DNA from: a virus
Virus record (IMG/VR): IMGVR_UViG_3300035115_000017
Location: 2,342 to 66,341 of that record
Length of the DNA stretch: 64,000 nt
Direction: 5' to 3' (one strand)
The notes under the pieces are model-generated. The model did no database searches. It worked only from the letters and a program-made list of their open reading frames with translations, and had not been told where the DNA came from. Every line of letters begins with the position of its first letter. The stretch's first letter is position 1. Shown here in pieces: positions 1-64,000 of this stretch. The translations under genes and the position numbers were made by a program.

Positions 1-444
1 GTAGTGCTGAGACGAGTGGTTGCGTTTGCACTTGCTGGGGCGAATGAGGTGCTGACGTTGGATGCAGACGCACCGACGACAACCTCGCTCCGCTTCATCT
101 CCCTGCTCAAGTACTGTCGCTTAGACGCGGACCAACTCGAACTCGCGTGGCAGACGGACAACAAGATCCAAGTCGCGTGGAGGTTCAGGGAGCCACTGAT
201 GACGCCGGAGGGAGTGGGCGTGTCGTCGCTGTCGCCGAGTGCGTCGTTGTCAGGGTCGGTTAGCCCAAGCGGCTCAGCTTCTCCTTCAACCAGTACCTCT
301 CCGAGCTTGAGTTCATCGTTATCAGTTTCGCCATCGTCATCCATCAGTCCGAGCAGTAGCACTTCGCCCTCTCACTCGTCATCCCATTCACCCTCCCCTT
401 CCGCGTCTGTGTCACCCAGTCACAGCGCATCTCCTTCAACTTGA
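1..444 (+). CDS. 3' part of a tail structural protein ending in a Ser/Pro tract (SPSHSASPST)
   Basis: Frame is open from position 1. RFISLLKYCRLDADQLELAW resembles the C-terminus of siphovirus tail structural proteins. About 75 aa of S-P-S repeats precede the stop. Confidence 0.6.
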   Translation, partial: VVLRRVVAFALAGANEVLTLDADAPTTTSLRFISLLKYCRLDADQLELAWQTDNKIQVAWRFREPLMTPEGVGVSSLSPSASLSGSVSPSGSASPSTSTSPSLSSSLSVSPSSSISPSSSTSPSHSSSHSPSPSASVSPSHSASPST

Positions 445-462
445 TACGAAAGGAATCCCCTA

Positions 463-2451
463 ATGGCTATTTCTAAACAAACTGGAATCATTGCAGGTGG
501 AGCGGGAGTGGTAGCAACTGCTTCACTCGCAGCCTTCATGCTCCTATCGTCGAGCGTGATTCACGTTGCACCGGGCGAGGATTTGCAAGCGGCGCTCAAC
601 TCAGCCCCATGTGGGGCGACGATTGAACTCGATGCGGGTGCGAGCTACAACGCGAATCTCACTTTGCCGAAGAAGGATTGTACAGAGTTCACGACGATCC
701 AGTCATCGAAAGCGAGTGACCTAGCTGAAGGAGTGCGCATCGATCCTGCGACGCAAGCTCCACTGCTCGCTACACTCCAGTCCACGGTGAATGCTGAACA
801 GGTGATCAAGACCGCCCTCACCGCACATCACTATAAGTTCATAGGACTGCACGTCAAGACGCAGAGTGAGTCAGTCTTCGTCTACGATCTCGTGAGGTTC
901 GGCAGTGGACGAGACGTACAAACCAGCCCCGATCTCACCGCGCACCATCTCATCCTTGATCGAAGCTGGGTGGAAGGGAACGGTAATCAGGAGACGCAGC
1001 GCGGCGTGACATTGAACTGCGCGGATTGTGGCGTCACCAACTCTGTCGTGAACAACATCAAAGCTCGCGGCATGGACACGCAGGCGGTGTGTGGGTGGAA
1101 TGGGACGTTGCGCGCGTACATCACGAACAACTACCTTGAAGCCGGGGCCGAGATCGTGATGATGGGTGGATCCGATCCCGCGCAGGAGTCGATGATTCCA
1201 AGGTTAGTCGAAGTGAGGCGCAATACGATCCGTCGTCCGCTGGAGTGGAAAGGACAAGGGTATACGATCAAGAATCTGGTTGAGGCGAAGAATGTGATCG
1301 GATTCACGATCGACGGCAATATGATGGAGAATAGCTGGGCAGGCGAGGGACAGGGTGGACCGTGCCTACTCGCCACGGTGAGGAATCAGGATGGCACTGC
1401 GCCTTACTCTACCATTCAGAACTACGTCGTCACGAACAACTTCGTCAAGAATTGCGATGGCGTGTTCAATTTCCTCGGGGGCGATAATGAGAAACCCTCG
1501 CAACGTGGGAGTGCAGCGCTGATTGCGAACAATGTATTCGATAAGATCAATGGTCCATTTATCACAATGAACGGCTTCCTCAGTGTCACCTTTGAGTACA
1601 ACACCGACATCCAATCCTGTTGCAACACGATGACGCTCTACGGAGAACAATCAGCGAACTTCACCTATCGCAACAACGTGAACGACGAGAAACAGTACGG
1701 ATTGTTTGGGGACGGTGGAACAGGTGGACAAGCAGCACTCGACAAGTATGCGCCGGGAGCGGTGGTGACAGGGAACGTAATCGCGCATCCTTACGCACCG
1801 TGGCCGAATGGGAATACGGCGGTTGAGGTGTTGACGATCACGAGTGATTACCGGACGCCGTATGCCGGGACGGGAGCGGATATTGACGCGCTACTGGCTG
1901 CGCAATCTGGAGGTGGAACCAGTCAGCCAAGCCCGACTGCAACTGCAACAGCCACAGTTAATCCGAGTGTGAGTCCGTCTCCGTCAGCATCTCCGACCGC
2001 AACTGTGCCGAATGCAATTCCAAGCGGGAGCAGTGTCGAGATCGTCAGCCCCGCCAATGTACGCAGCGGGCCATCGATCAATACACCGGAGAAGTTCATC
2101 GCGCAAGCTGGAGCACGAGGCACGACTACGGCGGGGTGTCAACAAGACTCAGCCAGTGCGAACATCTACTGTCCACTGACATTCACAGATGCGTCGAATG
2201 GATTCGTGGCGATGCAGTTTTTGCGTGTGTTAAACGCAACACCAACTCCGACAGTTGCGCCAACGAGTACGCCAACTCCAGCCACTCCCACACCTACCGC
2301 GACGCCTGTGCCGAGTACGCCCACGCCAACTCCTCGACCCAGCCCGTCAACGACTCCACTGCCGTTCTGCGCGTCAGGTCAACGACCGGGGAATCCGCCA
2401 GTGTGTAGATGCAGGAATGGAATGCTGGGGAATAGCGGGAAGTGTCGCTAA
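463..2451 (+). CDS. Membrane-anchored or secreted right-handed beta-helix (pectin lyase-like) protein with SH3b-like domain and Pro/Thr linkers
   Basis: N-terminal hydrophobic segment; DLQAALNSA...GATIELDAG start typical of beta-helix enzymes; Asn-ladder repeats; ANVRSGPS SH3b-like motif; PT-rich linkers; Cys-rich tail; SD aagga. Confidence 0.7.
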   Translation: MAISKQTGIIAGGAGVVATASLAAFMLLSSSVIHVAPGEDLQAALNSAPCGATIELDAGASYNANLTLPKKDCTEFTTIQSSKASDLAEGVRIDPATQAPLLATLQSTVNAEQVIKTALTAHHYKFIGLHVKTQSESVFVYDLVRFGSGRDVQTSPDLTAHHLILDRSWVEGNGNQETQRGVTLNCADCGVTNSVVNNIKARGMDTQAVCGWNGTLRAYITNNYLEAGAEIVMMGGSDPAQESMIPRLVEVRRNTIRRPLEWKGQGYTIKNLVEAKNVIGFTIDGNMMENSWAGEGQGGPCLLATVRNQDGTAPYSTIQNYVVTNNFVKNCDGVFNFLGGDNEKPSQRGSAALIANNVFDKINGPFITMNGFLSVTFEYNTDIQSCCNTMTLYGEQSANFTYRNNVNDEKQYGLFGDGGTGGQAALDKYAPGAVVTGNVIAHPYAPWPNGNTAVEVLTITSDYRTPYAGTGADIDALLAAQSGGGTSQPSPTATATATVNPSVSPSPSASPTATVPNAIPSGSSVEIVSPANVRSGPSINTPEKFIAQAGARGTTTAGCQQDSASANIYCPLTFTDASNGFVAMQFLRVLNATPTPTVAPTSTPTPATPTPTATPVPSTPTPTPRPSPSTTPLPFCASGQRPGNPPVCRCRNGMLGNSGKCR

Positions 2452-2502
2452 ATCTCAAGAAAAAGATGACAAACTGGCCCAACTGATAGTAGGATGGTAA
2501 CT

Positions 2503-2976
2503 ATGAAACGCTCCAATCAAACTCGCCACCTTGCAATTCTGCTCACTGTTTCACTAATCGCCTACTCAGGCTATGGATTCGCCTGTTCCGTTTCCGATGT
2601 TAGCCGGGTCAAGAAGAAAGTTGCTGACGCTGCGGCAATCCTGAATACGGCAGCAAAATCCAATCGTTCCCTCTATCAGTCAGGACTATACGGCGCGACG
2701 GGCTCGCCTGAAGCAATTGCCAAGCGCCAGAAGGTTGCTACTGCGATTCATCAAGCGAATGAGTACCTATCGCTTGCTGTCGAACGCGCTGCGAACTTAC
2801 AACCGAGCGATCTCGAAGTTGGCAAGGCAAATATCGTATCATTACTTCAACAGGCAACCTCAGTACTCGCCGCTCTCAATATCGACAATGAAAACATTCG
2901 CGCAGTGATTACCAGCGCAGTCACGGCTATTAACGCCGCCGTGACGCTCACGCTCGCAATTAAAGGAGGCAAGTGA
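2503..2976 (+). CDS. Putative lipoprotein (lysis-module/spanin-like position)
   Basis: Basic N-terminus, hydrophobic stretch, lipobox-like GFAC, then helical Ala-rich body. Confidence 0.55.
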   Translation: MKRSNQTRHLAILLTVSLIAYSGYGFACSVSDVSRVKKKVADAAAILNTAAKSNRSLYQSGLYGATGSPEAIAKRQKVATAIHQANEYLSLAVERAANLQPSDLEVGKANIVSLLQQATSVLAALNIDNENIRAVITSAVTAINAAVTLTLAIKGGK

Positions 2977-3155
2977 TGGCTGCGACACTAATTGGAATCA
3001 TCGGCGCGATCAACACCCTGACCCCACTGGCAACGCAGTTGATTAATCAGTTGCGGCAGACTGGCGAGACAGACGAACAGGTGATTGCGAGAGCGCGCGC
3101 ACTAGCTGCTGAGACGAAGAAGATCACTGAAGAAGACATGGGTAATCAAGCGTAG
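2973..3155 (+). CDS. Small hypothetical protein with hydrophobic N-terminus
   Basis: SD ggagg; overlaps upstream stop. Confidence 0.6.
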   Translation: MMAATLIGIIGAINTLTPLATQLINQLRQTGETDEQVIARARALAAETKKITEEDMGNQA

Positions 3156-3257
3156 AATTGACAATGCGGCATCGATTCGAGGGATCGCTTGTTCACTGGA
3201 ATAGACAGTCGATTGTTCGGGGGACTTCGATGCCGCAGGATTCTTGATGAGGTGAAC

Positions 3258-3479
3258 ATGAGCCAGCAATCAATCCAGCTCCCAACCAGCACGGCACAGC
3301 TTGGCGATCAGCTCTTTCGACACCTGCGATTCGTCATCGACTTCGACGTGAACCACCCCGGCCCGGCAGCGGCGTTCCCCGAGTTTCTGGCGACGTTCGA
3401 CAAGGAGGCTGAAGCGCAGAGACTGTTGGACCTCGCGACGGCGTTGGACAGTGGAGTGAAGACGTTGCAATTCGCCTGA
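3258..3479 (+). CDS. Hypothetical protein
   Basis: ATG at 3258 follows SD gaggtg; 3' part of track ORF 3189..3479. Confidence 0.55.
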   Translation: MSQQSIQLPTSTAQLGDQLFRHLRFVIDFDVNHPGPAAAFPEFLATFDKEAEAQRLLDLATALDSGVKTLQFA

Positions 3480-3499
3480 GATAGCAAAGGAAGACTCGC

Positions 3500-3883
3500 A
3501 TGGCCGATGACGGCAACCGACAAGTGATGATCGCACTCAGTCTTAGTGAGACGCAGTTCAATGCACTGGACGAGAAGCTCAGCGGGATTGACGGCGCGAT
3601 CAACAAGCTCGCTGAGGGTATCTCCGAACCGGATACAAGCGTCGCGGCTGAGATCTCCTTGTTGAGAAATGAAGTCGGGATGCGGTTCACTGCGCTGAAT
3701 GAATCCATCATCACCATGTCCGAGAACCTCGGCAAGTGGCTGGCGGCGATTGCGCTTGCTGCTGCGAACCCGAACGACAACACGGCGGAAGTACAACGCC
3801 ACATAGACGAAGTCGCGAGTACGATTAGGACCACTCGTGAGAAACTGCAAACATCCATAGACAATCAAACTAAAGGAGACTGA
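3500..3883 (+). CDS. Hypothetical coiled-coil protein
   Basis: SD aagga; operon-like packing. Confidence 0.6.
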   Translation: MADDGNRQVMIALSLSETQFNALDEKLSGIDGAINKLAEGISEPDTSVAAEISLLRNEVGMRFTALNESIITMSENLGKWLAAIALAAANPNDNTAEVQRHIDEVASTIRTTREKLQTSIDNQTKGD

Positions 3884-3884
3884 T

Positions 3885-4115
3885 ATGCCTGCGAATTTCG
3901 ACACGCTTGATACCGAGGTTGGTGAACTCACCACAGTTGCAGACTCTGCCGCTGCATTCATGGACGGCTTTGACCAGCGGTTACAGGACGCTATCGCCGC
4001 TGACAATCTCAGTGACAATTCCAACGTCGCTCGGCTATCTGCTGAGTTTAGTGCGATTAAGACAAAGCTGGCTGATGCCGTGACACGTAATACGCCCGCT
4101 GCGCCGACTGCGTAG
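3885..4115 (+). CDS. Hypothetical helical protein
   Basis: SD aaggag; tight packing. Confidence 0.65.
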   Translation: MPANFDTLDTEVGELTTVADSAAAFMDGFDQRLQDAIAADNLSDNSNVARLSAEFSAIKTKLADAVTRNTPAAPTA

Positions 4116-4146
4116 GTATTAAGTTAGAAAGCCGTGCATCTAGTGA

Positions 4147-4593
4147 ATGGCCCTAGACAACGACAATCGAGACAACCGCGACTGGCGACCCGTTCCCGAT
4201 CCTACGCTACTGACTACGGCAGCGCTGGATCGGGAGATCGCACATCTCAAGGAGCTGACTTCCAGAGACCAGCAGTCGCAGCAGAAGGCACTCGAAGTAG
4301 CGCTCGTGCAGATGGATCGGCGGCTGGACGAGTTAAACGAGCTGCGCAAAGCGGTGGAGAAGGATCGGATTGAGTTTGTTCGAGTTGATGTTTACCGACC
4401 AGCCCATGAGGAGTTGCGTAGCCAGCGCCAGTCGGACAGGGAAGGACTCGTCGCAATGGCTGCGGACATCAAGACGAACGCAACCGATCTCGCTGAGTTG
4501 AAGTCGTCAATGATGTGGTTGTCGAGGCTGGTGATTGGGGCGTTGATTCTCGCGATCATCACTTACGCATTTCAGAAGCTGGTAGTGAGATGA
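4147..4593 (+). CDS. Coiled-coil protein with C-terminal transmembrane helix (holin/hemolysin XhlA-like)
   Basis: Coiled coil followed by WLSRLVIGALILAIITYAF. Confidence 0.55.
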   Translation: MALDNDNRDNRDWRPVPDPTLLTTAALDREIAHLKELTSRDQQSQQKALEVALVQMDRRLDELNELRKAVEKDRIEFVRVDVYRPAHEELRSQRQSDREGLVAMAADIKTNATDLAELKSSMMWLSRLVIGALILAIITYAFQKLVVR

Positions 4594-4748
4594 CCGACAA
4601 GGAAAAAGCTGAAGCAGCGGTGAACGCCTACTCGGACTTGCGAAACACCGCACTGGGCCGAGCGCTGATAATCGATATCGCTCTCCTTCTCAAACGCGAG
4701 CGGGAGGAGTTACTGGAGGCGTTAAAGGCAGTCATTGAAAAGAGATGA
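4590..4748 (+). CDS. Small hypothetical protein
   Basis: ATGA overlap with the upstream stop. Confidence 0.45.
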   Translation: MTDKEKAEAAVNAYSDLRNTALGRALIIDIALLLKREREELLEALKAVIEKR

Positions 4749-4855
4749 GTTCACGCACACCCCCACATGAATCGCAACCGTGATAAGTTAGTGAGATCCC
4801 GGTGTTACAAGGGAGAGCGTACTACGATCTAATCAAAAGGGAGACAAGAGTAAAA

Positions 4856-5011
4856 ATGTCAAGTAATCGCCCAGACCAGAAACCAGTTGATGCACCGCCG
4901 AGTGAGACTCCGGTGCAACCACAGAAGCCCGGCCAGCCACCTGTTAAGCCGCAGGGTGACGTAGACTCGCCCGGTAAGAATCCACCACCGCCACCGCAAC
5001 CCGGAGGATAA
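4856..5011 (+). CDS. Small proline-rich peptide
   Basis: ATG 4856; MSSNRPDQKP...PPPPPQPGG; next gene starts 3 nt after the stop. Confidence 0.5.
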   Translation: MSSNRPDQKPVDAPPSETPVQPQKPGQPPVKPQGDVDSPGKNPPPPPQPGG

Positions 5012-5014
5012 AGC

Positions 5015-5491
5015 ATGGTCGTCGCTGAGCACCACATCAGCCCGCCCGCAGAACGCGAAGTATGGCCCGTCAAGGCGCGTAAGTATGGCGTGGACGATCG
5101 CTCGCCGTGGTGGCAGAGGTGGTTCTTTACCTACGCCTACCTGCCCTTCCTGCGCTTCTCATTCAAGTACATGAAGATCCCCGCGATGAAGGAAGTGACG
5201 ATCGACGGTAAGAAGATCGTCTTTTCATGGTGGGAAGATCAAGGAGTGTTTGAGACGAGGGAACAGGCGGAGGCTGCCTGTCTTGGTCCAATGTGGTCCT
5301 ATAAGAAGTTGCCGTTGAATCGCCTACTCGCCAAGGAATCCTCACATTACAACGGCGGTGATGTCTACCCGCGCGCCGGAAAGCCCGAACGCTACATACA
5401 GCCTTCATTTGAAGTAATGACACCACGCTCGTTAAGTAACGAAATCAACAAGGGGATTAAGAAGCTCAGTAGGATCTTGGATGATGAGTAG
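5015..5491 (+). CDS. Hypothetical protein
   Basis: SD ggagg; 158-aa ORF. Confidence 0.65.
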   Translation: MVVAEHHISPPAEREVWPVKARKYGVDDRSPWWQRWFFTYAYLPFLRFSFKYMKIPAMKEVTIDGKKIVFSWWEDQGVFETREQAEAACLGPMWSYKKLPLNRLLAKESSHYNGGDVYPRAGKPERYIQPSFEVMTPRSLSNEINKGIKKLSRILDDE

Positions 5492-5497
5492 GAAACG

Positions 5498-5956
5498 ATG
5501 CAGGATTCCATCCCCACTCCTCACGGCTGGCAACTGGTCTACTTAGCCATTGCAAGTATCGTTACATCCACCGGAACCTTAATTGTTGACAGACTTATCA
5601 AACGCAAGCGCGAACCTGCGGAGATCCGGAAGATTGAAGCGGAGACGGAAGCTGCGCGAATTACCGCCGACATCTCCCCGGTAGGGATTACACTGGAGAC
5701 GCTCAGGGAAATTCAAGTTGTCATTCAAAAGGCTGAGGATCGTCGTCAAGAGTGGCTGTTGAAAGAAGAACAGATGAGAATGCAGATCGTCTTCTGGCGT
5801 AATAAAGCCGAGGAGTTAGACGGTGAACTTGCCGACTCACGACAGGCAAATCAGTTGTACGACATCCGCTTAAAGCACCACGAGAATCAGCAGAAGAAGT
5901 TGAAGGCATTGCTGGATTTGAAGGGGATTAGTTACAGCGAAGCCGATCACTTGTAG
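5498..5956 (+). CDS. N-terminal TM plus coiled-coil protein (holin or i-spanin-like)
   Basis: WQLVYLAIASIVTSTGTLIV then long coiled coil; last gene of the + operon. Confidence 0.55.
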   Translation: MQDSIPTPHGWQLVYLAIASIVTSTGTLIVDRLIKRKREPAEIRKIEAETEAARITADISPVGITLETLREIQVVIQKAEDRRQEWLLKEEQMRMQIVFWRNKAEELDGELADSRQANQLYDIRLKHHENQQKKLKALLDLKGISYSEADHL

Positions 5957-5961
5957 CAAGC

Positions 5962-5988
5962 AAAAGAGACGCCTCACGACGCCTCTCT
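5962..5988 (-). terminator. Intrinsic terminator at the convergence of late and early transcripts
   Basis: Minus strand AGAGGCGTC-GTGA-GGCGTCTCT followed by TTTG. Confidence 0.55.
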
Positions 5989-6053
5989 CACCTTAGCTAA
6001 GTGTTAGATATTTGCCGCCCTAGCGGCGTTAGCGGATGGCCTATTGTAGCAGG

Positions 6054-6155
6054 TTATCGCTTTCGCAACCAGAGAAGTATATCGAAGATCGCAACCCCGC
6101 CCAACGCGCCCACTGTAGCCATTCCGAGAATTTTCAAGAAGTCTATCAACGTCAT
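6054..6155 (-). CDS. 33-aa single-pass membrane peptide
   Basis: MTLIDFLKILGMATVGALGGVAIFDILLWLRKR; below the ORF-track cutoff. Confidence 0.4.
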   Translation of the reverse strand: MTLIDFLKILGMATVGALGGVAIFDILLWLRKR

Positions 6156-6162
6156 AGTCTTT

Positions 6163-7302
6163 TTACCGTGTCACCGCAAACACTCTTGCTGCGTCTGGCT
6201 TCAGTGGCTTGTCCTCCGGCCCTTTGATAAAAGGATGAATCCAGATCAGCTTAACTCCATCGTTCGTCGGCTGATTACGCCAGTGACCGCGCACGGCCCA
6301 TTGCCACGCCCAGTCAACGTGCTTCGATTCTTCGTCTACCGTAGTCCGCACGTACTGCTTGCTACGCAATTCCACCACGAGACATTTAGGATCGATCTCC
6401 TGCCGTTCCAGTCGTCGGCGCGCGCCTCGGTCCAGTGGAGCCTGCGACGCGGTGACGATCTTCTGCTGCAACCACAGACACCCACAGGCGAATAATTGAA
6501 GCGCCGCCCGGGAGGCAATGGTCCATTCGTCGAGACGTTCTTTGTATGCAGCGGTAAAGCGTTCGGTTTGCTGCTCGTCTAATCGTTTCTTCGCTGCGTA
6601 TACATCGATGTCGTGATCGTACTTCGACACGTCGTAGTCGTGCTCTTTTCCGATCTGCTCGCTTAAAGCTGCCACTTCCTCGTGTTTCTTCTTAGCTACG
6701 GCTGCGACGCTGATCAGTTCATCCGCTAAGGATTCAACTTTCTTGGACAGTCCAATAGCAATCTCACGCAAAACTAAATCAGGCATTTGCGTTAGCTCGG
6801 ACTCAATCGTACCCGCTCGTGCAATTGCATCAGTAAGATTCTCGCCTTCGTCCCATGTTAGCGAGCCGAGTGGATACTGATCACGTCCAATAACATGGAA
6901 CGTCTCAACTGAAACCGAGCCATTCGGATGCATGTTCCACAGCAGGGCGTTGACGTATTTCCGCTCGCCTGATTTGCTCACCCCAATCAGTGGCGAGGAT
7001 CGACCAAACCACCAGTAGCCAGCCTTGCCACGCAGCCATGAGAGATCGAGATTTACCGTGCCCGGCAACTGTTGTCCAGTGGCTAGGACAAGCTGCGTGA
7101 TACGCGGGTCCCAGAAGTAGGGATCGGCATCCTCCAGTACGGAGATGTCGTGATTGTACAGCACTCCTTTGACTAGGTTAGGCGTGGCAACTTCCTGCAC
7201 CGATTTGTTGTGCCGCACCAGATCGATGAGTAGCTTGCGCTTGCGTACCAGATCCAGTTGCAGTTGATGCTTAGCTTCGATGGCTTCGTCGTAAAAGTTC
7301 AT
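6163..7302 (-). CDS. Phage hypothetical protein with C-terminal VRGHWR motif
   Basis: 379 aa; SD ggagg; WAVRGHWRNQ...IWIHPFIKG motif common in phage proteins of unknown function. Confidence 0.75.
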   Translation of the reverse strand: MNFYDEAIEAKHQLQLDLVRKRKLLIDLVRHNKSVQEVATPNLVKGVLYNHDISVLEDADPYFWDPRITQLVLATGQQLPGTVNLDLSWLRGKAGYWWFGRSSPLIGVSKSGERKYVNALLWNMHPNGSVSVETFHVIGRDQYPLGSLTWDEGENLTDAIARAGTIESELTQMPDLVLREIAIGLSKKVESLADELISVAAVAKKKHEEVAALSEQIGKEHDYDVSKYDHDIDVYAAKKRLDEQQTERFTAAYKERLDEWTIASRAALQLFACGCLWLQQKIVTASQAPLDRGARRRLERQEIDPKCLVVELRSKQYVRTTVDEESKHVDWAWQWAVRGHWRNQPTNDGVKLIWIHPFIKGPEDKPLKPDAARVFAVTR

Positions 7303-7463
7303 GCGACTTCCTCCGACAAGAAAGACGCCACTTGCGCAGCGCCTCCCCTGCTCTCTTTTCTCAAATGAACACTAATATCCAGTTAGTTATCCGTTAACTG
7401 AATACCAGTGAATCATTAACCTTTTCTACGTGATTTCCTTTATCCTCCTTTCAATTTGGATTA

Positions 7464-7760
7464 TTAAACATCCCTCTGTCTGGTATCTCTACCTGTCAAC
7501 TTATTGAACTTTTCAACCGCGCCGAAGATAGCGTCCTCTGGCGTAGCAGCCCGAAACGCAGTCGGGTAATCGTTGATTGAGTGATCCTCGAACCACTCGT
7601 CGTCCTCTTTAGAGCAATCAAACATTGCCGCCCACGGCATTTTGCTCCCCGCGGGGCCAAGACATTCCAGTCTAAGAAAGTTATACGGGCCATCGTCTAT
7701 TTCATCGCTCTCATGTATGTCCGCTGCTGCTATAAACGCTTCGTCGAGTCTACTCATCAC
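7464..7760 (-). CDS. Hypothetical protein
   Basis: SD ggag; overlaps upstream stop. Confidence 0.55.
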   Translation of the reverse strand: MMSRLDEAFIAAADIHESDEIDDGPYNFLRLECLGPAGSKMPWAAMFDCSKEDDEWFEDHSINDYPTAFRAATPEDAIFGAVEKFNKLTGRDTRQRDV

Positions 7761-8058
7761 TTCTCCTTCCCGTAATCCGGCTGCGTGCGTGCGTTGGCTA
7801 TCGTCTCAAAGATGTCGTACAGCGACGTATCAGGCTCGATTTCTTCCTTCTCTGCCACTGCGATCACCGCCGCTCGTGCAGCTTGGCAGTAGGCTGATGA
7901 TGGATCAAGTGTGTCGCACTGGCCGTCCTCGTAAGTGCGCCAGATCGCATCCCGCAACGGCTTGGGAACTATGAACCAATGAACCAATGCTTGCGACAAG
8001 CGAACATTTCAGGCGGTACGAAGATGTTGCAGTTAGTCATATGACAGTGATGGGCCAT
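7757..8058 (-). pseudogene. Zn-binding phage protein frameshifted by an 8-bp tandem duplication
   Basis: SD aggag, ATG 8058 gives MAHHCHMTNC...CRKHWF then a stop. Removing one ATGAACCA copy (7971-7986) restores a 97-aa ORF. Confidence 0.6.
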
Positions 8059-8069
8059 TTCAAGTCTCC

Positions 8070-10734
8070 TTATCTAGCTGCGCTGAGCGTCCCATCGTCA
8101 GACATTAGTTTCTGCTCCAACGCTGAAGCTTCAGCTTTCAACTTCTCGACCTGAGCAGCCTTCTTTTCGTACTGGTAGATGCGCTCAATACAAGAGCGGA
8201 TAATTGAGCGCCCATGCTTCTTAACCAGCGCACGTACTTCCGGCATTGCAGCCTTGATAGCTTCGTTGTGTTGGTCCATCTTTGACGGACGTTTGATTGA
8301 TCTAACTTTAGTCATTTGTGATTCTCCTTATTGTAAGTTGGGGTCGTGCGACGGAGGGTGGCGTCTACATCCAATAACTTCGCTCCGGTGCCGCTCGTTC
8401 GCGTTGCCAGTGGGAGCCCTTGCTTCTCTGCGTCAGACTGCCACTCACTCTCGTCCAACCGCTCCAGCACGTCGTTGATTTCTTTGCGGGTGGGGGTGGT
8501 CATCGTCTTCCTCGAATCGCAGTTGCGATGGCCTTCGTATCGCCAACCGTCCTACCTTTGCCCGCTTGCTTATCTGCGATTTGAGCGCATTGTTCACGCT
8601 CGGCGCGGATGGCGTTCTCGATCTCTCTTGCAAGTGCGTCCTGAGCAGATGGAAATTTATCTAATACGTATCGCTCCGCAATCACGTGAGCAATCTGGTT
8701 AGTAGTCATAGTCTCACTCATCCCACCCTCCAAACTCTCTCCTTCGTCTCACTCTCTCCGAACATCACTCGTCCACTAATCACCTCGAATCCCAGCACCC
8801 CCGCCCGAAACTCCTGCAACTGATCGTAGGAGCGTTGTAACTGATCCCCGCACTCGTCGCACAAGTGGAGATAGTCACGCGGGAAGAATTCGGTGCGGCA
8901 TTCACTACAAAGAGGCATCGACGTTACCTTCAATCGTCGGCAATAACTCTCCAGTAAGAAGGAGCCGAGACAACCTTCGTGACTATAATGTCAGCCATAC
9001 CTACGTAGCTGTCTCTTTTAAGATGGACAGTGCCATCGTAGCCGTCTAAATACATTTCACCCTTACGCGCGGGGCGCATTCCTATTTCCAGTTCCAGTGT
9101 GATAGTTGGAGGTGTTTTACCTTGTTGCAGTTGAATACCGTCGGCTTCGTCCTGCTGAAGAATCTCACTAATCGGACGGCGACGATCGAACACGTCGGGA
9201 ACTCCGTCCCCGTTTGAGTCTGTTAGGTCTATATCAACCATCTCCCCTCCTCGTTAGCTGATGTCGTTGGAACTGCCAAGCTTTTTCCTACGATGAAACC
9301 CCGGCATACCTAACACGGCCAACTTCCACTTCAACCACTGCGTCATTCGCTTCTTACGCTGCACCGGAGTCAGCCGTGGCATTGAATCGTTGACCGCTGC
9401 CACTTCGTCAATCAACTCACTAGGTAAGCACGTCTTCCCGTTGTCGTGAAAGTAACTACCGATAGCGCAGTACTCGCCTCTAGGCGTTTCAAGCTGACCG
9501 TGAATCAGCCCGCGCTGTTGCTCGACTGCGTTGAGGATCATCAGGTACGCCGTACCATTGCATATGCATGGCGTTCCCGGTTTTGGGTCTACTAGAGTTG
9601 GACGTAATTTGCTCATCTCTCACTCTCCACTCGGAGCGGGGGTTGCATCGTTGCTGGTTGATGCGGCCATTGTCTTAGCTTGCCCTCCGACAAACTCGTG
9701 ATACCCGGTTGCTCCTCTCAAGTGGTGGACATTCGCGTCGGCTGGTTCGTTGCAGATGAAGCCACCGTCGAACTCCTTCTGACACTGCTGGCTTGGATCG
9801 TAATCAGGATCAGCGGGGTCGTTGGGCAGCGCAGCGCTTCGTTTCTGTCGAAGGTTATCGCCGATCGCTTTCGCCATCCCCGACGCGCGTAACGACTTAC
9901 TACCGGACTTCTTCCCAGCTTTCTTCTTCCCTGCCCCGCTCGGACTCAACGACTCCACTAGTTGCTCGCGATCACTCTCACTCAACCCGCGCAGTGTTTC
10001 GAGGAGAGCGGATTCGTCGTCGGTCAGTGAGCGCAACAGAGAATAGGTGCGGAGAACATTTTTCAGGCTCATTCCTCACAACCTTTCAGCATCTTCTCGG
10101 CCTGTCGAATAATTGCTAGTGCTTTCTCGGGCGTATCGAAGTACACCGCCTCACGAGCTTTCCGTCTTAGCGCCTCGTTGCGCGCACCTGCCTGACACTG
10201 GAGCAGCTTTTCTTGCTTATCCCATTGCTTGACTAGCTTACGCGCCTTCTTAACCTCCACGGGTTCGACGCGCTCCTTGTAACCGTTCATCTGATAGGAT
10301 GACGGAATTCTTTCCAGTAGGTAGCGTTGTTGTACTGTTAGTTGCTTGCTGTTGGGTATTGCTTGCTTTCGTCTCATTCGCCTTCTCCTCTCGTCGTCTC
10401 AACCAGATTATAAATTCAGATAACTTCAACTGCTCCGTCATGCGCTTAGGCGGTTTGAAAGTCTCGTCGATGTACTCGCGCGCCAGTCGTTCGTATTCGG
10501 AGAGTGTTAGCAGGAATCGATTGTTCATTGCTTCTCCTTCACGACAACCCACTCATTCGGCCTGCGATTAACCCGACGCGCCAACCCCTTACGCTCAAGT
10601 GCATGCATGGTCGCTTCGTTACAGAGCTTGGCCCCATTGACATAGACCACCCCAGCGTATTCAGTACGTGCGCGATGACCACCGCGAAGGTACTCCATGA
10701 CTCGCTCTTGTGTTCGACTTAGCTTCTCACTCAT
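8070..10734 (-). other. Cluster of small early hypothetical genes (8070-8315, 8312-8503, 8500-8733, 8718-8933, 8930-9241, 9254-9616, 9620-10072, 10069-10377, 10525-10734)
   Basis: Head-to-tail minus-strand ORFs with ATGA overlaps and SD sequences; CxxC motifs in 8718-8933. Confidence 0.6.
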
Positions 10735-10759
10735 CTCAACTCCATATCCCGGTAAGCGT

Positions 10760-11212
10760 TCAAATCAACGCGGGTTGTCGTTGTCGTTCCACTACGTCAA
10801 AGTAGTCCACGCGCTCAAATCTCATACTAAGCGCCATCGGAATTAACCATTTCAAATTTGGAATCACGTCGAATGGCAAGGCAAATGCGCTAACTACTTC
10901 AGGAGTTTCGTCCGTCATCGCGCTCGCGTTCAGAATTGGGCCAACTGCGGAAAAGAAATGAATACGCCAACCACGTTCGTCGCTCAGGACGCAGAATTCA
11001 TTCCATGAATCAACGACAATTCCGACCTCCTCGATACACTCGCGCCGCATCGCTTGTATCGGAGTTTCGCCATCTTCGACCCGACCGCCGATGCCGTTCA
11101 GTTTCCCCGCTTGCCACGTGGGTCGATTCTTACGAAGCAGCAGCACGGCGTTCTCTGCTGGATTGAACATGAATCCGACAACGTAAGTTGCGCCTACTTC
11201 CGTTTCGCTCAC
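10760..11212 (-). CDS. NUDIX hydrolase (MutT-like)
   Basis: Nudix box GGRVEDGETPIQAMRRECIEEVG. Confidence 0.9.
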   Translation of the reverse strand: MSETEVGATYVVGFMFNPAENAVLLLRKNRPTWQAGKLNGIGGRVEDGETPIQAMRRECIEEVGIVVDSWNEFCVLSDERGWRIHFFSAVGPILNASAMTDETPEVVSAFALPFDVIPNLKWLIPMALSMRFERVDYFDVVERQRQPALI

Positions 11213-11391
11213 TTCATCCTCCGCTCGCTCAAATCCGGCCCTTTACCACATTGGCAGCGACCACTCCCGTTGACATAGACATGACTCGGGTTCAGTCCCT
11301 CACCCCGCTCCTCGCACTTGAGTGACGCTATTCGATCAGCAGTCCACTGCTTAGCGTCTTCAGGATCACTTATTTGCTGCACGTCGGACAT
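11209..11391 (-). CDS. Small Zn-ribbon-like hypothetical protein
   Basis: C...H...CQCG; overlaps the NUDIX start. Confidence 0.5.
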   Translation of the reverse strand: MSDVQQISDPEDAKQWTADRIASLKCEERGEGLNPSHVYVNGSGRCQCGKGPDLSERRMK

Positions 11392-11512
11392 TCAATTGCA
11401 CTCCCATCAATCAGTGGATAGAAACCCTGCTCACATTCATGTGGAATCAGTCCAACGATGATCGGCATGATGAATTCGACGGACCACTCGAAAGGTTCAG
11501 GATAAGGATCGT

Positions 11513-14188
11513 TCATTTCACTTCCTCCATTTCAGCTAAGCTGACTCCTACTTTCGCATCGACGTTGCATTGAAATTTGCCCAGTTCGTTCTCGCAAATC
11601 TCAGACGGAAGTGACATCTCTCGCTGCACGATCGAGATGCATTCCTCGACTAGATCGATTGGACAATGGAATAGCAGCGAATCGTGAATCCAATTGACGA
11701 GTTGAAATTTGTCGAGCAATCCCTGATCATTCAGTCGCAATGCAACGTCATCAATATGAGCATGAGCGATGTTCGCGGGTAGGAATGCGACTGCTTCTTC
11801 CAGATTCAGATCGTAGAACCATCTATTATGTTGGGCGGGCGATTTCAAATAGCACTTTGAAGTCGAGCGAATTCGATTCTCAATGTCGATTGGGAACTGA
11901 CTGAACGCACGCGGGAACAGGCGTTGAATCAACGCTACTAACTTCTTCGCCTCTACAAGTCCGAACTTGTTGACATACTTCTGTCGTCGCTCATCATTCC
12001 ATGAATTCCATGACTTGCCTGCCAGCAACTTCACCTCGTCGAGAGTTGGATTGAATGAGTCAGCGTTCATCATGTACAACTTGTTGACTCCCATGTGAAA
12101 TCCTAGCCCGAGAATTGCGCGTTTGGCTTTCTGATCTCGAATGTCCTTGTACTGAGATTTGACTTTGCTCAGGGCAGATCTAAGCTGCTCATCAGGTAAT
12201 GACAACAAATGTTCTGCTTCAGGCAGACGCACGAAATGAGCAGTGACAAATGAATGAACGTCGAAGTCGGCGAGTTTGTAGTAATCCTCGTCGAGCGAGA
12301 TCCATCCAAGTGATCGAGCATGGAACGATCTGAAGTCGAGTGAGATAAATGTATGACCGGATTCTGCGCGAATCATGCGTTTGAATTTGCACGCGAGATC
12401 TCCATGCACGGGGAATTGCTGAATGTTGGGACGCTGGCAACTCAATTGACCAGTCGCAGTCCCAAATAGGAAAGTAGGATGAACTCTCCCATCGTCTGCC
12501 GGACGCCAGTTGCCTGTTGTGAACGCTGACACGAGCTTGTTCATCTTGCGCACTTCTCGCACCAGTCCAATCACTCGATCGCCTGTCTGGTGGAATAACT
12601 TCTCAAGCGCATCTTTCCCCGTTGTCTCTTTGTCCTCGCCCCATTTCTTTGGGACTTTGTAGTTCATATGCTTGATGTAGCGGAGGAGTTGCTGAGAACT
12701 GTTCGGATTGAATGGTAGAGCTTTGCACCAGCGTTCGACTGCGTCTCCATTAGATCCGAATGTTCGATAGTCGAAGCCTAGCTCGCACTTCACCTTTGCA
12801 ACAATTTCCTCGATCGGCTGGCCTGCACAAGCTAAAACTATTTCTTTGATCGGCTTAGGTATGACTTTGTATCCCTGCTTCGGATGTAGATCTAGCAACT
12901 GAGAAGGGATATGCTCTTGCAACTCACCACTCAGCTTCTCTGACTCAGTCATTACTTCGAGTCTAAATTCAGCCTGACCTTGAGCGTCTACTGGCAGTCC
13001 TCTCTTGCCCAGATCATCGAGCACGTCTTTCAATCTGAATTTATGCTCGTAATATCCCCGCCATAACCCTCGCTTCTGCAAATCGTTCATCAGTCCAGAT
13101 CCACACCTGAATGTCGAATCCGCGTCCTTTGCCCCATAGAGGGGCAGATCGATCGATGACTCGTGTTTCCACGGTCTAAAGAATGGAGCATAGAACGACG
13201 TACAACTCTGCAACGACATCAATCGAGATTCAGCATCGAAGTCAGGCTGGAGATGTCTCCATGCTAACATTAGATCGTGATGCTCTCCATTTACTGTGAA
13301 TCCCGCAGCACGCAGAATTGGCACGTCGAACAATCTACCATTCCACGTCCATTTAGGATTTGCTGACGCAAGAACTTCACCAATCACGTCGAAGTAGGTG
13401 GAGATGTAGGGTAAGACGATCGCTGTTCCAGATTTCGCTGAGAATTGAATCTGAGTGATCTTCGCGTTTGACGCAAAATCAACATCGTCTTTCTCGAACA
13501 TGTCAGTTTCGATGTCGAGTGAGATTGGATCTGACGACGATAGTGAGTTGAACCACGCACGAACTTCGTTTGGAGTTGGACTGAGTTGATATTCGACTCG
13601 CTCAACAGGAATGCCCGACGCAGCTACTCTCGTTGCTAATTTCACGTCACGAATCACGACTCCAAGTAAGTGCGATGCTCCACGCACGATGAACGACGGA
13701 TGATAAGTTGCTACGAGCGGGATGTCATAGCGAGAATTCAGCACGAATCCCCTCAAGTGCGAGATCGTCCTCTTCTCCCCACTCAACCCAGTTAATTCTC
13801 TGAGCGCAATCCCCCCCAAAGCTAAAATGCACTTCGGCTTGCGCTCTTTGATTACCGCGTCTAGGTAGGTACGGCAATGATCAATCGCTTCTCTCTCGAA
13901 AGGAGCACCATCTAACCAGTTCTTCGGAGGACGACATCTGACGATATTCGTCAAAGTGAACTCCGATCGATCCAGTCCTTGCCATCTCAGTGACTTCTGG
14001 AAGACCGAGCCTGCCGGGGCCATAGGACGCAAGGGTAGGCCGTCGATTTCCTCGTATTCTCCCAATGCCTCGGCTACAACCAGAACGCCATTAGTCCCGG
14101 AGCCTTCGAGATTTGAGAATCCCAACCCTGCGCGATGCTCGGGATAGAGAACGCAGGACTTGCAATGAGATGGAAGAGGAATGGGCAT
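11513..14188 (-). CDS. polA: Family A DNA polymerase with N-terminal family-4 uracil-DNA glycosylase-like domain and 3'-5' exonuclease
   Basis: CKSC...VVAEALG...TNIVRCRPP...ATYHPSF (UDG4); LDIETD (ExoI); TATGQLS...PNIQQ; motif A LDFRSFHAR; motif B KAKRAILGLGF; motif C IHDSLLF. Confidence 0.92.
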   Translation of the reverse strand: MPIPLPSHCKSCVLYPEHRAGLGFSNLEGSGTNGVLVVAEALGEYEEIDGLPLRPMAPAGSVFQKSLRWQGLDRSEFTLTNIVRCRPPKNWLDGAPFEREAIDHCRTYLDAVIKERKPKCILALGGIALRELTGLSGEKRTISHLRGFVLNSRYDIPLVATYHPSFIVRGASHLLGVVIRDVKLATRVAASGIPVERVEYQLSPTPNEVRAWFNSLSSSDPISLDIETDMFEKDDVDFASNAKITQIQFSAKSGTAIVLPYISTYFDVIGEVLASANPKWTWNGRLFDVPILRAAGFTVNGEHHDLMLAWRHLQPDFDAESRLMSLQSCTSFYAPFFRPWKHESSIDLPLYGAKDADSTFRCGSGLMNDLQKRGLWRGYYEHKFRLKDVLDDLGKRGLPVDAQGQAEFRLEVMTESEKLSGELQEHIPSQLLDLHPKQGYKVIPKPIKEIVLACAGQPIEEIVAKVKCELGFDYRTFGSNGDAVERWCKALPFNPNSSQQLLRYIKHMNYKVPKKWGEDKETTGKDALEKLFHQTGDRVIGLVREVRKMNKLVSAFTTGNWRPADDGRVHPTFLFGTATGQLSCQRPNIQQFPVHGDLACKFKRMIRAESGHTFISLDFRSFHARSLGWISLDEDYYKLADFDVHSFVTAHFVRLPEAEHLLSLPDEQLRSALSKVKSQYKDIRDQKAKRAILGLGFHMGVNKLYMMNADSFNPTLDEVKLLAGKSWNSWNDERRQKYVNKFGLVEAKKLVALIQRLFPRAFSQFPIDIENRIRSTSKCYLKSPAQHNRWFYDLNLEEAVAFLPANIAHAHIDDVALRLNDQGLLDKFQLVNWIHDSLLFHCPIDLVEECISIVQREMSLPSEICENELGKFQCNVDAKVGVSLAEMEEVK

Positions 14189-14191
14189 AAC

Positions 14192-14335
14192 TCAATTCAG
14201 GCTGACTTCAAATTTGTCTTCGCAATTCGAGCAAGCTGGCAATTCCACATAGGACTGACAACACTTCTCAGCTTCCTGCGGCGTCTCGTGCAGATCACCG
14301 CAGAGCAGACATTGATAATGCTTACAACTACGCAC
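14192..14335 (-). CDS. Small Cys-rich Zn-finger protein
   Basis: GTG start overlapping the upstream stop; CLLC, CC and CSNC motifs. Confidence 0.45.
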   Translation of the reverse strand: MRSCKHYQCLLCGDLHETPQEAEKCCQSYVELPACSNCEDKFEVSLN

Positions 14336-14972
14336 TCGCTTTGACTTCCATATACCCGGTGATTTCAGACCTGACGTAGACTTGATCACCAGTCTCCGGT
14401 CCTTCGGAATTCGCCACTTTATCGAAGTCAGGCGTGCCATCATCTTTCTGCGGGAAGTCTTTCTCGGCCTTGATGAACGCCTTAGCGACGCCCTTCTCCT
14501 GAGCGCGGACTTGCACTCGGATGCGAGCACGGGCAGGTAGTGACTGGGACAACTTGCGCGCGAGATCAGCAGAGGTTCGCAATCCTTTCACTTCTCCGCC
14601 GATTGCCTTGATCACTTTTGCTACTGCACAAGTCCCATCGAAGACCATCGTTGAGACGAAGCCATCATTGACCAGACGATTCGCGAAGGGGCCATCCAAG
14701 ATCCGCGCAGTCAGGCGAGTTGACAAGTAAGGATGATTCGACTTGTCAGTACGCTGAGTCCATTGCTTAGCCGGATCTTGCTCGGAGAAATTCAGCTCAG
14801 CGTCATACGTTCCAGCCCTCACCACGGCAAAGGCTAGTGGATCTTTCTCGTCGTCGAATCCTTCTAATTCGCCTTCGATGAAATTCGGATCGTTGATGTC
14901 TACGAAGTTTGGTTCAGCACGTTCCGTGCTGTCGCTGCCATTGGCAGCCATTGCTGTTTCAGGGGTGCTCAT
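14328..14972 (-). CDS. Single-stranded DNA-binding protein-like (DUF669-type OB fold)
   Basis: Acidic N-terminus, AGTYDA...ILDGPFANR pattern; lies between the AAA ATPase and the polymerase. Confidence 0.55.
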   Translation of the reverse strand: MSTPETAMAANGSDSTERAEPNFVDINDPNFIEGELEGFDDEKDPLAFAVVRAGTYDAELNFSEQDPAKQWTQRTDKSNHPYLSTRLTARILDGPFANRLVNDGFVSTMVFDGTCAVAKVIKAIGGEVKGLRTSADLARKLSQSLPARARIRVQVRAQEKGVAKAFIKAEKDFPQKDDGTPDFDKVANSEGPETGDQVYVRSEITGYMEVKASA

Positions 14973-14973
14973 T

Positions 14974-15411
14974 CTAATTTGCTCCTTCTAAAGTTTTGAG
15001 AAAATCGGTTATACCGGAAATGGTTAGGTAGAGATTGCCGGACAGTTTATACATCAATTCAGGCTCGCCAGTTTCCAGCAGAATTGCTGTAGGCTTTCCC
15101 TGTCCGATGGCGTAGCCTGCTTCGAGGTGTGCAGAGCGCCCACACGGCAACACGAGAACGCAAGCGTCGCAGTTATCGAGCGCATTCTTGTTGAATTGGA
15201 ATCCCTCTTTGGCGATCGGATGATGCAAGGCTTGCCGGAACTGCTCAGGATTCCATTGCTTCCAGTCTGGATCGATGGTGGACCAGTGAAAGCCTTCATT
15301 CCCAGTTACAGGTTGACGAAAGTCATAGACATCATAGCCCGCTCGACGCAGAGCTTCTACTACTCTCGGCTGCTTCTCGTTGCGCCATGAACTTGCGACG
15401 TAGACTCTCAT
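14974..15411 (-). CDS. Nucleoside 2-deoxyribosyltransferase-like protein
   Basis: RVYVASSW...ALDNCDACVLVLPCGRSAHLEAGYAIGQGK; ATG 15411 overlaps the upstream TGA. Confidence 0.7.
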   Translation of the reverse strand: MRVYVASSWRNEKQPRVVEALRRAGYDVYDFRQPVTGNEGFHWSTIDPDWKQWNPEQFRQALHHPIAKEGFQFNKNALDNCDACVLVLPCGRSAHLEAGYAIGQGKPTAILLETGEPELMYKLSGNLYLTISGITDFLKTLEGAN

Positions 15412-16328
15412 TTCGTCGCCCCCTTGCTCAGCGAATCTTTCCACGCCAGAATTGAGTTTGCAGATTTCTCTCTAACAGAGTCCATGAACTTGAGATAATC
15501 GTAGAGTGACTCTTTGCTCAGATCGAGATAGCCATCAGGCCACTTCGCTTGGAAATCTGCAACCAAGTCGAAAGGCAATCGAGCCTTGGCTGGCCAGATA
15601 ATGGACTGTAGATCCGCATCTGCGTGGGGCTTCATGTAAGCACGTACAGTCGTTAGATTCTTCTTGGCATCGAGGACAGTTGTCTCGAAATGCAGTAAGT
15701 CAGAGACGTAGAATGGAATCTTGTCCGTGATTGCCTGTCCCACTGCGGATGGGCCATACACTGTCTGACGCGTTTGAGTGTCTGTGCCCTTACCTTCGTG
15801 CGCGGTGAACATGACTCTCTTGGAGAGAGTTGGTAGGGTGCTGAAAGCACCTATGAAGTCGAGAATGAATTGCTGAACGAATCCATAGTGTGATCGACCA
15901 GCGGCCCCGAACACTTCGTTCCCCTCTCGAAATTGCCCGACGATTTCTTCGGAGATTTTCTGCCCTTTGAAGATGAGATGACGTAAGACGAGCATTGCAA
16001 TCGAAGTCAGTCCTTCAGTCGCATAGGCTCCAACATTATCAAGATCAGGCGATTTGCCAAGAGTCCTATCAGCTTGCGGCCAGTGGCCTTTCATCAGGAG
16101 ACGAATTTGCTCCAGCAACGTCGGATTATCACTCAGACGATAGGGCAGGATCACTCCCGCGTCGATATAGGGCTGAATTGGCTCCCAACCGCCATTGTCA
16201 GCAGTGATGTAGCGAATTGGAGCATGGGTCTGCTCGTAGACGAATCTCGCAAAGCTCCCGACATTCGACGTTTTCCATGTCCCAGTGCTACCATAGGCTA
16301 GAATTGATGCTGCGTAGTTATCTGACAT
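15408..16328 (-). CDS. AAA/Sak4-like P-loop ATPase (recombination)
   Basis: Walker A YGSTGTWKT; FTAHE motif; between nuclease and SSB genes. Confidence 0.7.
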   Translation of the reverse strand: MSDNYAASILAYGSTGTWKTSNVGSFARFVYEQTHAPIRYITADNGGWEPIQPYIDAGVILPYRLSDNPTLLEQIRLLMKGHWPQADRTLGKSPDLDNVGAYATEGLTSIAMLVLRHLIFKGQKISEEIVGQFREGNEVFGAAGRSHYGFVQQFILDFIGAFSTLPTLSKRVMFTAHEGKGTDTQTRQTVYGPSAVGQAITDKIPFYVSDLLHFETTVLDAKKNLTTVRAYMKPHADADLQSIIWPAKARLPFDLVADFQAKWPDGYLDLSKESLYDYLKFMDSVREKSANSILAWKDSLSKGATK

Positions 16329-16343
16329 TCAAGTCTCCGTGGT

Positions 16344-16649
16344 TTAATTAGGCCAAGATTTTATTTGCGCGCCATTAGAGTCTGGCTCACTGAAACCGGG
16401 ATTTCGAGCAATATAAACAGACATCCCTCGACGCTTTACTCGATACCTTTGCAACTTCGCACATTCCCGCAATCGATGAGCCTGTCGTCGGGTGCCGCAC
16501 GTAACCGGAAGCCAGTCATCTAACTCCAACTTATCAACTTGAGCATAGATTTCTGCGTAGCGGCCACCCGCTCCTGCCGATGCAGGAGGAACGTCTTTGA
16601 CAGGCTCTCCTATCGCGATCGTATTCTTGGATTCGTCCCGTCGTCTCAT
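16344..16649 (-). CDS. Hypothetical basic protein
   Basis: ATGA overlap with the upstream Zn-ribbon gene. Confidence 0.55.
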   Translation of the reverse strand: MRRRDESKNTIAIGEPVKDVPPASAGAGGRYAEIYAQVDKLELDDWLPVTCGTRRQAHRLRECAKLQRYRVKRRGMSVYIARNPGFSEPDSNGAQIKSWPN

Positions 16650-16777
16650 TTCTTCTTCTTATTCCAATGTGGAGATTGACAAAGCTGGTTCGGACATTTG
16701 ACAGGCTCGCCAGTCTGCTTGCGCTTGAGCCATGAATGACCGCACTGCTTGCATCGTCGGAGTGTGCCTTTGTTCAT
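16646..16777 (-). CDS. 43-aa Zn-ribbon protein
   Basis: MNKGTLRRCKQCGHSWLKRKQTGEPVKCPNQLCQSPHWNKKKK; below the track cutoff. Confidence 0.65.
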   Translation of the reverse strand: MNKGTLRRCKQCGHSWLKRKQTGEPVKCPNQLCQSPHWNKKKK

Positions 16778-16785
16778 GGGAGGGC

Positions 16786-16814
16786 ATACTACAACAACAA
16801 CAACAGCGTGTCAA
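16786..16814 (-). promoter_or_regulatory. Sigma70-type promoter
   Basis: TTGACA-17 bp-TAGTAT; ATG 8 nt downstream. Confidence 0.7.
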
Positions 16815-17938
16815 GAGTCTTGTTGATTTATTTCTAGGTGATGATCAACTCGCGGCACATACAGTCCGCAGTCAGGATCTAATCGATCGTGGCAGATTGG
16901 GGCATACGAACAGGTTCGCTGATAGTTGAAGCACGAATGACGATACATTGGAAAATGTTCATCGAGCATAGCCGGAGTGAGCACTTTCAGTTGACGTTCA
17001 ATTCTCGACTCCTGATGCTGAGCTTGCACGAGCCATTCCGATAATTCAGCCGCGTTCCTCTCATGTGGGACAGGAGTGACGAACAACTCACTCAGTCCAT
17101 TCGAGTCCTGCACCTTGCGATCTGCAAGTAACTCGATCCATTCTTTGATTGACATGTGTTCCCAGATGTTCACTCGACTAAACGAATTCCCGAGCGATGA
17201 TCTACGTCCGTTCTTCTCGAAGTAGTATTGCCATGCCCATTCGTCATCTGACGAGGTTATGCCAGATTTGAGCCACGGATGAACGAGGAAAGTAGCCTGA
17301 ATGTAGGAGTCGTCTTTCTGCTTCTGTCTCGAACCCTTGATGAAGATCTCATCCTGAATTCCAGCGACTTTCTCTCCTAATCTCTGCTCGATAGCTGCCA
17401 TCTCACTCAATCCCTGCACATTGTAACGAGACGACTTCAATTCTCGATCCGTCCAAGCGTAGGACGACTTCAGATTGAAGATGTACAATCCGCCTGTGTT
17501 GAGCTTGCGCAAGAGGGCGTCTGGACGATAGGCGAGATCAATGTTGTCAGTCCACTCACTCCACAATCCCTCTCGCTCAACCTCGATCACTTCGTAAGTC
17601 CCGAGAAAGTCGGGCAGGCGTTCTATCGCCCATGCGCGAATGAATCCCTCGATCAGTGCTTGACCTTCCTTGTAGACGAATGACTGAGATTCGAGATCGT
17701 CGATGTCAAAGTCGCGTTCCTCGCATTGATCGGCGTAGGCAAGGAGCGCATGTCCGACAGCGTCATCCGGTTCGTGGCCCTGCAAGAGCGACGCAACTCC
17801 TACATGCAATCCCTGACCCCAGACGAGCGGCACGGCTTGACGACGAGGTTCGATTCCGGTTGAGTTGTAGTGGAATTGTAAGTAACGTTTGCGCGGGCAG
17901 CTTTGATATGTAGTGATCGCTGTGCGAGATGTTTTCAT
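16811..17938 (-). CDS. PD-(D/E)XK exonuclease, Cas4/AddB-like with Fe-S staple cysteines
   Basis: N-terminal SCPRK, RPDALL...FNLKS core, C-terminal C-x6-C-x5-C. Confidence 0.8.
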   Translation of the reverse strand: MKTSRTAITTYQSCPRKRYLQFHYNSTGIEPRRQAVPLVWGQGLHVGVASLLQGHEPDDAVGHALLAYADQCEERDFDIDDLESQSFVYKEGQALIEGFIRAWAIERLPDFLGTYEVIEVEREGLWSEWTDNIDLAYRPDALLRKLNTGGLYIFNLKSSYAWTDRELKSSRYNVQGLSEMAAIEQRLGEKVAGIQDEIFIKGSRQKQKDDSYIQATFLVHPWLKSGITSSDDEWAWQYYFEKNGRRSSLGNSFSRVNIWEHMSIKEWIELLADRKVQDSNGLSELFVTPVPHERNAAELSEWLVQAQHQESRIERQLKVLTPAMLDEHFPMYRHSCFNYQRTCSYAPICHDRLDPDCGLYVPRVDHHLEINQQDS

Positions 17939-17991
17939 CGTGATTTGGGACTATACATCCTTCCTTGAACAGAATCAAGGTTTTATTTCCA

Positions 17992-18021
17992 TTGACATCA
18001 AATGTATTCAAGATTTATATT
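17992..18021 (+). promoter_or_regulatory. Sigma70-type promoter for the HTH-helicase cassette
   Basis: TTGACA-18 bp-TATATT; ATG 8 nt downstream. Confidence 0.55.
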
Positions 18022-18029
18022 GAGCACCT

Positions 18030-18263
18030 ATGAGCAAGTCCAATGGAAAGTATTTAACAGTTCAGGAATTTGCCAAGCGCGTTGGTATTTCAGAGGCCGC
18101 AGTTTACCTCGCCATTAAGGAAAAGCGCATCGGCTGCATCAGTGCGTTTGGAGAGCGCAAAGCTATTCCGGCGGAAGAATTGGACTATCTCACCCGGCGG
18201 TCGAAGACGGAAGCAAAGCAGACCAAAGTGCTCCGTCGTGATCGATTCGATCTAGTTGCTTAA
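18030..18263 (+). CDS. Excisionase-like helix-turn-helix DNA-binding protein
   Basis: YLTVQEFAKRVGISEAAVYLAIKEKRI. Confidence 0.8.
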   Translation: MSKSNGKYLTVQEFAKRVGISEAAVYLAIKEKRIGCISAFGERKAIPAEELDYLTRRSKTEAKQTKVLRRDRFDLVA

Positions 18264-18278
18264 GTACTGCTCTATCAA

Positions 18279-19529
18279 ATGCCATCATCCCCTAAACTGG
18301 ATTTACGCCAGATCCGTCTACGCGACAGGTATCTGGCTGATTATCCAAATACAATCTACGGGCTCGGGGAATGGCGCAGATATGACAATGGAGTTTGGCC
18401 TGTCGTTCACGAATTACTGATTCGCCGTGAGATCCAAGAATCAGTAATGGGCCAACGACAGGTAGCTATCAAAGTTGACAATGCTCTCATCAACTCCCTT
18501 TATAATCTTATCAAAGCTCACAGATTTATTTCCGACAGCCAATTCGATCGAGATAAAGGCTTGCTTATATTTGACGATTGCACACTTGACTTCCTGACCG
18601 GAGAACGTCGTGGGCACTTGCCTGAGAATTATCGAACCTCGAAGTTGCCTTTTGCTTATGATCCTGACGCAACTTCGGATTGTTGGTTAAAGTTTCTGTT
18701 TGAAGTCGTCGGCGAAGAAGTAGCCAACTTCCTGCAAGAATTTGCGGGATATGCAATCACTGGATTAACAAAGTATGAGATAGCCGTTTGGTTGTATGGC
18801 CCTCCCGGTGGCGGCAAATCTACATTTATCACCGGATTAGAGTCGATGTTAGGTGCGCAGTGTGGAGTACTCGGGCTATCGGATATTGAGACAAGTAACT
18901 TCGGCCTTACCAATCTCCCCGGCAAGACTCTGGTAATCTCGACTGAACAACCCGCCCATTTCATCAAATCCGCCCATATCGTCAACGCGCTTATTTCTGG
19001 TGAGAGAGTCACCGTAGATCGTAAGTTCCGCGATCCTGTCACTTTCGCCTCTCAGTGCAAAATCCTCTGGGCGATGAATGAGCTGCCGCGAGTGGATGAC
19101 AAAGGCGCTGGTATCTTTCGCCGAGTGAAACTGGTCCATTTCCCATCAATCGACGAAAACAAACGAGATCCGCGCGTGAAAGAGGAAATTCAAGTGTCCG
19201 GTATGGCAATCCTCAACTGGGCGCGAATCGGATTGCAGCGACTTCTTCAACGCGGACGATTCCAGATTCCCGACGTAGTTCAAGCGGCAACTGAGCACTA
19301 TCGGATCAACAATGATATTCCGAGGATGTTTGTTGAGGAGCGTTGTGAGGCCGATTCTACTGGGAAAATTCAAGCACAAACTCTCTATGAAATGTACCGA
19401 GAATGGTGCTCCGATACGGGCCATAAGCCCCTTGCCTCGCCCCGCTTCTCCGAAGAAATGCAACGCCTTGGATTCCATAAAGTCAAGATTGGCAACGTTT
19501 ACTATCGAGGGCTGAAGCTGCGTGCATGA
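18279..19529 (+). CDS. D5/P4-alpha-type SF3 helicase without a recognisable primase domain
   Basis: D5_N-like region, Walker A GPPGGGKST, LWAMNELP, C-terminal winged helix LYEMYREWC. Confidence 0.88.
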   Translation: MPSSPKLDLRQIRLRDRYLADYPNTIYGLGEWRRYDNGVWPVVHELLIRREIQESVMGQRQVAIKVDNALINSLYNLIKAHRFISDSQFDRDKGLLIFDDCTLDFLTGERRGHLPENYRTSKLPFAYDPDATSDCWLKFLFEVVGEEVANFLQEFAGYAITGLTKYEIAVWLYGPPGGGKSTFITGLESMLGAQCGVLGLSDIETSNFGLTNLPGKTLVISTEQPAHFIKSAHIVNALISGERVTVDRKFRDPVTFASQCKILWAMNELPRVDDKGAGIFRRVKLVHFPSIDENKRDPRVKEEIQVSGMAILNWARIGLQRLLQRGRFQIPDVVQAATEHYRINNDIPRMFVEERCEADSTGKIQAQTLYEMYREWCSDTGHKPLASPRFSEEMQRLGFHKVKIGNVYYRGLKLRA

Positions 19530-19543
19530 TAACCGTGCAATTG

Positions 19544-19652
19544 GGGAGGATAGGGAGGATAGGGAGGCATTCTCTATTTATACTCTATTACTATCGCGCC
19601 GCCCGAGGTAAAATATACAGGGTAAATAGGTTAGTCCTCCCTATCCTCCCTA
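19544..19652. repeat. Inverted GGGAGGATA iterons flanking an AT-rich spacer; candidate replication origin
   Basis: GGGAGGATA x2 plus GGGAGG at 19544-19567; CCTCCCTATCCTCCCTA at 19636-19652. Confidence 0.6.
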
Positions 19653-19681
19653 GTGGTCGAACAACGGAGTTAAACTTTCGG

Positions 19682-21352
19682 TCAACTTGACTCACTTCCC
19701 TCTCCCTTGAGTTGCTCAAGAGCGGCGACACGTATCGGACATTGCGGCGGAGGTGCAGTGCCGCTATCTACGACTCGGTGCTTCCAGTGGTAGCGGTCCT
19801 CTCCCACGACGTGCTCGGTAAAGGTGCCCAATGCGTTCCGATGTCCACAGATCGACTTAGCGCCACCTTCAGTGAATGCGCCGGAGTGATCCACGAATGG
19901 GCAGTCGCCGCAAGTGGGGATAGATAGTTGCACGCACTCTCCAATAGCGTCACGCCGGGCGGTGGTGTCGCGTCTGCGAAGTTCAGCTACAAGCAACTCG
20001 ACGCAGTTCTTTCCAGTGTTGTCCTTGACCGCTTCGCGCAAGTCAAATCCGATTTCGTCGGCCCAGCGAAAGCAAGGCAGAATGTAATTCTGTTCGTATT
20101 CGCGATACTTGGCTGTGAGTCGTTCTACCTCACCTTTAAGCCGCTCGATTTCATCCGCGCTTTCGCGTAACTGATCCAGCTCCGCACTGACTTCCTTGAT
20201 TCTGGCGATGATTTCAGGCGTGGACATGACGCGACCATTACGCGCGATGAAGGTTAAATCAAGGAACGACGTGATATGGCCCATCGCCTCAACTTCTGGT
20301 TGCTGTGCTGGTAAGTAACGAGAGAGGATTGCTCGGACTGTTCGAGAATCCGGTAACTCGTCAATCTCAACTGACAGAAAGTGGTCCATAATCTCTCTAA
20401 CAACATCTTCTACTGCTGTTGTGGTTGGGGTAGTAGTGCCGTCTCCGCATGTGCAAATCGCGTCAGCCCGAATCCAGACATCGCACTCGACAGTATGGCC
20501 CGCTGACTGACGCTGTTCTTTTTGTTTTCTCTCTTGCTCTAGTAAATTTTCCGCTAGCTGAAATACCAAGTCATTAGTGAAGCCGGAATCCGCTAGCCTC
20601 GTCCTAATTTCTTCGACTAAACGTAGAGCGCTGTCTGAAACCCTACGGCCCTCATAAGGATCGGCTTCTGGTTGCGCTACTGGTGGAACAGGGGCGGGAT
20701 GTGTACCAGTGAATCGCGCTTCCTTTCCGCAGAGCGGACAACCGATTTTCAGGCCGCGTGATAATGGTCGGCTTTCATCGGTAGACTTCCAACCACAGGA
20801 ACTGCAAGCGTAATCGCCAATGTCTCGCCGCTCCCCCGTCTGTTCAGTTGATGCAGAGTCGGCTTCAGTTGATGCGGGGAATACACTGTATTCGTCGGAC
20901 ATTGCACAATGGCACCCGCACGCCGCGGTGATACCGTTGATCGCCGTCGGCACTTGACAGCATCCGTTTTCGTCGCGTAGGTCTGTGTGCTTACACAAGA
21001 TGCAGCTCGCCGCGCAGTGTGCGCACGTCTGCTGCCGGATTGTTACCTGAAAATGACATCGACAGTAGCATCGCCCCCCGCACCGCGTACTCGTCTCGGT
21101 GGGGGCGGTGGCGCGGAATTCACTACATGGTTCGTCCAATCCGCGACAGCCTAAGCACTCATCGTGGTCGCTGAATAGTTCGTGGTCTGATTTAGGATGG
21201 CCGCAAACGCATTTCGTAGTTCCACCGTCTTTAAGCTGGGAGAGTAAGTAGTCGATGTAACTCAGCAACCGCGAACACGTCATACATTCAACGTTGCCCC
21301 ATAGCGGCGCACAACCTTCTTTGATTTCATCAATTGTGTATTGAGTGCTCAT
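19682..21352 (-). CDS. Cys-rich mosaic hypothetical protein
   Basis: 556-aa ORF with many CxxC/CxC pairs and a coiled coil; overlap with the upstream stop. Confidence 0.7.
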   Translation of the reverse strand: MSTQYTIDEIKEGCAPLWGNVECMTCSRLLSYIDYLLSQLKDGGTTKCVCGHPKSDHELFSDHDECLGCRGLDEPCSEFRATAPTETSTRCGGRCYCRCHFQVTIRQQTCAHCAASCILCKHTDLRDENGCCQVPTAINGITAACGCHCAMSDEYSVFPASTEADSASTEQTGERRDIGDYACSSCGWKSTDESRPLSRGLKIGCPLCGKEARFTGTHPAPVPPVAQPEADPYEGRRVSDSALRLVEEIRTRLADSGFTNDLVFQLAENLLEQERKQKEQRQSAGHTVECDVWIRADAICTCGDGTTTPTTTAVEDVVREIMDHFLSVEIDELPDSRTVRAILSRYLPAQQPEVEAMGHITSFLDLTFIARNGRVMSTPEIIARIKEVSAELDQLRESADEIERLKGEVERLTAKYREYEQNYILPCFRWADEIGFDLREAVKDNTGKNCVELLVAELRRRDTTARRDAIGECVQLSIPTCGDCPFVDHSGAFTEGGAKSICGHRNALGTFTEHVVGEDRYHWKHRVVDSGTAPPPQCPIRVAALEQLKGEGSESS

Positions 21353-24294
21353 GCTGTTGTGCCTTTCACTTTCGACGGGAACTCGACCTCGTGTTCCTTC
21401 GCCCGCTTCACCATTGCGGGCCGAAGTTCCTTCTTCAGTTCGTCTGCGAGGTTCTGTAACTCGACGGCCTTGTCTCGCTGTCGCTGGCTAAACAACTGCG
21501 TTGCTTTCTTTTCCAGATAAGCGCAGCAATCATCCAAGCCACTGTAATGACCGTCCAGCCACTTTTGCGTGGCGAGATTGTCCAGTGAATAAACCTCGCC
21601 GTCGTCATCCTTTAGTAGCGTTTCTCTGCTCACGATGATTCACAGCCTTTCACTTCGTCGTGCTCACGAATTACCCCTGCGAGCACTTCCTGCACTTCCT
21701 GAAGTTCTCCGTCGATGATCCTGCGGCCCCATTCCAAAACATTCTCAGGAACGCCGCTGGTTAACTTTGCTGATAACTCAGTTGCGAACCTACTAGCCAT
21801 TCCCTTCACCTACCTTTCCGCTTAGTGCGGCGCGAGATTCGATCACGGCAGCTTCAATTGCGGCCCACACTTCAGGCGCGATCCACTTGCGACTTTCAGC
21901 GTCCGCTAGCAGCGCCTCGTAAGGTATCGCTGCTTTCACCAGCGCCTCCCGCAGTCGGCCTACCTCTTCACGTAATTCATTCCGTTCAGCAACCACCTTT
22001 GTTAACAGCTCGTGTTCGGACTCGAAGCGATCAGTTGCCGCGCGAATCTCTGCGAGTAGTGCGTCATGTTCATTAACAGCGGTGACGATCTTGTTTCCCC
22101 ATTTCAATCCTTCGGCAAACCGGACAGGATTAACGTCTTCCAGTGCTGTGTTTATAGGAATTCCGTAAACCGTAGCAATTGGTTCGTCGCCTTGATAAAT
22201 CACGTTGGCGTTATAAACTCCGTATTCGCCTGCGAGTCCGAGTGTGAGATCTTTCGCTGTCGCCTCATTGCTCATTGGGGTTGCTCCTGCGTTGTCGTCT
22301 CCTCTGACTCTGTGTACGACATCTCCCAACAAGGGGCCACCACTGATAGCGAAATACGCGGCCCCACCGATATTCTGTCGTATGCTCCTGTTCTGCTTTA
22401 CAGTTCAAACACCGCCTTCTCCGTATAAAGGAATTCGGGTTCTGAAATTCTTCCCATTGGTGTTTCACCTTAGTTGCTCTTCGCGTCTTAGCTCAAGTAG
22501 TAAGACATTAATCAGAGATGCGGCATCGTACAATTCCTGCTTACACTTTCTGTCGAGCGGCTCACTTGTCGGCCAGTGATCGGCTATTTGTTCAAGATAC
22601 TTCACGGTTAATACGGCCATGATTTCAGGATCGTCTCTCAACGGATCAATCAGCAACTCGGATACGACGCCATCGTTAGTGCGGGATGAGATCCGTACTG
22701 TCACCTGCTCAATGTTTTTCCGCCATGTCTGGGCGTCTTTTTTATTCAGCTTCATCTCAGTTGATTTACTCGCAAGTCGCGCAACGCTTCCGCGACATAT
22801 TCAGACTCGGTGTCGCGCCATTGTTCCTCGTCAGTTTCCAGCCACTCACCAACAGACTTGAGAACGCGCTCAAGCAAGCGATCAGGCCCGGCAATCAGCC
22901 CGTGGTCCTTCTCGACGTGATCCTTAAAAGCCTCTTGCAACCGTTCCTTCAGCGTGTCAGCCATCTATTCCCCTTTCCCTGCAATCACTGGGAGTCAGTC
23001 GTCGAAGTGACAACAGTCCTCATCATCCGCGTCCATTCCGCTCCCGCAATTCGTACAGGTGTGATCATTCTCCACGTCCGCGCTCATCAGTTGCGCCTCG
23101 CAGTTGAGACAGTAGCCGTGGTCGTAGTCTGAGCGGGATTCGGTAACTCGCTCGCGGAGTCGTTCCCTTAGCTTGTCAGCGTCGATCATTTCATTACCCT
23201 CTCATTCCCGACGCGGAACATCTCGCGCATGTCGGAGTTTTGCTGCAACTCGCGTCGTTCCGCTCGCTTCCCCTGCTCATACCAGTACTCAGCACACTCG
23301 CGCTCAGTGGTCTTCGTCATCGACAACGGCGCAAGTTCCCAGTCGTCATCGAAAGAGGGGAGTAGGTAACCTCCATTTACACGAACCTCCGCATTCGTCG
23401 CGTCAATCGCCGCATCGATCACTCGTGCTCGCTCAGTCTGAGAGAGTCGATGAAGTGCGCAGTCGCAGTCGGGTTCGCTCAACGCCTCCCGCACTCGTTC
23501 CAGCACTTGTCGTTTCTCGAATTTGATGGCGGCGGCACACATGGCGCATGGGTTACCTGCGTTAGCCTGACACGTCGCGGAGTCGTGGGTGGTGGTTGTA
23601 GTCATTGTCGTCTGATCCTTTCTGCTGCTTGCGCAATTACGCTTCGTATGCCCGCCGCTTCACGGCGCAGCTTGTCAGCCAGCTTTTAACTGCGCATCCA
23701 CTTGATGCGTGGACCAACCCCCGGAACGCGACTGGCCAGCCCACAGATCCATCTGGTTAGCGTCGCGATCCTTCTCTTCCGCTGCGCCTTGCAACGCAAT
23801 GATTAAGGTTTGGGTAAGTTCGTCAGTCATTGTCCGAATTCCTCCCTGATGAGTGCGGTTAGCTTCCGCGCGAAGTCGATAGCCCGGCGCTCCTCGCCTA
23901 CCTGAAATCCGATCTTTGCAGTTACGTGCGGCCACTCTCGCGCGCCGCCGAATGCATCTTTTTCGGAACCGTTATAATGCTCGTGAATCTCGACGGTGTG
24001 AGCATTACCGACTTTGCAATTATTTCCAATCCTGCCCTCAATACTGATCTTGCTCATCCTTCGCCTCCTCGGGTGGTGGGGTTAGTCGTCGCGATCTCCG
24101 CCGTCGTTGGTTATTCCATAAACTTCATCTATGAGCGTGTCGCCCGTATATGGCTCACCGTCGCCGCACCTGTGGACCTCAAGCGTGCCGCTGTTTGAAA
24201 ATAACGCAAGCGTTTTAGGCCACGTCTTAGCGAGCTTCCGTAAACGCGCAATCGCAGCCTTTTCCTTCGTAGTCAGATCGTCAAAATCAATCAT
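21349..24294 (-). other. Cluster of small early hypothetical genes (21349-21633, 21793-22275, 22265-22468, 22465-22755, 22752-22964, 22995-23189, 23186-23605, 23827-24057, 24082-24294)
   Basis: Contiguous minus-strand ORFs with ATGA overlaps and SD motifs; Zn-finger motifs in 22265-22468 and 22995-23189. Confidence 0.6.
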
Positions 24295-24494
24295 CTGCTC
24301 CCTCTCCCTTTCGGCCCCGGCTTCGTCTCTCGGTTGCGAATAATCCCGAGTTGCTCAGCCGTGAACAATTGATTGCGTCCGACTGTTTGGATCGGCCCGA
24401 GATGTCGGCGCAGGTCGCGCACGATCTGCGACACTCGCGCAGGCGTCACCTTGAGCCGCCTTGCTACTTCTCTCGTTGTCAATAGTCCGTTCAT
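24291..24494 (-). CDS. Helix-turn-helix DNA-binding protein
   Basis: LLTTREVARRLKVTPARVSQIV; TTGACA...GATAAT promoter just upstream of ATG 24494. Confidence 0.75.
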   Translation of the reverse strand: MNGLLTTREVARRLKVTPARVSQIVRDLRRHLGPIQTVGRNQLFTAEQLGIIRNRETKPGPKGRGSR

Positions 24495-24568
24495 TGCTTC
24501 ATTATCCACAAATGAAATTATTTGTCAATAGTGATTATGACGCAGTAAGCCGCAGTCTGATCACCCTC

Positions 24569-27500
24569 TCACCCCTCCCGGCGCAGAGTGGTGAGGGCGT
24601 CGCGAATCTGATTGATGACAGGCCACGCTCTCGCTCCCGGTATCCACGGATGTTGTTGATTGTCCAGCGGGATAAATTCACCTTTCTCTACCACTCCACC
24701 TGATTGCGAGTCCGCGAAGAACGCAGCTTCGACTGTTTCCAGCGCAGCCACCAGTCGCGGCACGGCAGTGTGGTCAGCGATGATTTGCGCGGCGATTTCC
24801 GGCTTAACCAGCAACACGCCGATAGTCTGATTATTTTGAATTAAGTGATAATAATCAGAGGCAGTCTCATTCGCGACTACCGACCACTCCCCGGTCTCCG
24901 GCGCGGGTTGCGTGCGTTGTGACTTGAGATACTGTTCAGCTTCGTACTCGATAGCCTTCGCGGCTTCTTCCGCGCTCCAATCGCCACCGACGCCATCTGA
25001 TCCATTTTGCATAATTCCGTAGAGATATTCAGTTAGGGTTTTAGCCATCGTCTGACTTCCTTTCCAAGTTGCGGTCTGATGGGTTGAGTTAATCCCAGCA
25101 ATCACATTCGTATTCGTAGACGCCCTCTGTCTCCGGTAATTCACACAACGGGCAGACGTAGACGTTGCTCGGGTATATCGCAGGTTTGAACCAGCGTTCA
25201 GTTTCCCAGCGCTCCGGGTTATCGCGCTCATAGTCAGTGTTCACGATCATCCTTCCCCGTCCTTTCGTGGCGAGCTAATTCCTGCTTGCGCTCAGTCGTT
25301 TAATTTCCCGATCGCTAAACTCAGTCGCTATGCGCATCAATTGCTCAGCACTCCCGGCATAGAGCGCACCAGAAAGTGAGGCGAGCACGGCAGCGGCAGA
25401 TTTCAGTTCTCGATCATCGCTTTGTTTGTAAGTATCGATCAGTATGCGCAGGTTAAGTAGTAGTTGATTGCGTTCAGTGCTCATTGTTCATCGTCCTTTC
25501 GTGGCTCGCTACTTAGGCGTTCAATCTCGGAACAGATGAAAGCAACGTACTGCGCAGGAGTAGCGTAGAAATAGTTGACGCCCTGCCCGTTAACTTCAAT
25601 AGCTATCTTGTAATCCTTTGGGCGTCTCTCGACTGACAGGGTAGAACCGTTGTCATCACGAATTCTAAATACTACTTGTTCATCATTGGTTGCCGTCGTC
25701 GTCATTGCCATCCTTCCTTTCTCGATCAATCCGCTCACTCTCCCGCCGCACTGCTTCCAGCAACGACTACTTACATCGCTGTTTAATATCAGCAAGTCGT
25801 TGGCGTAACTCAAGCCATCGATGATCATCGATAACACCGAAGGCGGCAGTAATTATTAGCAATACTACAAGCAGCCCTACGGCTATCGGACCGTAAGGAT
25901 CGTTAGGCGTCTTGTTGTTCATCGTTATTCTGCTCCTGCCTGATCTTCTCGGCTTCGGCTCTCACTGCTTCCAGTAACGACTCAGTCTCGTGGTACTCCT
26001 GACAACCGGGGCAGTAGAAGCGTTGGGGGCGGGGTTGGGAAGAGATTTGATCGATGGTTACATCCATTAGTGATTCTCCATCAGGCTGATCGCTATGCTG
26101 ATCAACGCATTCACCTGCGCTCGTGGCACATCTTCGTAAGTCAGATCCAGTGCAGCATTGCAGTGGTACGCTGCTGCGTCTCGACTTCGGGCTACGTCGA
26201 TCAGCTTCTTGAGCGGCTCACTAAAACTCAGTGCTTGCTTAGCACTGTAGGACGCATCCGGCGCACCGTCCGCAATCCCGTCAAAGTGTTCGTAGATGTC
26301 TTGCAATAGCTGAATATCTTTGTTTGTCATTACCTAATCCTCTCGTTTAAGCCCCGCAGGGCAATTCTGACTAAAAACCCTCGTCCGACTACCTTTTCGC
26401 CAGTCTGATGCGTTCTACGGCCTCAAGCGGCCCCGTATCGGGCTATTCTTGCCATCTAGCGGGCGACAGGGGCGACTTTCTGCTCCCGGACGACTCGCAA
26501 GACCTTCCGAGCCCGGAAAACGCCTCTACCGCGCTCAAGTCGTCCTCTTTCCAGTCTCCCCTACCCCCGCACGCGGCTGAGAGCGTCGTCAATCGCATCT
26601 CTGACAGGTTCCGCGTCTGATGTATCTACTACGGCGTACTCTCCGACACTGCCGCTTAGGATTCTTGTCAACCAGTCGTGCGCCTGTTCCAGTGCCGCGA
26701 CGAGTTGCGCGTGATTCTCAACGTATTCCTTAGCCACTAGCGCCGCCTGTTCAAGTTTGAGAAATCCGTTTTCTGAGCGCATCGTCTCGCGGTCGTAGTT
26801 GCAAGTATTCATAGCGACGAGGGATTCCGCTGCTTTAATAAGTCGATCAAGCGGGGTCTGATCACCCACTGCCCGCTCCGATTCCGGTTGCAGTTGCGGG
26901 TCGTAGCCGAGTGCGGTCTTTACGAACGAACAGCTTGCCTTGTGTCGTTGGTAACGCTCCCCTGAGACGCCACCGCATTCGGCGCAAGGTGTCACCACCG
27001 CGCACACATGCTCCTCCATACTCGCATTCGTCCCCTCTTCCCCACACTCATCACAAGTCGCGAGATACTCAGGGGCGGACATTTCCTCGAAGATTTGATC
27101 GAATTCAGTGGTCATTGGAATTCTCCTTCGCTATCTCAGATTGTTCTATCTCAATCAATCCATCCGCGTGATTCTTAATTCGCACCAGTCCGCGATTCAT
27201 CAAGCTCAACACGAGCGGCAAGTAGCCTTCATGAATCTTGATCACCTCTCCACGTGCTACGTGTCTCGTGATTACTTCTTCAGGATTCCATGTTGTAGTC
27301 ATTTCGTCCTCCGATAGCTCTCACGATAGGTTTTATTAACCAGTGGCCACAGACGCTTAGACACATTGCCTTTAGCCTGATGTATCGCCAGTGAAGTCAA
27401 TACAATTGCGCGAGTGTTGCCAGACTCCAGCGCTAGCTTATACGCTTCTAATGCTTGCCAGAACTGTGCGTTATGAAATTGCTTGATTGTCACTCCTGTC

Positions 27501-28478
27501 GCACTCATCCCTCACACTCCTTTTTGCGTTTGTCTGATCGTTTACTCACTCAATGTGACAAACATCGTTCTTCCATAACTCAGCGTCGTGTACATGATTC
27601 CGTTAGTAATACGCTTTGGGCCATCCTGAGGAAAGCGCCTGATTAGACTTTCCTGCATCTCCTTTACCGACCGCCAACCACTCTCGCCAGCGAAGGTTAC
27701 AGGCGGCTTGACTCGTGGCGGTATTCGCGTACCGTCAAGGGCTACGTCTTCCGGCCAATGTTCAATGACGGTCATTTTCATGGCCTGATTCTCCAAGAGG
27801 CCGATGAAGCCGCTTCTTGTTTCGTCTTCGCTTCTCGTATCGCTACCACGAAATTCCCGCACGAGTTGTAAACTTCGATTCCCCTGAATCCATCTTTCTC
27901 GTACGCGGTAAACGAATCATCTGAATGGCCCACGAGCCATACCCCGCTAATCCCAAGCGTGTGGTTACTCGCTCGTTCAATTGATTCAGCTTTCCTGAAT
28001 CCCGCGGTCTCCGTTTGCTGAACACAGTCAGTCATCGGATCAAAGTCTGACAGGTTCATCACGTAGAGACTGCCCGCGTTTTTGCGAATGAACGACTTGA
28101 AAGTGGCCTTAGTAATCTTCGTGCTCATCACCTGATCCTCCTCCAACATTTTGTACGCAACTGGCGTGAGTCAACTGTTCCCGTGTAAGCATTTGTCCGT
28201 TCCCTACCTATAGCCCCCTCGATATAGGTAGAAAACTGAGAAACCTACCCATGTGCTTACAGTCTCGGCTTGCTTGCCCGTACCGTGAACACTTGCCAGC
28301 CTTCACGGGTCAACCTGTTCGGAATTCGCATCGTCGCAACCGCGCTCGCTACCCATTCCTGAGTCTCGGGATTGAACGCCCCGTAGATAATCCGAAACGG
28401 GAATGAATTTTTCAGATTTTGCAATTCTTGTAACTGTGCTTCGTTCGGTTGATAGGTTGTAATGTTAGTTGTCATCAT
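24569..28478 (-). other. Cluster of small early hypothetical genes (24569-25048, 25275-25484, 25481-25711, 26067-26330, 26561-27115, 27105-27302, 27299-27508, 27542-27781, 27778-28128, 28257-28478)
   Basis: Same-strand ORFs with SD motifs and overlaps; shared LVAALE helical module in 24569-25048 and 26561-27115. Confidence 0.55.
28204..28231. repeat. Intergenic inverted repeat
   Basis: CTACCTATA-10 nt-TATAGGTAG. Confidence 0.45.
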
Positions 28479-28515
28479 CTCTCATCAATTCCCTTCGTCT
28501 AAGAGTGAGTGCGGG

Positions 28516-28932
28516 CTAGTTGCTCGAATCAAACTCCCACGGATTCTCGTCATCGGCGTACATTGACAATATCTCGCCGTGCTCGTTCGCAAACTCCATC
28601 TGCTCCGGCGTGTGGTTCTCAAAGTATTCATCATCGGTATCGCCCCGTCTGAGCACGAGAAAACTTAACAGCGCTCGTACTGCCTCGTCTGAATCGATAG
28701 CGTGCATAGGCGAACAGGAAAAGTCAGCACCCTCAAATATGACCTTACCGTCTGGTCCCTGAAACTGATACTCAAGAATTGACTTGCCTAGTTCATCCCT
28801 GCGACCACTATCGAAAGTGTTCAAGGTAAAACTAATCGCAGGATCGCGATACGGCCTGAGCGTTACATTGCGTAAATGGTTATCAGTGTCAAACATTTTA
28901 TTAGTCTCCTCTTTCGTATTCGTCTCGCTCAT
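28516..28932 (-). CDS. Acidic phage early hypothetical protein
   Basis: 138 aa; directly follows a consensus promoter. Confidence 0.7.
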   Translation of the reverse strand: MSETNTKEETNKMFDTDNHLRNVTLRPYRDPAISFTLNTFDSGRRDELGKSILEYQFQGPDGKVIFEGADFSCSPMHAIDSDEAVRALLSFLVLRRGDTDDEYFENHTPEQMEFANEHGEILSMYADDENPWEFDSSN

Positions 28933-28941
28933 CGTGAGTGC

Positions 28942-28970
28942 ATCCTACTCCTGTTGCTATACAATGTCAA
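28942..28970 (-). promoter_or_regulatory. Early sigma70-type promoter
   Basis: TTGACA-17 bp-TAGGAT. Confidence 0.7.
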
Positions 28971-28979
28971 GCGAAATAA

Positions 28980-29426
28980 TTAACTTTCCTCGAACAGTCT
29001 AAGAGTTAGCCGATGCGCAAGTTCGCGGCCACGGTCGTACACTTCAATTTCTGGATCGTCAAAGCTTGTAGTCATCGTCTGTCTAAACTCTCGTATTCCA
29101 AGTAGGAATATGCTGATTTTTCTCATCGTGGTTATCCTCCCTGTTGTCGGTTGATAGAATTGCCGCAGTTCTGAAACACCCTCGGGCGCTATTAGGTATT
29201 TGCCGCAGTTCTCACAGGTGGTGCCCGCTTCCATTTCAGACTCAGACTGCGTTCCTGCCTTGATATTGCAGTTGTATTCGGCAGTTGGCGCAATCTCTCG
29301 ACATTGTTCGGAGCAGAAGAAATGCACGCCGCCGGAGTATTGATTTGGGTCTTCCAGTTCAAAGTAAACTGGCCATTCTCTTGTTGCTCGTGTTTGCCTA
29401 ATCATTTTGGTCTGTCTCCCTTTCAC
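28980..29426 (-). CDS. Hypothetical protein with CxxC motifs
   Basis: FCSEQC and CENC motifs. Confidence 0.5.
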   Translation of the reverse strand: MKGRQTKMIRQTRATREWPVYFELEDPNQYSGGVHFFCSEQCREIAPTAEYNCNIKAGTQSESEMEAGTTCENCGKYLIAPEGVSELRQFYQPTTGRITTMRKISIFLLGIREFRQTMTTSFDDPEIEVYDRGRELAHRLTLRLFEES

Positions 29427-29648
29427 CTAAACATCAATCCAGCATCCGGTAAACGTTCCCTGTCGGCGGATCATCCATTCCGCCCAGCCGATGCCTATAT
29501 GCTTTTCGATGGTTTCAAACGTCTCCCAACTACGATGGCCGTCAGCGTCTTCGAGCCATGCGCCGCCAGTGATTGCATAAGTGAAGTTGAATCGTTTGAT
29601 TGCTTGCCAGTTCATGTTAGTCTCCTTAGCTGTACTCGCGTTGTCCAT
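29427..29648 (-). CDS. First gene of the leftward early operon
   Basis: ATG 29648 lies 7 nt from a -10 box (an alternative internal start with SD aaggag exists). Confidence 0.5.
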   Translation of the reverse strand: MDNASTAKETNMNWQAIKRFNFTYAITGGAWLEDADGHRSWETFETIEKHIGIGWAEWMIRRQGTFTGCWIDV

Positions 29649-29655
29649 GCCCAAC

Positions 29656-29684
29656 ACTCTACTATCATTGTCTAGCGTTGTCAA
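29656..29684 (-). promoter_or_regulatory. Leftward promoter of the divergent switch
   Basis: TTGACA-17 bp-TAGAGT. Confidence 0.65.
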
Positions 29685-29731
29685 GCATAATCTCAGTTAT
29701 TTCTTCGTTCAAGTTGACCGCAAATAAATGC

Positions 29732-29760
29732 TTGACATAGATTGACGGCTAGTGTAGTCT
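29732..29760 (+). promoter_or_regulatory. Rightward promoter of the divergent switch
   Basis: TTGACA-17 bp-TAGTCT. Confidence 0.65.
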
Positions 29761-29770
29761 ACCTCTCGAC

Positions 29771-29932
29771 ATGGCAACCAACACCAAGGACAAAATGTTA
29801 TTCGCCCGCGTGGAAGAGGCTTTAATCCGGCGACTCAAGCGGGTAGCGAAACAGATCGATCGACCGCCTTCATGGGTAGTGAGAGAAGCGGTGAAGGCTG
29901 AGCTTGATCGGATTGAAGGGAGAGCGAAATGA
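29771..29932 (+). CDS. Ribbon-helix-helix (Arc/CopG-like) regulator, 53 aa
   Basis: MATNTKDKMLFARVEEALIRRLKRVAKQIDRPPSWVVREAVKAEL; below the track cutoff; ATGA overlap with the next gene. Confidence 0.75.
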   Translation: MATNTKDKMLFARVEEALIRRLKRVAKQIDRPPSWVVREAVKAELDRIEGRAK

Positions 29933-31507
29933 AATCACGAGAACAAATCATGCATGAGTGGCGTGAATCACTATCCCCAGAGGAGCGCGAGATAGCTCGA
30001 CGCACGCGACAGGAAACACGGGACTACCTGCGTGAACGGCAGCCGCAACCGATTCGTTTCGCGTATGCAACCTCGACGCCGGGGTATTATGCCATTCTTG
30101 AGACTGAAACGAAGGTTTGAGCAACGCGCGCGCAGACCGAAGCGAAAGGGGTGAGGGAATGGGCGCAACGGCGATTATGAAGCGAGTGATTCACAGGCCA
30201 ACCGGAATTTGGTACTGGCTCGAAGTCAAGTTTAGTTGGAACGTGAAGTATTATTCCTTTGACGGCGGCGAGACTTGGCACAAGTCAAAAGTGACGGCTT
30301 TTATAAAGGCGCAGGGAAGCAATAGACTGCAATCCTGCGACTAACCAACCAACCCACGGGAGGGAGTATGAGTGAGATGAGGTTGACAGCGATTGAAACA
30401 ATGATTCTCAGGGCCGTGCGTTCAAGGCCGGATCAGTGGCTGGATCATCATCGTCATTATCTCGGCGAGGTACTAGCCTTGCAATGTAAGGGATTAGTGA
30501 CTACACGCATTGACGGTGATCGGTTACAGGTGCGTGCAACCACCACCAACGCGGAGTTGAGTTGGTGCGAGTGAGAGAACATGAGTACGAAACAAGGTAA
30601 CAAGCTACCAGCAAGAGAGTCGGCCTATTGCCCTACTTGCCGGATTCATTCATCGCAGTCGAGGACGGAGAGGCGCGGTGTACGATACTGCGGCGTATGT
30701 GGCAATGAGTTCACATTGGTTGAGTCGCGGTCAGCCTTAGCGATGCAAATGGAATCCGAAATCACGACAACAAAGGATCTAACCCCATGCAACGTCTAAC
30801 CTTCTCCGACTACGGAGCTATATGAGAGTCGAAAAGTGTAGCGATGGTCGGTTTGTGGTAGTGCGCGGCGACGTGAACGCTCCGCAATACTTCTCTTTCT
30901 ACGTTGACGCTGATCGATCTTCGTGGAGTAAATATCTTTCACAAGCGCACAAGAATGTTACTCTTACGGGCGCGGATGAAACGATGGCCGAGATTCGTCG
31001 TAGAACACAGATCCGGCGCAACGCGAACAGAGGTCGTAAAACCGAGGTAAACCTATGCAACGATTGAGCTTATCCGACTACGCCCTAACCATCCTGTTCA
31101 TCCTCGCACTCTCCTTCGGCGTCTACTACGGGTTGCAATCGTGGCTAACTCAGGTGACGACTGAGACGACTGCGCGGATGAAGGTTGACTACTGAACAAG
31201 CTAAGGAGAATCCATGAGTGATAATCTAAGTCAGTTTGAACAAGCGATTATGCAACGTGCGCGAGACCGAGTTACTCAGAAGCGCCCAACGTTTTGGCAG
31301 CGACTGTTTCGCCGTCCGGTACCCGCTACCTTCACGGAAAATGAGCGACTGGCTTTACTGGCGCATCGCATGAGCCAGTTTCAGGAAACCATGAAGGAAG
31401 AACGCAGTAAGCGCGGTCACATTGTCTACCCTGAGGGCGCAGCTATCAGTCCCAGCGAATGGCCTGCATGCCCACCAAACTGTGAGCACGTTATTGACCA
31501 CTCGTAG
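29929..31507 (+). other. Cluster of small rightward hypothetical genes (29929-30120, 30117-30344, 30368-30574, 30581-30799, 30822-31067, 31214-31507)
   Basis: Consecutive + ORFs with SD motifs; Zn ribbon in 30581-30799. Confidence 0.55.
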
Positions 31508-31520
31508 TATAATCCCACCC

Positions 31521-32039
31521 ATGAGCGCCGCACCTAACCCGCAAACTACGGATAACATTGAACTTATCCCGGTGTGTGACTACTCATTCGCGGGCGACAA
31601 TCGGACAGTCGAGAATAAACGCACGTTTATTTCATGGTACAGGCGCAAGGCTTCGATCTTTCATGCAGCAGTGGCTACTCAGGTCGCAAGATCAACTATT
31701 TACAAGTGGATGGAGGATGATCCACAGTTTGCGCTTGCAGTTGAGGAATCATTCGAGGATGCAGTAGATGTAATGGAAACCTCGACCTATGAGGATGCGC
31801 TTGGATCCAATGGTAAGCCCGGCAATCCACTACTCAAGATGTTCTGGCTGAAGGCCCATCGTCACAAGTACAGGGACAAGGTAACTATCGACTTAGACGT
31901 AGTGAAGGACGAGATCCAACAGCGCATGCAGCAGCTCAACGTACAGCAACTACCGCCAGCAATGGCGCAGTTTATTGATGTCGAGAGTAGCGAGAGTCAA
32001 ACAGTAGAGTCTCTTGTTAACCGTGAAGATCAGACATAA
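31521..32039 (+). CDS. terS: Terminase small subunit (HTH type)
   Basis: AAVATQVARSTIYKWMEDDPQF...LLKMFWLKAHR.KYRD pattern; TATAAT 7 nt before ATG 31521. Confidence 0.7.
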   Translation: MSAAPNPQTTDNIELIPVCDYSFAGDNRTVENKRTFISWYRRKASIFHAAVATQVARSTIYKWMEDDPQFALAVEESFEDAVDVMETSTYEDALGSNGKPGNPLLKMFWLKAHRHKYRDKVTIDLDVVKDEIQQRMQQLNVQQLPPAMAQFIDVESSESQTVESLVNREDQT

Positions 32040-32758
32040 ACCAAGAGAACGAATCCGACGACATGGCTGCCTCCGTTGTCGTAACCCTCGGTGTGACCGT
32101 CAGCATTGTCCGCTTTGTAGTGAGTGTAATGTGAGGGTGAACAGAGGAATGAATACTACGCAATTCTCCCCTCCATCCGAGAATTTGCAAAAAGAGGAGC
32201 GGGATAAGTGACGCTGCTGCTCATCTGCGTCCTACTTACACTCGTGATCATCGCTGGTCCTAGTCGCGACAGGGAGTAGTCATGCGTAGCTGGCGTACCG
32301 TACACAAACGAGCCTCGAATAAACGTCGTCGTATTGAGCGAGAACGACAGCGTGAATGGGCCATTGCGTTCACTAAGGCTGATACATTCTTGCACTGGGA
32401 TAAGGATATCCAAGAGTACTGGTTACGGCACGTAGTCGGTACTAACAATCCGCTCGGCTTACTCTCACCGTTCCACGTGAAACATACGCAGTTGTGAGTA
32501 GTCGTCGAGGTCGTGCTGCCTCATTATCGTCATCAATAGTCGAGATACCGACAGTTCATTTATCACTTGAGGTTGATGTGTTACCTGAGGAATTAAGCTC
32601 ATGTTCATTAGCGAATTCGACTGTCCGGCTTAACCACTGCGCTTAACTTTGACGACAATTCACCTCGATTAAGCTCGACCCCCGTACCCGGGAGTTCGAT
32701 GATTAAGTGGAGGAGAGGTGGGGGAATGGGAGGTCTACGTATCTCAACTTCACTAAGG

Positions 32759-33127
32759 TTAAACATCGTTGCTCACTGAATTCATTACTTGTACGACAGT
32801 TACCAAGTCAAACCCGTCTAAGAGGTAGGTTTCATGCCCGGAGTGGAGAATTACCTCGCCGTCACGATTGCGAACTTCGATTCCTTTAACGCCCTCTGAG
32901 GAACACTTTACACAGCCCGGATCGGCGTCTACGACTAGCGTCCACGGAAGTTTTAGCTTGTCCGGGTCAACTAACGCTATAACTTTCCGGTAACTCTCCG
33001 GGTCAACTTGCTGCATTCGTCGCAGGACAAGCTCGAAGTCATCGGGTTGCCAGTCTTTGAGCGGTAACCCTTTGAGCTTGCGGAAACGATTGGCTTCTTC
33101 GGTGATTAGTTCGGGTTCTTCTGGCAT
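32759..33127 (-). CDS. Hypothetical protein
   Basis: 122-aa ORF with a CxxC motif. Confidence 0.5.
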   Translation of the reverse strand: MPEEPELITEEANRFRKLKGLPLKDWQPDDFELVLRRMQQVDPESYRKVIALVDPDKLKLPWTLVVDADPGCVKCSSEGVKGIEVRNRDGEVILHSGHETYLLDGFDLVTVVQVMNSVSNDV

Positions 33128-33537
33128 GAGAATGGCTCGAATCTGGAAATTATTGCAATTAGAAAATACAAAAAGGAGTTTAGCGACAGACGCCGAGCAG
33201 TAGCGCGGTAATGATAACGACAGTTGTTAAGGCTTCTGCGAGTACCACTCCCACAATGATGCCTCGTCCGCCAATACGGCGGCAGTCTTCACAGTAGGTA
33301 CCATGAGAGTCTAACGAGCGATCAATTCCACAGTTTTTACAGTTCTCTGCGCTCAATTCAACCTTTCTCCTCTCAATCCCAGCTCCGCATACACCGCAAG
33401 TGCGTGAATCACGGCATAATCCCGCTCCTCGGTGCTGAGTTCGGTCAATTTGATGATCGATTCAGCGAATTCCGGCACGTAGCAGTCTTCGATGATGACG
33501 ACGAGGGGCCACGACGATACCGAGCCTGAGTTTTGGG

Positions 33538-33930
33538 TCATTTCACGCTCGCAGCCAACGCAGCTAAGCAAATTGCCTCAGCCAGTGAGTCCGAGTACTT
33601 ATGCCAGCAGCAGTTTTCGTAGCCAAATTCAACTTCCCATGTTTCCTCGGCGTCGTGGGTATCGGTCATCTTGACCCAGTAGTCGCGCGCCTGCATTTTC
33701 TCAACCACCTGCTTCGCAGCCTTGATCGACTCACTCGGCTTCCACAACGGCAGATTCGCAAGCTGATCCTCGCAGTTCACGATAGCTTGATAATCCCCGT
33801 GTTCATCCATCCAGTTCACCTGCGGCGGGGTGTAGTCGTAGTCGGTTTCTTCGTGCCAGCCCATGACTTGCTCAGCCACGGCGCGGTCCAACTCGGCTCC
33901 GGTTAACTTTTCTTTCACCTTAGCTGACAT
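33538..33930 (-). CDS. Phage ABA-sandwich-domain-like protein
   Basis: ELDRAVAEQVMGW...PSESIKAAKQVVEKM...AEAICLAAL pattern. Confidence 0.6.
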   Translation of the reverse strand: MSAKVKEKLTGAELDRAVAEQVMGWHEETDYDYTPPQVNWMDEHGDYQAIVNCEDQLANLPLWKPSESIKAAKQVVEKMQARDYWVKMTDTHDAEETWEVEFGYENCCWHKYSDSLAEAICLAALAASVK

Positions 33931-33983
33931 AGTCCCGTAATTCTACCACCAAAAGTCACCGCAATGTCGTATCATCCTGACCG

Positions 33984-35654
33984 ATGCCGCTGCGTCGCAA
34001 CCAACGCCTGCCGCGTAATCTCAACGAGTGGCCCCCCGAAGCCCTCCTGCTGTATCGGGACTACTTGCGGTCACTTGATCCTCCGGGGGAACAGTTCCGC
34101 CAACGCTACATGAACGATCCGGTGGGATTTGCACGCGAATGTGTTGAATGGGGCGCGGGTGAGGGGCTAACTCTCTACCAGCAGGAGATTCTCTCGGCCC
34201 TCGTCACCGAACGTCGTGCCAATGTCTGTCGCGCTGCCGTGCGTGGGCCACATACGCTCGGGAAGACCTGCGTTGCTTCAATCGCCATCCTCTGGTTCGC
34301 GCTCACGAGAGACGATCTCCCTGACAAGTCCGACTGGAAGATCATCACCACTGCGTCAGTGAGCAGGCAATTGACCGACTTCCTCTGGCCCGAAGTGCGC
34401 AAGTGGTCCACGCGGGTTAAGTGGGACAAGGTAGGACGAGCGCAATTCACCCAGTACGAACTCATGGCTGAGACACTGCGACTGAAGACTGGCAAGGCAT
34501 CGTCGATCACCTCGTCCGAGGAGACTGGAACTGAGGGCGGGCACGCTGATCATCTCCTCTACATCTTCGACGAAGCGAAGGCAATCGAACCCTCCCGCTG
34601 GGATGCGGCTGAAGGGGCACTCATGGGCGGTGTCGGGAAGGAGATCATCGCGCTCGCTATCTCAACCCCGGGTGATCCGCAAGGTCGGTTCTTTGAGATC
34701 CACAATCGCAAGCCGGGATTAGAGGATTGGTGGGTGCGGCATGTGACTATTGACGAGTGTATCGCAGCAGGACGAGCCACGCCTGAGTTCGTCGAGCAAC
34801 GCCGTCGGCAGTGGGGCGAGAATTCAGCGGTTTTTCAGAACCGCGTACTGGGAAACTTTTGCGAGTCTACCGAGGATACAGTCATCCCTCTTGCGTGGGT
34901 GGAAGCGGCCAATGAGAGGTGGTTGAAGCGAATCGAAGTACAACATCATCTACCTAGCTGCGCAAGAGACTGCCATGAAACGCACTGGAACTGGGTAGAC
35001 GGAGCCGAGCGTGGTCTATGGCCCAAACAGCAATGGCGATCCGGTCGTGACGAGGAAGACTTCACTTGCGTCGGCGTGGACATCGCGCGCTCGGATCTGG
35101 GCGACAAGACGGTTGTAGCCCGACGACAAGGGAATACGATCACGCAACTGGACCGCTACTCGATTGCCGACACGATGCCGATCGTAGGTAAGGTGAAGGG
35201 AGTGCTGGAGCGTTACACTCACGCCTATGCAATGGTGGACGTGATTGGAATCGGGAGCGGTCCAGTGGATCGTCTCCGCGAACTGTTCCCGGCGAAGCGT
35301 ATTCTTGCGTTCAATGCATCAGAGGGTACAAATCTCAAGGATCGTGGCAAGGAACTGGAATTCTCGAACTGTCGCAGCGCCGCGTGGTGGAACATGCGCG
35401 AACTGCTCGATCCAGCTTACGACTCCGACATCGCCCTCCCGCCATGCGACATGCTCACGGGCGATCTCACTGCGCCCAAACGCGGCAAGGATACTTCCAG
35501 CGGCAAGATCACAGTTGAGAGTAAGAAGGACATTCGCAAACGACTGGGGCGATCCACTGATGATGGAGATGCGGTCGTGATGGCGTTCTTTCCGAAGCGC
35601 CGCTACGTTGAGCAGGTGGAAGTTGAGTCCTACTCCTACATGGAATACGTCTAA
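33984..35654 (+). CDS. terL: Terminase large subunit
   Basis: Walker A RGPHTLGKT, Walker B YIFDEA, ISTP coupling motif, nuclease VGVDIA and DDGDA. Confidence 0.93.
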   Translation: MPLRRNQRLPRNLNEWPPEALLLYRDYLRSLDPPGEQFRQRYMNDPVGFARECVEWGAGEGLTLYQQEILSALVTERRANVCRAAVRGPHTLGKTCVASIAILWFALTRDDLPDKSDWKIITTASVSRQLTDFLWPEVRKWSTRVKWDKVGRAQFTQYELMAETLRLKTGKASSITSSEETGTEGGHADHLLYIFDEAKAIEPSRWDAAEGALMGGVGKEIIALAISTPGDPQGRFFEIHNRKPGLEDWWVRHVTIDECIAAGRATPEFVEQRRRQWGENSAVFQNRVLGNFCESTEDTVIPLAWVEAANERWLKRIEVQHHLPSCARDCHETHWNWVDGAERGLWPKQQWRSGRDEEDFTCVGVDIARSDLGDKTVVARRQGNTITQLDRYSIADTMPIVGKVKGVLERYTHAYAMVDVIGIGSGPVDRLRELFPAKRILAFNASEGTNLKDRGKELEFSNCRSAAWWNMRELLDPAYDSDIALPPCDMLTGDLTAPKRGKDTSSGKITVESKKDIRKRLGRSTDDGDAVVMAFFPKRRYVEQVEVESYSYMEYV

Positions 35655-35911
35655 ACACGACTAAGGCCAGCTCGTGAAACCTGCCAGTAACGCGAACCAG
35701 CCTTAGCCTGTGTAGCTTCACTTTATAGGAAGTAGCGACATTATACCTCAACTCATCTCGTAGATCCATGCTAAAGTCCAGCGAGGAGGAATCCCCCGGT
35801 CAGGAGAATACAGGAAACTGAAGCGGCGTCTGCCTGATCTCGCACTGTGCTGTCGGCATAGTTTATTTAGAGTGGGACGCCGCTTATAGATTATTGTAGC
35901 ACTCCACTTTA

Positions 35912-38900
35912 ATGGCAACCAAGCTCTATCTCGAATCGACTGCGTTCAGTCCAATTACCCCCACTCCCAACGCGGGCTGGACGGATCAAACCCAGTTTGC
36001 GCGCTTTGCTGCTGGCACTACTAAACTCTCCTCCACTATGACCACGCGGAACTGCACCTCCGCCGTCTCCACGCAACTCGACATCATCCTCGCCCAATTC
36101 ATCTCGCATCCCCTTGACGCAGGCCAGACTATCACGGGCGGGCAGAACATCTCGATCGTCATACGCGAGGCCGAGACCGCAGCGGCAAATAACCTCTTCT
36201 TTACGTGGGCGGTCTATATCTTCAACGGCGCGACCTTGCAGAAAACACTGATTGCGAAACGTCAGGACGGGACTGAACAGACTTCCAGCTCGCTCACGAC
36301 GAGAAGCGCAACCGTGGCGAGTGTGGCGGGGAATTACACGACGGTTGCAGGGGATCGCATCGTCGTCGAAGTAGGACTCAATGGAGATCCGGGTGGGACA
36401 AACACGCATGGTGGATCCATTAGTATCGGTTCCGATTCCGCTACCGACCTTGCGATCACGGATGGTGTCACGACGGCGAACAATCCGAATCTCATCCTCA
36501 CCGATACGCTCACCTTCAACACGACAAGCGCGAGTCCGAGTGTCAGTCCTTCCCCTAGCCTTAGTCCGTCAGCGTCAGCTAGCCCATCGGCCAGTGTGAG
36601 TCCATCCTCCAGCGCGAGTGCGTCAGTCAGTCCTTCACCTTCAGTTTCCCCGTCAAGCTCGAACAGTCCGAGCCTATCTCCCTCAAGCAGCGCGTCACCA
36701 TCGAGTTCCGTCTCTCCTTCGATCTCGCCCAGTCCGAGTGTCTCTCCGAGTAGTAGTGTCAGTCCCAGTGTCTCGCCGAGTCCGAGTGTGAGTCCGTCCA
36801 GCTCAACTTCACCCAGTCTCTCGCCGAGTAGCAGTCAGAGTCCTTCGGCGAGTGTTTCTCCAAGTATCTCGCCTTCATCGTCAGCCAGTCCAAGCTCAAG
36901 TGTCAGTCCGAGTGTCTCTCCAAGCTCAAGTACAAGCCCGTCATCCAGCATCTCCCCTTCAATCAGCCCTAGCGCATCTACGAGTCCGAGTAGTAGTGCC
37001 TCTCCCTCATTTGGCCCAGCTAACTTCCCTACCACGCCAATCCTCGACAACTTCAATCGCGCTGACGAAGACCCGGCGACGGGGTGGTCGCGAGTCTTCG
37101 CAGGCGAGCTGCGGGTATTCGCGGTTAGTAGTAACGCTGCGTTCATAGACGACAGTCTGGCAAATGGTGGCAATACTCTCAGCGGAGTATTTGACGTTGC
37201 TCCTGTCAGCGTCGATCAGGAAGCTTATATCACGCTGAGAAACGCCGATGTTGGGGTATTTGACGAAGTGCGCGTGTTATTGCGCATGAACGGGCCGATG
37301 ACAGGGGATGTGAGCGGCTACGGAGTAGGGTACCGAAACACGGGCGATCTGATTGCCTACACATTTGCAGGTACGGGGACAAATACCGAAATTGGCTCGG
37401 TTCCAATCGTCCTCACCGATGGCGACAAGATCGGTGCGCGTATCACTGGCGATCAACTCGAACTCTGGACCAAGCAGGGCGCAGGCGCGTGGACCAAACA
37501 GACGACGATCACCGATTCCACCTACAGTGCCCCCGGACAGATTGGTTTACAGCTCCAGATCATTGCAGGTAACGCGCTCATTGAAGCAGACGACTTTGGC
37601 GGCGGGGTAGCGATCATCGGTTCGCCCTCGATCAGTCCGAGCGCTTCTGCTTCCCCTTCAGCATCAGAGAGCGCGAGCGTCAGCCCTTCAGTTTCACCTT
37701 CGATCTCTCCCAGTAGCAGTCCCAGTCCGAGCGCAAGTCTTTCTCCGAGCGCGTCTCTTTCCCCCAGTGCGAGCGCGAGCCCTTCCCCGCCACCTGTGAC
37801 TGCGCAAGGGTTGAACTTCCGCGCTACGTCCACTTTTGTCACGGACGGGACGGATCAAACTTACGTTCTCGGCGACGCTTACCCTACTACACGTAATGGA
37901 GTGACTTTCGGCTACGAGTTTGACGTACCCACAATCCGGGATAACAGTTCAGGCGTCGATCCCCGACTTGCGGGTGAACATAGATTTTTCAACGAAGCAG
38001 AATCAGTCCCGACAGTGTTTCGAGTCGATCTCCCCTCCGCCGGAGACTACGACATTCGTCTCGCGCTCGGCAGTGCCACTGGGGCACGCGTCACGACGAT
38101 CGACATTCAGGACGATCATACCTCTCGACTGAGTTTTGTCGATGCCTCCACCGCAAGCGGAAGTTTTGCCGATGCAACTGGCTCAACTCATACCGCTGCC
38201 AACTGGCCCGCGAACAACTCCCTCGTCACGCGCACGTTCTCCTCGGGAATCCTGCGCATCGTACTGGGGAATACGAATGACTCGGGATTCTCCGGGTTGG
38301 CCCACCTTGCGTTTGCACTTGTCCCTGAAGAGAGCAGTAGCGAGTCGGCATCAGCCAGTCCGTCCAGTAGTGCGAGTGTTTCGCCTTCAGCGTCAACTTC
38401 TCCGTCTGCAAGTGAGAGTCCGTCAACCTCCCCGAGTAGCAGTGGTTCTCCTTCGTCCTCTACAAGTCCGAGCGTCAGCCCGAGCGCATCGCAATCTCCG
38501 AGCGCGAGTGAATCTCCAAGCGTTTCTCCCAGCGCTAGCCAATCGCCAAGTTCGTCAGCGTCGGCGAGCACCAGCCCGAGCGGTTCCACCTCCCCGAGTT
38601 CATCGGAATCGCTCTCGATTTCTCCGAGTAGCAGCACAAGTCCTAGCTCGTCAGAATCACCTTCAGTTTCGCCCTCTGCCAGTACCAGTCCGTCGTCGAG
38701 TGAGTCGCCCAGTGTCAGTCCATCGGCCAGCCAATCCCCCTCGTCTTCCGCCAGCGCCTCGACCTCGCCCAGTGCATCGCAAAGCCCGTCCGCCAGTGAG
38801 AGTGCGAGTGTTTCGCCTTCGCCGAGCCAGTCCCCGTCCGGTTCGGTAAGCCCATCAGTTTCCCCGAGCCCGTCGCAGAGTCCGTCGTCCTCGACATCTC

Positions 38901-40177
38901 CCAGCGTTTCACCGAGCAGTTCGACATCTCCGAGTAGTAGCGAGTCGCCCTCGATCAGTCCGTCGTCCTCGCTCAGCCCGAGTTCAAGTGAATCTCCCAG
39001 CCAGTCCCCGTCGTCATCACAATCACCAAGTTCGAGTGCTTCAGCGAGTGTGAGCCCATCTCCCAGTCAAAGCCCGAGTGCGTCTACCTCGCCCTCTGTC
39101 TCACCCAGCCCCTCACTCTCCCCGTCCAGCAGTGAATCACGTTCGGTCTCTCCTTCTGCTTCGACCTCACCATCATCGTCAGAATCCGCATCACAATCCC
39201 CCAGCAGTTCCCCCAGCCCGTCATCCTCTGAGAGCCCGAGCGTGAGTCCGAGTGCGAGCACCTCACCTAGTAGCAGTGAGTCGTTGAGTGTTAGTCCCAG
39301 TAGTTCAGCCTCGCCTTCATCCAGCACGAGTCCATCTGTCAGCCCGAGTGCGAGTCAAAGTCCGTCTAGCTCAACGTCAGCATCTACCTCTCCTAGCTCA
39401 AGTGAGAGTGCCAGCCCGAGTCTGGGTTCGTCGTCAGAGTCTCCGTCGGTCAGCCCTAGCCTCTCACCAAGCGCATCGGTCTCACCCTCGATCAGCCCTT
39501 CACCGTCCCTCTCACCATCTGCAAGTGCGAGTAGTAGTCAATCGCCGAGCCCGAGTGTCAGCCCGAGTCATAGCGCCTCCGCTTCCCTCTCACCTAGTGC
39601 GTCCACTTCACCAAGCGCAAGTGAGAGCAGATCACCGAGTCCATCAGCGAGTGTTTCTCCAAGTTCAAGCGCATCTCGCAGCCAGTCGCCATCAAGTAGT
39701 GTCAGCCCCAGTTCAAGTGTCTCTCCATCACTCTCTCCCAGCCACTCGGAGAGCGCGAGTGCGTCAGCTTCCACTAGTCCGAGCAGCAGCGAGTCGAGAT
39801 CTCCTTCGCCATCCAGTAGTGCATCCAGTTCAGCGAGTCCTTCGTCCAGTGAGTCTCCTTCAACTTCCCCGAGCGAGTCAGTCTCAGCCTCGCAATCCCC
39901 CAGCGCGTCGCAATCTCCGAGTATCTCTCCTAGTTCATCAATCTCCGTCAGCGAGTCGCCTAGCATCTCGCCTTCGTCATCCCCGTCAGCTTCGATCTCA
40001 CTCAGCACCAGCCCATCACTCAGCCCCTCACACTCAGCTAGCCCGAGCGGGCCGTTGCCCCGAGTGGTTCATGCTCGTTTCACTTCACGTCAGTCGTCAG
40101 TTGTGTTCGTCCCACGCAAGTCGGGAGTTGTGTTTACGGCACGAGCAGCATCCGTGCAATTCGCAGTTGACAACTAA
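35912..40177 (+). CDS. Giant mucin-like Ser/Pro-repeat protein with three globular beta-rich domains (putative virion fibre)
   Basis: 1421 aa; S-x repeat blocks at ~36527-37009, ~37622-37790 and ~38332-40048 separating beta-sandwich-like domains. Confidence 0.8.
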   Translation: MATKLYLESTAFSPITPTPNAGWTDQTQFARFAAGTTKLSSTMTTRNCTSAVSTQLDIILAQFISHPLDAGQTITGGQNISIVIREAETAAANNLFFTWAVYIFNGATLQKTLIAKRQDGTEQTSSSLTTRSATVASVAGNYTTVAGDRIVVEVGLNGDPGGTNTHGGSISIGSDSATDLAITDGVTTANNPNLILTDTLTFNTTSASPSVSPSPSLSPSASASPSASVSPSSSASASVSPSPSVSPSSSNSPSLSPSSSASPSSSVSPSISPSPSVSPSSSVSPSVSPSPSVSPSSSTSPSLSPSSSQSPSASVSPSISPSSSASPSSSVSPSVSPSSSTSPSSSISPSISPSASTSPSSSASPSFGPANFPTTPILDNFNRADEDPATGWSRVFAGELRVFAVSSNAAFIDDSLANGGNTLSGVFDVAPVSVDQEAYITLRNADVGVFDEVRVLLRMNGPMTGDVSGYGVGYRNTGDLIAYTFAGTGTNTEIGSVPIVLTDGDKIGARITGDQLELWTKQGAGAWTKQTTITDSTYSAPGQIGLQLQIIAGNALIEADDFGGGVAIIGSPSISPSASASPSASESASVSPSVSPSISPSSSPSPSASLSPSASLSPSASASPSPPPVTAQGLNFRATSTFVTDGTDQTYVLGDAYPTTRNGVTFGYEFDVPTIRDNSSGVDPRLAGEHRFFNEAESVPTVFRVDLPSAGDYDIRLALGSATGARVTTIDIQDDHTSRLSFVDASTASGSFADATGSTHTAANWPANNSLVTRTFSSGILRIVLGNTNDSGFSGLAHLAFALVPEESSSESASASPSSSASVSPSASTSPSASESPSTSPSSSGSPSSSTSPSVSPSASQSPSASESPSVSPSASQSPSSSASASTSPSGSTSPSSSESLSISPSSSTSPSSSESPSVSPSASTSPSSSESPSVSPSASQSPSSSASASTSPSASQSPSASESASVSPSPSQSPSGSVSPSVSPSPSQSPSSSTSPSVSPSSSTSPSSSESPSISPSSSLSPSSSESPSQSPSSSQSPSSSASASVSPSPSQSPSASTSPSVSPSPSLSPSSSESRSVSPSASTSPSSSESASQSPSSSPSPSSSESPSVSPSASTSPSSSESLSVSPSSSASPSSSTSPSVSPSASQSPSSSTSASTSPSSSESASPSLGSSSESPSVSPSLSPSASVSPSISPSPSLSPSASASSSQSPSPSVSPSHSASASLSPSASTSPSASESRSPSPSASVSPSSSASRSQSPSSSVSPSSSVSPSLSPSHSESASASASTSPSSSESRSPSPSSSASSSASPSSSESPSTSPSESVSASQSPSASQSPSISPSSSISVSESPSISPSSSPSASISLSTSPSLSPSHSASPSGPLPRVVHARFTSRQSSVVFVPRKSGVVFTARAASVQFAVDN

Positions 40178-40203
40178 TTCCCATTGTAGTACGTTATACT
40201 CCC

Positions 40204-40395
40204 ATGAAGCGTGGAGTAAAGGATACTCATATTTACTTCCCTGTAAAAGTGCTGGCTGAACTGAAGAAATTAGCGGCAGTGAACAGGCGGAGTGTCTCAG
40301 CGGAGATTGTTGTCGCAGTTGAGGACTACATAAAGGAACGATATGCGAATGAGCTGGAGACGAACGGCACGCGGAAGAAGGAGCGGTCGAGATGA
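40204..40395 (+). CDS. Arc-like ribbon-helix-helix regulator
   Basis: THIYFPVKVLAELKKLAAVNRRSVSAEIVVAVE; TTGACA at 40167 upstream. Confidence 0.8.
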   Translation: MKRGVKDTHIYFPVKVLAELKKLAAVNRRSVSAEIVVAVEDYIKERYANELETNGTRKKERSR

Positions 40396-40586
40396 AGAGT
40401 CGATCTTTGTTCTTTATCGCAAGCGCGGTTAGCGGCCTCGGAACCGGACTTGGTATATCGATGGCGATTACTGGGCATATGACAGCGGCTGTAGTCGCCC
40501 TGTCCGTTGCCGTGTTCGCTGTTTGGCTTCGTACCAACCTGTTATTTGGTGCAGTTATTGAATACTTAGGACAGCGCGATGGCTAA
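40392..40586 (+). CDS. Small two-TM membrane protein
   Basis: Two hydrophobic segments; overlaps both neighbours. Confidence 0.55.
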   Translation: MKSRSLFFIASAVSGLGTGLGISMAITGHMTAAVVALSVAVFAVWLRTNLLFGAVIEYLGQRDG

Positions 40587-42579
40587 ACTCGCAATTTTAA
40601 TTCCCTCCCGTAACGAAACCTACCTCTTTCCAACGATCCATGAGTGCTTCACGAAGGCCGAGGGTGAAGTCGAAGTGATCGCGGTTCTCGAAGGCTACTG
40701 GCCGGACAAGTGGAAAGAGATCACCGACCAGTTCCCCAACCTGCACACCATCCACCACGGCGAGCCGCGTGGACTGCGCGCAGCGATCAACTCAGCCGCA
40801 GGTTCCGCGATCTCTCGTGGCGCAAAGTACCTGCTCAAGCTCGACGCGCACTGCATGTTGGACGAAGCCTACGATACTAAGTTGCAAGCGGACATGGAAT
40901 CGAATTGGATTGTCGTCCCGCGCCGCAAGCGTCTCAATGCCGAGAGTTGGACCGTGCAGGATGTCGGCAAGCCGGATGTTGATTACCATTACCTCTCCTT
41001 CCCTGACGATCCTAACGACTTCGGCGGCAAGGGACTAAATGGAAAGGTGTGGTACGAGCGGATTCGTGAGCGACTGGATAAGCCGCAGTACGACATCGAT
41101 GATGAAATGTCGAGTCAGGGGTCGTCGTGGTTCATGGCTGCGAGCTACTTTCAGGAACTTGAACTCATGGACGAGGTGAGTTATGGGCCATTTTGGAATG
41201 AAGCGCAGGAACTTTTTCTGAAGTGTTGGCTCAGCGGCGGACGCGGAGTTATCAATAAGAAAACATGGTACGCCCACCTCCATAAAGGCAAGGAATACAA
41301 AGGCGAGGACGGCAAAGGCGGGCGTGGCTATCACCTCTCTGAAGCATGGCTCACGCAAGGCGCAACTTTCACAAAGAACTGGATCTGGAATGACGCATGG
41401 GCCAAGCAAACTCTCCCTTTCAAACGGTTGATTGAACACTTCTGGCCTGTGCCGGGATGGAAAGAGAACTGGGAGGAGGTGTTGTATGCGGAGCGGAAGC
41501 CAAGAACCGTGGTGGGTGTTACTGCTCGCGCTGGGAGTAGCCACGATTCTCTACCTGTTGTTAATGACGGTAGCAGTGCTACTGGGCCGGGATCACTGAA
41601 GATTCATTCTGCGTGGTACGGAATCGGCCCACCGCCGGATACGGTGGACGTTGGCGCGCGCTTGCAGTCATTGGTCAAGGACGGCTCTCTGGACATTGTG
41701 GTGAATAACGCCACTCTCTGCCCCGGTGAGAATCCATTCCGAGGGAAGAAAAAGACACTGGCCGTTCATTACTCCTACGACGATGGTCCTATTCAGGCGA
41801 TTGAACGCGACGAGAAAGACTGGCTCATCATCGGGCAGGTGCAGGAGCCGCCGTCGCCGCCAATCGTCAACGTTGAAAGTCACGTATCAACCGTAGCCCG
41901 TGCCGAAGCGGGAATCTCAATTACGCCCGCCGCTAAAGGCGCACCGATGACAGCGGTTGCCCTCAACGACTACCTCATCCGCAAGTTCTCCATCTCTCCG
42001 CAGCGCCTGCGTGGACCAATGCCGATCGAACTGCGCGACTTTCATCGGAACGACTTGGCGCAACTGTTTGCTGAACTAGGATTCAAACGCGGCGCTGAGA
42101 TTGGCGTGGCGGAAGGAAAGTTTAGCGAGGTGCTACTGAAGGCGAATCCTGAGTGCGAGCTGCTGTTGGTTGACCCGTGGGAGAGGTATTCAGGAAATCC
42201 ACAGAATAAGACCGAGGAGAAGCACGGCTTTGCGCGTCAGGAAACTCTTCGCAAGACCGCCCCTTATCCCAACGTCAGAGTCTACGACGACACTTCAATG
42301 GCCGCGGTTGAGACAGTTGATTACAATTATCTTGATTATGTCTACGTGGACGCGAATCACCTTTTTGATTACTGCATCATGGATCTCATCGAGTGGTCCA
42401 AGCGCGTGCGCTCCGGCGGCATCGTCTCTGGTGATGATTTCTATCAGTTGGACCAGCGCAGGTGGATCGGCGGTGGCGTAGTCGAAGCCGTGCAGGCGTA
42501 TACGAACGCGCACCGGATTCCGATTTGGTACTTGTTCAGTGGACACAAGAGTGTTGATTTTATGTGGGTCCGGCCATGA
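40579..42579 (+). CDS. Glycosyltransferase (GT-A, ppGalNAc-T-like) + SUEL/Gal-lectin-like domain + class I SAM methyltransferase
   Basis: ILIPSRNE, LKLDAHC, ELFLKCWLSGG...AHLHK; IHSAWYG...DVGARL...NPFRGKKKTLAVHY; GAEIGVAEG, YVDANH, SGGIVSGDDF. Confidence 0.85.
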   Translation: MAKLAILIPSRNETYLFPTIHECFTKAEGEVEVIAVLEGYWPDKWKEITDQFPNLHTIHHGEPRGLRAAINSAAGSAISRGAKYLLKLDAHCMLDEAYDTKLQADMESNWIVVPRRKRLNAESWTVQDVGKPDVDYHYLSFPDDPNDFGGKGLNGKVWYERIRERLDKPQYDIDDEMSSQGSSWFMAASYFQELELMDEVSYGPFWNEAQELFLKCWLSGGRGVINKKTWYAHLHKGKEYKGEDGKGGRGYHLSEAWLTQGATFTKNWIWNDAWAKQTLPFKRLIEHFWPVPGWKENWEEVLYAERKPRTVVGVTARAGSSHDSLPVVNDGSSATGPGSLKIHSAWYGIGPPPDTVDVGARLQSLVKDGSLDIVVNNATLCPGENPFRGKKKTLAVHYSYDDGPIQAIERDEKDWLIIGQVQEPPSPPIVNVESHVSTVARAEAGISITPAAKGAPMTAVALNDYLIRKFSISPQRLRGPMPIELRDFHRNDLAQLFAELGFKRGAEIGVAEGKFSEVLLKANPECELLLVDPWERYSGNPQNKTEEKHGFARQETLRKTAPYPNVRVYDDTSMAAVETVDYNYLDYVYVDANHLFDYCIMDLIEWSKRVRSGGIVSGDDFYQLDQRRWIGGGVVEAVQAYTNAHRIPIWYLFSGHKSVDFMWVRP

Positions 42580-43539
42580 TAATTTACGTGTTAATCGGCG
42601 ATATCGCCGACGATGCCGAGGAGCCGTTTGATAAGGAAAAACTGGAAGGCTCGTTTTCATCGCTGGAGCAGGTTCAGCTTTACATTACTGAATGCGTCAG
42701 CCAGCAATCATCCTTCCAGTGGGAGCCGATAGTTAGCTTTGAGCATGTTCCCTATCTTGAGACCAATGGCTTCAGGGTTTACCTTACTACCTTAGACGAA
42801 GGTAGCTGGCGAAGTTTCGGTAAGATTGTTTTAGCCGGGACGGTGGACGATAAGGGTGACGTAAACGTGAACACGCCCGCTGAGGTAGCTCGGCTGTCAG
42901 GCATATTTGCCGAAGCGTTGGGTCTAACCGTTCAGGAATTTAGTGAAAGATACTAAACTATGACCTTCACCGAAACCCTCCATGCTATCTTCGATCTCAA
43001 CAAACACGCTCGTCGTCGGCTCTGGTCATCTCGCATCCTCGTCGGACTGGAAGAAGGCCGACTTTGCATCAAGGGCTACTCGTCCAGTGGACCAGATGAC
43101 GGCCTCTGGCACCCGTGGGTGATTACGGAGGAGGATTATTTTGCGAGTGATTGGGAGGTGGTGGAGTGAGAACTAAGGAAGAAATCGTGGCCTCGGTTGG
43201 CTGTCGAATACTCAATAGCAACGAAACTGATTTACTGATGTACGTACTGGAAGTCCTGCTCGACATTCGCGATCTACTCTCCACTCAACCAAAATCCATG
43301 AATCTTCGTCAGGTGATCGTTGACAGCTACCCTCACGGTAATAAGAAGGATGAGGCATGAGTGAACCGGAATCGGGAAAGTTCTATTGGGTGAAGATAAT
43401 TAACGTAGGAGAATGGGAACCCGCTGAGTGCGTGGACACCGACTACGGTCAAGGATGGCTGCTAACGGGCGTAGAAGTGGAATACTACGCTAACGAGATC
43501 GGGGAGATAGGACCGGAAATCGTTCCACCTGCGGATTAG
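42576..43539 (+). other. Four small hypothetical genes between the glycosyltransferases (42576-42956, 42960-43169, ~43166-43360, 43357-43539)
   Basis: Overlapping start and stop codons in the same operon. Confidence 0.5.
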
Positions 43540-43563
43540 TGTTCGTGCTATCATCCTCTCCCG

Positions 43564-45855
43564 ATGACACGCTACCACTTGTCGGTATTGATCCCCGCTC
43601 GCAACGAATACTACTACGATATCGATCTCCTCTACGAGACAGTTGTCAACGTTTTGGCTAACACGTCGAAGAAGACTGAATGCGTCGTCGTATTGGATGG
43701 GTATGACAACCAGTGGCCCAACCAGCCGCTCCCCGTAGACTCCCGTCTCACCGTCATCCAACATCGCAAGTCCATTGGTCAACGCGCGGCGACGAATGAG
43801 GCGGCACGAGTTGCGCAAGGGGAATATGTCGCGAAGTTAGACGCGCACTGCGCACTTGATGAGAACTTCGACGAGAAGCTCCTCGCGACGTTTGAGCCGC
43901 ATTGGACAGTGGTGCCCGGTCAATTCAATCTGCAAGTCTTCGAGTGGCGTTGTAAACGCTGCGACTGGACAAAGGATCAATCACCGAAGCCTGCAAAGTG
44001 TGAACAGTGTGGTTCTCGCTATCTCAAACAGGTGAAGATCTGGCAACCGAGGGATGGGAAGGGCGGGCGTAGGACGGCGTATACGCACTCGTGGCGATTC
44101 GATACCAACCTCGACTTTCAGTATCACGGCGCATACGCCTCAGATGAAAAGTATTGCAAGAAGAATGGAATTCCCTTTCACCCTGAAACTCAACAGCCAA
44201 TACATGACACTATGAGCTTACTGGGCGCATGTTGGGCGATGCGCAAAGATCGTTACGAATACCTTGAGGGCCTAGATGAATCACTAGGTTCGTGGGGCGA
44301 TATGGGAACCGAGTTGTCGTGTAAGGTATGGCTGTCCGGGGGTGAGCTAAAGGTTAATCAAAATACTTGGTTCGCTCATTTTTTCAGGGTCGGAGGTATA
44401 GGGTTTCCATATCCAGACGGAGGGCGAAAAGAGCGGGCGAAAGCCAGAGGCAAAGAGATTTGGCTTAATAACAAATGGCCCAAACAGGTCTATCCCCTGT
44501 CGTGGTTAATTGAAAGGTTCCGACCTTTACCTGACTGGCACACGAACGACAATCCTGTACTAGGTCAGGTCAACGCTACTGGTAAGAAGTTTCGCTCTCT
44601 CGTACCAAGCCCGCTTGGTAATTTTCTGGCAGATAGTACACTGCCGCATCCACTTACCGCCGTGGCAGACGGGAGCAGGGAGAAGATGCCCGCGAATGCA
44701 GTGGGTTTTTCTCCTGTTGATAACAGAGGGAACGTTTCCGCGCTCAAAGTTGACGCTATCGGGAACCAAGTCGAGATGGATAGGATTGCAGCACCTTCTA
44801 TTCCGACAGAGATGGTCCAGTGTGGGAATATCTCTGCTTCTGCCTCTTGGCAAGGGACCGATAAGCCAAGCGTAAATGACTCTATGGACCAACGACTCCC
44901 GAGTGCGGTAGGTGGTTCTGCCGTATCCGGCATCGTCCAGTCTACCGATCCAATTCCAGCAGGTGTCGGTGATCTCGATCTTGGAAAACAGGCGGATAAT
45001 GTCTTGAGTGTTCAGGGTAACAATGAGATATTTTTGGGTAGCCATGATTCAGCTTCCTTGCACGATGCTGGATTGCGGTCAGGACCGGAGTCGCGCATAC
45101 AACGTGATTCCGGCCCGACAATCATAACACAAAAGCTACCGCGTAAGCTTTGTCTTTACTACACCTGCAACTCCCACGACCTCACCCTCGAACTCGCCGC
45201 GCGCAACAACCTCCGTGCCTCCACCAACGGCCACGAACTGGGTTGCGTGTCACTCCAACGAACCGACTTCGGCGATTGGACACTGGTGCTAAACAGAGAG
45301 AAGTCAGGCGGAACGATGCACTATCAGATTCTTACGGGACTGGAGAGATCGACAGCGGATTATGTGTTCCTGTGTGAGTCCGATGTCCTGTATCACCCTA
45401 GCCATTTCCAGTTTGTACCACCTGACGATTCAGTAATCTACTACAACACCAACGTCTGGCGCGTGCGCTACTCAGATGGTCACGCAGTTCGCACGGCTAA
45501 TCTCCAACAGGTGAGTGGAATCTGCGCGAATCGCCTCCTCCTCCTCGCTCACTACAAGCGTCGAGTCGAGCTAATAGAAGCCAACAACGGCATCTTCGAC
45601 GTGAAGCGCATGGCCTATGAACCGGGGACGCGCGGGAAGTTCGGAGACGAGAAGATCGCCAACTGGCAATCGGAGTTTCCGAACCTCGACATCACCGGGC
45701 ATGGCAACACGCTCACCGTGCCACACTTTTCTATCGACAGTTTCAGAAACAAGAAGTACGCTGAGGGCTGGGAAGAGACTGATGATGCTCTGCCGGGCTG
45801 GCCTAAGATCAGTGGTAGGGTACAGGAGTGGTTGGAGGAGTTGGCACATGGTTAA
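43564..45855 (+). CDS. Two-domain glycosyltransferase (ppGalNAc-T-like GT-A with Zn ribbon + second GT-A domain)
   Basis: VLIPARNE, AKLDAHC, CKRC/CEQC, GACWAM...GLDESLGSWGDMGTELSCKVWLSGG...AHFFR; second domain ADYVFLCESDVLYHPSHF. Confidence 0.85.
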   Translation: MTRYHLSVLIPARNEYYYDIDLLYETVVNVLANTSKKTECVVVLDGYDNQWPNQPLPVDSRLTVIQHRKSIGQRAATNEAARVAQGEYVAKLDAHCALDENFDEKLLATFEPHWTVVPGQFNLQVFEWRCKRCDWTKDQSPKPAKCEQCGSRYLKQVKIWQPRDGKGGRRTAYTHSWRFDTNLDFQYHGAYASDEKYCKKNGIPFHPETQQPIHDTMSLLGACWAMRKDRYEYLEGLDESLGSWGDMGTELSCKVWLSGGELKVNQNTWFAHFFRVGGIGFPYPDGGRKERAKARGKEIWLNNKWPKQVYPLSWLIERFRPLPDWHTNDNPVLGQVNATGKKFRSLVPSPLGNFLADSTLPHPLTAVADGSREKMPANAVGFSPVDNRGNVSALKVDAIGNQVEMDRIAAPSIPTEMVQCGNISASASWQGTDKPSVNDSMDQRLPSAVGGSAVSGIVQSTDPIPAGVGDLDLGKQADNVLSVQGNNEIFLGSHDSASLHDAGLRSGPESRIQRDSGPTIITQKLPRKLCLYYTCNSHDLTLELAARNNLRASTNGHELGCVSLQRTDFGDWTLVLNREKSGGTMHYQILTGLERSTADYVFLCESDVLYHPSHFQFVPPDDSVIYYNTNVWRVRYSDGHAVRTANLQQVSGICANRLLLLAHYKRRVELIEANNGIFDVKRMAYEPGTRGKFGDEKIANWQSEFPNLDITGHGNTLTVPHFSIDSFRNKKYAEGWEETDDALPGWPKISGRVQEWLEELAHG
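44560..45045 (-). mobile_element. HNH homing endonuclease gene nested antisense within the glycosyltransferase ORF
   Basis: CWNWIG...GYG...VHRV...LDHLCRNRRCCNPIHL...N; C-terminal KTHCIRGH...CTIC; SD aagga. Confidence 0.88.
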
Positions 45856-45976
45856 CAGCAAAGTAATTAGCATTGATGAGTCGCACTACGATTGGGACTG
45901 CCATATTTGCGGTCATCGCAATGGTAGCAGGCAGGACTACTGCGGTTGCTGTGGTGCTCATGTCTACGAGAACTAA
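45848..45976 (+). CDS. 42-aa RanBP2-type zinc-finger peptide
   Basis: WDCHICGHRNGSRQDYCGCC fits W-x-C-x2-C-x3-N-x6-C-x2-C; SD ggagg. Confidence 0.55.
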   Translation: MVNSKVISIDESHYDWDCHICGHRNGSRQDYCGCCGAHVYEN

Positions 45977-46368
45977 TGGCTAACGAATGTCTCATCTCCG
46001 TGAACGAACGCACCGAGTTCCCGCTCGCAGTGGCGTTCTTCGATGAGAATAGTGAGCCAGTGGTCCCGACTTCAGCCACCTATCGCATCGACGACGAGGC
46101 GAGTAAGACAGCGATCGTCCCAGTAACCAACTTTCCCTCACTCTCGACATTAGTTGACCTGTGGATCACCTCGGACCAGAACTTCATCGTGAAGTCTCGT
46201 AGCAAGTCGGAGATTCGCACCGTCACCGTCCAATACATCTACGAATCCGAGAATGGTCCAACGCCAGCCACGGCGCAGTACAAGTACAAGGTGCTGAATC
46301 TGTATGGAGTGGTGGATGTGCCCAGTGCGAGCATGTCGCCGAGTTCAAGTGCGAGTCCGAGTGTATGA
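45976..46368 (+). CDS. Ig-like putative structural protein with a short Ser/Pro tail
   Basis: Beta-rich sequence ending VPSASMSPSSSASPSV; TAATG overlap. Confidence 0.65.
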   Translation: MANECLISVNERTEFPLAVAFFDENSEPVVPTSATYRIDDEASKTAIVPVTNFPSLSTLVDLWITSDQNFIVKSRSKSEIRTVTVQYIYESENGPTPATAQYKYKVLNLYGVVDVPSASMSPSSSASPSV

Positions 46369-46380
46369 AGGAGATCTTTT

Positions 46381-46680
46381 ATGAGTCCAATGAGTCCCGT
46401 GATACCAATGACTGCCGTTGAAGAAGTTGTTTACGCCAAAGACCAGCCAGAGTATCAACCGTTGCCATCTATTCGAGCGCCTGACGGTACGATCTTAACC
46501 CGCTGGAGTCTTGACGAAGACGAGAGGCGGCAAGTTGCTGAGCAAGGTTACGTGTATCTCATGGTGATGACATTTAACCAGCCCTTGCAGCCACTGCTTA
46601 TGACGGTCGATCCTCCTGACGACTTCATGCCGACTTCGATTGACAGAGAGCAGATCACGGACATTGAGGGCCAGCATTGA
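46381..46680 (+). CDS. Phage hypothetical protein
   Basis: SD aaggag; YAKDQPEYQPLP motif. Confidence 0.65.
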   Translation: MSPMSPVIPMTAVEEVVYAKDQPEYQPLPSIRAPDGTILTRWSLDEDERRQVAEQGYVYLMVMTFNQPLQPLLMTVDPPDDFMPTSIDREQITDIEGQH

Positions 46681-48383
46681 CGAAGCCTTTCTCAGCATGG
46701 GACTACGACGACGCCGCGAACCAAGTCGGCGCGCGGTTCCAATTGCCTGCTGAGGGAACACGAGAGTTCCGTCTCCCTTCAATCCTCGAAGACCTCGTCG
46801 GCGTAAACGATCATCGACCGGCTACCCGTCGAACCGAATGCGCCATCCGCGCCACTGAGTTCTATCGCGGCAACCACTGGCAATGGGGACACGGATTCAT
46901 CGGCCAACTCCCACCAGCCTCCCTTCCCGGCGCGGAGTCGATGAAGAACGCAATTCGCAAAGGGTTTGTCAGCGAGAACGTCATCAAGGAAGTGGTGAAG
47001 ACGCATGTGGGTGGCATCCTCGGACGCGAGCCCTCGTGGTCATTCCTCGTCACTGAGCAGGACGATCCCGAAGGCGCGCAGAAGGAGTTCTCCAAAGAAA
47101 CAGGCAATACTCTCACGCGCTGGTGGAATGATCGACTAGCGTTGAAGGACCTGCAGAAAGCGGCGCGGATACTGGTGTGTGAAGGGGTGGTGGTGAGACG
47201 GCTAGTGTTCCCGAGAGGTCGTCTCAGTAACGGTCGCAATCCACGCGCTTCCTCGCTCCTTGACGCGCTCGACTTCATCTTCTTCGAGACGGTGTACGCT
47301 GATCGTGGCATGGTTTACACCGATCCTGAGACGATGATGGATCTAGGGATTTTCCTGTTCGATGAACTGGACGCGAATGGGGACGTAGTAACGAACTGCG
47401 CGGAGTTGAGCTTCCTGAACGACGCAGGTGAGACGGTGTGCAAAGTGGTGCGCGACAAGGGTGCGCCAACCGAGTATGGTCCCTACCCCCTCGGCGGTCG
47501 TCTCCTCGTCTATGAAATGACGCGCGACGCTCTCATCACCGAGCAGATCCAATCCAATCAGCGCGCCGTTAACCTCGCCCATACGCAGATGATTCGCAAC
47601 GTGAATCTCGCTGGACATCGCCAGCAGACGATCACTAACGCAGTCCCGCCCGGTGCGACGAATGAGAAGCCAACGATTACCGAGGACACGACGAGGGTTA
47701 GCTCCACTCCGACTGCGACTTCCCCAACGACAAAGAAATTCCCCGGTACGTTCAAAACAGGCGCAGGCGCAGTCAATTTCCTCATGGGAATGCCGATTTA
47801 CAATGAGGATGGGATTGTCGTCGGCTACACCGATCCCGGCATCAACATCAGCGATCCAGTGTCAGTTGAAACATTTGAACGCACGATCGATAAAGAGAAA
47901 GCCGCGATCTACGCACAGGCGCACCAGCGTCATGTCCTGATCGTGGACAAGGCAGATACGAGTGGACGAGCGCGAGAAGTGGCGAGACGTGAGTACGAGC
48001 GCTCACTCAAGGAGTCGAAGACTGAGTTAGATGCATGTGGACGCTGGCAATTGGAGACGACTCTGCGCCTCGCCGCATTCATCATCAACCAATCTTCGCG
48101 CTACTTGCCACTGAGGGCAGATTTCAACACGCTCATCGATGCAGGTGCGCCTGATCCCGAGATGATCAAAACCTCTCTGCTCATGCGCCAACCCGGAGGG
48201 ATGAAAAATCGACCGTTGGTGAGCGATGAGACGGCGCGAGGGCTAAGCGGAGTGGAAGACAACGCGGCAGAAGAGGCACGTATCGACAAGGAATCAAAAC
48301 TTCCTCCGGCTGAGCTACCCGAAGGACTTAAGCCCATCGAAGGCCAACAAACTCCAAAACCCGTAAGTAACGCAGTTAACTGA
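46677..48383 (+). CDS. Portal protein
   Basis: 568 aa; FYRGNHW, ENVIKEVV...ILGREP, SGRAR, SDETAR...EEARI; precedes scaffold and capsid genes. Confidence 0.75.
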   Translation: MTKPFSAWDYDDAANQVGARFQLPAEGTREFRLPSILEDLVGVNDHRPATRRTECAIRATEFYRGNHWQWGHGFIGQLPPASLPGAESMKNAIRKGFVSENVIKEVVKTHVGGILGREPSWSFLVTEQDDPEGAQKEFSKETGNTLTRWWNDRLALKDLQKAARILVCEGVVVRRLVFPRGRLSNGRNPRASSLLDALDFIFFETVYADRGMVYTDPETMMDLGIFLFDELDANGDVVTNCAELSFLNDAGETVCKVVRDKGAPTEYGPYPLGGRLLVYEMTRDALITEQIQSNQRAVNLAHTQMIRNVNLAGHRQQTITNAVPPGATNEKPTITEDTTRVSSTPTATSPTTKKFPGTFKTGAGAVNFLMGMPIYNEDGIVVGYTDPGINISDPVSVETFERTIDKEKAAIYAQAHQRHVLIVDKADTSGRAREVARREYERSLKESKTELDACGRWQLETTLRLAAFIINQSSRYLPLRADFNTLIDAGAPDPEMIKTSLLMRQPGGMKNRPLVSDETARGLSGVEDNAAEEARIDKESKLPPAELPEGLKPIEGQQTPKPVSNAVN

Positions 48384-48387
48384 TCTT

Positions 48388-48615
48388 ATGTACCCTTCAG
48401 AAGCTAATAACGGAGACTCAACCACCGTGCGCGTGTTAAAAAGGGTTGCGCCGTCCGAAAATAGTGCTACACTGCCCCCGACGAGCGACCGGGAGTTTTG
48501 GATCGAGCAGCGTCATGCATTGTTAATGCAACTCGCTTCAATCGAACGTCGCTTAGGTCTTTTCACCCAAAGATGTCGAGTATGCAAGAGTCGGATTGAA
48601 TCCGATTCCCGGTAG
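48388..48615 (+). CDS. Small hypothetical protein with C-terminal CxxC
   Basis: Fills the gap between portal and scaffold; start uncertain. Confidence 0.4.
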   Translation: MYPSEANNGDSTTVRVLKRVAPSENSATLPPTSDREFWIEQRHALLMQLASIERRLGLFTQRCRVCKSRIESDSR

Positions 48616-48635
48616 AGACTCTTTCCTTTCGAGTT

Positions 48636-48689
48636 AAAGCCTGTTGGTGAGATTGCTAAGGCAGTCTTATTGACAGGCTTTTTCATTTC
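48636..48689 (+). terminator. 21-bp hairpin with U-rich tail upstream of the scaffold gene
   Basis: AAAGCCTGTTGGTGAGATTGC-TAAG-GCAGTCTTATTGACAGGCTTT followed by TTCATTTC. Confidence 0.6.
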
Positions 48690-48710
48690 AACTGCTGAGT
48701 CAGAAAGACG

Positions 48711-49448
48711 ATGCTGAAAATCTACGACAAACAAGAGGACGTACCAGAAGGTCTACGTTCCGAATACAAGCAATCGGGGACGAAGTGGGTGCCGGATTTG
48801 TCAGAAGACCATCCGGTTCTCGTGCTTAGCAAAACTCTCAAGCAAGAGAAGGAAGTCGAGGAAGCGAAAGTGAAGAAACTCCGCAGCGACCTTGACGACG
48901 CGCTCGAAGCGGCCAAGACGAGCGGCGTCCCGCGTGGTCAGGCGCTGGTAGCAAAAGCTGACGCAGAAGCGTTGACTGGCTATAAAGCACTGGGGACAGT
49001 GGACGAAGTTACTGCCAAATTGACCGAACATGGCACGCTGAAGTCGGACTTGGACAAGCGCAAACGTGATGACTCACTGCGCCAAGTCTCGAAAGCTCTC
49101 GGCTTCAATGAGGAGGCATTCATTCGACTCCCGAACCAGCCCGAGTTCACCTCGAAGCCCGGCAAGGACGGGAAGCCCGAGTGGTTTGCGCAAATCAAGG
49201 ACGACAAAGGCGTGATCACGGAGAAACCTGCGAAGGAGTTCGTTGAGTCGTCCGCCGATATCGCCCCGTTTCTGCCGTCATTACAGGCTACGCAGAAACA
49301 AGTCGAGTTGCCCGGTGGACAGCTCTCAACCGAGCAGCAATCCGGCGACCCCTTCGAGTGGGCGCGCAATTTTGGAAAGAACTGGAATGAAAGCAGGCCC
49401 AGCACCGATGTCAAGGCCGCTTTTGGACTTAGCAACACGGCATCATAG
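48711..49448 (+). CDS. Capsid scaffolding protein
   Basis: EDVPEGLRSEY start, charged coiled coil, upstream of the capsid genes. Confidence 0.7.
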   Translation: MLKIYDKQEDVPEGLRSEYKQSGTKWVPDLSEDHPVLVLSKTLKQEKEVEEAKVKKLRSDLDDALEAAKTSGVPRGQALVAKADAEALTGYKALGTVDEVTAKLTEHGTLKSDLDKRKRDDSLRQVSKALGFNEEAFIRLPNQPEFTSKPGKDGKPEWFAQIKDDKGVITEKPAKEFVESSADIAPFLPSLQATQKQVELPGGQLSTEQQSGDPFEWARNFGKNWNESRPSTDVKAAFGLSNTAS

Positions 49449-49460
49449 GAGATTGAATCC

Positions 49461-49880
49461 ATGCCTCTATCGATTAAGAAAACAGTGGGCGACACCACAT
49501 ATGGTCCGGTGTTTATCGGCGACATCCTCGGGATGCAACAAGTGCTCGTGGATATTTCCACGCTCACTATTGACGAGGTAGATGCGGACGGGTGGCTCAA
49601 GCCGGGCGTAGCGTTCCAAAAAGATGGCACGTTAGTTAGCGCTGGCTCAGGCCAATTTGTTTACGCCGTGAACCCTGAACCGCAGAATCTGCGCATGGCA
49701 GTGCTGCCGCCGACGAATATCACCCTTGCCGCCGATACGCGTCTTTATCCTCTCGGCATGGGCACGATCGGAGAAGTCAATCGTGACATCGCCGAGGACA
49801 ACATGGGCCGTGCTTATAATTCCAATGAACTCGCCGCGTTTAACGCCGCTGGTTCTATGATTCACTTAACCAACACATAA
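49461..49880 (+). CDS. Head decoration/cement protein
   Basis: 139 aa between scaffold and MCP; DADGWLKPG motif. Confidence 0.6.
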   Translation: MPLSIKKTVGDTTYGPVFIGDILGMQQVLVDISTLTIDEVDADGWLKPGVAFQKDGTLVSAGSGQFVYAVNPEPQNLRMAVLPPTNITLAADTRLYPLGMGTIGEVNRDIAEDNMGRAYNSNELAAFNAAGSMIHLTNT

Positions 49881-49894
49881 GGAGTGCTTGAGCG

Positions 49895-50944
49895 ATGAGA
49901 TCACTTATCCCCGTAGTTGAGGAGCTATCGCCTCCCTCTCTTACTGTGGTGGCGCAAACTATCTCCCCGAATGATTCTGGCCGACTCCGCTGGTCTACTT
50001 TCTTTCCACGGCAGGATGTGGATTCGGTTGATCTTCGTGAAGTGACCACGATTGATTTCCGGCCTACTTCAGATCGCCGAGAGTGGAACTCTCGGGGCAG
50101 GCTGATTCCCGACAAGACTCCGCCTACACGCGAACTCTCGATCATTCCCGTTGAAGGCTATTACAAATGGAATGAATACGAGATGCAAAAGCTGGCTGAA
50201 CGTGCGGCGGCTAACTCGGAAGTGATCGATCAAATCATTGGTCGCTCGATTCCGGGCAAAGTGGCCCAGATCGTGGAGGCCAACTATCGCCGAATCGAAG
50301 TGGACGCCTTTACTGCATGGGCTACTGGTACGAACGTAGCAATGAATCCGCAGACAGGCACAACTACGGTGTTCAGCTTCGGCTTCCCGAGCGATCGACT
50401 CACCACCGCAGGCACCGCATGGGACGATCCGGGTCAGAACGCCTACGACTTGTTGATCTCCTTCATCGAAGACGCAATCGACAAGATTGGCCCGGTGGTG
50501 GGAGTAGTGCTGAGAACTGCACTTCACCGCGCTATTCATGCAGATGCGCCGAATGGTCCACTCGGCACAGTTATCCCGCGTGGACGTATTGCCGAGCAGG
50601 TGAGCAGCGATCTCGGCATCCCGTTCAACTTCTTCCTCTTCGATGACACGCTCGAAGTATTCACCGACGGTGGTGTTACCACTACCGCCGCAAACGTATG
50701 GCCTGCGGGTTACATTGCAGCGGTTCCGTCAGGTGGGGTAGTTGGACGTACTGCATTTGCTCCGGTGAAGCGCGCGATGGAAATGGTGCGCTCGTTACCT
50801 AAGGCGGGAATCGACCAGAATGGACAAACTGTCTACTACGACGAGTCTGTGATGGGCCGGGACTTGACCGTAGAAGTTCAAGTTAACCCCCTGACCATCC
50901 CCAATGAGCAGAAACTGCGCGTCGAAAACACACTCGTCACATAG
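49895..50944 (+). CDS. Major capsid protein (lambda gpE-like HK97 fold)
   Basis: 349 aa; FFP near the N-terminus, NYRRIE, TAWDD, VWPAGYI, C-terminal PLTIP. Confidence 0.8.
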   Translation: MRSLIPVVEELSPPSLTVVAQTISPNDSGRLRWSTFFPRQDVDSVDLREVTTIDFRPTSDRREWNSRGRLIPDKTPPTRELSIIPVEGYYKWNEYEMQKLAERAAANSEVIDQIIGRSIPGKVAQIVEANYRRIEVDAFTAWATGTNVAMNPQTGTTTVFSFGFPSDRLTTAGTAWDDPGQNAYDLLISFIEDAIDKIGPVVGVVLRTALHRAIHADAPNGPLGTVIPRGRIAEQVSSDLGIPFNFFLFDDTLEVFTDGGVTTTAANVWPAGYIAAVPSGGVVGRTAFAPVKRAMEMVRSLPKAGIDQNGQTVYYDESVMGRDLTVEVQVNPLTIPNEQKLRVENTLVT

Positions 50945-50953
50945 GAGTAATCA

Positions 50954-51172
50954 ATGGCTAAGGACAATCGCGAAATAGTACACGGCATCCGCGTAATGAT
51001 GGCTCCGAGCGAGGGACGTAGAACCGCACAGTCAAGAACGATTACGAGCGGCATGGAAGACGAACTTGCTGCCGCGTTCACGCAAAAGGAACTGGATGCG
51101 ATGAAAGAGCGTGGCGACATCACGGGGAACTGGAAATCGTCTAAAGGTAAATTCACGCCGAAGGAAACATAG
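50954..51172 (+). CDS. Small head-associated protein
   Basis: SD aggag; directly after MCP. Confidence 0.6.
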   Translation: MAKDNREIVHGIRVMMAPSEGRRTAQSRTITSGMEDELAAAFTQKELDAMKERGDITGNWKSSKGKFTPKET

Positions 51173-51216
51173 CTACGCTCGGCTAACGCCGGAGATCCCA
51201 GTGGTCAGGAGAGCTT

Positions 51217-51624
51217 ATGTGGTTTCAGAAAATTAACAATCGCCTCATGCGCACCTACTCGAACAACGGGCGCACCTACGGGGCGGTAGCCTACGGCGTT
51301 GACAGCGCGGGCAAGTTCATCGTTATTGGCACAACAACTGATCTTGTACTCGACTCGAACATCCAGAACGGAAAGTTGTCAGCCTATGGTAAGGGCTCGA
51401 TTGCACTGAATCCCGCAGGTGGGTTCTTCACCGTGGACGCAGATGGGTTGTGGCAGTCAGCGACGTTGACTACTGCGAGTCAAAGTGCTTCGCCGAGTAG
51501 TTCAGTATCGCCCAGCGCGTCAGGCAGTCCAAGTTCATCGGCGTCTCGCTCAGCGTCTCCCAGTGCCAGCGTTTCCCCGAGTGCTTCAGTTAGCCCGAGT
51601 CACTCAGCTAGTCCGTCAACCTAA
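51217..51624 (+). CDS. Putative head fibre/decoration protein with a Ser/Pro tail ending SPSHSASPST
   Basis: SD aggag; beta-rich ~85 aa plus ~50-aa S/P tract. Confidence 0.7.
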   Translation: MWFQKINNRLMRTYSNNGRTYGAVAYGVDSAGKFIVIGTTTDLVLDSNIQNGKLSAYGKGSIALNPAGGFFTVDADGLWQSATLTTASQSASPSSSVSPSASGSPSSSASRSASPSASVSPSASVSPSHSASPST

Positions 51625-51630
51625 TGAGAG

Positions 51631-51963
51631 ATGCCGTTACCAACGCCGACAGATGAGGATGTTGATTTTGTCCGGGAAGCGGCAGGTGAGGGAAGTTTCG
51701 AGTTCGTCGCAACGCTCATTGACAATTTGAACGACGCGCAATGGAGTCGAGCGCTGGATCTCGTCTCAGCGTGGAATGAATACGCTCCGGGCAGTGTGAT
51801 GGAGCTGGTGAACGGCGGTAGGGAAGGCGTAAACGAGAAGGATCAGGATGCGCTGATGGATATTCGCAGGCGGTTGCGATTGCTACTTGGATTGCCTGAG
51901 TTTCGCGAAGGTGATGGTGGATTCTTTCGCTCGACTTCAGTTCCTGTTCTCTGGGTATGGTGA
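51631..51963 (+). CDS. Head-tail adaptor-like protein
   Basis: Size and synteny. Confidence 0.5.
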   Translation: MPLPTPTDEDVDFVREAAGEGSFEFVATLIDNLNDAQWSRALDLVSAWNEYAPGSVMELVNGGREGVNEKDQDALMDIRRRLRLLLGLPEFREGDGGFFRSTSVPVLWVW

Positions 51964-51966
51964 TGA

Positions 51967-52329
51967 ATGGATCGTCCAACACGCATAGCGAGAGGGATAG
52001 CGAGAGCGCACGATCGACTGCGCAAGTTGTTCGTACAGGAGCAGTGCATCAAGTTACTGGCCGGAGATCAGAACAGTTGGGGGACGCCAATCGCCACTTA
52101 CGAATCCCACTGGTATCTCGACAAGCGCGAGTATTCAGACGTGATTGCGAAGAAGCGTTACAAGCGACTCGTGATCGAAGACTTGGAAGGGTGTAGGTTG
52201 AGTAAACTGAAAGCCATGACCGCCATACAGATCGGAGACGATATCTACACCTTCCACGGTAAGGATTCATTCGTCGGCGCAGTGCCCAGCTATGAGTTTA
52301 AGTTGCTGCACGCGGGGGTGAGAATCTAG
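51967..52329 (+). CDS. Head-tail stopper-like protein
   Basis: Size and synteny. Confidence 0.5.
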   Translation: MDRPTRIARGIARAHDRLRKLFVQEQCIKLLAGDQNSWGTPIATYESHWYLDKREYSDVIAKKRYKRLVIEDLEGCRLSKLKAMTAIQIGDDIYTFHGKDSFVGAVPSYEFKLLHAGVRI

Positions 52330-52772
52330 TGGCGGACGAACTTGTCACGGTCGAACTCGGATCGATCTTTCACAACTTCCAGTCGCGGGTTGAGTCACTA
52401 CGAGACGAGGTTGTCACGCAAGGTGCAAAGATTCTCCGCCAAGAGGAAGAGTCGAGTATTCGCCTGCGTTGGTATGATAAGGGAGTCACGCTCAGATCTT
52501 TGCAGGAAGAATTCATTACCGAGGGACAGACGCGCATCTATCGCCTCTTCCCGACAGCGGTGAGTAAACGAGGTGCTCCTTATCCGCTGTTTGGTGAGTA
52601 TGGCACCGGACAGGCCGGAGCACGCACGGGTGGACCAGCCCCAGCGGGTTACATCTACGGCGACTCAAAGGGAATGCGAGCGAGAAGATTTAGTCGCATT
52701 GCGGTGGCTCAAGCAAAGCCAAAGGTAGTGGCGAGGGCTAGTGAGCTAATCCGAAACTTTACAACGAACTAA
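52329..52772 (+). CDS. HK97 gp10-like tail completion protein
   Basis: DKGVTLRSL, YPLFGEYGT, GMRARRF motifs. Confidence 0.7.
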   Translation: MADELVTVELGSIFHNFQSRVESLRDEVVTQGAKILRQEEESSIRLRWYDKGVTLRSLQEEFITEGQTRIYRLFPTAVSKRGAPYPLFGEYGTGQAGARTGGPAPAGYIYGDSKGMRARRFSRIAVAQAKPKVVARASELIRNFTTN

Positions 52773-52773
52773 T

Positions 52774-53337
52774 GTGCCAGCACCGACCGCAAACCAGATC
52801 AAGACGCAGCTCAAGACGTTGCTGGGCCCGGTTATCGGCACGGCACTGACGAAGAAAGTTAAGATCTTTGACTACTTAGCACTGGCGTTCAAATCGGAAG
52901 AGGGAACGGAGGTAGCGATACTGAGATCGCCTCTGGACATCGCAACTCTCTCCGGTGGTGGGACGGTTCAGCGCGTGAATTGCCTGATGATTAGTGAAGC
53001 GTCACTCGGTCAGGCGAAGGTTCCGGTGAAGGAAGACTCGACGCGACTGATTACGACTCCACGCGGGAAGAACATCGTTAGTCGCCACTTTCGGCTGACC
53101 TACTTCTACCAGTTCGGCGATTCCAGTGAGAACACGTTCTCGACGAACATTGAACTCATTCGCACGACGTTGAACGCTAATCAGAAACTCGGATTCGCAG
53201 TTCCCGGCGCAGGCGAGTGGGTAGAAGGACATGACGAACTGCAAATGCCAGCAATGGACCCGGACAACTTCGGCACGACGGTGGTGCATGTGGGATTTGG
53301 GTTACTAACAGTGAGATTAATTGAGGCGCTTGGATGA
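52774..53337 (+). CDS. Tail terminator-like protein
   Basis: Synteny upstream of the tail tube gene. Confidence 0.5.
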   Translation: MPAPTANQIKTQLKTLLGPVIGTALTKKVKIFDYLALAFKSEEGTEVAILRSPLDIATLSGGGTVQRVNCLMISEASLGQAKVPVKEDSTRLITTPRGKNIVSRHFRLTYFYQFGDSSENTFSTNIELIRTTLNANQKLGFAVPGAGEWVEGHDELQMPAMDPDNFGTTVVHVGFGLLTVRLIEALG

Positions 53338-53879
53338 AGGTATCAGAAGCATTACGAATCGGCGACAAGCTCCGGCCCTCAGTTGGCACGCTCGGCGAAA
53401 GGTTTTGCTACGTCGAAGGACGCGGGCTCTGCTCAGACGCATGGGGCGCAATCATCGAGGCGATCATGCCTAAGGTGACGGAGTTCAACTGGAGCAAGCT
53501 TGACCCGTACAAGTTTGAGCGTTCAATGGATGCGTTTCGCGCGATCCAGCTTCAGTACTTCGCTTCGTACTTTCAGATGCCTGTGCGCTGTCCCGGTGCG
53601 CGACAACTGGTGACGAAGGTTGGGGGCAGGCTAGTTAGGAGATTCGGACAGGAGCCTGAATTGAAGACCTACGATAACTACGCTAAGGTCTCAAATGAAG
53701 GCGGCATCACAACTGAGTGCGAGAAGGTTGAGCATCTTGCCGGAATGATCGATCACTTGTTCTACAAGCATCGCTGGGAACGCAAGAACATCGCCACTGT
53801 GGTTGAGTGGTACGAGAACACGCGGTCACAGGCCGCAATTAATCGAAACTTTACTCATTACGCGGCTAACTACCGCTAA
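53334..53879 (+). CDS. Hypothetical protein
   Basis: ATGA overlap; 181 aa. Confidence 0.6.
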   Translation: MKVSEALRIGDKLRPSVGTLGERFCYVEGRGLCSDAWGAIIEAIMPKVTEFNWSKLDPYKFERSMDAFRAIQLQYFASYFQMPVRCPGARQLVTKVGGRLVRRFGQEPELKTYDNYAKVSNEGGITTECEKVEHLAGMIDHLFYKHRWERKNIATVVEWYENTRSQAAINRNFTHYAANYR

Positions 53880-53899
53880 CTTATTGACTGGAGGAAGTT

Positions 53900-54748
53900 A
53901 TGGGACTGTGGTCAGGACAAGGTCCGGTATTCTGGGCCAATCGAGACGCAAACGGAGACCCCGTGGCTCCCTTCACGTGGTTCGGCAATGCGCCGACTTT
54001 TGAGTTCGGTATGGCGGTCACGGATCTTACGCACAAAGAGAGCTATTCGGGGCTGCGGGCGATTGATGCGCGCATTGACACCGAGCTGAACGCCACGACA
54101 AATATCACGGTAGATGACTTCCGGGAGACGAATCTGGAACTCGCAACCAGAGGTGAAGCGAGTGCGTTGGCAGGTTCAACTGTCACAGCGGAACAAGTGC
54201 TCGCAGGTGCGCCGTCACTGAACACGCTCTATGCGGTCGCAGGTGCAACTGGGCGCGTCTCCGGCTTCTCGCTCACCGACAACGGCACGCCGATCTCAGC
54301 TACTAAGTACTCATGGGATGCATCAGGCGTGTTCCAGTTCAGTGACGTGGCAGGGATGACCGGGCCGATTGCGGCAACTTACACAAATGCTGCCAGTCGT
54401 CAGATCGGCGTGTTCAAACGCGCGGCTCCTGAGATCTGGATTCGCATGATTGGTAAGAACACGGCAGTCAACTCTGGGACCGACTTTGAGCGCGTGATTG
54501 TCGAGGCATTCAAGGTGCGACTCAGCCCAGCGGAGACGATCTCGCTGATTGGTGACGAATTCAACACGCTCGCATTCACTGGATCAGCACTAGCCGACAC
54601 TACTCGTGCGCAATCCGATCCCGAGGGCCAATTCGCGCGCTTCATCTACCTCGATCCGGGCGCAGCGGTGCCATCGGCTTCCGGTTCACCGTCGCCGTCG
54701 CCGAGTGCGTCAACTAGCCCGAGTCATTCGGCGTCGCCTTCGACGTAG
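53900..54748 (+). CDS. Major tail (tube) protein with a Ser/Pro tail ending SPSHSASPST
   Basis: WSGQGPVF...WFGNAP..F...HKESYSGLR...NLELA...KVRLSPAETISLIGDEF...GSALAD. Confidence 0.85.
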   Translation: MGLWSGQGPVFWANRDANGDPVAPFTWFGNAPTFEFGMAVTDLTHKESYSGLRAIDARIDTELNATTNITVDDFRETNLELATRGEASALAGSTVTAEQVLAGAPSLNTLYAVAGATGRVSGFSLTDNGTPISATKYSWDASGVFQFSDVAGMTGPIAATYTNAASRQIGVFKRAAPEIWIRMIGKNTAVNSGTDFERVIVEAFKVRLSPAETISLIGDEFNTLAFTGSALADTTRAQSDPEGQFARFIYLDPGAAVPSASGSPSPSPSASTSPSHSASPST

Positions 54749-54763
54749 GCGCAACTAACAACA

Positions 54764-54791
54764 GGGAGGCGGGCTTAATCACTCGCCTCTC
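54764..54791 (+). terminator. Hairpin after the tail tube gene
   Basis: GGGAGGCGGG-8 nt-CTCGCCTCTC; weak U-tract. Confidence 0.4.
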
Positions 54792-54811
54792 GTTCCTTCA
54801 GGGAGATCCCC

Positions 54812-55258
54812 GTGAGCAAGTCCGAACTAAACGACATCGAGAACGCGCCAGTCAAAGTGAGAGCGTTTGGCCGCGAACATGAAGTGCGTCGCTTTCCCCT
54901 TGGCAAGATGCAGCGGGCGCTCGAATACATCGCTCCACTCGGCTATCTCATGCGTTCCGCTGAGAAGGGAGATGTCGTCGAGACATTGGTCCAAGCCCTC
55001 GCCATCGGCGGCACTCCTGCAATCGGGCTCCTCTCCGTGCAAACCGACGAACCTCCCGAGTGGCTGGAAGACAAAGATCCTATCGAAGGACTCGAACTCC
55101 TTGCTGCGATCGTAGAGGTGAATGCCCGCTATTTTTTCGATTCAGCGAACGCGACGAGGCTGAAAGCGGCAGGCGCAAGAATTCAGCACGCCATCGAGAC
55201 ATTTGGTGGAGCTACGTCAACGAACTCGTCGAACACAAACACTCCTATCGAGACGTAG
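54812..55258 (+). CDS. Tail assembly chaperone (gpG-like)
   Basis: Between tail tube and tape measure; EVNARYFF motif. Confidence 0.75.
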   Translation: MSKSELNDIENAPVKVRAFGREHEVRRFPLGKMQRALEYIAPLGYLMRSAEKGDVVETLVQALAIGGTPAIGLLSVQTDEPPEWLEDKDPIEGLELLAAIVEVNARYFFDSANATRLKAAGARIQHAIETFGGATSTNSSNTNTPIET

Positions 55259-55614
55259 TCTACGAGTACACGATCGATCACGTGGAGCGGTTCCTGTTCG
55301 AGATTCGCGTGCAGGAACTGAGAGATCGCATCGTGGAGATTCAAAACTACCGTATCGCCCAGATTGCCGACGGGCGCAAATTCCAGTCCCAGATCAATAA
55401 GTTCGTCTTCGCGCTGAATCAACTCCTGCGTCGCGGCGCGCGTAATCTCCTCACCCCGCAGGAGCAGGCGTTGTTCGATAAGCAGCAGCATGTCGGGTTT
55501 GGCGAATTGAGCGAAGGGGAGCGGGTGAAGTTGAGGGGTGAGATTGATTCGATGTGGGGTCAGATCCCGGCGCACTTGCAGGAGAAGGCGCGGAAGCTGG
55601 CGGGCGTGAACTGA
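55132..55614 (+). CDS. Tail assembly chaperone gpT-like part, probably reached by -1 frameshift
   Basis: T TTT TTC heptamer at 55132-55138; the -1 frame is open to 55614. Confidence 0.7.
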   Translation, partial: FFRFSERDEAESGRRKNSARHRDIWWSYVNELVEHKHSYRDVVYEYTIDHVERFLFEIRVQELRDRIVEIQNYRIAQIADGRKFQSQINKFVFALNQLLRRGARNLLTPQEQALFDKQQHVGFGELSEGERVKLRGEIDSMWGQIPAHLQEKARKLAGVN

Positions 55615-55615
55615 G

Positions 55616-58600
55616 ATGGCTGACACGACTCGTTTAATCATTGAACTCCAGACAATCCTGCGCGGGTTGAATGAAACCCTGCGTGGATTGGACCAGATCA
55701 AGAAGAAGCTGGAGTCGGTGGCGTCAGTCAAGCTGGGTCAGCAGTCCAGCGTGGGGTTAGATCGTGCTGCCGCTGCAACTCAACGTCTCGCGAACCAGCA
55801 ACAGAAGCTTGCCATCCAGTCTCAGGAACTCACCAATCGTCAGGAACGTGCGCGCCAATCCACTGAGCGACTTGCCCTCTCGCACGACAGGCTCACGGCT
55901 GCGCAGCAACGGGCCGCACGCGCCAATCTTGGCCCGCAGATGGACGCGCATGTTCAGGAGTTCAAGAAAGCTGAAGCCGCAACGAAGGCGCTCAATGAAA
56001 GGCTGGCAACGACGGGTAATGCACTACGCAGCGTTGGTCAGGGACTTGCATCGATCGGCGCAACACTCACCGTCGCAGTGACGGCCCCGCTTACTGCGCT
56101 GGGCGTGACCTCAGTAAGTGCCGCAGTCGAACTGGACTCGCTCAAGCGCGGACTTACTGCAATCGTCGGCTCAGCGGACGAAGCCGGACGACAACTGCAA
56201 CGACTCACGGTGATTGCGAAACTCCCCGGCATCGGGTTCGAGGAAGCGATTCAAGGCTCGATACGCTTACAGGCTGTTGGATTCAGCGCAAAGGAGGCAG
56301 AACGGGATCTCCGCGAGTTCAGTAACGCGGTCGCACTCACAGGTGGAGGTCGAGACGAACTGGCGCGCGTTACGATCCAACTCGGCCAACTTGCTGCAAA
56401 GGGCAAGGTGCTGAGTCAGGATCTGCGTCCGATTATTGAAGCTGCTCCAGCGGTGGGACGGGCGTTGTTACAGGCGTTTGGCACAGTGAATGCGGCTGAT
56501 ATACAAGAATTGGGCCTGTCGTCTAAGGAATTTCTCAACACGCTGGTCGATGAACTGGAGCGGCTCCCGCGCGCAGCCGCTGGGGCGAAGAACTCGTTTG
56601 AGAATTTCAGGGATGAGATCTTCCGTGCGGCTGCTGTTGTCGGAGAGGCACTGCTACCTGCGTTGATCCAGCTTACTGAAATTGTCGGCCCAGTAGTGAC
56701 AAAGCTGGCGGACGTGTTCGCGAAACTACCGCGTCCAGTACAGCTAGTGGGAGTTGGATTACTTGCTCTCCTCGCCGCTGCTGGACCAGTGCTATTTGTC
56801 GTCGGTCAACTCACCCTCGGCATCGGACGACTGCTAGTAGGATTTGTCGAACTCAACGCCGCAGGCATTCTTCCGACGATTGTGAGCTTGCGTGGACTCA
56901 CAGCGGCTTCACTAAGCGCCGCCGCCGCGCAACGCACGCTCGGCATCTCGTCCATCGCCCTCGGCGGGATTGTCGGCGGGATCGCGGCTGTTCTCGGCAC
57001 GGTTATCGCAGCTTACGTTACCTATAACGCCTTCCAGAAAGATGCGGTCACGCTCAGCAAGGAGCGGGCGGACGCACTCACGGCGGAGATCGATCAACTC
57101 AAAGATCAGACTAAGTTCCTCGACGGGCTCAAGGTAGGCGTGAAGCGCACCGGGGATGAGCAGGAGCGGTTACTCGAAATCTACAACAAGCTCAACTCAA
57201 CTGCGCAGTTGCGAGTGGCGGGGGTTACAGATGAGGAGAAGCGACTGGGAGCACTGCGCGAGGAATTGCAGAAGCTTATCAACTTGCGTAATGAGGAGCG
57301 CACGCAACAGGCGGGCAATATCGCCGGACAACTTGCTAATACTCTGCAATCCATCGCGGCGAACGAGAAGGAGATCGACTCGATCACGGAGCGGATTCAG
57401 GCGAACAATCGTCTCGCTGAGAGCTTACGTGCGTCGGGGAAGATTTCAGATGAGAACTCCAAGCAATTAGCTCGTCAAGGGATCGTCGCAGGCGGGGATG
57501 TCCAGCAGGCACTCGGCGGCTTGCAGACTGAGTCGGAAAATCTGCTTGAGACGCAGAAAGCCCTCCGTGAGAACACGATCCAACTCAACGGCACAGCGAA
57601 GGAACAAGCTGAGACTCTTCGTGTACTGGAACGTCAGACCGGACTGAGTTCACGCGAACTCCTCACCGCCGCGAAGAACATGGGCGTGTTCAAGGGGGAT
57701 ATTGAGCAGACGCTCGTCCAACTGGATCGCTACGTGCAGCTTACCGACGAGGCCACGAAGGCTACTGATGCGTTTAGTCGGGCGTTGTCGCAGCAGGTGT
57801 CGGATGCGCTCAAGGCGGGAGATCAAGCTGACGCACTGGCAAAAGCACGCAAGGGATTGATTGAGGCAAATGTGGCGACTGCGCGTGAGGCTTCGGACTC
57901 GTTCGAGGGAGCGCTGAAGTTCTTCCGCGCTTTCATCGCGGCCCAGCCCGAGTTACAACGCGCCCTACAACGTGAGGCGCAGATCCAAGGGAAGACATTT
58001 GACGAAGTTGTTCAGAAGTCGTTACAGGACGTGTTCAAAGGTCGCGACAAGTCCGGCACTTCGCTCCGCAACGCCCAACAAGAACTCGCTAAAGCCCTCG
58101 CTGAAGTCGCCCTCGCGTCAGGTGAGGAGCAGGTGCGAATTGAGAAGGAGACGAATGAGCGGAGGTTGCGGGCAATCGAGGTGGCCCAGCGGATTCAACT
58201 TCTCTCCTATCGCGAGTTCCTTGAGTCGAAAGCTGAATTGACTACGGCGAGTGTTGATAAAGAGATCGGTCAGCAAGTCAGAGTTGCCAGAGCGGCAAGA
58301 GACTTACAGATTCGCCTGCTTGCTGCGGCTGAGGTGGGGGGAATTCCTGCTGCTGAGCGAGTGAGACGACAGGCTCAAGCAGCGAAGGCGAACGAGGAAG
58401 CGATTAAGGCTGAAGGGAAGTTGAATCAGCTCACTGCGCAACGTGAACAGTTGCAGGTTGATCTACGGCAGGAACTTGCACTCTCTCAACACGAACAAGT
58501 CAACGACATTCGTCAACTCGACATTGAACTCGCGCAGTTGCAGGGCCATGTTGAGGATGCATTCAACGCGGAGACAGTGGACAGGTTCAGGGAGAAGTTG

Positions 58601-60274
58601 GTCGATCTCAGCAAGGCGCAGGTGTTTCTGGCTCGGTTGCTGGCTGATGCGAAGAAGCAGGGAGATGCCGATCTAGTTGATCGACTCACTCGCGAGCAAC
58701 GACTCAACAAGGAGCAGATCGACGCAATCAACCTAATCATCCAGCAGAAGGATGCGCTAGGTGCGCTGGCTGCGGCTGAGGAACTCGTTCGTCAAGCGAA
58801 GGAGAAGCAGCAGAGTCTAGAAGAAGATCTCACCTTCCAAGTTCAGTTCCGAGGACTGAAAGAAGAAGACGCAATCAAGCAACGACTTACTGGTGAGGAA
58901 AGGCTGAATAACTCCCTCACACTTGCACATGAAACGATTCGACAGATTGTGGAAGCGTTGCAAGCACGGGGAATTGAGCCGCCACGCGCATTGTTGGACT
59001 TCCTGAAAGAGATTCAAGGTGCGGTGCGCGGACTTGGTGAACTCTCCTTCAGTGAACAGTTCCGACTCGCGCAGAAGGAGTTCGATCGACTCAACGATGA
59101 GCGACTGCAGAAGATCTCCGACATCGAGCGTGCAGTGCGGGAGCGCGATATTGCCGAAGCTGAGGGACTGCTGCTGATTCGTCGCATCAACGGTCAGTAC
59201 TCGGCAGACCTCGAACAGCAACTGGTCTTGCTCAAACAAATCGCTGCGCAGTCGAATGACGTGAGCCTGCAACGTCAGGCGCAACAGGCAGGGGAGACGG
59301 TTAAAGATGCAAACGAGCAACTGGCGAGTTTTGATCGACAACTCAGATCGGCTTCGATTGACGCATTACAGGAAAGTCTCACAAACTTCTTCTCCTCTCT
59401 CTCCGACAACACTAAGACTGCGAAGGAGAAGTTACTCGATCTCGTCAACTCAGTGGCGACTCGCATCGAGCAGGTGATCGCAGAGAACTTGTCGAAGCGA
59501 TTGATTGAGTCGATCTTTGGCGATGGCAGCGACTCCGGTGGAGGCGTGATCGTCAGCTTGAAACGACTCTTTGGCGGTGGCGGGAAGGGTTCGACGGGCG
59601 GGATTGGTGGTATCGCTGCGAGTGGGATAAACCAGACCACGCAAGCTACTGCCGCTGCTACGACACTCACAACAGGTGCAACTGCTGCATCAGCAGCGCT
59701 CACGACAGGCGGTGTTAGTGCGGGCACGGCGCTCGTCACAGGCGCCACCGCAGCCGCAGCCTCTATCGTCGCAGCCGGAGCAGCGTTCGCGGCGACTGTA
59801 GCAGCTTCCAGTGTGGCGCAGGGATTCACTCAGGGGATCGGCGGGCTCGGTTCGGCAATCGGCGCAGCCACAGGGATGTTCCCGGCGGTAGAAGGCGGAT
59901 TGGTCCATATTGTTGAAGGCGGGTTCCCGGAGGCGGTGCTTACCACTGATCCGCGTCACGCTGCGAGACAGTTGCAGATTCTCAAAGCATTTCTGCACGA
60001 AACGCAGGGACTCGGTGGACGGATTCGCGGACTCGCAATGGGAGGGTTCACTGACAGGATCGATATCTCCGCGCCGAGCGTGCAGGTGTCGAATGCGGGG
60101 ATTGGTGAGTTAGCGGTTGCAGGTGCGCCCTCGACGATGAGATTGAGGCAAGTCCTTGTGGACCAGCGTGACTGGAGAAATGAAATCAACTCCCCGGAAG
60201 GAGAACAAGTGTTAGTAGATTTCCTATATAAGAAGCAGCACGTGATTCGCAAGATCAGCGGAGGTGGGAAGTGA
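55616..60274 (+). CDS. Tape measure protein
   Basis: 1552 aa, Ala/Leu/Gln-rich helical; tape-measure domain QLGQLAAKGKVLSQDLR; C-terminal GGFPEAVL. Confidence 0.93.
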   Translation: MADTTRLIIELQTILRGLNETLRGLDQIKKKLESVASVKLGQQSSVGLDRAAAATQRLANQQQKLAIQSQELTNRQERARQSTERLALSHDRLTAAQQRAARANLGPQMDAHVQEFKKAEAATKALNERLATTGNALRSVGQGLASIGATLTVAVTAPLTALGVTSVSAAVELDSLKRGLTAIVGSADEAGRQLQRLTVIAKLPGIGFEEAIQGSIRLQAVGFSAKEAERDLREFSNAVALTGGGRDELARVTIQLGQLAAKGKVLSQDLRPIIEAAPAVGRALLQAFGTVNAADIQELGLSSKEFLNTLVDELERLPRAAAGAKNSFENFRDEIFRAAAVVGEALLPALIQLTEIVGPVVTKLADVFAKLPRPVQLVGVGLLALLAAAGPVLFVVGQLTLGIGRLLVGFVELNAAGILPTIVSLRGLTAASLSAAAAQRTLGISSIALGGIVGGIAAVLGTVIAAYVTYNAFQKDAVTLSKERADALTAEIDQLKDQTKFLDGLKVGVKRTGDEQERLLEIYNKLNSTAQLRVAGVTDEEKRLGALREELQKLINLRNEERTQQAGNIAGQLANTLQSIAANEKEIDSITERIQANNRLAESLRASGKISDENSKQLARQGIVAGGDVQQALGGLQTESENLLETQKALRENTIQLNGTAKEQAETLRVLERQTGLSSRELLTAAKNMGVFKGDIEQTLVQLDRYVQLTDEATKATDAFSRALSQQVSDALKAGDQADALAKARKGLIEANVATAREASDSFEGALKFFRAFIAAQPELQRALQREAQIQGKTFDEVVQKSLQDVFKGRDKSGTSLRNAQQELAKALAEVALASGEEQVRIEKETNERRLRAIEVAQRIQLLSYREFLESKAELTTASVDKEIGQQVRVARAARDLQIRLLAAAEVGGIPAAERVRRQAQAAKANEEAIKAEGKLNQLTAQREQLQVDLRQELALSQHEQVNDIRQLDIELAQLQGHVEDAFNAETVDRFREKLVDLSKAQVFLARLLADAKKQGDADLVDRLTREQRLNKEQIDAINLIIQQKDALGALAAAEELVRQAKEKQQSLEEDLTFQVQFRGLKEEDAIKQRLTGEERLNNSLTLAHETIRQIVEALQARGIEPPRALLDFLKEIQGAVRGLGELSFSEQFRLAQKEFDRLNDERLQKISDIERAVRERDIAEAEGLLLIRRINGQYSADLEQQLVLLKQIAAQSNDVSLQRQAQQAGETVKDANEQLASFDRQLRSASIDALQESLTNFFSSLSDNTKTAKEKLLDLVNSVATRIEQVIAENLSKRLIESIFGDGSDSGGGVIVSLKRLFGGGGKGSTGGIGGIAASGINQTTQATAAATTLTTGATAASAALTTGGVSAGTALVTGATAAAASIVAAGAAFAATVAASSVAQGFTQGIGGLGSAIGAATGMFPAVEGGLVHIVEGGFPEAVLTTDPRHAARQLQILKAFLHETQGLGGRIRGLAMGGFTDRIDISAPSVQVSNAGIGELAVAGAPSTMRLRQVLVDQRDWRNEINSPEGEQVLVDFLYKKQHVIRKISGGGK

Positions 60275-60687
60275 GCGGGTGGATGGGATTCTCGGGCGCG
60301 GACGACGTGATCAACTTCCTCTATCGAGGAACTCCGATCTCCATCCCCGGCTCCCTGTGGATGCGGCTGCTGATTGCGCCGTCGTCTCGCGCAGGCGGAG
60401 GAACTGAGACGGACTTCTCCGGCTACGCGCGCAAACAGTTTCCACGCGATGGCACGCTGTTTACTTCAGCTTCGTCGAACGCGGGCAAGCTCGTCATTGG
60501 CGTCACTCTCGACTTCGGCAATCCGGGTTCAGCGGGGAGCGGGCAACTGGTGTGGTTTGACTTCGTTGATACGTCGTCAGGGGCGTTTACGAAACTTTAT
60601 CACGGTGGACCAATCTCGCCTGCGCGCACAGTGGAAGTTGGTAGGCCGTTGAGATTCCCGGCTGGATCTCTAGTCCTGACAATTTGA
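60271..60687 (+). CDS. Minor tail protein
   Basis: GGGTE...SGYAR...RTVEVG.PLRFPAGSL pattern of small tail proteins. Confidence 0.65.
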   Translation: MSGWMGFSGADDVINFLYRGTPISIPGSLWMRLLIAPSSRAGGGTETDFSGYARKQFPRDGTLFTSASSNAGKLVIGVTLDFGNPGSAGSGQLVWFDFVDTSSGAFTKLYHGGPISPARTVEVGRPLRFPAGSLVLTI

Positions 60688-61481
60688 AGATGCTCAACAC
60701 TTTCCTCTATAAGTTCAACGCAGGATCGGCAACTTACAGGTACGCAAAGGTGGCCCACGCGCAGGAGTTTGCGAGCGAGGTGTACGACCCGACGCAGATT
60801 ACCCACACCGCACCCACTTACTCAGACGACGCACAGGATGCCGAGATCGACGTAACGATTATCGAGACGAGTGAGTTGACCGAGACGCTTCTAACCCCTC
60901 CACCTTTCCCGATCATCCTCACGATCTACGAGGTGCTGGGCGAGACGACCACTCCCTACTACCTCGGCTGGGTGGTGAGATGTCAGTTCAAGTTGACTGA
61001 GTCCATCTTCGTCTTGCACTTGAAGACGCTTTGGCACTTCTACGAGCGTGAGAGCTTGACCGACTCACTCTCATCCTTATCTCGCTTCTCAATCTACGAC
61101 GAGCGCAGCGGCGCGGACATTTCAGCCCTTGCCGATGTCGTCACTGTCGCCGGATTTAACGATCTCCGCGACGTGCTCACCGTGACAGGTGCACCGCAGA
61201 TCCCGCCCTATTACAAGGGAGGGTTTGTCGAAGCGCCGAATCTCGACAAGCGCACGATCTTGGAGGATGAAATTGTCGGCTCAGATCGCAAGCTCACGCT
61301 CAACGGGGGCTTCCCGAGATTCACTCTGGACACAGGATTCCCAGCATCGATCTACCCCGGCGACGATCTCACCTACGATACATGGGCTAACAAGTTCTCG
61401 TCCCTCACTAACAACGGCGCGAACTGGGGCGGCTGGCAGTACACGCCGAGTGTTGACCCAGCAGTGAGAGGAGTCAGCTAG
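60684..61481 (+). CDS. Baseplate hub / BR0599-like tail protein
   Basis: LYKF...YRY start; C-terminal YPGDD....WANKF....N.GG..Y.P resembles the BR0599-family C-terminus. Confidence 0.6.
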   Translation: MKMLNTFLYKFNAGSATYRYAKVAHAQEFASEVYDPTQITHTAPTYSDDAQDAEIDVTIIETSELTETLLTPPPFPIILTIYEVLGETTTPYYLGWVVRCQFKLTESIFVLHLKTLWHFYERESLTDSLSSLSRFSIYDERSGADISALADVVTVAGFNDLRDVLTVTGAPQIPPYYKGGFVEAPNLDKRTILEDEIVGSDRKLTLNGGFPRFTLDTGFPASIYPGDDLTYDTWANKFSSLTNNGANWGGWQYTPSVDPAVRGVS

Positions 61482-61676
61482 ATGTCGTATCAAATCTACG
61501 TGGTTCCGTATTATGACAGCCTTGCTAAAGCGTGGATGTTCGACATCCTAGACGACGAAGAGGAGCTACTGGAGCAGTTTGCTTTCGCTACACAGGAGGA
61601 GGCGTTGCGGGCACACCGTGAACGGTTCATTAATGACGTTGTCGAAGGACGTGGCAGGGGAAGGGTAGACCAGTAG
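61482..61676 (+). CDS. Small hypothetical protein
   Basis: Abuts both neighbours; SD gagga. Confidence 0.5.
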   Translation: MSYQIYVVPYYDSLAKAWMFDILDDEEELLEQFAFATQEEALRAHRERFINDVVEGRGRGRVDQ

Positions 61677-64000
61677 ATGTTCCTCCAAGCCCTCCTCCTC
61701 GTCGGTGAAATGTGGCTCGGCGAACTCACCCGTCAACGCCCCAAACGTACCAAATTCGAGGACTTCATCAAGGACAACGCGCCGAGTGAGATTCGTCCAA
61801 TTCCCTACGCAGGTGGAACGATCGAAGTAACTCCGCCGCGCATGTGGTTCGGCGACTTCCTGCAACGTGCAGTTGAGAGAGACTCACACTGGACTGATTA
61901 TCTCTGGGCGGGGTTGAGTGCGGCACTGCTCGATACAATCACAGTTGCGTACCGCTCTTACATTGGCGAGATGTTCCCGTTGTGCTTCGGCCCGGACGCA
62001 CACGTGGAACGTATCACGATCGATGATCGCCTCATGTTCCAAGCGGTGATCGGCACGGATAACGCAGGCGGCGGATTCCTCATCGACGACCCGCAAGCAT
62101 GGGGCGGGGATCAACCTCCGGGTGAAGGTGGCGAGTATGCATGGTGCGATGTGACACGCGGGAATTACACTGAGCCCACGAATGCGTATCTGGAGTCGCT
62201 GCTCACTACGCCACCGAATCGCACTCCAGCCCTGCACGGCATCTCATGTCTCGTGAAGCGTGGGCCGAGTGGGTTCAGAGAGTCCGGCTACTTCGCCGCT
62301 GGTGGAGTGGGCGTGACGCCGAAGCTGAAGTTGTGGAAAGTGGTGATTCGTCGTCAGCCGGACAACCTCTCAACTGGATTCAATCGCGTCGGTCGCCACA
62401 TGAATCCGATGGAGGTGATCTACGAGTGGAGTACGTCACTGGAGTACGGGGCGAAGATTCCTTTGGAATATCTCAATCTCGACAACTGGCGCGCGGTAGC
62501 GCAGGCGTTGCATGAGGAAGGAACGGGCTGGAGTGGACGGATTGAAAACCAGACCTCGCCTATTGCTGTCGTCAAGGATGTCCTCGCGCAGATCGACGCA
62601 GTGGATGAGCCGAGTCCGTCGCTGGGACTCACCATTCGACTCATTCGTCGGACTTACTCCATTGGCTCCCTGCGCATTCTCAATCGCGACAACATTACGC
62701 GCGTTGAACGCTTCACTCCGGGGACGTATGAGGACACGAAGAACAAGGTGCAGGTGGAGTTTCCCGATCAGGACAATAACTTCAAAGGTCGCAAAGCTCT
62801 CTACATCGACCCGGCGAATCAACTCATTCAAGGCGGGCGAGTCGTGCCGCAGAGTGAGACGTTTCTCGGCGTGGCTGATTTTGAGCAGGCGAACGTCATC
62901 GACACCCGCGATGGCCGCGCAATCTCACTCCCGCGTGCCCCTCTCGACTGCTTCGTCTTCCCGAGTTGGGGAAGGCTGACTTATCGAGGGGAAGTTGTCC
63001 TGTTCCAGTGGGAATCCCCAACCTTCTCAATCGTCATGCGTGTATTGAAAGTGACTCCGAACGGGCCGGACGAGAAGGACTTCCACTTGGAGTTGATCGA
63101 GGATCAGTTCTCCACGGGACTGCGTACCTTTGGCGAACCGGGGCCGACGTTACATGAAGATCCGGGCGCAGGGTTGGATGTCGCGCCGCCGAGTGCGACG
63201 TGGAACTCAGCCGATCTACCACCAGACGGATTAAAACTGACTCTCACCCTGACGAATACGAATCAATTCCAGCCGATGATCGAAGGTGGGATCATCTTCG
63301 ACGAGTACACGGCAGGGGGACAGTACGCACGCATCTACGTCACTGAACCCGGCGGGGTACAAACTCTCTCGCCTATGCACCTTGTACCCGACGTGAATAA
63401 TGAAGCAATCTTCCAGTGGCCCTCGCAGGCTGTCGGTGAGTATGAGTTCTGCGTGCAGACGTTCTCCACGCGCGGCGTGACGAACGGAGTGAAGGTTTGT
63501 GCGACGATTGATGTGGGTGCGATTGGATCGCCGAGTACGAGTCCAAGCGCATCTGTTAGCCCTTCGACTTCGCCGTCAATTAGTCCGTCGTCGAGTGCGA
63601 GCGCTTCTGCGAGTCCGAGTGTATCGCCGTCGTCGAGCGCAAGCCCGAGTGTGTCGAGTAGTACAAGTTCCTCCATTTCACCTTCAGCATCCGTGAGCCC
63701 GAGTTCGTCGGCTTCACTCTCAGCTTCTCCTAGCTCATCGGCTAGTCCGTCTCTTTCGCCAAGCTCCAGTGCCTCGCCGAGCCCCGGATTCAGTCCCTCC
63801 GATCTCGCTTCTCTTAACTACTGGTTGAACGCGAGCAATCTCGTACTGAGTGATGGCGATCCAGTAGTTGACTGGCTCTACACCGGAACGAAGAACTACG
63901 GTCAGAACACGGGCGCGAATCAGCCTACCTACAAGACGGGAATTGTCAACGGTAAGCCAGTGGTGAGATTTGCCACGAACGACAAACTAAACAACGATCC
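61677..64000 (+). CDS. Tail tip / host-specificity (gpJ-like) protein, truncated by the window end, with Ser/Pro linker and start of a LamG-like domain
   Basis: ATG 61677 gives MFLQALLL...RPIPYAGGT...WFGDF...MNPMEVIYE; frame still open at 64000 (hence missing from the track); S/P tract 63528-63790; YWLNAS...QPTYKTG..NGKPVVRF. Confidence 0.8.
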   Translation, partial: MFLQALLLVGEMWLGELTRQRPKRTKFEDFIKDNAPSEIRPIPYAGGTIEVTPPRMWFGDFLQRAVERDSHWTDYLWAGLSAALLDTITVAYRSYIGEMFPLCFGPDAHVERITIDDRLMFQAVIGTDNAGGGFLIDDPQAWGGDQPPGEGGEYAWCDVTRGNYTEPTNAYLESLLTTPPNRTPALHGISCLVKRGPSGFRESGYFAAGGVGVTPKLKLWKVVIRRQPDNLSTGFNRVGRHMNPMEVIYEWSTSLEYGAKIPLEYLNLDNWRAVAQALHEEGTGWSGRIENQTSPIAVVKDVLAQIDAVDEPSPSLGLTIRLIRRTYSIGSLRILNRDNITRVERFTPGTYEDTKNKVQVEFPDQDNNFKGRKALYIDPANQLIQGGRVVPQSETFLGVADFEQANVIDTRDGRAISLPRAPLDCFVFPSWGRLTYRGEVVLFQWESPTFSIVMRVLKVTPNGPDEKDFHLELIEDQFSTGLRTFGEPGPTLHEDPGAGLDVAPPSATWNSADLPPDGLKLTLTLTNTNQFQPMIEGGIIFDEYTAGGQYARIYVTEPGGVQTLSPMHLVPDVNNEAIFQWPSQAVGEYEFCVQTFSTRGVTNGVKVCATIDVGAIGSPSTSPSASVSPSTSPSISPSSSASASASPSVSPSSSASPSVSSSTSSSISPSASVSPSSSASLSASPSSSASPSLSPSSSASPSPGFSPSDLASLNYWLNASNLVLSDGDPVVDWLYTGTKNYGQNTGANQPTYKTGIVNGKPVVRFATNDKLNND

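Follow-up and report, generated by a model that had tools for sequence, protein, structure and literature searches.

GT27-like glycosyltransferases linked to Ser-x repeat tracts in a phage genome: a probable O-glycosylation system for virion proteins

Mucin-type O-glycosylation is started by the polypeptide GalNAc-transferases (ppGalNAc-Ts) of CAZy family GT27, which carry a Gal/GalNAc-T motif of the form W-G-G-E-N-x-E. In Gram-positive cocci, the Ser-x repeat glycoproteins Fap1, GspB and PsrP are glycosylated in the cytoplasm by adjacently encoded enzymes; the Fap1 and GspB systems employ a GT4 initiating pair (GtfA/GtfB), accessory Sec export and an LPXTG cell-wall anchor. Prophage TarP is an example of wall teichoic acid modification for superinfection exclusion. 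For mycobacteriophages, passages of two papers (PMC12619734 and PMC12363180, citing Freeman 2023) report that capsid and tail tube subunits are glycosylated at the C-terminus. As far as those passages go, the phage locus described here would resemble Che8, Corndog and Myrna in pairing phage-encoded glycosyltransferases with glycans at virion subunit C-termini, the tail tube included.

The complete virus record comprises 66,341 bp with a 127-bp direct terminal repeat, and record bases 2342-66341 form the 64,000-nt window that was analyzed and on which nucleotide positions are given. An 11-kb interval separates the large terminase gene from the probable portal gene and holds a giant Ser-x protein, an RHH protein, two glycosyltransferases and a 130-aa Ig-like protein, which is the gene content that a first-pass annotation of the same DNA had claimed. 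The upstream boundary, terL (33984-35654, +), matched phrog_2 (E 6.8e-32), and the terminase of Streptomyces phage TurkishDelight is 47% identical to it (tblastn, E 2e-121). The downstream boundary (46677-48383, +) is the probable portal, assigned by its position and by a language-model look-alike search on features (score 0.98) in which 28 of 30 matches lay in SPP1 Gp6-like portal clusters; it had no match in Pfam, PHROG or the PDB, and BLAST showed no similarity between it and the portal of TurkishDelight.

Three small genes accompany the main components of the block. The 63-aa RHH/Arc/CopG-like protein (40204-40395, +), previously described as an Arc-like regulator, does resemble RHH_5 (E 4.5e-5), Arc (E 3.5e-3) and PHROG Arc-like repressor families (6e-4 to 7e-3), but both Pfam scores are under the curated cut-offs; a homologue turned up in 4 of the 80 viral loci that carry the glycosyltransferase. 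It is followed by a 64-aa ORF (40392-40586, +) with one hydrophobic segment (maximum Kyte-Doolittle 19-residue score 1.96) and no family match in Pfam or PHROG. A 69-aa Tad2-like (Thoeris anti-defence 2-like) protein (42960-43169, +) matched PF11195 (E 9.2e-7; score 29.8 bits, cut-off 25) and is probably unrelated cargo.

The larger glycosyltransferase, P0003 (43564-45855, +; Glycos_transf_2, E 2e-17), opens with a GT27-like GT-A domain (aa 1-345) into which a Cys4 zinc ribbon is inserted; conservation of the ribbon cysteines C130, C133, C146 and C149 is 90% or higher. A disordered linker (aa 349-524) leads to another conserved domain (aa 528-763), which has an E-S-D motif. A PDB sequence search with P0003 gave 15 matches with E <= 0.002, every one a polypeptide GalNAc-transferase (best E 2.4e-8), with alignments spanning DxH, W-G...E and the later His. 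When an AF2 model of P0003 was submitted to Foldseek, the listed ranks 1-49 were all ppGalNAc-Ts (E 8e-17 to 2e-14), GalNAc-T2 being the best (E 8e-17). VIA aligned 269 residues with GalNAc-T1 (Z 26.2, rmsd 3.0) and gave Z 25.5 for TgGalNAc-T3; all other GT-A enzymes scored 17.9 or less, 8 Z units under GT27. The comparison with GT27 that the first-pass annotation had proposed thus came out in favor of ppGalNAc-Ts by sequence, Foldseek and VIA alike, at an identity of just 17-22%.

The metal site of GT27 enzymes is formed by DxH and a later His, as a review describes for Asp209, His211 and His344 of mouse GALNT1 (PMC4202792). D93-A94-H95 and H272 of P0003 line up with the GalNAc-T segments LDAHCE and GHVFR and are invariant in 17/17 aligned family members, including P0002, in which the DAH motif and later His are likewise kept. 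In the Gal/GalNAc-T motif, W244, G245 and E250 are retained at the same spacing, and the G-E-N positions are occupied by D/Q-M-G. Given that the E-N positions, which contact UDP-GalNAc, are replaced, the donor may not be UDP-GalNAc.

The second enzyme, P0002 (40579-42579, +), matched Glycos_transf_2 (E 7e-9) and Methyltransf_24 (E 1.1e-11), so that the description of the block as encoding two GT-A glycosyltransferases, one with a methyltransferase, holds. Its GT27-like GT-A domain spans aa 1-300. Next comes a small beta domain of the DnaJ-like_C11_C/DUF3395 type (aa 344-413; 28.4 bits when scanned alone, cut-off 27.1), and aa 507-621 form a class I SAM methyltransferase domain. P0002 gave no hit at E <= 1 against PDB sequences; it is paralogous to the N-terminal domain of P0003, with identities of 40% and 39% at E 4e-17 and 1e-14. 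The catalytic domains of P0002 and P0003 appear to be the nearest relatives known for the GT27 enzymes of animals and protists. The second domain of P0003 (no Pfam match at E <= 1 for this C-terminal region) is probably GT-A-like: in VIA, two-domain polymerases align over model residues 2-735 at Z 17.7-17.8, but with an rmsd of 17-18, and their second GT-A domains align with the C-terminal region. A tblastn search of 50,697 isolated-phage records with P0003 gave no match at E <= 1e-5.

The likeness to animal and Toxoplasma ppGalNAc-Ts thus covers the nearest structural and sequence neighbors of the GT-A domain, the DxH and later His metal ligands, and presumed acceptors that are Ser-rich, Pro-rich, disordered and mucin-like. 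The phage enzymes differ in the zinc-ribbon insertion of P0003, in the replaced E-N, in their association, by fusion or pairing, with a methyltransferase and a second GT-like domain, and in having neither a ricin-type lectin domain (no Pfam match on P0002 or P0003) nor a membrane anchor (19-residue hydropathy peaks at 0.84 in P0003 and 1.03 in P0002). The two proteins begin straight at the first GT-A strand. Lacking an anchor, they would be cytoplasmic, in contrast to the Golgi location of ppGalNAc-Ts.

The acceptor class is not readable from the GT-A fold, and teichoic acid and polysaccharide GT-A enzymes share the fold of P0003 at VIA Z scores of 16-18 (TarS and TarP, 16.3-16.7). The enzymes could accordingly be imagined to act on wall teichoic acid, lipopolysaccharide, capsule or phage DNA, with the Ser-x tracts serving as plain, unmodified flexible or extended spacers, and the replacement of the UDP-GalNAc-contacting residues would fit such a reading. 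Against it stand the distance of 8 Z units between GT27 and every other GT-A enzyme, the missing membrane segments, and the lack of any hydroxymethylase or other DNA-hypermodification gene among 20 early ORFs scanned.

Comparison with the mycobacteriophage enzymes revealed similarity of architecture, but not of sequence. Che8 gp108 has the same GT2 plus Methyltransf_24 arrangement as P0002, yet the two showed no detectable relationship (best BLASTP E 0.09; family profile hhalign probability 4%), and gp108 has a D-D-D-D stretch where the present family has D-A-H. Che8 gp110, by contrast, is GT25-like. Among the Che8/Corndog enzymes, the direct sequence comparison covered Che8 gp108.

The proposed main glycan acceptor is P0001, a translated ORF of 1421 aa (35912-40177, +). 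The earlier statement that over half of it is Ser-x repeat proved accurate: 790 of the 1421 residues fall in tracts of (S-x)>=7, and the protein contains 494 Ser and 167 Pro. The tracts (36527-37012, 37622-37789, 38333-39424 and 39428-40051, +) lie between three globular domains (about aa 1-205, 368-570 and 627-807) and before the C-terminus, which is a conserved, beta-strand-like 40 aa. P0001 had no match in Pfam or PHROG and none to any structural family; its N-terminal domain is similar, in features alone, to clusters of viral hypothetical proteins (score 0.93). Giant homologues are present in relatives L004, L006, L016-L018 and L027. P0001 is possibly a long mucin-like fibre. No signal, transmembrane or anchor-like hydrophobic segment was found in it (maximum hydropathy 1.07 or less), and since P0002 and P0003 also lack signal and transmembrane segments, all three would reside in the compartment in which virion proteins are synthesized.

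P0001 shares with Fap1, GspB and PsrP strict Ser-x dipeptide repeats over hundreds of residues, enzymes encoded beside the acceptor gene and, as proposed here, cytoplasmic glycosylation and a fibre-like surface product. Unlike in the Fap1 and GspB systems, the presumed initiating enzymes are GT27-like (a Pfam scan of the block ORFs gave GT2-type domains only), the block shows no accessory Sec system or LPXTG anchor, P0001 has no signal peptide or anchor-like hydrophobic segment, x is mostly Pro or Ala, and the setting is a phage virion.

Inspection of the whole window revealed nine tracts of (S-x)>=7, totaling 1034 residues, and the first-pass report of such tracts on further late proteins was borne out. 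The 724-aa tail protein, of which the last 147 aa lie in the window (1-444, +; phrog_1082, E 2.5e-67 over aa 250-641), ends in a 72-residue Ser-x tail (226-441). A 135-aa late protein (51217-51624, +) with no family match in Pfam or PHROG has a 48-residue tail (51478-51621) and is kept with that tail in 8 of 80 viral loci. The tail tube protein (53900-54748, +) matched phrog_807 (E 2.1e-53) with a profile ending at aa 250 of 282, beyond which lies a 24-residue tail (54674-54745). All three tails end in SPSHSASPST. The 935-aa tail protein (first 774 aa at 61677-63998, +; phrog_1101, E 3.4e-58) crosses the record ends and was read at full length from the circularized record; its tract (63528-63785) is not a tail but an internal linker between a tail-tip domain and a C-terminal domain, a position that would suit a mere spacer. 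Pro/Thr linkers, which would also fit a spacer role, occur in a 662-aa protein at 463-2451. Because isolated-phage relatives of the tail tube align to aa 1-251 alone, the homologue in phage Summit stopping there, the Ser-x tails appear to be additions to existing proteins.

The tracts are dedicated segments of 14 to >360 residues accompanied by a giant repeat protein, unlike the Che8-type system, in which the Che8 capsid protein terminates in ...NKTGS and the tail tube protein in ...YSDGS, neither having a Ser-x tract. A further difference is that the Ser-x tail here is on the tail tube and none is on the major capsid protein; the part of the first-pass reading that extended a glycan coat to the head is not supported, since the major capsid protein has no tract.

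Low-complexity regions misassemble easily and the record is metagenomic, and the pattern might in principle reflect a wrong frame, assembly noise or chance. This is extremely improbable: none of 100 shuffles contained a single tract, the tracts sit in long open frames that run into recognized tail domains, dozens of independent contigs show this architecture too, and the codons are scrambled in DNA that is almost free of tandem repeats. Ser occupies position 1 in 517/517 repeat units, with all six Ser codons mixed, and position x is mostly Pro or Ala.

The smallest carrier in the block is P0126 (45976-46368, +), a 130-aa protein whose start codon is most likely the ATG at 45976. It had been called a small structural protein with an S/P tail; the tail is present (14 residues, 46324-46365), and "structural" comes down to an Ig/FN3-like model. 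The AF2 model (pLDDT 84.5, tail disordered) can be assigned with confidence to an Ig/FN3-like beta-sandwich, although structure searches gave nothing beyond generic matches (best Z 7.8 in the PDB; Foldseek E 5e-3 in the PDB and 7e-8 in BFVD, the latter to unnamed phage proteins). P0126 has 186 homologues, nearly all of the 120 listed being exactly 130 aa long. In 34 sequences with identity down to 58%, the tail is of fixed length and S117, S119, S121, P122 and S123 are invariant.

The tails of the 724-aa tail protein, the 135-aa protein and the tail tube, three unrelated proteins, share the end PSAS[VT]SPSHSASPST, although their final 30 nt agree at just 18-21 positions and the three stop codons differ. 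In relatives, all Ser-x tails finish in SPS[VTA]-COOH. The mixed Ser codons, the non-repetitive DNA, the invariant P0126 tail and the shared end in different codons together suggest that selection on the tracts works at the protein level. Tails fixed in length and sequence and ending in a common tag are unlike passive linkers.

The association between enzyme and tract was explored in 80 IMG/VR loci picked by the glycosyltransferase alone. An ORF with (S-x)>=7 was present in 66 of them, always on the same strand as the enzyme, whereas 0/75 terL-related loci without the enzyme reached 50 Ser-x residues; the co-occurrence suggested as a check by the first-pass annotation was therefore observed. 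Tract density was 2603 residues per 100 kb in the viral enzyme loci as opposed to 28.5 in the enzyme-less terL-related loci, an enrichment of ∼90-fold beside the enzyme. Among loci of at least 18 kb, at least 100 tract residues were found in 31/31 viral and 20/22 MAG loci, the other two MAG loci having no tract. Overall, a tract ORF occurred in 35 of 57 MAG loci, often directly downstream of the enzyme gene, and the 14/80 viral and 22/57 MAG loci with no tract within the flanks were mostly short. The capsid or portal gene of the present phage is common to just 8 of the 80 viral enzyme loci and the P0001 N-terminal domain to just 4, while the methyltransferase domain is found in 58 and the P0003 C-terminal domain in 68. 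On this pattern of gene sharing, the enzyme-tract linkage appears to go beyond shared descent.

Six phiAsp2-like loci without the enzyme carry short (S-A)n linkers of 24-46 residues, and the enzyme was absent from the five whole records searched (five of the six loci; two complete). A Ser-x stretch alone is therefore no proof of glycosylation, and these linkers count in favor of unmodified spacers. The ∼90-fold enrichment, extending across unrelated lineages and the chromosomes of CPR bacteria, is hard to reconcile with that reading, which is unlikely.

The module is not confined to phages. On CPR bacterial chromosomes it adjoins genes for sugar-nucleotide and cell-surface proteins, and the surface proteins beside the cellular versions have cohesin, dockerin and Ig-like domains. 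The commonest conserved partner of the enzyme is an adjoining giant Ser-x ORF of 600 to >3200 aa and not the tailed virion proteins. Together with the failure of P0001 to match a structural family, this leaves room for a reading in which the tracts are glycosylated but the main product is a non-virion giant glycoprotein (a matrix, decoy or adhesion factor), the tails of the tail proteins being minor or incidental substrates. Such a glycoprotein would act in the infected cell or leave at lysis. This is quite unlikely, given that tracts occur on three proteins with clear tail-family matches, that those tails are kept among relatives, that P0001, which has no signal peptide, is encoded between terL and portal as part of the late operon, and that the mycobacteriophage accounts, in the passages cited above, offer a precedent for glycans on tail tube C-termini.

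The data are thus best explained by a phage-borne system, probably encoded by the block, that O-glycosylates the Ser-x tracts of virion proteins in the cytoplasm; the phage O-glycosylation of Ser-x tracts put forward by the first-pass annotation is supported. Two soluble glycosyltransferases would be made in the cytoplasm of the infected cell, where P0002 and P0003 would transfer sugar from a host nucleotide-sugar to serines of the alternating (Ser-x)n tracts. The second domain of P0003 probably lengthens the glycan, which is then probably methylated by the methyltransferase domain of P0002. Acceptors would be of two kinds: P0001, possibly as a long mucin-like fibre, and the short tails or linkers on the tail tube, two other tail proteins, the 135-aa protein and P0126, with a common S-P-S-[V/T/A]-COOH tag marking the tails. 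The outcome would be a virion of which at least the tail bears a glycan brush. That such a coat serves shielding, adhesion or diffusion is speculation.

A broader proposal, put forward tentatively and perhaps somewhat less likely to hold than to fail, is that cytoplasmic GT27-like enzymes, usually with a second glycosyltransferase domain and a methyltransferase, form with dedicated (Ser-x)n acceptors, recognizable by their shared SPS[VTA]-COOH end, a widespread mobile system of prokaryotic and viral mucin-type O-glycosylation. If so, many unrelated phage lineages would clothe their tails and long fibres in glycan by means of this module, and in CPR (Patescibacteria) cells surface proteins would be its targets. 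A prokaryotic and viral counterpart of mucin-type O-glycosylation would be undescribed so far, and the eukaryotic ppGalNAc-transferases could have the phage/CPR family as their prokaryotic sister group, or could even have arisen from it.

The first-pass annotation placed a candidate virion O-glycosylation system in a block between terL and the portal gene, and all of the sequence features that it listed are present in the window. The block opens with P0001 (35912-40177, plus strand), the proposed main glycan acceptor, in which 790 of the 1421 residues lie in four (Ser-x)n tracts, that is, strict dipeptide repeats with Ser first. P0001 has no signal peptide, and its gene is in the late operon. 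It is followed by a 63-residue RHH protein with sub-threshold Pfam matches, a 64-residue ORF with one hydrophobic segment, and two proteins that each contain a GT2 domain according to Pfam: P0002 (40579-42579, plus strand), which continues into a small beta domain and a Methyltransf_24 domain, and P0003 (43564-45855, plus strand). Four small ORFs separate the two glycosyltransferase genes, one of them (42960-43169, plus strand) encoding a 69-residue protein similar to Thoeris anti-defence 2 (Tad2; PF11195, E 9e-7). The last member is a 130-residue protein (45976-46368, ATG at 45976) with a 14-residue Ser-x tail, for which modeling gave a confident Ig/FN3-like sandwich and a disordered tail; the structure search with it returned generic Ig/FN3-like matches only, the best having a Z of 7.8, inside the stated noise range of the tool.

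The weakest item is the downstream boundary. The gene at 46677-48383 is retained as a portal candidate because its features resemble those of SPP1-type portal clusters (look-alike score 0.98), but Pfam, PHROG, PDB and BLAST lent the assignment no support. PDB sequence searches with this protein, P0002 and the two inner P0001 domains revealed nothing significant, and nothing usable was found in Pfam at E ≤ 1 for the P0003 C-domain, the P0001 domains or the N-domain of the 135-residue late protein (51217-51624).

The N-domains of P0003 (residues 1-345) and P0002 are paralogues with 39-40% identity. All 15 PDB sequence matches to P0003 at E ≤ 0.002 were polypeptide GalNAc-transferases (ppGalNAc-Ts), the mucin-initiating enzymes of CAZy family GT27, and the alignments listed include the DxH and W-G...E motifs as well as a later His. 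An AlphaFold model of P0003, prepared from 17 family members, had a pLDDT near 90 across the N-domain. The likeness to GT27, which the first-pass annotation had suggested checking, was borne out by Foldseek, in which ranks 1-49 were all ppGalNAc-Ts (E 8e-17 to 2e-14), and by structure alignment of the model against all representatives, which gave Z values of 26.2 for GalNAc-T1 and 25.5 for Toxoplasma GalNAc-T3, whereas other GT-A enzymes reached 17.9 at most. None of the 17 aligned proteins departs from D93-A94-H95 or H272, in agreement with the GT27 metal site as set out in PMC4202792. Unlike canonical GT27 enzymes, the phage proteins have neither a lectin domain nor a membrane anchor, P0003 carries a Cys4 zinc-ribbon insertion, and other residues stand in place of the sugar-contacting E-N in W-G-G-E-N-x-E; because of these departures, P0002 and P0003 are termed GT27-like rather than members of GT27. 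The zinc-ribbon (P0003 residues 130-149, window 43948-44013) is also found in most relatives and is absent from P0002. Its presence explains the names "RpoP" and "rubrerythrin" given to some relatives in source records, as well as weak PDB matches to rubrerythrin.

Beyond the N-domain, P0003 continues through a disordered linker (residues 349-524) into a conserved C-domain with an E-S-D motif. In whole-model alignments this C-domain overlies the second GT-A domain of two-domain polymerases (Z 17.7-17.8), and the rmsd of 17-18 makes its assignment as a second GT-A domain tentative. Distant relatives combine two GT27-like domains and a methyltransferase in one protein of ∼930 residues.

The window contains nine tracts of at least seven S-x units, compared with none in each of 100 shuffles. 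All 517 units have Ser at position 1 of the repeat, and position 2 is most often Pro (181), Ala (90), Ser (64), Val (48) or Thr (33). All six Ser codons are used in the repeats with none dominant, and Tandem Repeats Finder detected just three tiny arrays of at most 2.2 copies over 4.3 kb, indicating that the pattern is kept at the level of the protein and is not a recent DNA expansion. Recurrence of the tracts on other late proteins, another element of the first-pass annotation, was also evident: Ser-x tails end the 724-residue tail protein (phrog_1082), the 135-residue late protein and the tail tube (53900-54748), and in the 935-residue tail protein (phrog_1101) the tract is an internal linker.

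The 130-residue protein has 186 detectable homologues; of these, 120 were listed, and almost every one has a length of exactly 130 residues. Among 34 homologues, with identities down to 58%, S117, S119, S121, P122 and S123 are invariant, and conservation is 90% or higher at S125, S127, P128 and S129. Three unrelated proteins, with tracts at 226-441, 51478-51621 and 54674-54745, share the 15-residue ending PSAS[VT]SPSHSASPST, encoded by differing codons, with pairwise identity at just 18-21 of the last 30 nucleotides and three different stop codons. Every Ser-x tail in the relatives ends in SPS[V/T/A]. Moreover, within a given genome the tube mostly ends like the 135-residue protein (five genomes have SPSHSASPST, two have SPSASASPS[AV]), the two differing in one discordant relative locus. 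Tail-tube homologues from isolated phages align to residues 1-251 only, and the Summit protein stops there. Judged from these sequences, the tails behave like recognition elements, and the shared C-terminal peptide looks like a recognition tag.

A profile scan of IMG/VR identified 482 stretches encoding relatives of the enzyme, and 1169 clusters at 50% identity matched at E ≤ 1e-3. The survey of linkage started from enzyme loci and asked for tracts. When the best 80 of the 482 stretches were examined with flanks of up to 10 kb, 66 held at least one ORF with seven or more S-x units, always on the strand of the enzyme; the remaining 14 were mostly short or truncated, and all 31 loci of at least 18 kb contained 100 or more tract residues. 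The co-occurrence expected by the first-pass annotation thus held in this sample. In prokaryotes, scanned at one genome per species, 57 enzyme loci were found, all in metagenome-assembled genomes (MAGs); Ser-x ORFs, often beginning directly after the enzyme gene, were present in 35 of these and in 20 of the 22 that were at least 18 kb long.

As a control, 80 IMG/VR loci were picked by terL similarity, comprising five close and 75 distant relatives (932 kb). All five close relatives encode the giant Ser-x protein; the enzyme gene is reached in two, and in three the contig ends before it. None of the 75 distant loci encodes the enzyme or attains 50 tract residues, and tract density was 2603 residues per 100 kb in the enzyme loci versus 28.5 in the distant terL loci. 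Four regions from isolated phages (72 kb) had no Ser-x tracts. The association might have reflected simple co-inheritance within one phage lineage. This is contradicted by the content of the enzyme loci, since the capsid or portal of this phage was found in just 8 of 80 and the P0001 N-domain in 4 of 80, as against 58 of 80 for the methyltransferase domain and 68 of 80 for the P0003 C-domain.

Tracts might also occur in related phages that have no such glycosyltransferases. Long tracts of this kind were found in none of the 75 distant terL loci, but six high-GC phiAsp2-like contigs (L207, L210, L213, L218, L222 and L224) each encode one protein with an (S-A)n or S-x stretch of 14-46 residues and lack the enzyme at the locus. 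The phiAsp2-like protein has about 270-335 residues, and its gene lies just upstream of terL. The enzyme profile, searched in the whole records of five of these six phages, including two complete records, matched none of them. Ser-x linkers thus also occur where the GT27-like family is absent, and the specific signature of the module is the presence of long tracts on several proteins, not a Ser-x linker alone.

Cellular counterparts were apparent on a 916-kb Woesebacteria chromosome (L126) and a 455-kb Parcubacteria contig (L128), where the enzyme lies alongside further GT2 genes and a Methyltransf_24 protein, near a UDP-GlcNAc 2-epimerase, a carbamoyltransferase, large Ser-x proteins and others that bear cohesin, dockerin and bacterial Ig-like domains. 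This neighbourhood fits protein glycosylation and argues against DNA as the target. From their gene content, the CPR loci look like a cellular version directed at surface glycoproteins, and the module is thus not confined to phages.

The genome itself is of the siphovirus type. The record is complete at 66,341 bp, with a 127-bp direct terminal repeat, and the window covers bases 2342-66341; no tRNA genes were found in the genome. The early/replication arm, mostly on the minus strand, encodes a D5-like primase-helicase, a PD-(D/E)XK nuclease and a DNA polymerase A (11513-14188, minus strand) with a fused N-terminal domain of the uracil-DNA-glycosylase superfamily, near which are a NUDIX gene (10760-11212) and a nucleoside 2-deoxyribosyltransferase-like gene (14974-15444). 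The plus-strand late arm encodes terL (phrog_2), the major capsid protein (phrog_29), a neck protein (phrog_5), the tail tube (phrog_807), a chaperone, a tape measure and several tail proteins. A 662-residue protein (463-2451, plus strand) carries a hydrophobic anchor at its N-terminus (hydropathy 1.99), along with a short Ser-x stretch, long Pro/Thr linkers and a large central domain without a family match; it may be an enzyme related to lysis, or a depolymerase. At 4147-4593 there is an XhlA-like ORF. With 47% identity to its counterpart in a Streptomyces phage, the terminase looks actinophage-like, whereas the tail tube is similar to those of the proteobacterial phages of Stenotrophomonas and Pseudomonas. 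MAG matches to the enzyme are taxonomically scattered, with identities of 46% or less. Searches of isolated phages by tblastn returned no homologues of P0003 or of the major capsid protein at E ≤ 1e-5, and a scan for close relatives with the tail tube yielded only five loci, either fragments or records already found by other searches. TurkishDelight, the Streptomyces phage with the closest terminase among isolates, has an annotated glycosyltransferase, gp20 (16432-18468 of locus L093), between the genes for the capsid and the major tail protein.

To our knowledge, virion glycosylation has so far been documented only for a few mycobacteriophages, in which it alters antibody recognition. These systems, as represented in the papers that cite them, are the nearest functional precedent. 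Che8 gp108 has the architecture of P0002 (GT2 plus Methyltransf_24) but no detectable sequence similarity to the present family, and the Che8 capsid and tube have no Ser-x tract, unlike the tail tube described here. Streptococcal serine-rich repeat glycoproteins have the Ser-x logic in common with this phage but employ different enzymes and an export route. No description of such a module came up in a literature search on GT27 or ppGalNAc-Ts in phages and on phage proteins that are mucin-like or have serine-rich repeats, and the word "phage" is absent from a 2024 review of viral O-glycosylation.

The comparative evidence, namely the GT27-like fold, the enzyme-tract linkage and the conservation of the tails, backs the core interpretation of the first-pass annotation, and we consider it probable that virion proteins of this phage are glycosylated by a different, GT27-like enzyme family with a dedicated acceptor code. 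Given that P0002 and P0003 have no signal or membrane segment, the enzymes would be active in the cytoplasm, the compartment in which virion proteins are synthesized. In the proposed mechanism, one or both GT27-like domains would place a sugar on Ser, the P0003 C-domain would extend the glycan and the P0002 methyltransferase would methylate it. The sugar and its linkage, the way in which the two GT27-like domains share the work, and the function of the coat are points that we infer rather than observe.

If correct, this would extend virion glycosylation to GT27-like enzymes, previously tied to eukaryotic mucin biosynthesis, and would widen its reach to include CPR bacteria as well as hundreds of contigs from uncultivated phages. 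It would also define a recognizable acceptor code, consisting of strict Ser-x tracts and a common C-terminal tag, and with it a sequence rule for predicting glycosylated phage proteins. The compact soluble enzymes and short tags may be of use in glyco-engineering, and the GT27-like family would offer a concrete route to asking where the mucin-initiating enzymes of animals originated.
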